From: Trueperaceae bacterium
Lineage (GTDB): Bacteria; Deinococcota; Deinococci; Deinococcales; Trueperaceae
DNA length: 19,807 nucleotides
Assembly: GCA_040905465.1 (NCBI GenBank)
Contig: JBBDRK010000016.1
Location: forward strand, 2,934-22,740
Direction of reading: 5' to 3'
Shown here: piece by piece, positions 1 to 19,807 of the stretch
Layout: every line of letters starts with the position of its first letter
Numbering within the stretch: the first letter of the stretch is position 1
Program-made: the position numbers and the translations under genes
Notes under the pieces: generated by a model
The model's database searches: none
Seen by the model: the letters and a program-made list of their open reading frames with translations, nothing else
Told to the model about the DNA's origin: nothing

Positions 1-702
1 GTCGCGTTCGCCTCTCAGCGCGGACAGTTCGGCCGTGAGGCCGTCGCGCGCTCCCTGCGCCACGGCCAGCTCGGTTTCCAGCGCCTCGATTTGCGACTCC
101 GCCGTTTCCAGCGCGTGCACCGTGTTCGCCTGGTCGGCGAGGCTGCCGATCAGCCTCGTTTCGAGCTCGGTACTGCGAGATATGGCCGCCGTCAATGCCT
201 CGCTCGCGTCTGCCAACTCCGCCGACACGTTTGCCAGCTCGACCTCGAGCTCCCCGATGCGCTGCTCAGCAGAGGCCAACGCCGCGGACGCCGCTTCTCG
301 CCGTTCGCGCTCCTGCTTAAGCAGCGCGGCTTGCTCCTCGGAGCCTTTGCGCGCCTGGTCGCGTTGCCTCTCGGCGGTTGCCGCGCGTGCCTCGGTCTCG
401 ACCAGGGCCGGCTCTACCCGGTTGAGGCGCTCGTCTGCCTCCGCCTGGGCCTGCTCGAGCTCATCGTGCGCCGATTGCAGCTCCATTGCCCGCTCGATTG
501 CCGCGGACCTTTCAGTCTCTGCGCGCTGCAGCCGTTCGTTCAGCTCGCCGATCTGACGCTCCAAGGTCTGCGTCCGAGACCGGAGCTCGTCGTTTTCGGC
601 GTTCAGATCCCGTTCCCGCTGACTGGGTCCACAGGCCGTGAGCAGCGCGCTCGTCACGAGGAGCATCGCAGCGGCGTTTCTCAACATCAAGGGGCTTGCC
701 AT
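1..702 (-). CDS. Predicted lipoprotein with long coiled-coil (partial; 3' end runs off the window's left edge)
   Basis: Absent from the ORF track because it has no stop in the window. Manual translation from ATG 702 gives MASPLMLRNAAAMLLVTSALLTAC-GPSQRERDLNAENDELRSRTQTLERQIGELNERLQRAE...IEALETELAVAQGARDGLTAELSALRGERD. It has an LTAC lipobox, an E/A/L/R heptad-like composition and a GGGGAG SD about 8 nt upstream. Alternative in-frame ATGs lie at 687 and 666. Confidence 0.85.
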   Translation of the reverse strand, partial: MASPLMLRNAAAMLLVTSALLTACGPSQRERDLNAENDELRSRTQTLERQIGELNERLQRAETERSAAIERAMELQSAHDELEQAQAEADERLNRVEPALVETEARAATAERQRDQARKGSEEQAALLKQERERREAASAALASAEQRIGELEVELANVSAELADASEALTAAISRSTELETRLIGSLADQANTVHALETAESQIEALETELAVAQGARDGLTAELSALRGERD

Positions 703-866
703 CGCGTCATCTCCCCATCTTCCTGATGATCGGGGGCGGAAGGAGACGAAACTGCTCCTCGCAGGGCCAACAAGATGCTACCAAGGTATCAGTTTGGCGA
801 TACCGGGTAGTGAGGCGTTGCACAGCGCCATCGGGCGCCTGCTCGCCGGAGTGTTGACTACGGCCC

Positions 867-895
867 TTGACCATCCGAACAAAAACGATAATAAT
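867..895 (+). promoter_or_regulatory. Putative sigma70-type promoter of the DeoR-led operon
   Basis: TTGACC (867-872), 17-nt spacer, AATAAT (890-895), in the only clearly AT-rich patch of the 703-937 intergenic region. Confidence 0.55.
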
Positions 896-915
896 CGATA
901 CACTTCGAAAACGGA
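876..915 (+). promoter_or_regulatory. Four 10-bp-phased direct repeats (candidate DeoR-family operator)
   Basis: CGAACAAAAA CGATAATAAT CGATACACTT CGAAAACGGA. CGA falls at exactly 876, 886, 896 and 906, overlapping the putative -10 box. Confidence 0.55.
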
Positions 916-937
916 TTTTCAGCTGCCGGGGTGGATC

Positions 938-2605
938 GTGCTTCAGGCCGAGCGAGAAAACGAAATACTCACAGCGGTGAACGAGACCGGCTCGGCCTCG
1001 GTGCGCTCCCTGGCCCAGCGGTTTCGGGTAACGGAAGCGACGGTGCGACGCGACCTGCAACGCCTCGAAGACCGGCGGCAATTGCGCCGCATTCATGGTG
1101 GAGCCCTCCGTCTTTCGCCGGACGGCCCGCCTACGATAGGCGCTACCGCTGAGGATCTGCTGGCGCGACCGCAGGACACGCCAGACGGTCTGATCGTGGC
1201 CCCGATCGAGAACACCGCCGCGCGGGCACTGCGGCAGATGGCGCTGCGGCAAGGGATCCCCCTGCTCGCCGAGTCGGCGCCTCAAAGCGGAGCCGTCTAC
1301 CTGGGCCCCGACAACTTCGCTGCCGCGCTGGCGCTGAGCCGCTGGGTTACGGCCGAGATCCGCCGGCGGAAACTCACGCCCACGATTCTCTGCGTTTCTC
1401 ACGATGAACTCGCCAACGCCGCTGCCAGGCGGGCGGGATTGCTGCAAGGCCTGCGCGAAGCGTTCGGCGAGCAGGCGGAGATCGTTACCGTCGACGGAGG
1501 CGGGTTGCTGGATCAGGCCAACCAGGTCGCCCAAGCTGCCCTGCGGGTACAGCCGGCTATCAACGTCATCCTGGGCGTGAACGATGACTCGGTACTGGGA
1601 GCGTTGCACGCCTGCGCCGAGCTGGGACGCGAGACTGGCGAGACGCTGGTCGCCGGCGTCGGCGGGGAGGGCCCAACGCTTTTCGGGGCCATGAGGCGAG
1701 GCGCTGTACACGCCTGCGTGAGCCTGCTCCCCAAGACGGTCGGAGCCACGGCGATCGACTCGCTGGTGCGTTCCTGGCACGGCGAGGAGCTGGGCGCGCA
1801 GATAATCACCCCTTGGTGCCTTTACGTCGCCGCGGAGCTGCCGGCCGGCGAAGGCGCTCCGGTCGGGCCGCCCCTCGAGCCCCTGCCTGAGAACGTCGCA
1901 AGGCACGCGTCGGGTAAGCACGTCGAGTTCATCGTCCAGTTCCGCACCCACGAGTGGTACCAGGAGGTGGCCAAGGCCATGCGCGAACGCGCCCAGGCGT
2001 ACGGCGCAACCTTCACGGCCCATACCGTGGGCGAAGGTTTGGAACGCGAAGTGAGGGAACTGCGCCAGCTTATCGGCAAGGAGGCGGCGGCATATGTGAG
2101 GAGCGGTGAGAGCCTGTTTCTGGACGGTGGCCAAGCCAGCTGCTACGCTGCTCGTTTTCTCGCCGGTAAGCGCACCAGCGTCACCACCCACTCGCTGGCC
2201 GTCTTCAACCTGCTGCACAACCTCCCCGAGATCCAGTTGCGCCTCACCGGAGGCGACTACCATCGCGAACAAAACCTGCTGCACGGCCAAGGAGCTGTGC
2301 AGGCTGTCGCCGGCGTGCGGGTCGACAAACTCTTGCTGTCGGTCGACGGTGCCAGCGAGCGGTTCGGGCTGTCCTCGGCCAGCGAGCACGAACTCGAGGT
2401 GCTGCGCGCCATGGTGCGTTCGGCCCGCGAGGTCGTGGTTCTGGCGGTCCACACCGCCTTCGGCGTGGACGCCAACTTCCACATCGCCGGCCTCGGCTCC
2501 GCCACCACCGTGATTACCGACTCCGGGCTTTCGCCGGAGACGAGGCTCGAGCTGTCCCGCCGCGGGATACGCGTGATCATCGCCTCCCAGGAGATCGCCC
2601 CGTGA
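938..2605 (+). CDS. DeoR/GlpR-family transcriptional regulator with inserted type I periplasmic-binding-protein (RbsB/LacI-like) domain, 555 aa
   Basis: Start reassigned to GTG 938 (GGGGTGGA SD upstream). N-terminal DeoR HTH: ERENEIL...SVRSLAQRFRVTEATVRRDLQRLE...LRRIHGGA. Central RbsB-like motifs: DGLIVAP, GIPLL, LGPDNF, ILGVNDDSVLGA. C-terminal DeoR sensor domain: AAAYVRSGESLFLDGG, VTTHSL, LTGG, VDKLLLSVDG, VITDSG. Confidence 0.9.
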   Translation: MLQAERENEILTAVNETGSASVRSLAQRFRVTEATVRRDLQRLEDRRQLRRIHGGALRLSPDGPPTIGATAEDLLARPQDTPDGLIVAPIENTAARALRQMALRQGIPLLAESAPQSGAVYLGPDNFAAALALSRWVTAEIRRRKLTPTILCVSHDELANAAARRAGLLQGLREAFGEQAEIVTVDGGGLLDQANQVAQAALRVQPAINVILGVNDDSVLGALHACAELGRETGETLVAGVGGEGPTLFGAMRRGAVHACVSLLPKTVGATAIDSLVRSWHGEELGAQIITPWCLYVAAELPAGEGAPVGPPLEPLPENVARHASGKHVEFIVQFRTHEWYQEVAKAMRERAQAYGATFTAHTVGEGLEREVRELRQLIGKEAAAYVRSGESLFLDGGQASCYAARFLAGKRTSVTTHSLAVFNLLHNLPEIQLRLTGGDYHREQNLLHGQGAVQAVAGVRVDKLLLSVDGASERFGLSSASEHELEVLRAMVRSAREVVVLAVHTAFGVDANFHIAGLGSATTVITDSGLSPETRLELSRRGIRVIIASQEIAP

Positions 2606-3819
2606 ATCTCCGCGGGCTCACCTGGGACCACCCGCGAGGCTACCAGCCACTCGAGGCGGCGTCCGCGCGATTCGGCGAGCTGCACGGCGTTGAGATCGGC
2701 TGGGCGCGTCGCTCGCTCAAGGAGTTCGGTGACACTCCCATCGACACACTCGCGGGCGACTTCGACTTGCTGGTCATCGACCATCCCCACGTGGGCATTG
2801 CCGCCCAGTGCGACTGCCTGGTGCCGCTCGACAGCCTGCTCGACCAAGCGACCCTCGCCACGCTGTCCGCCGAGAGTGCCGGGCCCAGTTTCGACAGCTA
2901 CCGCTATGGCGCTCGGCAGTGGGCGCTGGCGGTGGACGCGTCCATGCAGACCAGTTGCTTCCGGCCGGGGTTGCTGCCGGTGCAGCCGCCCCGGGACTGG
3001 CCGGCGGTACTCGACCTGGCGGCGGTGCTGCGTCGGCGCGGCCGTTGGATGGCGGTGCCGCTGGTTCCGACCGACGCGGTGTGCTGCTTCCTCACGCTCT
3101 GCGCCGGGGCGGGCGGCGGCCTGCGGGAAGACGCAGACTTCGTTGCCCCCCGGGTGGGGCTACATGCGCTCAGGCTTCTGCGTACCTTGGCCCTGGCGGC
3201 GCACCCTGCCAGCCTCAGCTGGAACCCGATCGAGCTGTACGAGGCGATGAGCGGGAGCGACGAGATAGCCTACTGCCCCATCGGGTTCTGCTACTCCAAC
3301 TACGCCAGAAACGACTACCGCTCCCGACGGCTCGAGTTCGCCGACCTTCCGGGCGGGCGAGGCAGCCTGCTGGGCGGGGCGGGGATCGCCGTGAGCAAAT
3401 CGTGCCGTGAGCCGGGAGTGGCAGCCGCGTTCGCCGCCTGGCTGTGCAGCGCCGAACAGCAGCGTGGTCTCTATGTGGACGCCGCTGGCCAGCCGGCCAG
3501 TCGCTCCGCCTGGCTGGACGAGCGGGCCAACTCTCTCACCAACGGTTTCTTCAGTGGCACGTTCGCCACCTTGCGGCACGCCTATGTGCGCCCTCGCGAC
3601 CACGGTTTCGTGGCGTTTCAGGAGTATGCGGGAAGGCGGATCCACGACTTCCTGACTACTGCAGCCGAGGGTAACGCGACCGCCGACGCCACGGCCGAGC
3701 CCGCTGCCGACCCCGCTGCCGTCGCCCGCGGCGAGTCCGACGCCGAGTCCGACGCCGCTGCCTGCTTCGCCGACCTGGCGGAAGCCTTCCGCGACAGGAG
3801 GGTGTCGCGGTCATGGTGA
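2602..3819 (+). CDS. Family-1 solute-binding-protein-fold protein lacking a signal peptide (TWDHPRG type)
   Basis: GTGA overlap with the regulator stop. Begins MNLRGLTWDHPRG with no hydrophobic signal. SBP-like motifs DLLVIDHP, QWALAVDA, LLGGAGIAVS, AAAFAAWL, VRPR. Confidence 0.8.
   Translation: MNLRGLTWDHPRGYQPLEAASARFGELHGVEIGWARRSLKEFGDTPIDTLAGDFDLLVIDHPHVGIAAQCDCLVPLDSLLDQATLATLSAESAGPSFDSYRYGARQWALAVDASMQTSCFRPGLLPVQPPRDWPAVLDLAAVLRRRGRWMAVPLVPTDAVCCFLTLCAGAGGGLREDADFVAPRVGLHALRLLRTLALAAHPASLSWNPIELYEAMSGSDEIAYCPIGFCYSNYARNDYRSRRLEFADLPGGRGSLLGGAGIAVSKSCREPGVAAAFAAWLCSAEQQRGLYVDAAGQPASRSAWLDERANSLTNGFFSGTFATLRHAYVRPRDHGFVAFQEYAGRRIHDFLTTAAEGNATADATAEPAADPAAVARGESDAESDAAACFADLAEAFRDRRVSRSW
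3700..3755 (+). repeat. Short in-frame tandem duplications (12-bp period) in the 3' end of the TWDHPRG gene
   Basis: CCCGCTGCCG at 3700 and 3712; CGAGTCCGACGC twice at 3732-3755. Together these encode PAADPAA...ESDAESDA. Confidence 0.6.
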
Positions 3820-4676
3820 TCCCGCTCTCCAGCGTAGCGGTACTCGTCGACGGACTCGATCATCCCGAGGGAGTGGCTCGGGGCTCCGACGGGTTCGTGT
3901 ATGCCGGGGGCGAGGCCGGCCAGGTCTACCGGGTTTCTCTGCTGGGCGAAGCCTCGCAGTTCGCCAGCACCGGCGGCTTCTCCCTGGGGATGTGTCTCGA
4001 CGCCCACCACAACGTCTACGTCTGCGATCAGGCCAGGCGCGCGGTGGTCAGGGTCAGCCCCAGCGGGCAGGTCTCTGCCTATTCCACCGGTGACGAACGT
4101 CGGCGGTTGCGCGTGCCCAATTACCCAGTTTTCGATGGGGACGGCAATCTCTACGTCAGTGATTCCGGAGGCTGGAAGGGCAGCGACGGCACCATCCAGT
4201 TGCTTCGTCCCGATGGCAGCGCCGAGGTCGCCACCGCCACCGACCTGGCCTTTCCCAACGGCCTCGCCCTCGATCCCGAGGGCCGTTACCTGTACGCCGT
4301 CCTCTCCAACGAGTCGCGGGTGGTGCGCTTCGCGCGCCGGGAGCAGGCCAGGCTCGGCCCGGCCGAACATTTCGTTACCCTGCCCCGGACCGTGCCCGAC
4401 GGCCTGGCGTTCGACGCGCAAGGCGGGCTGCTCATCTCCTGCTACGCCCCCGACGCAATCTACCGCTTTAGCTCGCCCGGCCGGCTCGAGCTGCTGATCG
4501 AAGACTGGGAGCGAACCACGCTCGCCAGCCCTACCAACATCGCCTTCGCCGGAGCCGACATGACGACCCTGGTGATTGCCAGCCTGGGACGCTGGCACCT
4601 GGCCACCTGCCAGGTCGACGTTCCCGGCATGCCTCTGAACTACCCCGCAGTGCAAGCGGGAGGAGCCTCACTATGA
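3813..4676 (+). CDS. SMP-30/gluconolactonase/LRE family protein (beta-propeller lactonase)
   Basis: Metal-ligand motifs HPEG, PNY...DGNLYVSDS, FPNGLAL, PDGLAFD and PTNIAF. AGGAGG SD upstream. No signal peptide. Confidence 0.9.
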   Translation: MVIPLSSVAVLVDGLDHPEGVARGSDGFVYAGGEAGQVYRVSLLGEASQFASTGGFSLGMCLDAHHNVYVCDQARRAVVRVSPSGQVSAYSTGDERRRLRVPNYPVFDGDGNLYVSDSGGWKGSDGTIQLLRPDGSAEVATATDLAFPNGLALDPEGRYLYAVLSNESRVVRFARREQARLGPAEHFVTLPRTVPDGLAFDAQGGLLISCYAPDAIYRFSSPGRLELLIEDWERTTLASPTNIAFAGADMTTLVIASLGRWHLATCQVDVPGMPLNYPAVQAGGASL

Positions 4677-5857
4677 CCGGAGCCCTGGAGGGCGTACGAG
4701 TTCTCGATTTCACGCAGATGATGCTGGGACCCTGGGGGACGCAGTTCCTGGGCGACTTCGGGGCCGACGTCATCAAGATAGAGCGGCCAGGCAAGGGCGA
4801 ATGGGAGCGTGGCCTGGCAGCGATGGGAAAGCTGCTTGGTGGCGACAGCCCCTTCTTCATAGCCATGAACCGCAACAAGCGCAGCCTGACTCTCAATCTG
4901 AAGGACCCGCGCGCGGTCGAGATAGTGCTGGAGCTGGCCAAAGAGGCCGACCTGGTGGTCGAGAACTACCGGCCCGGAGTGATGGACCGCCTGGGCATCG
5001 GTTACCAGTCCCTGCGTGAAGTCAACCCGTCGATCGTCTACGTGGCCGGCAGCGGTTACGGCCCCGACGGACCCTATGTGAAGCGGCCCGGCCAGGACCT
5101 GCTCATCCAGTCGTTGTCCGGCCTGGCGGCGAACAGCGGTCGCGGAGATGATCTACCCACGGCGACGGCTACCTCGTTCGTGGACGCCAGCACCGCACTG
5201 ATGCTGGCTCTGTCGGCCACCGTGGGCCTCTTCCACCGGGAGCGCACCGGACAGGGGCAACGCATAGACGTGAACCTGTTCAGCACCGCCGTGGCCATGC
5301 AGTGCCAGGAGCTGACGGCGTTCATGAACCTCGAGGAGCGCTGGGAGCGCAGCAACGAGGGAATCAGCTCACCATGGCTCGGCGCTCCGTTCGGCATCTA
5401 CCGCACGACCGACGGCACGATGGCAATCAGCATGAATCCCCTTACTCAGCTCGGTGAGGTGATAGGCGACCCCGGTTTGGCGGAGCTCGACACCCCGGAG
5501 CTCGCCTACCAGCATCGCGACGAGGTCAAGCGGCGGGTGCAGGAGCGGGTGAAGGCCATGCCCACCGCCCACTGGCTCGAGCTGATGGAGGCGCGCGACA
5601 TGTGGTGCGCCCCGGTGCAGGACTTCGAAGCACTCGTGAACGACCCTCAGGTGAGGCACAACGAGTTGATCCGCACCGTCGAGCACCCGGTAGCAGGCGA
5701 GGTGAAGGTGGTCGGAATCCCGGTCCGCTTCAGCGAAACGCCCGGCGCCATCAAGCGGGGTCCACCGGCGGTCGGCCAGCACAGCACCGAGATCCTGGAC
5801 GAGCTCGGCTACTCAGCCACCGGCATCGATCAACTGCGGGCCGAGGGAGTGATCTGA
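4673..5857 (+). CDS. CaiB/BaiF family (class III) CoA-transferase
   Basis: LEGVRVLDF, GP...LGDFGADVIKIERP, NRNKRSLTLNLK, ADLVVENYRPG, SGYGPDGPY...PGQD. The Asp at the usual catalytic position is kept (SFVDAST). ATGA overlap with the upstream gene. Confidence 0.93.
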   Translation: MTGALEGVRVLDFTQMMLGPWGTQFLGDFGADVIKIERPGKGEWERGLAAMGKLLGGDSPFFIAMNRNKRSLTLNLKDPRAVEIVLELAKEADLVVENYRPGVMDRLGIGYQSLREVNPSIVYVAGSGYGPDGPYVKRPGQDLLIQSLSGLAANSGRGDDLPTATATSFVDASTALMLALSATVGLFHRERTGQGQRIDVNLFSTAVAMQCQELTAFMNLEERWERSNEGISSPWLGAPFGIYRTTDGTMAISMNPLTQLGEVIGDPGLAELDTPELAYQHRDEVKRRVQERVKAMPTAHWLELMEARDMWCAPVQDFEALVNDPQVRHNELIRTVEHPVAGEVKVVGIPVRFSETPGAIKRGPPAVGQHSTEILDELGYSATGIDQLRAEGVI

Positions 5858-5858
5858 G

Positions 5859-6638
5859 GTGGCGCTGGTAGAGCTGACGCGACCTCGTGAGGACGTGGCC
5901 TTGCTCACCGTCAATCGGCCCGACAAACTCAACGCCTTGAACACGCCGCTGTTGGGCGAGTTCGCGGATCACCTGGTCACAGTCGAGGACGACCCGGGGG
6001 TGCGGACGGTCATCATCACCGGAGCGGGCGACAAGGCGTTCGTGGCGGGCGCGGATATCGGAGAGTACGCCGAGGGCGACTCCCAGGCGTTCACGGCCTT
6101 TCAGTTGCGGGGGCGCGCCTTCAACGACCGGCTCGAGCGCTTCCCGAAAGCCACCATCGCCGCGGTCAACGGCTTTGCCCTCGGCGGAGGGTTCGAAATC
6201 GCCCTGTGCTGCGACATCATCGTGGCGACTCCGTCGGCGCGTTTCGGCCTGCCCGAGGGCCTGCTCGGGTTGTCGCCCGGCGGTGGCGGCAGCCAACGGC
6301 TTCTGCGCGCGGCCGGGCCCTTCGTGGCCGCCGACGTGCTCCTCTCCGCCCGGAGGCTCAGCGGCGAGCGCGCCCACGCCCTGGGGTTGGTGGCGGACGT
6401 GGTAGAGCCGGAGCAGCTGCTCAACAGTGCCTTGGAGAAGGCCGGCTACATCGCCAGGGTGGCACCGCTGGCGGCCCGTGAGATGAAGCGGTTGCTGCGC
6501 GAGGGTGCCGACGCCGCCCTGCCGACGGCGCTCTCGCTGGAGCAGGAAGTGCTCTTTCGGCTCTACTCGACTGCCGATGCCGGCGAGGGCATCCGGGCTT
6601 TTCTGGCCAAGCGGCCCGCGACTTTCGAGGGCAGGTAA
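5859..6638 (+). CDS. Enoyl-CoA hydratase/isomerase (crotonase) family protein
   Basis: NRPDKLNALN, AFVAGADI (oxyanion hole), AAVNGFALGGGFE and FGLPE. Both catalytic Glu of true hydratases are present. Confidence 0.93.
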   Translation: MALVELTRPREDVALLTVNRPDKLNALNTPLLGEFADHLVTVEDDPGVRTVIITGAGDKAFVAGADIGEYAEGDSQAFTAFQLRGRAFNDRLERFPKATIAAVNGFALGGGFEIALCCDIIVATPSARFGLPEGLLGLSPGGGGSQRLLRAAGPFVAADVLLSARRLSGERAHALGLVADVVEPEQLLNSALEKAGYIARVAPLAAREMKRLLREGADAALPTALSLEQEVLFRLYSTADAGEGIRAFLAKRPATFEGR

Positions 6639-7411
6639 TGGCTGGCCGCTTCCCGGACAGGGTTGCAGTGGTCACCGGCGCTGCCGACGGTATCGGGCGG
6701 GTTACCGCCAGGCAACTGGCGCGCGAACAGGCGATCGTGGTGATAGCCGACATCGACGAGGAAGCCGGCCGGCGGGCCGCGGCGGAACTTCGCGAGCAGG
6801 GCGGCGACGCCCACTTCGTGCCTGTGAACGTGGCGGACAGCGCCAGCACACAGAGGCTGTTCGGAGAAGTGCTCGAACGCTGGGAACGGGTGGATGTGCT
6901 GGTGAACAACGCAGCGATAGCCGTCCCCGGGAGTGTGCTGAGTATCTCCGAGGAAGAGTGGCGGCTGGTCCTGGACACCAACCTAACCGGCGCCTGGCGG
7001 GCGATGCGGCTGGCGCTGCCCCACATGATCGAGCGCGGGCGCGGAGCGGTAGTCAACGTCAGCTCGATGCAGGGCCAGCTCGGCTTCAAGGGCTGGTCTG
7101 CCTACGCCGCGGCCAAGGGCGGCCTGGAGGCGCTCACCCGGCAGGCGGCGGTCGAGTACGCGCCGCACGGCGTCCGGGTGAACGCGGTGGCGCCCGGAAC
7201 GATCATGACACCGATGAACGAGCGGATATTCCGGGAGTCTGACGACCCCGAGGAGCTCATATCGCGCTGGAATGGCCTGCACGCGCTGGGGCGTTTCGGC
7301 CGGCCCGAGGAGGTCGCGGAAGCGATCCTGTTCCTGGCCTGCGACGGTGCCTCGTTCATCACCGGCGAGACGCTGCGGGTTGAGGGTGGCATGGCGGTCA
7401 AGGGTGGCTGA
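6638..7411 (+). CDS. Classical SDR family oxidoreductase (probably NAD-preferring)
   Basis: TGAADGIG, acidic ADID after beta2, VLVNNA, NVSS, catalytic YAAAK, VRVNAVAPG and ASFITG. TAATG coupling to the upstream gene. Confidence 0.93.
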   Translation: MAGRFPDRVAVVTGAADGIGRVTARQLAREQAIVVIADIDEEAGRRAAAELREQGGDAHFVPVNVADSASTQRLFGEVLERWERVDVLVNNAAIAVPGSVLSISEEEWRLVLDTNLTGAWRAMRLALPHMIERGRGAVVNVSSMQGQLGFKGWSAYAAAKGGLEALTRQAAVEYAPHGVRVNAVAPGTIMTPMNERIFRESDDPEELISRWNGLHALGRFGRPEEVAEAILFLACDGASFITGETLRVEGGMAVKGG

Positions 7412-8432
7412 GCTCTTCGGACGGAGCTGGAGCCGGCGCGAGCTCCTCGAACGGGTGGGCGATGTGGCCCAGTTGGCCGGCGTACGCGCCGCCGTCCTCG
7501 GCGACGGACGCGCGGCAGGAGTCGGGATGCTGGAGGTGTATACCTCCGGACTGACCTTCCAGATCCTCTCGGGCCGGGCCCTGGACATCGGCGCCTGCAG
7601 CTTCCGTGGCCTTCCGTTGCAGTGGACATCGCCGGTAGGAGAGGTCCACCCGGCCTACTACGAACCGGCAGGCAAGGGCTGGTTGCGTTCGTTCCCCGGG
7701 GGATTGCTGACTACTTGCGGCCTCGACCACTTCGGCGCCGCCTCGGTCGCCGGAGGCGAGGATCGTGGGCTGCACGGCCGAGCGTCGAATCTGCCGGCGG
7801 AGCGCGTTGCCTGGCGCGGCCGCTGGCTAGGCGACGAGTACGAGATCGAGGTGACCGGGCGCGTACGCCAAGCTCGTTTGTTCGGCGAGAATCTGACCCT
7901 CGAACGCAGACTCGTCACCAGACTGGGCGCGAGTTGGCTGCGCGTGGAGGACACCGTCAGCAACGAGGGCTTCCGCGAGCAACCGCATATGCTCCTCTAC
8001 CACTGCAACCTGGGTTTTCCGCTGGTTCAGGCCGGCGCCGAACTGCATCTCGACAGCCGCGAGACTGTCGCCGTCGACGCCAAGGCGGAGGCCGGACTGG
8101 GCATCTGGTCACAGGTCGACGAGCCAGCAGCCGGTTACTCGGAGCAGGTGTTCCGTCACCGGCCGCTCGTCCAGGCGGATGGGTCCGCGGTCGCCCGGCT
8201 GCTCAGCCCGAGGTCGAAACTCGCCCTGGACCTGCGCTTTTCGGCCGAAAGCCTGCCCTACCTCTACCAGTGGAAGATGCTGGGCCAGGGAGAATACGTG
8301 CTGGGCCTGGAACCGGCCAACTGCCCCGGCTTGGCGGGGAGTGCAGCGGCTCAGGCCCGAGGCGATGTCCCGCTACTCGCCCCGGGCGAACAACGCAGCT
8401 ACTCGCTGACCTTCGAGCTGGAGGAGGCGTGA
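7404..8432 (+). CDS. Aldose 1-epimerase/mutarotase-like protein (DUF4432-like), 342 aa
   Basis: Start reassigned to GTG 7404 (8-nt overlap with the SDR gene): MAELFGRSWSRRELLERVG. Motifs GRALDI, GWLRSFPGGLLTTCGL, LHGR, LYHCNLGFP, YVLGLEP (His/His/Glu mutarotase-type residues). Confidence 0.85.
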   Translation: MAELFGRSWSRRELLERVGDVAQLAGVRAAVLGDGRAAGVGMLEVYTSGLTFQILSGRALDIGACSFRGLPLQWTSPVGEVHPAYYEPAGKGWLRSFPGGLLTTCGLDHFGAASVAGGEDRGLHGRASNLPAERVAWRGRWLGDEYEIEVTGRVRQARLFGENLTLERRLVTRLGASWLRVEDTVSNEGFREQPHMLLYHCNLGFPLVQAGAELHLDSRETVAVDAKAEAGLGIWSQVDEPAAGYSEQVFRHRPLVQADGSAVARLLSPRSKLALDLRFSAESLPYLYQWKMLGQGEYVLGLEPANCPGLAGSAAAQARGDVPLLAPGEQRSYSLTFELEEA

Positions 8433-8443
8433 CGAGCTGCCCC

Positions 8444-9460
8444 TCAGCCGGCCGCCGACCGCAGCTCCTCGAGCCGTACGGTCCGGTCCTCGCGGTACGA
8501 CCGCTCTGCGGCCAGACAGGCCAATTGGACCTCGAACCCCTGGCGCACGTCCGGCTCGGGACGGCTACTTGCCAACACGGCCCGTGCGAACGCGCGCAGC
8601 TCGCTGCGATAGGCGTCGTGGTAGCGCTCAAGGAACCAGTTCACGTGCGCCCGCACGATGCCGCTCTCACCGAAGAGGGTGAGCTGGTCGGCGTGGTCGT
8701 CACGCACCACGCCTTTGCCCAAGCTGCCTCCCACCTCCAGCAGCGCCTCGTAACCGTAGCCGGTTCGCAAGCGGTTCTCGATCGTCCCCAGCCTGCCGCT
8801 CTCGAAGCGCAGGCCGATCGACGTGGTGTCGGGCTTGCCCAACTCCAGAAAGCGGGGGTCGAGGCAGGCGTCGCCCCAAGCCCGAACCTCGCTTATCGGT
8901 CCGAAGAAGAGCAGGGCCATGTCCATGTCGTGGCTGAGGGTGTCGTGGAAGATGCCGGCCGCCCGCTGCATCGCTTCGAAGCTGGTTCCGCTGGGGTCGG
9001 CGGTGGCGGAACGGAAGGTCTCGAGCGAGCCCAGCTCGCCCGCCGCCACCGCCCGGCGCAGCCTCTCCACGCCAGCGTCGAAGCGCCGTTGGAACCCGAT
9101 CTGAAACGGCACCCCGCTCGCTTCGACCTTTTCCACCACTCCACGCGCCTCGGCCAGATCGACAGCCAGCGGCTTTTCACAGAAAATCGCCTTGCCGGCG
9201 GCCGCCGCTCGCTCTATCAGGTCGGCGTGGGTGAAGGCGGGCGTAGCAATCACCACCGCGTCTATCCCAGGGTCGTCGAGCGCCGCGCCCGGATCGCTGC
9301 CGGCAACTGGACAGCCCGCTTCCGCGGCGACCTTGCGGGCACTCTCGCCGTCGACATCTATCACCGCTGCCAATCGTGCCTGCGTCATGGTGGCCAGCGT
9401 CTCGGCATGGAACCTGCCCATCAATCCAGCGCCCAGAAGTGCCATTTGCAAACGTCCCAC
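8444..9460 (-). CDS. Gfo/Idh/MocA family oxidoreductase (inositol 2-dehydrogenase-like)
   Basis: LGAGLMG Rossmann motif, DAVVIATP, IFCEKP, QIGFQRRFD and GIFHDTLSHDMD. GTG 9460 preferred because GGAGG lies 7 nt upstream of it but almost abuts ATG 9466. Confidence 0.9.
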   Translation of the reverse strand: MGRLQMALLGAGLMGRFHAETLATMTQARLAAVIDVDGESARKVAAEAGCPVAGSDPGAALDDPGIDAVVIATPAFTHADLIERAAAAGKAIFCEKPLAVDLAEARGVVEKVEASGVPFQIGFQRRFDAGVERLRRAVAAGELGSLETFRSATADPSGTSFEAMQRAAGIFHDTLSHDMDMALLFFGPISEVRAWGDACLDPRFLELGKPDTTSIGLRFESGRLGTIENRLRTGYGYEALLEVGGSLGKGVVRDDHADQLTLFGESGIVRAHVNWFLERYHDAYRSELRAFARAVLASSRPEPDVRQGFEVQLACLAAERSYREDRTVRLEELRSAAG

Positions 9461-9770
9461 CAGCATTCCTCCGTACCGGCTAGCTCGCGGCCGAGTCCGA
9501 ATCTACAACAGAACCGTTGGCTCGGTACCCGGCAGCGGGTGCCGCCGGTCCGCCGGCACCCCCCTGCGAGCCCAAACCGATCGGAAACTCCCCCGACATC
9601 ACCAGCCAAGAGTCCTTCACCGCCCCCGGCGCTCCCAGCCGAGGTCGATCCGAAGGGGGGGAAGATGGCAGACATCGCTGTCGGATAGCTTCTCGAAATT
9701 CTCTCCGCCACGAGTTCACGGATCCGCTTTCTCACCTGTTGAAGCAGTGCATTGACCCGGAGGTCGGCAA

Positions 9771-11057
9771 ATGAAGCGATTGCTCTTTTCGGCACTACTC
9801 ACCCTCGCCTGCTCGGCTGCTGCGCAAGGCCAGCTAAAAGTTGCTCACTACTTCGATCCGCTCGGCGGCAGCCACCTGGTAGCCAGCCTCGAGTGGCTGG
9901 AAGGGGTAACGGAAGTGTTCCGTTCGCAGAGCGAGGATACCCGGGTGGACTACGAACTCTTCGCCTGGGACGAGATCGATCAGCGGATGGTGGTCGACCA
10001 GCAGGCCGGGGTGGCCCACGACGTCACCTTCGCGTCGTCGCAACTCACCCCCCGGCACGCCGCGGCCGGCAGCCTCCAGGACATCTCGGCCTTCGTAGAG
10101 CAGTGGAGCCCGGAGGAGTTGGAGGATCTCTCCTGGAGCCCGGTGTGGGAAGCGGGCTACCCGTACGGCATTCCCACGGGCGTCCATATCCGCCTGATGG
10201 CGTACCGAACCGATCTGTTCGAGGAGGCAGGGCTGAGCCCGCCAACCACGCTGGACGAGCTCGTGGAGCAGGCGAAGACCCTCACCAGGGACACCGACGG
10301 TGACGGCGAAATCGACACCTGGGGGCTCGGCATCTACCTCGGCTCCCAACGTGCCACCGCCGAACTGGCGTTCACGCCTCTTGTATGGCACTTCGGTGGC
10401 GACGTGTGGGACGCAGAGTCGGGCGAGGCCACATTCGCCTCGGATGCCGGCGTGCAGGCGGCACAGTTCCTCAGCGACCTGGTGCACGAGCACAAGGTGA
10501 CACCGGAGTGGGTGGTAGCCGGAAATTACGACGATGTAGTCCTGCGTGGACTGCTCGACGGCCAGTTCGCCATGACCTGGGGCTATGGCTCCTACTGGAT
10601 ATCGGTGCTCGAGGATGAGGGACTGACCCAGGGATGCTGGCCGGCCACCGTCGACTGCACCAGCACCGGCGCCAGCGTGTTCGTCACGCCCACCGATGGG
10701 GGCGCTCAATTCGGCAACTCCTGGATCGTGGGAGTGCATGGACGGAGCCAACAGCCCGAACTCGCCTTCGACTACATCGAGGCGATGGTCGAGTCGGGAA
10801 CCCTGGAGGGTTTCGCGGACGGTGGCCTGCCGGCGCGCCAGTCCGCCTGGAACGCTCCCGAGTACGATTCTGATTTCTACCGGGCCTGGTTCGATGCGGT
10901 CGCCCGGGGACGCTCCATGCCCACCACCACACGCTTCAACGAACTCGCCGACGCCATGACCGCTGCTTTGGCCGATATCGTGCTCCGCGGCCTGCCCGTG
11001 GAGCAGACTCTGGAGAGGTACCAGAGGGAGTACAACGCGAGCTACGCGGGCGAATGA
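9771..11057 (+). CDS. Carbohydrate ABC transporter substrate-binding protein (family 1)
   Basis: Signal peptide MKRLLFSALLTLACSAAA-QG. Motifs YGIP, AYRTDLFEEAGLSPPTTLDEL and GQFAM. GGAGGT SD upstream. Followed by two permeases. Confidence 0.92.
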   Translation: MKRLLFSALLTLACSAAAQGQLKVAHYFDPLGGSHLVASLEWLEGVTEVFRSQSEDTRVDYELFAWDEIDQRMVVDQQAGVAHDVTFASSQLTPRHAAAGSLQDISAFVEQWSPEELEDLSWSPVWEAGYPYGIPTGVHIRLMAYRTDLFEEAGLSPPTTLDELVEQAKTLTRDTDGDGEIDTWGLGIYLGSQRATAELAFTPLVWHFGGDVWDAESGEATFASDAGVQAAQFLSDLVHEHKVTPEWVVAGNYDDVVLRGLLDGQFAMTWGYGSYWISVLEDEGLTQGCWPATVDCTSTGASVFVTPTDGGAQFGNSWIVGVHGRSQQPELAFDYIEAMVESGTLEGFADGGLPARQSAWNAPEYDSDFYRAWFDAVARGRSMPTTTRFNELADAMTAALADIVLRGLPVEQTLERYQREYNASYAGE

Positions 11058-11064
11058 GACGCCA

Positions 11065-11149
11065 GGAGGCAGGGCGTCGCGCCACCTTCCGATCGTGACG
11101 CCTGGCCTCCGCTCGGCGTCGCGCTGCCCAACCGCGGCGGCGCGACGTC
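11065..11149 (+). other. Two tandem GC-rich hairpins between the SBP and permease genes
   Basis: Arms 11065-11081/11094-11110 pair at 16 of 17 positions (including 2 G-U). Arms 11115-11128/11136-11149 pair at 14 of 14 (including 2 G-U). No U-tract follows. Confidence 0.65.
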
Positions 11150-11165
11150 CCTCTAACGGAGAACC

Positions 11166-12038
11166 ATGAGTCGATATTCCAGGCAGAGCCTGACCGCCTA
11201 CCTGTTCCTGCTGCCCGCCGTGGCGGCGCTGGCCACGCTGGTGCTGTTCCCGATCTTCGACGGGCTGATCATGAGCTTCCAGCGGGTAATGCTCAGCGGG
11301 GAACGTGAATTCATCGGCTTGGGCAACTACACCTCCCTCTTCGCCCAGTCGCGATTCTGGGACAATCTGCTCTACTCGCTGATCTATCTCACCGGCAACC
11401 TCGTCCTCGCGGTACCGCTCGGCTATATCGCGGCACTGCTCCTGACATCGGAGCTGCCCGGAACCCGCTATTTTCGGACTATCTTCCTGTTCCCCTGGGT
11501 CATGACCCCGGCGGTCACCGCGCTCATGTTCCAGTCGCTGGTGGACCCGGTGTCCGGGCCGGTAACGCGGCTGATGCAGTCCCTCACCGGGGAGCGGACC
11601 TATTTTCTGATCGATCCGGACCTGGCGATGCTCACGCTGGTGGTGCACTCTGCCTGGCGCTCGTTCCCGCTGATCATGCTGTTCCTGGCCGCCGGCATCG
11701 CCGGCATTCCCAAGGAGATCTACAGTGCCGCGAGTCTCGACGGCGCCAACGGTTGGACCATGTTCCGACACATAACCTTGCCGCTCACCAGGGTGCAACT
11801 GTTCATCGTGGTGCTGGTGATAACCGCTTTCACGTTGCAGGACGCCGAGAGCGTCTACGCGCTCACCGGCGGTGGTCCGGGCAACAGTACCGAGGTGGTT
11901 GCTGTCCGGCTCATGAAAGAGGCCTTCCGAAACCTGAACCTCGGCCTGGGTGCGGCGATCAGCGTGGTCCTGCTGTTTGCCGGCGGGCTGGTGATGCTTG
12001 TCTATTCGAGACTGATCGGCGAGGAGTCGACGCAGTGA
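11166..12038 (+). CDS. Carbohydrate ABC transporter permease (MalF/UgpA type)
   Basis: YLFLLPA, FIGLGNY, FRTIFLFPWV, and an EAA-type loop IPKEIYSAASLDGANGWTMFRHITLPL. Multiple TM segments. Confidence 0.93.
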   Translation: MSRYSRQSLTAYLFLLPAVAALATLVLFPIFDGLIMSFQRVMLSGEREFIGLGNYTSLFAQSRFWDNLLYSLIYLTGNLVLAVPLGYIAALLLTSELPGTRYFRTIFLFPWVMTPAVTALMFQSLVDPVSGPVTRLMQSLTGERTYFLIDPDLAMLTLVVHSAWRSFPLIMLFLAAGIAGIPKEIYSAASLDGANGWTMFRHITLPLTRVQLFIVVLVITAFTLQDAESVYALTGGGPGNSTEVVAVRLMKEAFRNLNLGLGAAISVVLLFAGGLVMLVYSRLIGEESTQ

Positions 12039-12823
12039 GACTCGTCCTGCATTGGCTGGGATTGCTGCTGATCGCCCTGTTCGTTCTGTCGCCGCTCGCC
12101 TGGGCGCTCAGGACGTCGTTTGCCGTGGCTCGCGATTTCCGCTTGTTCCCCAGCCTCACGCTCGAGAACTACCGGTTCCTGCTGTCGCAGCCGCTGTTCT
12201 ACACCTATGTGAAGAACAGCCTGGTGGTGACCGTATCGTCGGTTCTGATCGTGCTAGCCCTCAGCCTGCTGGCCGGCTACGCCCTGGCCAAACTGCGCTT
12301 TCCCGGCCGCCGCTTCGGCATTCTGTTCCTGCTTGTTCCGCTCATCCCACCGATCGCCGTGCTGGTGCCGCTTATCGGCTTCATGTTCCGCGCGGGCCTG
12401 TACGACACGTTAGCCGGTCTGATCGCGCTGAACAGCGTGTTCAACCTGCCGTTCGCCGTCTGGATGGCCCGCGGGTTCATCCTGGCGGTGCCCGAGGAGG
12501 TGGAGGAGGCCGCCATGCTCGACGGCGCCTCGCGTCTGGGAATCCTGGTCCGCATCATCGTGCCGCTCACGACTACCGGGATGATCGCGGTTGCCACCTA
12601 CGTCTTCATTCAGACCTGGAACAACTACATCTACGCCTTCGCGATCATCTCCTCGCCGGCCGAACGAGTGGTGCCGATGGGGATCCTCGCTTCGCTGGGG
12701 GCGTGGGGAACCCAGTGGGGCCCTCTCACGGCGTTCGGCGTTCTAGGTGTCCTGCCGCCGATACTCCTGCTGCTGCTTGCGCACCGTTGGTTCGTAACCG
12801 GGTTCGTGAGCGCTGCCAAGTGA
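12035..12823 (+). CDS. Carbohydrate ABC transporter permease (MalG/UgpE type), 262 aa
   Basis: Start reassigned to GTG 12035 (GTGA overlap, GAGGAG SD). TLENY, NSLVV, AGYALAKLRFPG, EAA loop VPEEVEEAAMLDGAS, and WNNY. Confidence 0.93.
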   Translation: MRLVLHWLGLLLIALFVLSPLAWALRTSFAVARDFRLFPSLTLENYRFLLSQPLFYTYVKNSLVVTVSSVLIVLALSLLAGYALAKLRFPGRRFGILFLLVPLIPPIAVLVPLIGFMFRAGLYDTLAGLIALNSVFNLPFAVWMARGFILAVPEEVEEAAMLDGASRLGILVRIIVPLTTTGMIAVATYVFIQTWNNYIYAFAIISSPAERVVPMGILASLGAWGTQWGPLTAFGVLGVLPPILLLLLAHRWFVTGFVSAAK

Positions 12824-12849
12824 AGCTCCCTTAGAATGGTGCGGCCCCG

Positions 12850-14559
12850 CTACTCCTTGAGGAACGCCTTCACCAGCTTGGCCTGGCCGGCGCCCTCGTT
12901 CAGCAGTCGGTAGCTGCCGGCAGCGGCCGGAACGATGAACGTCTCGGCAAAATGGAAGCGCTGTTCGCGGCCGCCGCAACGCAGGAGGATCGGGCCGCCC
13001 TCCACCAGGTTCAGCACGTGCGGCCCGCCTCGGGTCGTCGCCTCGACCTGCCGGGCGAACTCCAGGCGATGTACGTCGTAGAAGTGCTCGGCGTGGGTGG
13101 GCAGGTGGACGGTTCGCCAACCGTCACCTTGTTCCAGCACGCGCGGCGTGGCGATGAGCTCCTCGTCTACACGCCCTCCCGCCCGCCCGAAATCGAGGTT
13201 CTCGAAGGCGCGCTCTATGTTGAGCGGCCGGGGCTGCCCGTCGAGCCCGAGCCGCTGCCAGTCGTACAGCTTGAAGGTGAAGATGTAGGGCGTGGCGCTG
13301 ATCTCGAGCACCATGTTGCCGGCTCCCGAGCAGTGGATGGTGCGATTAGGGATGAGGAACAGATCGTGCTTCTCGGCTGGCAACGCGCGCACGAAGCGTC
13401 CCACGTCCAGCGCCTGCCCGCTCCGCGCGCTCTCCTCGAGCGCCGCACGGAACTCGGCCGGCTCGATTCCCTCCCGGAAGCCCAGGTAGACCTGCGCGCT
13501 TGGCGCAAGATCGACGATGTAGTAGGTCTCGTCCTGAGTGAACGACTCACCGAACTGGCGGCGAATGTACTCACTTCCGGGGTGGCACTGCAGCGACAGA
13601 TTGCCACCCTCGACCGTGTCGAGGTAGTCGAAGCGGATAGGGAACTCGTCGCCGAAACGCTCCCGGTGCCTGCCGAGCAGCGCCTCGCCGGCATGGAACA
13701 TCAGGAAGTCGAAGGAGACCTCCAGCCGCTGCCCGCCGCTTTCCAGAGCGATACTGTTCTCCGGCGTTATCAGCTCGAACGACCATGCGTAGTTGGGCAC
13801 GTCCTGCGGCAGCTCCGGAATCAGCCGCTTGAGCCACTGGCCGCCCCACGGGCCCGGCTCGAACCACGGCACCGCCCGCACGAAACTGGTTCCCATGCCG
13901 TCCAGCGCGCGGCGTAGATCGTCTCCCGTCACGAAGGAAGGTTCGGCGGTCTGCCGGCCATCGACAAGCAGGTCGATTCGCGAGGTGAGTTCCGCCTTGT
14001 GCCGGTTCAGCGCTACCCAGTCAACGAAGTAGAAGCGCTTGTACATCTCCTTGGGCGGCGCCGGCTCGTCACTACCGAGGTTGCCTATCTCGCCCGAGCG
14101 TGAACGGTACTGGACGACGTTCTTGGATACGTCCACGTAGGCCAGAAAGCCGGCCCATTTGGCAAGAGCCGCGCCGCTGCCGTAAATGATCGAGACTTGC
14201 GCCTGCGGATCCGGTTGCAGGGCAGCGAGGGCGCTCGTGTCGAAGAACTCCCGTAGCCGGCCAGTGAAGCGCGTCCCGAACAGCGGATCGTTGCCGCCCA
14301 GGAAGGGCGCTACCAACTCCTCGATCTGCCGGGCGGGCCGGAGGGCGTCGGCGACCGGCTGCCAGTGGACGTTCACGCCGGAACGTTCGAAGGCTGCCGC
14401 CAGTGCGCCCCTCAACTCCTCCCACAACACTCCCCCGTAGCCGTCTAGGATGACGACGCGCTGTCGCGCCAGGGTGGCGGCCAGGGCTTCGGCGCCGGTG
14501 CCGATGCGTCCCGGCTCGAGTCCGAAGGCGGGTTGCGGGTCGTAGCCGCGGCGAGTCAC
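12850..14559 (-). CDS. Long class I mannose-6-phosphate isomerase-like cupin protein with extra N-terminal domain
   Basis: PWGGQWL, FPIRFDYLDT, NLSLQCHP, QDETYY, HCSG and VLEIS (Q/H/E/H metal ligands of type I PMI). At 569 aa it has a ~220-aa N-terminal extension containing ILDGYGG. Confidence 0.8.
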   Translation of the reverse strand: MTRRGYDPQPAFGLEPGRIGTGAEALAATLARQRVVILDGYGGVLWEELRGALAAAFERSGVNVHWQPVADALRPARQIEELVAPFLGGNDPLFGTRFTGRLREFFDTSALAALQPDPQAQVSIIYGSGAALAKWAGFLAYVDVSKNVVQYRSRSGEIGNLGSDEPAPPKEMYKRFYFVDWVALNRHKAELTSRIDLLVDGRQTAEPSFVTGDDLRRALDGMGTSFVRAVPWFEPGPWGGQWLKRLIPELPQDVPNYAWSFELITPENSIALESGGQRLEVSFDFLMFHAGEALLGRHRERFGDEFPIRFDYLDTVEGGNLSLQCHPGSEYIRRQFGESFTQDETYYIVDLAPSAQVYLGFREGIEPAEFRAALEESARSGQALDVGRFVRALPAEKHDLFLIPNRTIHCSGAGNMVLEISATPYIFTFKLYDWQRLGLDGQPRPLNIERAFENLDFGRAGGRVDEELIATPRVLEQGDGWRTVHLPTHAEHFYDVHRLEFARQVEATTRGGPHVLNLVEGGPILLRCGGREQRFHFAETFIVPAAAGSYRLLNEGAGQAKLVKAFLKE

Positions 14560-15491
14560 GAGTTGGTGCCCGGCTTACCCTCGACAAGCAGTTGGCTGGC
14601 AGCGCCCTGCAGTGCGGCGGCGTCCAGTCTCATCGCGGTAACCAAATCCGGTGTCGGAGATACTTCCGCGTTCTGCACGAGCGCCTGCCTGGCGGCGGGA
14701 ACGAAGAGATCGGCACTGCGGCTTATCTGGCCGCCCAGCACGACCCGCTGCGCCCGGAAACCGGCGAACACCGGTGCCAGCGCCGCTGCCAGTGCCTCTC
14801 CGAAGCGCCTGTAGGTTTCCGCTGCTCGCTCGTCGCCGGAGCGGGCCAGGTCCGCCAGCTCGGCGCCGTCGATCTCGTCCTCGATCCGACCAGAGCCCGC
14901 TACCTCCCGCCACAACCGCCACAACCCGCGTTGCGAGAGCCACTCGTCCACTACCGCACCACGATAGGGCAGCGGATAGACGTAGCCGTTCTCGGGAACG
15001 CCTTCACCCTCGCTCACCAGCGCGCCATCCACCGCGAACGCCGATCCGCAGCCAGTCCCCAGCGTGAGGAACACGGCGCGTTCCATGCCGCGCGCAGCGC
15101 CGTAGTGCAGTTCCCCCAGCGCGAAGGCCGCGGCGTCGTTCACCCACCTCCAGGGAAGGGAGCTCAGTTGGGGCAGGCGCCGGCGCAACAACGAGTCGAG
15201 CTCGAGCCCATAGAGTGCCTCGAACTTCCCCAGGCCATTCATCCGGCTTATCGCCCGCCGGTAGTCGAACGGGCCGGGAATGGCCACCGTGACCCCGATG
15301 ACGGTGCTCTCGCCTGCCCGGCCATGCGCGGCCTCTATCGCCTCGGTTAGCTCGGCCAGGATCTCCTGGGCACCAGCTGTGCTGTCGATAGTTCGTCTGG
15401 CCAGGTCACCGTCGACGCTGCCATCGCTCTGTATCAGTCCGCTCTTGATCGCGCTTCCGCCTATATCGAAACTGATCACTACGCGGCTCAC
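14556..15491 (-). CDS. ROK family sugar kinase
   Basis: FDIGGSAIK (ATP-binding), AIPGPFD, VNDAAAFALGE, LTLGTGCGSAF and VVLGGQIS. No HTH. GTGA overlap with the PMI-like gene. Confidence 0.9.
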   Translation of the reverse strand: MSRVVISFDIGGSAIKSGLIQSDGSVDGDLARRTIDSTAGAQEILAELTEAIEAAHGRAGESTVIGVTVAIPGPFDYRRAISRMNGLGKFEALYGLELDSLLRRRLPQLSSLPWRWVNDAAAFALGELHYGAARGMERAVFLTLGTGCGSAFAVDGALVSEGEGVPENGYVYPLPYRGAVVDEWLSQRGLWRLWREVAGSGRIEDEIDGAELADLARSGDERAAETYRRFGEALAAALAPVFAGFRAQRVVLGGQISRSADLFVPAARQALVQNAEVSPTPDLVTAMRLDAAALQGAASQLLVEGKPGTNS

Positions 15492-15505
15492 TACGCCGTC
15501 TGCCG

Positions 15506-17596
15506 TCAGAAGTCCTCCAGCGCCAGGTCGAGCTGTTCCTGGAGCTCGAGCCGCGACCCGCGCAACTCTGCTATCTCCGTTTCCACCGCGTCGAGGGTGT
15601 CTTCCTGCGTCTCGAGGTCCGCAAGATAGCGCCGGTAGAGCGAAGAGTTCCTGTCTAGCGCCGCCATATTCTGGCGGACGCGGTTCTGATCACGGTGTAT
15701 CGCGTCGAGGCTCGACTGCTTCTCGGAGATCGACCGTTCCAGGTCTGTCAGTCGACGCTTAAGCTCGAGGACTCGCGCCAGCCTCTCGCGGTCCTCTTGG
15801 GAGAGCTCGACGTTCTCCAGATAGAAGGCGATCTGTTCGCCGGTGACGTTGGTTGCCGCGATTCTGCGGCTGTCGACGCGCTCCATCACCACTTCGAGGG
15901 TGCACGGCGCGCCCGCCTGGCACGACCGGTGGACGGGCACCACCGGGTCGCTGGTTTCGTCGCTCTCCTGTCGACCGGTCGGCGCCGCTTCCGTACCGGC
16001 GTTCCCGCCTGCCAGCAACATCCCGAAACGGTACGATCCGGCCGTCTCGGCCGGCGCGAGATCTGGTGAGACGACCTCGAAACCGCTTCTCTTCGGGTGC
16101 TCGATGATGACCAGCCTGCCCTGCTCTCCGCGCGCGGTAGCACGGTACTCGCGGGTAACGCGCTGCCGCACGCTCGTCTCGAACACGCCGTTGCGGATCG
16201 AAACTGCGGTTACCCGTTCCGGTTCGCTCGAGCTGGTCGTCTCGAACTCGACGCCCAGGTCGACGGCGTAGGTCAGTATTCGGGAGTCGCCCGGTACGAT
16301 GTCCGCGATCCGCGAGTTACCGGCGAAGCCCCCGGCGTCGAAGACAGTCACCGGTCCGGCGGCCAGGTGCAGGCCGGTGTCGTTGACGAGCCGCACTCCG
16401 TGCAGAGGATTGGCGGCGAGGATCGAGGAGTCGTAGATCGATAGGCGCTGAGCCTCCACGCGCTGCTGGATTATCGGAATCATCGCAGACTCGTAGCGGG
16501 CCACCGTGACCGGCTCCAGGACCCGGTACTCGAAGCTTGCGCCGGTCTGGCCGCCTTCGGCCATGGCTGCCACTCCGGCGTCGGCGAACTGCAGGGCCTC
16601 GCGCATCGCCTGGCCCTGCTCCTGCGCACGCTCCCTCGCGGCCATACGAGCGGGCTCCGGGGGCGCCGCGTCGGCGGCGTAGGCCGGCGGGACGATTCCC
16701 GGGGTCGTGCTGGCCTCCACCCGCGGCCGCTCGACGTACACCGGTGCGTAGAGGCTGCTGATGAACGAAATCGGTTGCCCGGCCACGAACGAAACCGTTA
16801 TATCGCTGAGGTCGAGGCTGGTCGGATTGTCGAAGATGGCCCAGCCCTGTAGGTCCGCCTCTCCCTCGTCCCCGACCAGCAGCCGGTAACTCGTCTTCCA
16901 CACCGGCACCTCCCGGATGTAGCCGACACTCACCCGCCTGCTGCCACTTCCCGAGAAGCGCAGCCGCACGTTTCCCTCGTCCTCTCCGCGGTAGCGGGCG
17001 AGCGCGGCCAGGGCCGATTCCAGCTCCTGTTGTAGCTCCGGCCGGGCGAAGCGCACTCGCCGCACCTCGGCCAGTGACACCCGCTGCAGGCCCGTGGCCA
17101 TGGCGAGGGTTAGATAGGTCTTGGGCTCCTCCTCGGGTACCTGGACCCGCTCGAGGTTGACTATAGTCCCCTCCAGCGGCTCCGTGGCCGTTACCAGCAC
17201 GGCTTCGCCCCTCGCCTGGCTCAGCAGTTCCGCCAGCGTCGGGTCGTTGGTGAGGTCCAGGGAATAGCTGGCCAGTACCCGGCCCAGCGGATCGCGCGCC
17301 GGGTAACGAACCGGTTCAATGGTGCCTCCACCGAAGTCCTGGAGGACCAGGCTGGCCAGCAGGTCGTCCATCTGTTCGCCCGCAACGGGCAACTCCAGTT
17401 CGGCCGTGCCGTCGACCGTCCCGGCGTGCTCGAAGTAGCCGATGCCGCTCGTGAAGAGAACGACGCGGGTCACGGGCAGGCTCGCCGAATCAACCGTGCT
17501 GCCGGCGCCCGGCTCGTCCTGGGCAAAGACGGAGGCGCTGAGGCAGGCAAGCAGCAGGGCAGATACGGGGGTGGCGATCATCTTGGCTGTTTTCAT
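15506..17596 (-). CDS. Secreted DUF4139/DUF4140-like protein with C-terminal coiled coil
   Basis: Signal peptide MKTAKMIATPVSALLLACLSASVFA-Q. Motifs LPVTRVVLFTSGIGYFEH, MDDLLASL, PVWKTSYRL, LQGWAIFDN, SAMIPI and LAAGPVTVF. C-terminal heptads with DQNRVRQNM. Start placed at ATG 17596. Confidence 0.78.
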   Translation of the reverse strand: MKTAKMIATPVSALLLACLSASVFAQDEPGAGSTVDSASLPVTRVVLFTSGIGYFEHAGTVDGTAELELPVAGEQMDDLLASLVLQDFGGGTIEPVRYPARDPLGRVLASYSLDLTNDPTLAELLSQARGEAVLVTATEPLEGTIVNLERVQVPEEEPKTYLTLAMATGLQRVSLAEVRRVRFARPELQQELESALAALARYRGEDEGNVRLRFSGSGSRRVSVGYIREVPVWKTSYRLLVGDEGEADLQGWAIFDNPTSLDLSDITVSFVAGQPISFISSLYAPVYVERPRVEASTTPGIVPPAYAADAAPPEPARMAARERAQEQGQAMREALQFADAGVAAMAEGGQTGASFEYRVLEPVTVARYESAMIPIIQQRVEAQRLSIYDSSILAANPLHGVRLVNDTGLHLAAGPVTVFDAGGFAGNSRIADIVPGDSRILTYAVDLGVEFETTSSSEPERVTAVSIRNGVFETSVRQRVTREYRATARGEQGRLVIIEHPKRSGFEVVSPDLAPAETAGSYRFGMLLAGGNAGTEAAPTGRQESDETSDPVVPVHRSCQAGAPCTLEVVMERVDSRRIAATNVTGEQIAFYLENVELSQEDRERLARVLELKRRLTDLERSISEKQSSLDAIHRDQNRVRQNMAALDRNSSLYRRYLADLETQEDTLDAVETEIAELRGSRLELQEQLDLALEDF

Positions 17597-17603
17597 TGAG
17601 CAG

Positions 17604-17609
17604 ACTTTA
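17604..17609 (-). promoter_or_regulatory. Putative -10 box (TAAAGT) for a leaderless DUF4139 transcript
   Basis: TANNNT lies 7 nt upstream of ATG 17596, and there is no SD sequence. Confidence 0.5.
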
Positions 17610-17666
17610 CCGCAACCGCTCGAACGGGTCACAGCGCTGCCGTGAGCGGCCCGGCGAAAGTGCGCA

Positions 17667-17672
17667 TAGACT
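17667..17672 (+). promoter_or_regulatory. Putative -10 box (TAGACT) for a leaderless membrane-protein transcript
   Basis: TANNNT lies 5 nt upstream of ATG 17678, and there is no SD sequence. Confidence 0.5.
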
Positions 17673-17677
17673 ACGTA

Positions 17678-19105
17678 ATGCCGAACTCGCGTCGAAGACC
17701 TGTGGATCTTCCTGCCATCCTCGCCGGCCTCTATGGCCTGCTGGTGGTGGGATCGCTGGTGCGCTGGGCGGGTCTCCCCAGCCAGCGTCTGCCGTTGTTC
17801 CTGGTAGGAGTCGCGAGCATATTCGCGATGCTGGCGGCCCTGGGATTTCTCGCCTGGTACCTGCTGTTACGACGCCGCAGCACACCCGAAGCCGCAGCTC
17901 ATCCGCTGCTCGGCGTCGCCCAACGGCAGGGGCTCGCGGCCGTGCTGACCATAAGCGGCATCATGATCGTGATCGGCGCGTTCTGGGACGAGGTATGGCA
18001 CCGTAGTTACGGCGTCCCGTTCGGGGAAGACCTGCTCTGGCGCCCTCACCTGCTCCTCTACATCGGCATGCTGCTGGTGAGCCTGGCGGCAGCTTACGGC
18101 CTGGTGGTCTTGTGGCGCGGCGGTCGGGGCAACCTGCGCCAGCGCTTCCGCGCCGATCCCCATCTCGGCTGGTTGGTTCTTCTCGGAGCCTTCTTCGTCT
18201 ACGCGATTCCGGCCGACCCGGCCTGGCACCAGCTGTATGGAGCGGACATCACCGCCTGGAGCGTGCCCCACCTGATCCTGATGTCGGCTTTCGCGGCGAT
18301 CATGGTGCTGGCGGTTGCGCTCCAGTACTCCCTGGAAGTTGAGCGGCCGTGGCGAGGCGTTCACCGAATCGGTCCGCTCGACTTACTGGTGGGAGTAGCG
18401 ACGGCGTTCGCTCTGAAACTCGGTCTGCAACTGCTGACCACCGAGTGGGACGGCATCACCGCCATAGTCCAGGAAAGCGCGAATCCGTTCTGGCAGCGAC
18501 CCGAGTGGCTGCTGCCGGTGCTGATCGTCGGACTGGCGGGCTTCTTCGGTACCCTCGCCGTTCACGCGTCACGCCTGATCGGGATGGCCACGCTGATTGG
18601 ACTGGCGGCCCTGACTGTGCGCTGGCTACTGGTTGGCTTCTTCGGTCGACCGGGGATAACGGCTGACGCCTGGCTGTTGGCCCTGCCGCCGCTGATCGCG
18701 CTCGACCTGTGGTTCGCAGCCAAGTCGTTCACCGCTGGGCGGCTTGCGGCTCGGCGGCGATCGTTGGGCACTCAGCCCGTGGTTTTCGGCTCGGCGGTAG
18801 CGGCCACACTCGGCATGGCGCTGGGCTCGCTGCCGCTGCTGGACATGCTCTACCTATATCCGCGGGTCACGGTGGCCACCATGCTGCCGATGCTGGCGTT
18901 CGGCTTTCTCACCGCACTATGGTCGTGCTGGCTCGGTACACGGGTGGGCGCGGCGCTGGGTCCCGGCGCTGCCGTCGCGCCTTTACGGCAGGCAGCGGCG
19001 CAGCGCCAGGAGGCCGTCCGGGTGGCGTCGGGGGCCGGCATCGCCGTGCTGGTGACGGCCGGCTTTATCGGCTGGTTCATAGCTTCCGCCAGCCCGCCGG
19101 TCTGA
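17678..19105 (+). CDS. Uncharacterised multi-pass membrane protein with two DxxWH-x13/15-H motifs (putative metal-binding)
   Basis: Many hydrophobic segments. Motifs WDEVWHRSYGVPFGEDLLWRPH and ADPAWHQLYGADITAWSVPH. ATG 17678 preferred over GTG 17642. Confidence 0.8.
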   Translation: MPNSRRRPVDLPAILAGLYGLLVVGSLVRWAGLPSQRLPLFLVGVASIFAMLAALGFLAWYLLLRRRSTPEAAAHPLLGVAQRQGLAAVLTISGIMIVIGAFWDEVWHRSYGVPFGEDLLWRPHLLLYIGMLLVSLAAAYGLVVLWRGGRGNLRQRFRADPHLGWLVLLGAFFVYAIPADPAWHQLYGADITAWSVPHLILMSAFAAIMVLAVALQYSLEVERPWRGVHRIGPLDLLVGVATAFALKLGLQLLTTEWDGITAIVQESANPFWQRPEWLLPVLIVGLAGFFGTLAVHASRLIGMATLIGLAALTVRWLLVGFFGRPGITADAWLLALPPLIALDLWFAAKSFTAGRLAARRRSLGTQPVVFGSAVAATLGMALGSLPLLDMLYLYPRVTVATMLPMLAFGFLTALWSCWLGTRVGAALGPGAAVAPLRQAAAQRQEAVRVASGAGIAVLVTAGFIGWFIASASPPV

Positions 19106-19277
19106 GCCGGCGTCTCGTCGGCAGATTGCATCCAGCCAGAGGTTTCTCGCATAGCTTCGGTTGAGGGGGGAGTAGGCCGAGCCGACCGTCGATAACCATC
19201 GAAACAACTCGAGTGTAGCCGGGACGTGTGCCGCGGAACGAGGCGGAAGCTCGTCCTGCTCGTCGGAGGGAGAAGGA

Positions 19278-19757
19278 ATGAAACTCAAGCCGTTATTCGG
19301 AGCGTTATTGCTTGCGGGACTACTCCTGGGGCTGGCCCAGGCGCAGGGGGACAGTGCCGTTACCGTCATGGCCATGGAGAATGAGCAGTTCGGCTCGTAC
19401 CTGACCGATGGCGAGGGTCGCACCCTCTACCTGTTCGTGAACGAAGAGATGGAAGCCGGCGAGGAGCGAATGACCGAGGGAGTACGCGGAAATGCGGCCC
19501 CGTGCGCCGGCGGCTGCCTCGAAAACTGGCCACCCGTTACGGGTGAGGTCACGGCCGGGGAGGGCGTCGACGCCGAGCTTCTCTACACGGCCGATGTCGA
19601 CGGCACGATGCAGGCGGTGTACAACGGCTGGCCGCTCTACTACTTCGCCAGGGACGCCGAGCCCGGCCAGGTAAACGGCCAGGGTCTCGGTCGCGCTCCT
19701 ACCATCTGGTACATCCTCAGCCCTGATGGCCAGGCAATAACCGGCGCTGGCGGCTAG
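19278..19757 (+). CDS. Secreted COG4315/Lipoprotein_15-type protein (Yx[FWY]xxD repeats)
   Basis: Signal peptide ending LAQA-Q. Motifs YLTDGEGRTLYLF, CAGGCLENWPP, QAVYNGWPLYYFARD, GQVNGQG and WY. Strong GGAGGGAG SD. Confidence 0.88.
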   Translation: MKLKPLFGALLLAGLLLGLAQAQGDSAVTVMAMENEQFGSYLTDGEGRTLYLFVNEEMEAGEERMTEGVRGNAAPCAGGCLENWPPVTGEVTAGEGVDAELLYTADVDGTMQAVYNGWPLYYFARDAEPGQVNGQGLGRAPTIWYILSPDGQAITGAGG

Positions 19758-19775
19758 CGGCCAGCGGATCGATCT

Positions 19776-19807
<32 letters not shown>

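Follow-up and report, generated by a model that had tools for sequence, protein, structure and literature searches.

In carnitine metabolism, a family III CoA-transferase, CaiB (crotonobetainyl-CoA:carnitine CoA-transferase), is paired with a crotonase, CaiD (carnitinyl-CoA dehydratase), that dehydrates a 3-hydroxyacyl-CoA, and the operon described here resembles it in both enzyme types. In the CaiB/CaiD pair, CoA can be handed on from the product to the substrate, so that no ATP is spent. The oxidative (non-phosphorylative) aldose pathways, made up of a mutarotase, a 1-dehydrogenase, a lactonase and an acid-sugar dehydratase, usually a metal-dependent one, share with this operon the families of the entry steps. 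The CUT1-family ABC-transporter sugar-binding proteins (MalE, trehalose/maltose-binding protein, SmoF) have the same fold as, and detectable sequence kinship with, its SBP-fold protein (here called SBPc), and the heteromeric family III CoA-transferases, e.g., benzylsuccinate CoA-transferase BbsEF, have a possible parallel in the tandem paralogous family III genes of many related loci. For Klebsiella michiganensis, an acyl-CoA route for 2-deoxy-D-ribonate has been proposed (Price et al. 2019, PMC6365646). As described in the accessible text of that paper, it relies on a CoA synthetase, a beta-hydroxyacyl-CoA dehydrogenase, a thiolase and a glycerate kinase; a crotonase is not among its enzymes. 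It resembles the scheme considered here in treating a sugar acid as its CoA thioester, and its gene cluster likewise contains a lactonase and a CoA-transferase. An initial annotation of our locus had pointed to this CoA-linked route, which does exist in print, and to a DUF4432-like deoxyribose mutarotase, DeoM; for the latter we found no confirmation, the word "mutarotase" having no occurrence in the accessible text of PMC6365646.

We analysed a window of 19,807 nucleotides from a Trueperaceae bacterium, i.e., the whole stretch of DNA to which all positions refer. Six positive-strand genes at 2602-8432 overlap one another or, at one junction, are separated by 1 nt (Table 1). These tightly coupled genes are present at the coordinates initially given, and the families assigned to them were borne out by Pfam and NCBIfam; the same searches found no kinase, aldolase, enolase/IlvD dehydratase or thiolase within 2602-8432, as had been noted; UxuA, enolase-superfamily, IlvD/Edd and altronate-type dehydratases were likewise not found in the operon. 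The gene order had to be corrected, the SBP-fold gene being first and the mutarotase-like gene last, and a seventh coupled gene, that of a DeoR-type regulator upstream, had been missed. The junctions are overlaps of 7 nt (SBPc/lactonase) and 4 nt (lactonase/CoA-transferase), a 1-nt gap (CoA-transferase/crotonase), a 1-nt overlap (crotonase/SDR) and, if the DUF4432 start is GTG 7404, an 8-nt overlap (SDR/DUF4432); an alternative longer DUF4432 ORF (ATG 7272) would overlap the SDR gene by 140 nt. GC3 of all six frames was 0.80-0.87. The regulator domains were detected in an ORF at 638-2605 (HTH_DeoR 1.1e-14, Peripla_BP_4 3.7e-22, DeoRC 1e-30), for which GTG 938 is proposed as an uncertain start; the end of this ORF and the start of SBPc share 4 nt (GTGA). 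A regulator of identical architecture (41% identity) adjoins the module in locus L001. The promoter-like site upstream matched the consensus at 10 of 12 positions; two such sites were counted in 10 kb, where shuffled sequence gave an expectation of 0.5.

Table 1 Features of the operon and its upstream region (positions in the window)
Feature	Position	Strand	Basis
Promoter-like site TTGACC-17-AATAAT, 5' of regulator gene	867..895	+	consensus match only
Three-domain regulator, HTH_DeoR + Peripla_BP_4 sugar-binding domain + DeoRC (start uncertain)	938..2605	+	Pfam
SBPc, SBP fold	2602..3819	+	SBP_bac_8, 8.5e-9
SGL/SMP-30 lactonase-like six-bladed propeller, putative sugar lactonase	3813..4676	+	SGL, 5e-25
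Family III CoA-transferase, "W" clade	4673..5857	+	CoA_transf_3, 1.5e-107, full length
Crotonase-type enoyl-CoA hydratase/dehydratase	5859..6638	+	ECH_1, 4.7e-59
Classical SDR	6638..7411	+	adh_short_C2, 1.1e-71
DUF4432, mutarotase-like	7404..8432	+	DUF4432, 1.6e-104

The conserved core of the module is SBPc plus the CoA-transferase. In 75 of 80 metagenome loci, which span many phyla, SBPc adjoins a family III CoA-transferase gene (CoA_transf_3), and of the other five loci three have a contig end close to the gene; the pairing is present in hundreds of bacterial species. In one natural fusion of 778 aa, SBPc is N-terminal and a full CoA_transf_3 domain C-terminal, and in a second fused protein part of SBPc is linked to a class I CoA-transferase. 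The trees of both proteins sort by common locus types, and their pairwise distances correlate (r = 0.77, 60 pairs, uncorrected for shared ancestry). Since this core recurs in other genomes, the gene set is more than a chance assembly: the genes recur together with sugar-type transporters, regulators, mutarotases, lactonases and glycosidases. A lack of joint conservation, which would have counted against the initial interpretation, is therefore not what we see. SBPc, to which little weight had been given at first, thus turned out to be the tightest conserved partner of the CoA-transferase. No description of the module came up in full-text literature searches, in agreement with its initial designation as undescribed, and the SBPc-CoA-transferase pairing has apparently never been studied before.

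The SBPc ORF opens at 2602 directly after an in-frame stop and therefore has no room for a signal peptide; the TWDHPRG motif occupies residues 7-13 (nt 2620-2640). By our reading, about 142 of the 150 family matches listed start 13 residues or less from the N-terminus, which extends this conclusion to the family. Its closest solved relatives are sugar SBPs (profile vs 1eu8, 5.4e-16), and the AF2 model (pLDDT 95.3) matched sugar SBPs in Foldseek with TM 0.72-0.77; from model and sequence profile we confidently predict a MalE-like fold. SBPc descends from oligo- and monosaccharide binding proteins, and is predicted to be a ligand-binding-type protein kept in the cytoplasm. Its alignment had 58 columns conserved at ≥93% (n = 78 sequences), and its polar residues are invariant across locus types that differ in their glycosidases (rhamnosidase, fucosidase, galactosidase, mannosidase and a BPa0997-like enzyme). 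A sugar acid would explain this invariance no better than a common small ligand or the CoA moiety would.

The lactonase scored 89 bits with the SGL model (cut-off 26.3); gluconolactonases 3dr2 (1.2e-10) and 8djf (1.6e-9) are among its solved relatives, and homologues with 41-51% identity are found in L008, L016, L022 and L041. The best solved relative of the CoA-transferase was succinate-hydroxymethylglutarate CoA-transferase (2.5e-68), and BbsEF subunits were also among its solved relatives. Its Asp171 is invariant in 110 sequences of three clades, and its own "W" clade includes 24 locus sequences. The best solved relatives of the crotonase were the short-chain enoyl-CoA hydratase 5z7r (3.5e-56), PaaF 4fzw and the 3-hydroxypropionyl-CoA dehydratase 5zai; Glu113 and Glu133 align with the Glu of hydratases 5z7r and 4fzw, in keeping with the initial mention of both catalytic Glu. 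CaiB and CaiD relatives appeared among the matches of the CoA-transferase and crotonase. The SDR, probably an aldose 1-dehydrogenase, passes the cut-off of the NCBIfam "glucose 1-dehydrogenase" subfamily (232.6 vs 215), but many SDR models score alike; it could act on a CoA ester instead, its closest relatives being unspecific. The DUF4432 protein matched 3ty1, a "hypothetical aldose 1-epimerase" (1.1e-26). The closest SDR-DUF4432 pair (56% identity each) is in L086, next to an MBL-fold hydrolase and a UxuA-type acid-sugar dehydratase, in whose place this operon has the CoA genes; UxuA had no match in the genome of this operon. Divergent DUF4432 proteins are present in L041, L016 and L030, and a PF01263 aldose 1-epimerase lies within the module of Cohnella locus L006, but close DUF4432 relatives (41-57% identity) adjoin CoA genes in none of the 80 metagenome loci. 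DUF4432, which had been weighted too heavily, is a lineage-specific add-on.

A dehydrogenase is carried by 66 of the 80 loci (GFO/IDH/MocA in 32, SDR in 27, ALDH in 15), and the hydratases are MaoC (32) or crotonase (26-27), most loci having one type only. Lactonases are of the Amidohydro_2 (13) and SGL (12) families, and further neighbours are RhaT-type and other sugar transporters, LacI/IclR/DeoR regulators and glycosidases; MaoC-SBPc-CoAT-CoAT-lactonase-RhaT-GFO is an example of a compact cluster. Families that cleave 2-keto-3-deoxy acids lie near the module in some cases (KDPG aldolase in 6 loci, FAH in 6, DHDPS in 2, RraA-like in 2). Thiolase, CoA ligase and 3-hydroxyacyl-CoA dehydrogenase families were found neither among the 30 most widespread ORF clusters nor among the other annotated ORFs.

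On the observed gene families, catalytic residues, module conservation, sugar context and SBPc-transferase coupling we build a tentative reading: the operon may be an oxidative route for a free aldose in which the acid-level steps take place on CoA thioesters. In the order that we infer, DUF4432 would equilibrate the anomers, the SDR would oxidise C1 to the lactone, the SMP-30-type lactonase would open it to the sugar acid, and the family III CoA-transferase would make the sugar-acyl-CoA. The crotonase would then abstract the alpha-proton and remove the 3-hydroxyl in a beta-elimination; tautomerisation of the product would give a 2-keto-3-deoxy-acyl-CoA, and the same CoA-transferase would move CoA from this product to the next sugar-acid molecule. 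Cleavage of the 2-keto-3-deoxy acid would depend on genes outside the operon, and families with this activity were found elsewhere in the genome. Such CoA-cycling dehydration would replace the metal-dependent acid-sugar dehydratase. SBPc would act together with the CoA-transferase, and probably on it; it may hold a common anionic ligand or present it, or may itself catalyse a step. CoA cycling as in CaiB/CaiD is favoured over beta-oxidation because the conserved genes include neither a thiolase nor a CoA ligase nor a second dehydrogenase. Against this scheme, it gives no fixed job to SBPc, the most conserved part, whose polar residues stay invariant despite the differing glycosidases; many loci have two family III transferases, whereas a one-enzyme CoA cycle needs one; and a 2-oxoacyl-CoA intermediate is, in our assessment, chemically unusual. 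Gene maps of 12 class-I-CoA-transferase loci had no crotonase or MaoC in view, and in three of these and a fourth locus UxuA lies beside or near SBPc (directly downstream in L016, L022 and L041, further off in L013), so that the CoA module is not a simple dehydratase substitute everywhere.

The initial annotation had proposed a beta-oxidation-like pathway, where a sugar acid, possibly a 2-deoxy-aldonate, becomes a CoA ester that is processed by the crotonase and the SDR (as 3-hydroxyacyl-CoA dehydrogenase); chain cleavage beside the thioester would fall to an enzyme from another locus or to a hydrolytic retro-Claisen reaction. CoA-transferase, crotonase and SDR do occur together in the operon, and proteins of the crotonase and class I CoA-transferase folds can cleave C-C bonds in other pathways, which would explain the alternation of both between loci. 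We regard this pathway as unlikely, and its label as a poor fit: thiolase, CoA synthetase and glycerate kinase are absent from the operon and its conserved neighbours, the crotonase keeps both hydratase Glu, and conserved clusters usually have one dehydrogenase, alternating between SDR, GFO and ALDH as sugar oxidation, to which it is assignable, predicts. Although the Klebsiella proposal speaks for CoA-linked deoxyribonate breakdown, nothing points to 2-deoxy sugars, the suggested prime candidates, and the enzymes of that route, as given in the accessible text of PMC6365646, are absent from this operon.

It also seems unlikely that the module handles, in place of the sugar acid itself, a small product common to several sugar pathways (e.g., lactate, glycerate, glycolate or 3-hydroxypropionate) bound by SBPc. 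The invariant pocket-type residues of SBPc, the resemblance of the crotonase to 3-hydroxypropionyl-CoA dehydratase and short-chain hydratases, a lactate permease adjoining L015 and a marine ALDH just below the cut-off of NCBIfam PRK10090 "aldehyde dehydrogenase" (482.6 vs 500) are consistent with it, but enzymes taking the sugar acid to a small acid are missing from the compact clusters and this operon, and the ancestry of SBPc argues for sugars. Quite improbable is a CoA-dependent epimerisation, the thioester letting C2 or C3 invert by proton exchange or dehydration/rehydration, with the freed epimer entering a standard dehydratase route, e.g., that of UxuA. The UxuA genes near SBPc and the presence in L040 of both crotonase and MaoC, hydratases of opposite stereospecificity, point to it, as do the alpha-methylacyl-CoA racemases, which belong to family III, among the solved relatives of the CoA-transferase (3.4e-32); against it, this genome lacks a UxuA match, Asp171 does not tell transferases from racemases and most loci have a single hydratase type. 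Mere juxtaposition of a unit for sugar oxidation (SDR, DUF4432, lactonase) and a CoA unit for a non-sugar acid would agree with the isolation of close DUF4432 relatives from CoA genes in the 80 metagenome loci and with the SBPc gene being found once in 60 related genomes, but is very improbable given that a sugar-type regulator precedes the genes, all of them translationally coupled, that other W-type loci again combine mutarotase (DUF4432 or PF01263), lactonase, SDR and CoA genes, and that sugar transporters and glycosidases surround the CoA core in many phyla.

Compared with the known systems, this operon lacks the four enzymes of the Klebsiella route, which in turn, in the accessible text of PMC6365646, has no crotonase or SBP-fold protein. 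It differs from the oxidative aldose pathways in having CoA genes in place of the acid-sugar dehydratase, and from BbsEF in having a single transferase, of a third clade. Unlike CUT1 sugar-binding proteins, SBPc has no signal peptide, lipobox or permease genes after it, and is coupled, once by fusion, to CoA-transferases. The CaiC ligase, CaiA reductase and CaiT antiporter of the carnitine system are absent from the operon, whose CoA-transferase is nearer to dicarboxylate enzymes (2.5e-68) than to CaiB (8e-27), and which differs from CaiB/CaiD in its sugar catabolism context and its invariant SBP-fold partner.

Seven genes on the positive strand (938-8432) followed one another without real gaps: their junctions were overlaps of 4, 7, 4, 1 and 8 nt plus one 1-nt gap, and GC3 across the seven frames was 0.78-0.87. 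The first, a regulator gene, is part of this coupled operon string. Its product was an unusual three-part chain, with an HTH_DeoR domain, a LacI-type Peripla_BP_4 sugar-binding domain and a DeoR C-terminal sensor domain; the same kind of regulator adjoined a related cluster in a Chloroflexia genome (locus L001, 3481-5214, 41% identity). The initial annotation had listed six further products, and all these families were found at 2602-8432, which confirmed the observation as a whole; the order was different, with the solute-binding-fold gene first and the mutarotase-like gene last.

Features of the operon and of the neighbouring DNA in the window
Feature	Position	Strand	Remarks
Promoter-like TTGACC-17-AATAAT	867-895	+	5' of regulator start GTG 938
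Regulator gene	938-2605	+	ORF opens at 638; likely start GTG 938
SBPc, solute-binding fold	2602-3819	+	
SMP-30/gluconolactonase-like propeller	3813-4676	+	putative lactonase
Family III CoA-transferase	4673-5857	+	
Crotonase	5859-6638	+	
SDR	6638-7411	+	
DUF4432 protein	7404-8432	+	putative mutarotase
IolG-like GFO/IDH/MocA dehydrogenase	8444-9466	-	TIGR04380, 307 bits, below cut-off 355
Exported-type SBP	9771-11057	+	belongs with permeases 11166-12823
Second ABC permease (BPD_transp_1, 2.4e-11)	11753-12823	+	
ORF in wrong frame	12052-12834	+	GC3 only 0.44, no Pfam match
569-aa isomerase-like gene overlapped by ROK-family kinase gene	12850-15491	-	
Long coding-type ORF	15506-17632	-	GC3 0.83, no Pfam family; weak MuiA-family match (TIGR02231, 7e-10, below cut-off)
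Long coding-type ORF	17642-19105	+	GC3 0.79, no Pfam family

The CoA-transferase was a full-length PF02515 protein (residues 5-371 matched profile positions 1-366 of 366, E 1.5e-107), and its best solved relative was succinate-hydroxymethylglutarate CoA-transferase (2.5e-68). Family III CoA-transferases are interlocked homodimers in which a catalytic aspartate forms an acyl-anhydride; Asp171 of the window enzyme was 100% conserved over 110 sequences of all three transferase clades described below, and from alignment offsets we take its column to be that of the catalytic residue (approximately Asp169 of formyl-CoA transferase). The crotonase showed the full-length PF00378 fold (residues 11-258 against profile positions 4-250 of 251, E 4.7e-59), and its closest solved relatives were a short-chain enoyl-CoA hydratase, PaaF and 3-hydroxypropionyl-CoA dehydratase. 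As initially noted it kept both catalytic glutamates: E113 (in GGGFEIA) and E133 (in GLPEG), 20 residues apart, aligned with those of the hydratases 5z7r and 4fzw.

The putative lactonase belonged to the SGL family PF08450 (89 bits, cut-off 26.3) and its six-bladed propeller matched gluconolactonases at 1e-10 to 1e-9. The SDR passed the cut-off of the NCBIfam glucose 1-dehydrogenase subfamily and many SDR models scored similarly; judged by its sequence it appears unspecific. The DUF4432 protein matched its domain over the full length (349 bits) and a solved 'hypothetical aldose 1-epimerase', 3ty1, at 1.1e-26; its putative mutarotase role derives from the depositor's name for that structure and from the PF01263 epimerase encoded in a related Cohnella locus. 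DUF4432 relatives (41-57% identity) were near an SDR in 25 of 80 metagenome loci, in general sugar contexts, and beside SBPc, transferase, crotonase or lactonase genes in none of the 80. DUF4432 is not a conserved member of the gene set. Proteins resembling URO-D were encoded beside close DUF4432 relatives (L088, 3285-4427; L092, 2032-3252) and also, in L001 (10119-11174), between the SBPc and transferase genes.

SBPc, the signal-less MalE-like protein encoded first in the six-gene run, was predicted to adopt the type II periplasmic-binding fold (pLDDT 95.3, pTM 0.93). The fold search related the model to sugar SBPs (TM 0.72-0.77), and fold and profile together placed it among CUT1 sugar-binding proteins; its relatives included a trehalose/maltose-binding protein (5.4e-16), MalE3 and a sulfoquinovosyl-glycerol binder. 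Neither a signal peptide nor a lipobox was found in SBPc, an in-frame stop lies directly 5' of the gene, and the first beta-strand of the model begins at residue 2. About 142 of the 150 listed SBPc-family matches (table read by eye) started at most 13 residues from the N-terminus. No permease gene adjoined the SBPc gene; lactonase and CoA genes come next. Out of 1.84 billion cluster representatives, 845 belonged to the family at E <= 1e-30, and a contig collection with one genome per species yielded relatives at no fewer than 585 places; public annotations, including those of the Atlas, name them only as transporter binding proteins. Over 78 sequences from all locus types, 58 columns were at least 93% conserved, among them W8, H10, R12, R37, D60, H61, Y100, D112, R121, Y231, N233, Y234, Q287, Q297, W304, R330 and R332. 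Since the polar residues were invariant across loci with different glycosidases, a common ligand is suggested: the CoA moiety, a shared head group or a small product. The invariant His, Asp and Tyr had raised the idea of an FbpA-like iron site, which was dropped because the profile and fold searches led to sugar SBPs.

Neighbours were counted in the best 80 of the 585 loci by ORF clustering and Pfam annotation. A family III CoA-transferase adjoined SBPc in 75 of them, and in three of the other five the contig ends near the SBPc gene. A metagenomic protein of 778 aa, P0123, joins an N-terminal SBPc to a complete C-terminal CoA_transf_3 domain, although this is a single record and may be a gene-calling artefact; in a second fusion protein a class I CoA-transferase is joined to part of SBPc. 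The transferases formed three clades, and the SBPc tree sorted by the same locus types. The window copy fell in the W clade, made up of single transferases; apart from the window, this clade has 24 sequences from the loci, the L001 copy having been removed by the length filter. Its loci also carry an SDR, together with a crotonase in some and a class I transferase in others. L011 and L017 each had two SBPc paralogues in tandem, and next to them a single transferase of the W clade, a crotonase and genes for a TRAP transporter.

Many of the 80 loci had two family III transferases (75 loci carried 116 such ORFs between them), and the other frequent neighbours were a MaoC hydratase (32), a GFO/IDH/MocA dehydrogenase (32), an SDR (27), a crotonase (26-27), the ORF cluster 'SBP2' (23), a RhaT-type transporter (21), an IclR regulator (18), an ALDH (15), a class I CoA-transferase (13), an Amidohydro_2 lactonase (13), an SGL lactonase (12) and GH2 (8). 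The SBP2 cluster was mixed, its signal-less members being distant from SBPc and some others bearing export signals. The second signal-less SBP-fold family (N-terminus FRIAVRKFGPFE...) had 17% identity to SBPc with an hhalign probability of 56%; in Bacteroidota and other loci (L024, L036, L037, L040, L042 at 3958-5202, L044, L045, L051, L052 and others) its gene sits after two CoA-transferase genes and before GFO and MaoC genes. A rule by which the hydratase replaces a dehydratase failed, with a UxuA/enolase-type dehydratase near 10 of the 80 loci, five of them also with a hydratase.

W-type loci repeat the logic of the window. A verrucomicrobial locus (L008) had SDR, transferase, SGL lactonase, crotonase and SBPc; the Cohnella locus (L006) had SDR, crotonase, PF01263 aldose 1-epimerase, transferase and SBPc; and an Anaerolineae locus (L041) had an ABC transporter, DUF4432, SGL, SDR, transferase, class I transferase, SBPc and UxuA. 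Because these loci repeat the combination, the gene set is kept together in other genomes, and the refuting case that the initial annotation had named on this point did not arise. SBPc was present in one of 60 related genomes, the module being patchy among kin.

The contexts of the module were firmly carbohydrate-related without pointing to one sugar. Nearby glycosidases included GH78 and GH106 rhamnosidases, GH2, GH29, GH35, GH27, GH38 and GH43, and further neighbours were a porphyranase, sulfatases, agarase-CBM proteins and an OiaX-like RuBisCO-like protein accompanied by a DUF1537 kinase. In six Chitinophagaceae loci (L035, L056, L057, L069, L077 at 15583-18231, and L078) the gene directly 3' of the module encoded a close homologue of BPa0997 (PDB 6hzf; 7.6e-299), which we take to be the GH138 alpha-galacturonidase that removes galacturonic acid from rhamnogalacturonan-II. 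Marine gammaproteobacterial and flavobacterial loci were ordered as a reversed IclR gene, SBPc, two transferases, crotonase, ALDH and GH2, and some of them adjoin KDPG aldolase, PfkB kinase and enolase-superfamily genes. We regard a conserved, sugar-linked CoA-transferase module as very probable. A better description of the finding is a widespread SBP-fold/CoA-transferase module, so far uncharacterised, that would serve sugar-derived acids; the window operon is a compact form of it that brings its own oxidation steps at the front.

How the module would act can be proposed only tentatively, and a carnitine-like CoA-cycling mechanism, drawn by analogy, is somewhat less probable than an even chance. 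The family III transferase would make the CoA ester of a sugar-derived acid, the hydratase-family enzyme would eliminate water from it, and the product CoA ester would recharge the next substrate, as in CaiB/CaiD-like cycling; a transferase and hydratase-type cycling scheme is also present in 2-hydroxy-acid dehydratase systems. In L086, the locus with the closest SDR-DUF4432 pair, this pair sits with an MBL-fold hydrolase and the acid-sugar dehydratase UxuA where the window has CoA genes. This arrangement fits the scheme, as does the lack of a UxuA match in the window's own genome. Three KDPG-aldolase-like and six FAH-family matches elsewhere in that genome could supply the cleavage of a 2-keto-3-deoxy acid, and a minority of the other loci had enzymes of these types close to the module. 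Against the scheme, SBPc has no assigned job in it, the tandem transferases are left over, and the loci with class I transferases show no hydratase in view, some of them carrying UxuA. The invariant polar residues of SBPc, with the common ligand that they suggest, are a further weak point.

A bolder reading, which we consider rather unlikely, is that SBPc and the family III CoA-transferase are the two components of an enzyme not recognised before, in which a sugar acid would be presented on the transferase, or transformed there, by the cytoplasmic SBPc. Joined by a crotonase or MaoC, it would be a thioester-based alternative to metal-dependent acid-sugar dehydratases, in hundreds of species and including rhamnogalacturonan-II- and agar-like utilisation loci, possibly for acidic or rare sugars. 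The initial annotation had proposed a CoA-dependent, beta-oxidation-like pathway for a deoxy-sugar or sugar acid, an interpretation that is supported in part. Among the related loci neither a thiolase nor a CoA ligase nor a dedicated 3-hydroxyacyl-CoA dehydrogenase was conserved, and the dehydrogenase present in 66 of the 80 alternates between SDR, GFO and ALDH, the pattern expected for the sugar-to-acid step; this speaks against beta-oxidation and for the carnitine-like scheme.

Beside the operon, the GFO/IDH/MocA gene is convergent with it and divergent from the ABC transporter, and by tblastn it was orthologous to the GFO genes of none of the 80 related loci. The exported-type SBP was without a specific solved relative. 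Residues 229-468 of the 569-aa protein resembled type I mannose-6-phosphate isomerase (1qwr, 1.7e-11); since the isomerase-like and ROK genes adjoin the CUT1 ABC transporter (9771-12823), a mannose or hexose uptake unit is suggested there.

Metal-dependent enzymes are the usual dehydratases of sugar acids, and to our knowledge CoA chemistry is almost unknown at the sugar-acid level of sugar catabolism. A conserved module that pairs a CoA-transferase with a cytoplasmic protein of the sugar-binding fold would bring new logic to carbohydrate breakdown. Genes now labelled 'ABC transporter substrate-binding protein' and 'CaiB/BaiF family' would gain a function, gaps in the polysaccharide utilisation loci that target plant pectin and red-algal galactans could be closed, and the module would exemplify how a solute-binding protein is taken up as the partner of an enzyme. 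In the main texts of the openly searchable full-text literature, subscription journals apart, aldonyl-, uronyl- or aldaryl-CoA names and descriptions of the module gave no match; nothing relevant was found there on DUF4432, on DeoM, on fitness data for Pedobacter or on CoA genes in loci for agar or pectin, and the main text of the red-algal PUL literature examined did not mention the module genes.

The deoxyribonate route of Klebsiella, itself a proposal, was the sole printed CoA case found at the sugar-acid level; its described enzymes are a CoA synthetase, a dehydrogenase, a thiolase and also a glycerate kinase (PMC6365646). The operon has in common with that description only the idea of a sugar-acyl-CoA, and the synthetase, thiolase and glycerate kinase described there have no counterpart in the operon cluster. 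With CUT1 solute-binding proteins SBPc shares the fold but lacks the export signal and adjoining permeases. The likeness to the Cai system, with a CaiB-type transferase and a CaiD-type crotonase, holds at family level only: the equivalog cut-offs were missed by far (CaiB 144.5 against 413; CaiD 142.3 against 500), and the CaiC ligase, CaiA dehydrogenase and CaiT antiporter are absent from the operon. By analogy, the operon would work like the Cai system while standing outside it.

Follow-up and report, generated by a model that had tools for sequence, protein, structure and literature searches.

A DeoR-type regulator with a circularly permuted type I binding domain in a Trueperaceae bacterium

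Ordinary DeoR/GlpR repressors, such as DeoR and UlaR of E. coli and LacR of L. lactis, are about 250 aa long and join a DeoR-type helix-turn-helix (HTH_DeoR) to a DeoRC domain through a short linker. A gene in a 19,807-nucleotide stretch of Trueperaceae DNA (hereafter the window) encodes a protein, P0001, that has both domains in common with these repressors, but carries a roughly 300-residue binding domain where they have the linker. This raises the question of how a two-lobed binding domain can be fitted into such a position and what it does there. The reading that we favour, at a probability of about 0.75, is that P0001 is a one-component DeoR regulator in which the linker is replaced by a complete, permuted RbsB-like domain, and which represses transcription and senses an unphosphorylated ligand.

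The regulator gene and its surroundings

The gene is a stop-free open reading frame with a product of 555 aa, compared with 246–285 aa for ordinary DeoR matches, which comprise the HTH and DeoRC stretches only. GTG at 938 is taken as the start because homologues start at the same residue. The features of the gene are as follows.

938–2605, + strand: regulator gene P0001; GTG start, 3' stop overlapping the start of the next gene
953–1117, + strand: DeoR-type winged HTH, residues 6–60 (HTH_DeoR, PF08220, 54.8 bits against a cut-off of 21; block mean pLDDT 87–96)
1118–1171, + strand: variable, low-confidence tether, residues 61–78, including a remnant of helix alpha2 (residues 71–75)
1172–1828, + strand: body of the type I binding domain, residues 79–297, from strand beta3 to the canonical C-terminus (Peripla_BP_4 at residues 78–283, 78.6 bits against a cut-off of 35.1, covering profile positions 55–257 of 258 only)
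1829–1912, + strand: Pro-rich linker, residues 298–325, from the old C-terminus to the old N-terminus, an extra lobe-to-lobe crossover
1913–2026, + strand: relocated beta1-alpha1-beta2, residues 326–363, carrying the invariant H338-E-W340-Y341 ligand loop
2027–2584, + strand: DeoR C-terminal domain, residues 364–549 (PF00455; DeoRC at residues 374–529, 107.6 bits against a cut-off of 31.8, profile positions 4–160 of 160), the first helix of which (364–386) continues directly from beta2

No LacI HTH family is found among the 23 Pfam matches of P0001 at E ≤ 1. The full-length structural model has a mean pLDDT of 91.5 and a pTM of 0.78, and the insert modelled alone (residues 66–372) reaches a pTM of 0.90 and a mean pLDDT of 92.6. 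The motif PDGLIVAP (residues 81–88) falls on a modelled strand at 84–87, the body closes with modelled strands at 288–290 and 294–297, and residues 326–363 are modelled as a strand (328–333), a helix (339–354) and a second strand (358–363), with mean pLDDT of 86–97 per 10-residue block. The tether, over which any closure of the binding domain would have to reach the HTH, varies in sequence and has low model confidence (pLDDT <50 at residues 62–72; columns without consensus among the aligned homologues). The reading frame, the domains, PDGLIVAP, the linker and the segment at 1913–2026 all lie where an earlier note on this DNA had placed them. The same layout is found in 86 aligned homologues at 30–46% identity, and 3 of the 25 invariant columns of this alignment (H338, W340 and Y341) fall in the segment. 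Because of this recurrence and these invariant columns, the layout is not due to chance.

Upstream and downstream of the gene lie a promoter-like site, a candidate operator and five genes, assigned by Pfam, with homologues that adjoin the regulator in part of 80 related loci.

867–895, + strand: sigma-70-like promoter, a consensus match only (TTGACC at 867–872, 17-nt spacer, AATAAT at 890–895)
886–899, + strand: candidate operator CGATAATAATCGAT, two CGAT cores 10 bp apart, overlapping the -10 hexamer
2602–3819, + strand: SBP_bac_8-like protein without signal peptide (19 of 80 loci)
3813–4676, + strand: SGL lactonase (34 of 80)
4673–5857, + strand: family III CoA-transferase (26 of 80)
5859–6638, + strand: enoyl-CoA hydratase (43 of 80)
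6638–7411, + strand: SDR (57 of 80)

The promoter-like site matches the consensus at 10 of 12 positions and is the sole one in 700–2700, where 0.1 would be expected from shuffles. In 38 of 62 regions from related loci, tandem YGATCR boxes 9–10 bp apart precede the regulator, and TGATCAA occurs in 25 of 62 related upstream regions vs 0 of 61 control regions. The site in the window is degenerate, with CGAT instead of TGATCA, and YGAT-N6-YGAT is not enriched by count in the window (4 found where 1.45 are expected; 13 of 200 shuffles give 4 or more). Phased short upstream repeats would presumably fit DeoR-type operators, and the pattern tentatively suggests 886–899 as the operator of the regulator. 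The downstream genes are co-directional, with ends that overlap or abut, and the same gene order is seen in Deinococcota, Labrys and Vibrio loci, with regulators of the family adjoining ABC-transporter, CoA-transferase, hydratase and SDR operons. The genes at 2602–7411 are thus probably an operon regulated by P0001.

Probable ligand sensing

Two domains of P0001 could in principle bind an effector. The DeoRC fold is intact, with model residues 371–548 aligning to E. coli DeoR (7l6l_A, 74–252) over 178 of 179 residues (Z 26.6, rmsd 1.7). According to the available text of PMC10991401, an Asp and a Lys contact the phospho-effectors of ordinary DeoRs (D206/K209 in UlaR, D210/K213 in LacR). The position of UlaR D206 holds Asp in 48 of 48 ordinary DeoRs and 85 of 86 family members, and that of K209 (position 507) holds Lys in 46 of 48 ordinary DeoRs vs none of the 86 family members. 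P0001 has V504 and A507 at the two positions, is the only family member with V504, and also lacks the conserved Asn418 of DeoRC. A T-T pair, present in 39 and 47 of 48 ordinary DeoRs, is found in 26 and 32 of the 86. Because the effector Lys is missing throughout the family, and the Asp also in P0001, the effector is likely not a phosphosugar bound in DeoRC.

The earlier note had considered a two-input regulator, in which the permuted domain senses a free ligand and DeoRC a second metabolite. DeoRC is complete and well conserved, its fold is retained, and near-invariant, family-specific residues (R461, F476, S479, H505 and, in 85 of 86, D504) suggest that it could still bind something. Against this stand the loss of the LacR/UlaR phospho-effector Lys in all members, the relaxed T-T pair and, in P0001, the additional loss of Asp and Asn418. 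A second input has therefore become less likely than the note implied, and we consider it unlikely while granting it a small but real share.

In the binding domain, the ligand pocket is strictly conserved. RbsB ligand contacts include N13, F15, F16, D89, R141, N190 and D215 in the available text of PMC3676853. These map to H338, W340, Y341, E112, R164, N215 and E244, each invariant in 86 of 86 family members, so that 7 of the 9 contact positions are invariant, three of them in the relocated unit and four (E112, R164, N215 and E244) in the body. The invariant contact residues are also identical in the sister periplasmic transport proteins, and this is the pattern expected of a working pocket. 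It makes quite improbable a third possibility, that the binding domain senses nothing and is a structural spacer or oligomerisation module, with DeoRC or a partner protein doing the regulation, even though P0001 has no known ligand and the regulators of the LacI type do dimerise through a core with the binding-protein fold.

At 6 of the 9 contacts the residue type is not that of RbsB, so ribose itself is unlikely as the ligand. For the same reason a ligand assignment by homology was dropped, even though the solved protein nearest to the sister group is the ribose-binding protein of T. maritima (E 2.3e-22). The free sugar or sugar acid suggested in the earlier note is plausible from the pocket residues. 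Most likely P0001 is a repressor in which the permuted domain serves as the sensor for an unphosphorylated ligand.

Order of the binding domain

The binding domain does not follow the canonical order: its Peripla_BP_4 match opens at profile position 55, and the N-terminal unit comes after the body, at residues 326–363. The family profile matches four canonical-order binding proteins in swapped order. An HMM of the segment alone (49 positions) matches P0182, P0206, P0175 and P0172 with 35.0, 30.1, 26.7 and 26.0 bits, exactly at the start of their Pfam Peripla_BP_4 match, against a background of 8.9 bits for the best non-self match (six-frame genome, 4.88 M residues) and 10.2 bits for a reversed decoy. 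An HE[WF]YQ loop is common to the segment and the N-termini of the four canonical-order periplasmic relatives. Compared segment by segment, residues 326–363 are thus homologous to the N-terminus of canonical-order relatives. A Pfam scan restricted to the segment (76 and 107 aa) was too insensitive and returned no match to a type I binding protein; the family-specific HMMs resolved the point. As tblastn against the source genome returned the self match only, and the segment HMM the gene itself and none of the genome's other binding proteins, there is no close canonical paralogue in that genome. Split forms were not seen either, with no short (<305 aa) relatives of residues 78–283 at E ≤ 1e-5 among 7168 candidates.

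The structural matches, together with the Pfam score, identify a two-lobed alpha/beta fold. The 50 listed have Z 17.6–24.6 with 209–254 residues aligned, except for the single-lobe fragment 7pu4_B, which has 157 aligned. Model residues 79–299 align to E. coli RbsB (1drk) 55–271 with Z 21.0, and most canonical binding-protein chains align to the model only as far as about residues 300–311. Among the matches listed, the only solved chain that aligns through the segment is TpMglB-2 (6bgc_A), with 254 of 269 residues of model range 104–372 (Z 22.1–22.2, rmsd 2.8–2.9, aligned identity 11%), and therefore at least 23 of the 38 segment residues are superposed. In TpMglB-2 the C-terminal strands are relocated canonical N-terminal strands, as described in the available text of PMC4990184. 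The modelled segment sits where the relocated strands sit in this natural permutant, its packing being judged from aligned ranges and residue counts, not residue-level contacts.

Without a permutation, the binding domain would be N-terminally truncated and residues 326–363 would belong to a normal DeoR linker or extend DeoRC. The segment alone indeed has no Pfam match and abuts DeoRC, with modelled beta2 continuing straight into the first DeoRC helix. However, ordinary DeoRs match the family profile at HTH and DeoRC only, never at positions about 316–384, DeoRC lacks nothing when the segment is left out (178 of 179 residues aligned to 7l6l_A), and the segment is homologous to canonical N-termini and superposed with the permutant TpMglB-2, which leaves this explanation hardly any weight. 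Neither outcome that the earlier note had named as fatal, a segment lying outside the N-lobe or one that is ordinary DeoR linker, was found. Sequence and structure agree that the type I binding domain lying between the DeoR HTH and DeoRC is circularly permuted, and by homology and model the segment is the relocated N-terminus of that domain.

The chain of P0001 comes into the binding domain through the end of helix alpha2 and strand beta3, runs to the canonical C-terminus, returns across the Pro-rich linker, forms beta1-alpha1-beta2 and passes from beta2 straight into the first DeoRC helix. Because of this path, both connections to the rest of the protein are neighbours on the N-lobe, where beta2 and alpha2 used to join. 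In the proposed working of P0001, DeoRC would be mainly an oligomerisation scaffold. P0001 would act as repressor both at its own promoter and on the transporter, lactonase, CoA-transferase, hydratase and SDR operon downstream, contacting DNA at phased YGAT(C) repeats overlapping the -10 box. When the permuted domain closes on an unphosphorylated sugar-like ligand, probably the one that the sister periplasmic binding proteins recognise, the HTH geometry would change and the DNA would be released. A more far-reaching proposal, which we regard as evenly balanced, is that P0001 is the founding example of an undescribed regulator class: a natural allosteric domain-insertion switch in which a transporter-derived sugar-binding domain, permuted to bring its new ends together at helix alpha2, was spliced into the DeoR linker, phospho-sensing gave way to free-substrate sensing, DeoRC was demoted to a scaffold, and hinge closure would be passed on mechanically via the continuous beta2-to-DeoRC helix.

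Spread, known relatives and origin

The idea that the gene is an error of assembly or annotation, or a chance fusion confined to this genome, deserves next to no credence: although the gene was not found among 30 related genomes and the source genome is a draft of 81 contigs, the reading frame is uninterrupted, and 38 clusters (at 50% identity) and 166 stretches of genomic DNA share the architecture. The 166 matches come from Chloroflexota, Deinococcota, Alphaproteobacteria and Vibrio, and the colinear architecture is also present in complete genomes of cultured strains. For the GC-rich loci, taking the longest ORF as the gene was unreliable and was given up. P0001 is a divergent member, with at most 46% identity to any homologue. 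Family members are already in databases under generic names, and no description of a DeoR regulator with a permuted binding domain was found in the literature searched. This agrees with the earlier note, which knew of no characterised example, although natural permuted binding proteins are known (TpMglB-2; available text of PMC4990184). The regulator class is apparently an undescribed yet widespread natural design.

TpMglB-2 (Tp0684) is, like P0001, a natural N-lobe permutation of a type I sugar-binding protein. The available text of PMC4990184 describes a 'fourth hinge and extended structure', analogous to the Pro-rich linker of P0001, and names such permutants 'Type Ic / Cluster Bc'; the hallmark of 'Type Ic', N-lobe strands moved C-terminal with an extra crossover, is seen in the model of P0001. 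By the same text TpMglB-2 relocates three strands, whereas P0001 relocates two, with beta3 staying N-terminal. TpMglB-2 is a periplasmic ABC-transporter lipoprotein, whereas the domain of P0001 sits inside a regulator. It is not among the 49 PDB sequence matches at E ≤ 1, and the two permutations are probably independent events.

LacI/GalR repressors (RbsR, LacI) likewise use a cytoplasmic type I fold as sugar sensor, with the DNA-binding domain on the N-lobe and a sensor related to the binding protein of the pathway's own transporter. The structural matches listed include RbsR and a LacI ancestor (Z 17.6–17.7). Their binding domain is C-terminal and follows a LacI HTH, whereas that of P0001 is internal, permuted and combined with a DeoR winged helix, and oligomerisation would probably proceed via DeoRC, unlike the binding-protein core of LacI/GalR. 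Natural permuted binding-protein folds have so far been described, in the literature searched, only for periplasmic transport proteins (TpMglB-2), and repressor sensors of this fold are known from proteins with LacI-type heads, where they keep the canonical order. The conserved family unites permutation and repressor sensor, an evolutionary permute-then-insert that resembles how engineers build switches.

Engineered biosensors make use of domain insertion and circular permutation of periplasmic binding proteins. They share the principle that a permuted domain with adjacent new termini is spliced in and hinge closure transmitted, but they are man-made and the reporter is usually put into the binding protein, whereas in P0001 the binding protein lies inside a transcription factor. 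If the more far-reaching proposal above is true, the family would be a ready-made natural blueprint for binding-protein-based transcriptional biosensors. It is also a testable case of sensor replacement, given that the phospho-effector Lys is lost in every member examined, and since the cultured, non-pathogenic hosts Labrys and Kaistia carry it, with orthologues in Labrys okinawensis DSM 18385 and Kaistia granuli DSM 23481, ligand, operator and structure are directly testable. For the lactonase, CoA-transferase, hydratase and SDR operon, the ligand of the regulator would name the pathway substrate.

In the tree, the sister group of the family's binding domain is the transporter binding protein adjoining the regulator. 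The same three domains also occur in end-to-end fusions of 554–598 aa (P0149, P0153, P0160, P0163, P0167, P0174, P0212 and P0218), but in the order HTH-DeoRC-binding domain, with the binding domain complete and unpermuted, another pocket signature, no HE[WF]YQ loop, and the DeoRC Lys kept in 4 of 8. Their bodies nest weakly (89/62) within the permuted clade on a branch of length 1.66, a probable long-branch attraction; as pocket and loop differ, we rejected the idea that the permuted form arose from these fusions. The tandem two-domain protein P0225 was rejected as a duplication intermediate, its halves being near-identical and grouping with RbsB, not with the family. P0225 does show that binding-domain duplications occur.

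Domain order and circular permutation of P0001

The regulator P0001 (555 aa) is read from an uninterrupted frame with a GGGGTGGA stretch 5' of its GTG start and a stop codon overlapping the first codon of the gene downstream, and its homologues start at the same residue in the alignment. Pfam divides the protein as follows.

938-2605, +: P0001 ORF, 555 codons
residues 6-60: HTH_DeoR
residues 78-283: Peripla_BP_4, only profile positions 55-257 of 258
residues 374-529: DeoRC, complete (profile 4-160 of 160)

NCBIfam gives partial, sub-threshold matches to the DeoR-type equivalogs AgaR, SrlR and GlpR through the HTH and DeoRC, and also weak matches to RbsB-like binding proteins. The earlier note had placed a circularly permuted RbsB-like domain between HTH and sensor, with coordinates that proved correct throughout against the ORF, Pfam and the structure model. 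In that reading, residues 326-363 (the segment), which follow the binding-domain body and a Pro-rich linker, are the relocated N-terminal beta1-alpha1-beta2 unit.

The family profile was built from P0001 and 85 homologues taken from 91 matches, leaving out P0002 (same sequence as the query), P0042 (643 aa), P0073 and P0084 (both truncated), P0091 (without HTH) and P0092 (a 305-aa DeoR-like protein). It was searched against 1.84 billion representatives, and the 150 proteins listed were re-scored with the same profile. Four of these, P0172, P0175, P0182 and P0206 (335-383 aa), each carry a full Peripla_BP_4 in canonical order, and the source record of one calls it a ribose transport substrate-binding protein. 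The profile matches all four in two pieces with the order swapped, positions ~316-390 falling on the N-terminal region just before the body (177-190 bits). An HMM restricted to the 49 segment columns gives P0182 35.0, P0206 30.1, P0175 26.7 and P0172 26.0 bits, right at the start of the Pfam match, values also seen among distant true members of the family; the best background scores are 8.9 bits (best non-self, six-frame genome of 4.88 million residues) and 10.2 bits (reversed decoy). Family and canonical relatives also have a signature loop in common; of the four relatives, two have HEWYQ here and two have HEFYQ.

Structure points the same way. The full-length AlphaFold2 model, made with the 85-homologue alignment, has a mean pLDDT of 91.5 and a pTM of 0.78 and is unreliable only at residues 62-72 and the last three. 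The body ends with strands 288-290 and 294-297, followed by coil and a short helix (318-324); the segment forms strand 328-333, helix 339-354 and strand 358-363, and a long helix (364-386) leads into DeoRC. Modelled alone, the insert (residues 66-372) is one compact unit (pTM 0.90, pLDDT 92.6). DeoRC is complete without the segment, given that model residues 371-548 cover 178 of the 179 residues of E. coli DeoR 7l6l_A (Z 26.6, rmsd 1.7). For most canonical binding proteins the alignment starts at residue 79 and stops at about 300-311 (RbsB 1drk residues 55-271, C-terminus included, on 79-299), and their first ~54 residues are left without a partner in sequence order. One solved chain, Treponema pallidum MglB-2 (6bgc_A), aligns through the segment, chain residues 10-352 on model residues 104-372, with 254 residues, Z 22.1 and rmsd 2.9; because 254 of the 269 residues in range are aligned, at least 23 of the 38 segment residues are superposed, as known from aligned ranges and counts rather than residue pairs. 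A search with the isolated insert against 48,161 chains gave the same outcome (Z 22.2, rmsd 2.8), and among the 50 matches listed 6bgc_A alone extends to the end of the model. MglB-2 is described as a natural circular permutant in which the canonical strands EcMglB 3-9, 34-40 and 62-65 are found beyond an additional 'fourth hinge', at residues 300-307, 331-337 and 358-361 (PMC4990184).

Because the segment matches canonical N-termini and aligns with 6bgc_A, the alternatives that it is ordinary DeoR linker or does not pack in the N-lobe fall away, and the proposed circular permutation is borne out. Two independent lines, sequence comparison and predicted structure, show the permutation, and we put the probability of the architecture as described at about 0.95. 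No description of it was found in the literature searched outside subscription journals and supplements, and a term search of a review of solute-binding-protein signalling (PMC8050422) found no mention of DeoR.

Spread and origin of the family

The segment lies after the body in 35 of the 38 full-length colinear members among the 150 best representatives and scores <10 bits in the other three. A scan of 185,579 species, one genome each, returned 166 relatives, of which the best 80 come from Chloroflexota, Deinococcota, Vibrio and many Alphaproteobacteria (Labrys, Kaistia, Mesorhizobium, Rhizobium, Bauldia). P0184 (585 aa) is family-like with HTH_DeoR and DeoRC, and its middle has no Pfam binding-domain match and <10 bits with the segment HMM; this insert is possibly degenerate or highly diverged.

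A tree of 77 binding-domain bodies took every third family member, the full-length representatives and the four canonical relatives, together with both halves of P0225, eight end-to-end fusions, RbsB, one own-genome protein and one neighbour. In it the bodies of the regulators form a single clade (100/98), to which P0206 and the transporter binding protein encoded next to the regulator in locus L035 are sister (100/96). The end-to-end fusions (554-598 aa) have the order HTH-DeoRC-complete C-terminal Peripla_BP_4; unlike the permuted family they have a different pocket signature and lack the HE[WF]YQ loop, and so represent a second, independent fusion. Their nesting in the regulator clade is weak, on a branch 1.66 long, and unreliable. 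P0225, a metagenomic protein of 630 aa, carries a tandem pair of near-identical complete Peripla_BP_4 domains (branch lengths 0.035 and 0.017). Excision from a duplication of this type can give a circular permutant; in the tree P0225 falls with RbsB and outside the regulator family.

Ligand pocket and DeoRC

The ribose contacts of E. coli RbsB (PMC3676853; sequence from the K-12 record) were mapped by aligning the pieces separately to P0001.

Ribose contacts of RbsB, P0001 counterparts and conservation in the family
N13: H338, 86/86, in segment
F15: W340, 86/86, in segment
F16: Y341, 86/86, in segment
D89: E112, 86/86
R90: S113, 81/86
R141: R164, 86/86
N190: N215, 86/86
D215: E244, 86/86
Q235: L263, 75/86

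Seven of the nine positions are invariant, three of them inside the relocated segment, and the four canonical relatives match the family at eight of nine, except for Ile instead of Arg in P0175. Residue types differ from RbsB at six of the nine, which makes ribose an unlikely ligand. Among solved structures, T. maritima ribose-binding protein comes nearest to the sister group, with an E-value of only 2.3e-22.

DeoRC of the 86 members was compared with that of 48 ordinary DeoRs from the family-profile search. The structural core is retained. The T-T pair (39/48 and 47/48 in ordinary DeoRs) occurs in only 26/86 and 32/86, and Lys at the UlaR K209 position drops from 46/48 to 0/86 (V 57, L 15, A 8, I 3, others 3). 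Asp at the UlaR D206 position is kept in 85/86, the sole exception being P0001 itself (V504), which also has H instead of the conserved Asn418. Since inducer binding needs this Asp/Lys pair in LacR (D210/K213) and UlaR (D206/K209) (PMC10991401), canonical phospho-effector sensing has probably been lost. The family-specific near-invariant residues R461, F476, S479 and H505 leave room for another role of DeoRC. We consider it fairly likely that P0001 is a repressor that ligand binding to the permuted domain, as sensor, would release, with DeoRC acting as oligomerisation scaffold.

Candidate operators and gene neighbourhood

Upstream of the regulator, TGATCAA occurs in 25/62 loci versus 0/61 control regions inside the gene, and YGATCR boxes occur in 38/62, usually in tandem 9-10 bp apart; 14 loci have an additional copy abutting the start codon.

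886-899: candidate operator CGATAATAATCGAT, overlapping the -10 hexamer of the only sigma-70-like promoter in 700-2700
1-702, -: divergent ORF upstream, running off the window edge
2602-3819, +: SBP_bac_8-like protein, 405 aa, directly 3' of the regulator with stop/start overlap
3813-7411, +: lactonase, family III CoA-transferase, enoyl-CoA hydratase, SDR
12850-14559, -; 15506-17632, -; 17642-19105, +: long ORFs of 569, 708 and 487 aa

The spaced YGAT-N6-YGAT pattern shows no enrichment across the window (4 matches versus 1.45 expected). Its three further matches, at 15423-15478 and 15689-15702 (-), one of them TGATCAGTTTCGAT, surround the 5' end of a ROK-family gene (14556-15491, -) and could be a second operator or chance. 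The three long ORFs have no Pfam match at E <= 1e-5, and some may be spurious, the sequence being GC-rich. At its N-terminus the divergent ORF has a lipoprotein-like signal that ends in Cys; a long, probably coiled-coil region rich in Ala, Glu and Leu comes next. The ORF has no Pfam match and no homologue beside the regulator in 80 loci.

In those 80 loci, homologues of window genes beside the regulator are SDR (57), enoyl-CoA hydratase (43), SGL lactonase (34), family III CoA-transferase (26) and the SBP_bac_8-like protein (19). The last is without evident signal peptide in the window, and its homologue lies directly upstream of the CoA-transferase in Deinococcota MAG locus L037; a cytoplasmic binding-protein fold within a CoA-dependent catabolic operon is unusual. 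Among six loci annotated with Pfam for gene order, the Deinococcota MAG order is regulator, ABC binding protein, two permeases, (SBP_bac_8-like), CoA-transferase, hydratase and SDR; the Labrys and Vibrio loci are close variants, and in two Chloroflexota loci the transporter is instead of RbsB type. Lactonase, CoA-transferase, hydratase and SDR form a conserved module, seen also in L037, L046 and L092. The window has an SGL/SMP-30-type lactonase, L037 and L092 one of 7-bladed propeller type (PF10282), which suggests that the required lactone-opening step is met by non-orthologous replacement. A search of 30 relatives of the window's genome returned no copy of the P0001 gene, the sole match being DeoRC-only, and the window CoA-transferase is 77% identical to that of L037; together these fit horizontal acquisition of the operon.
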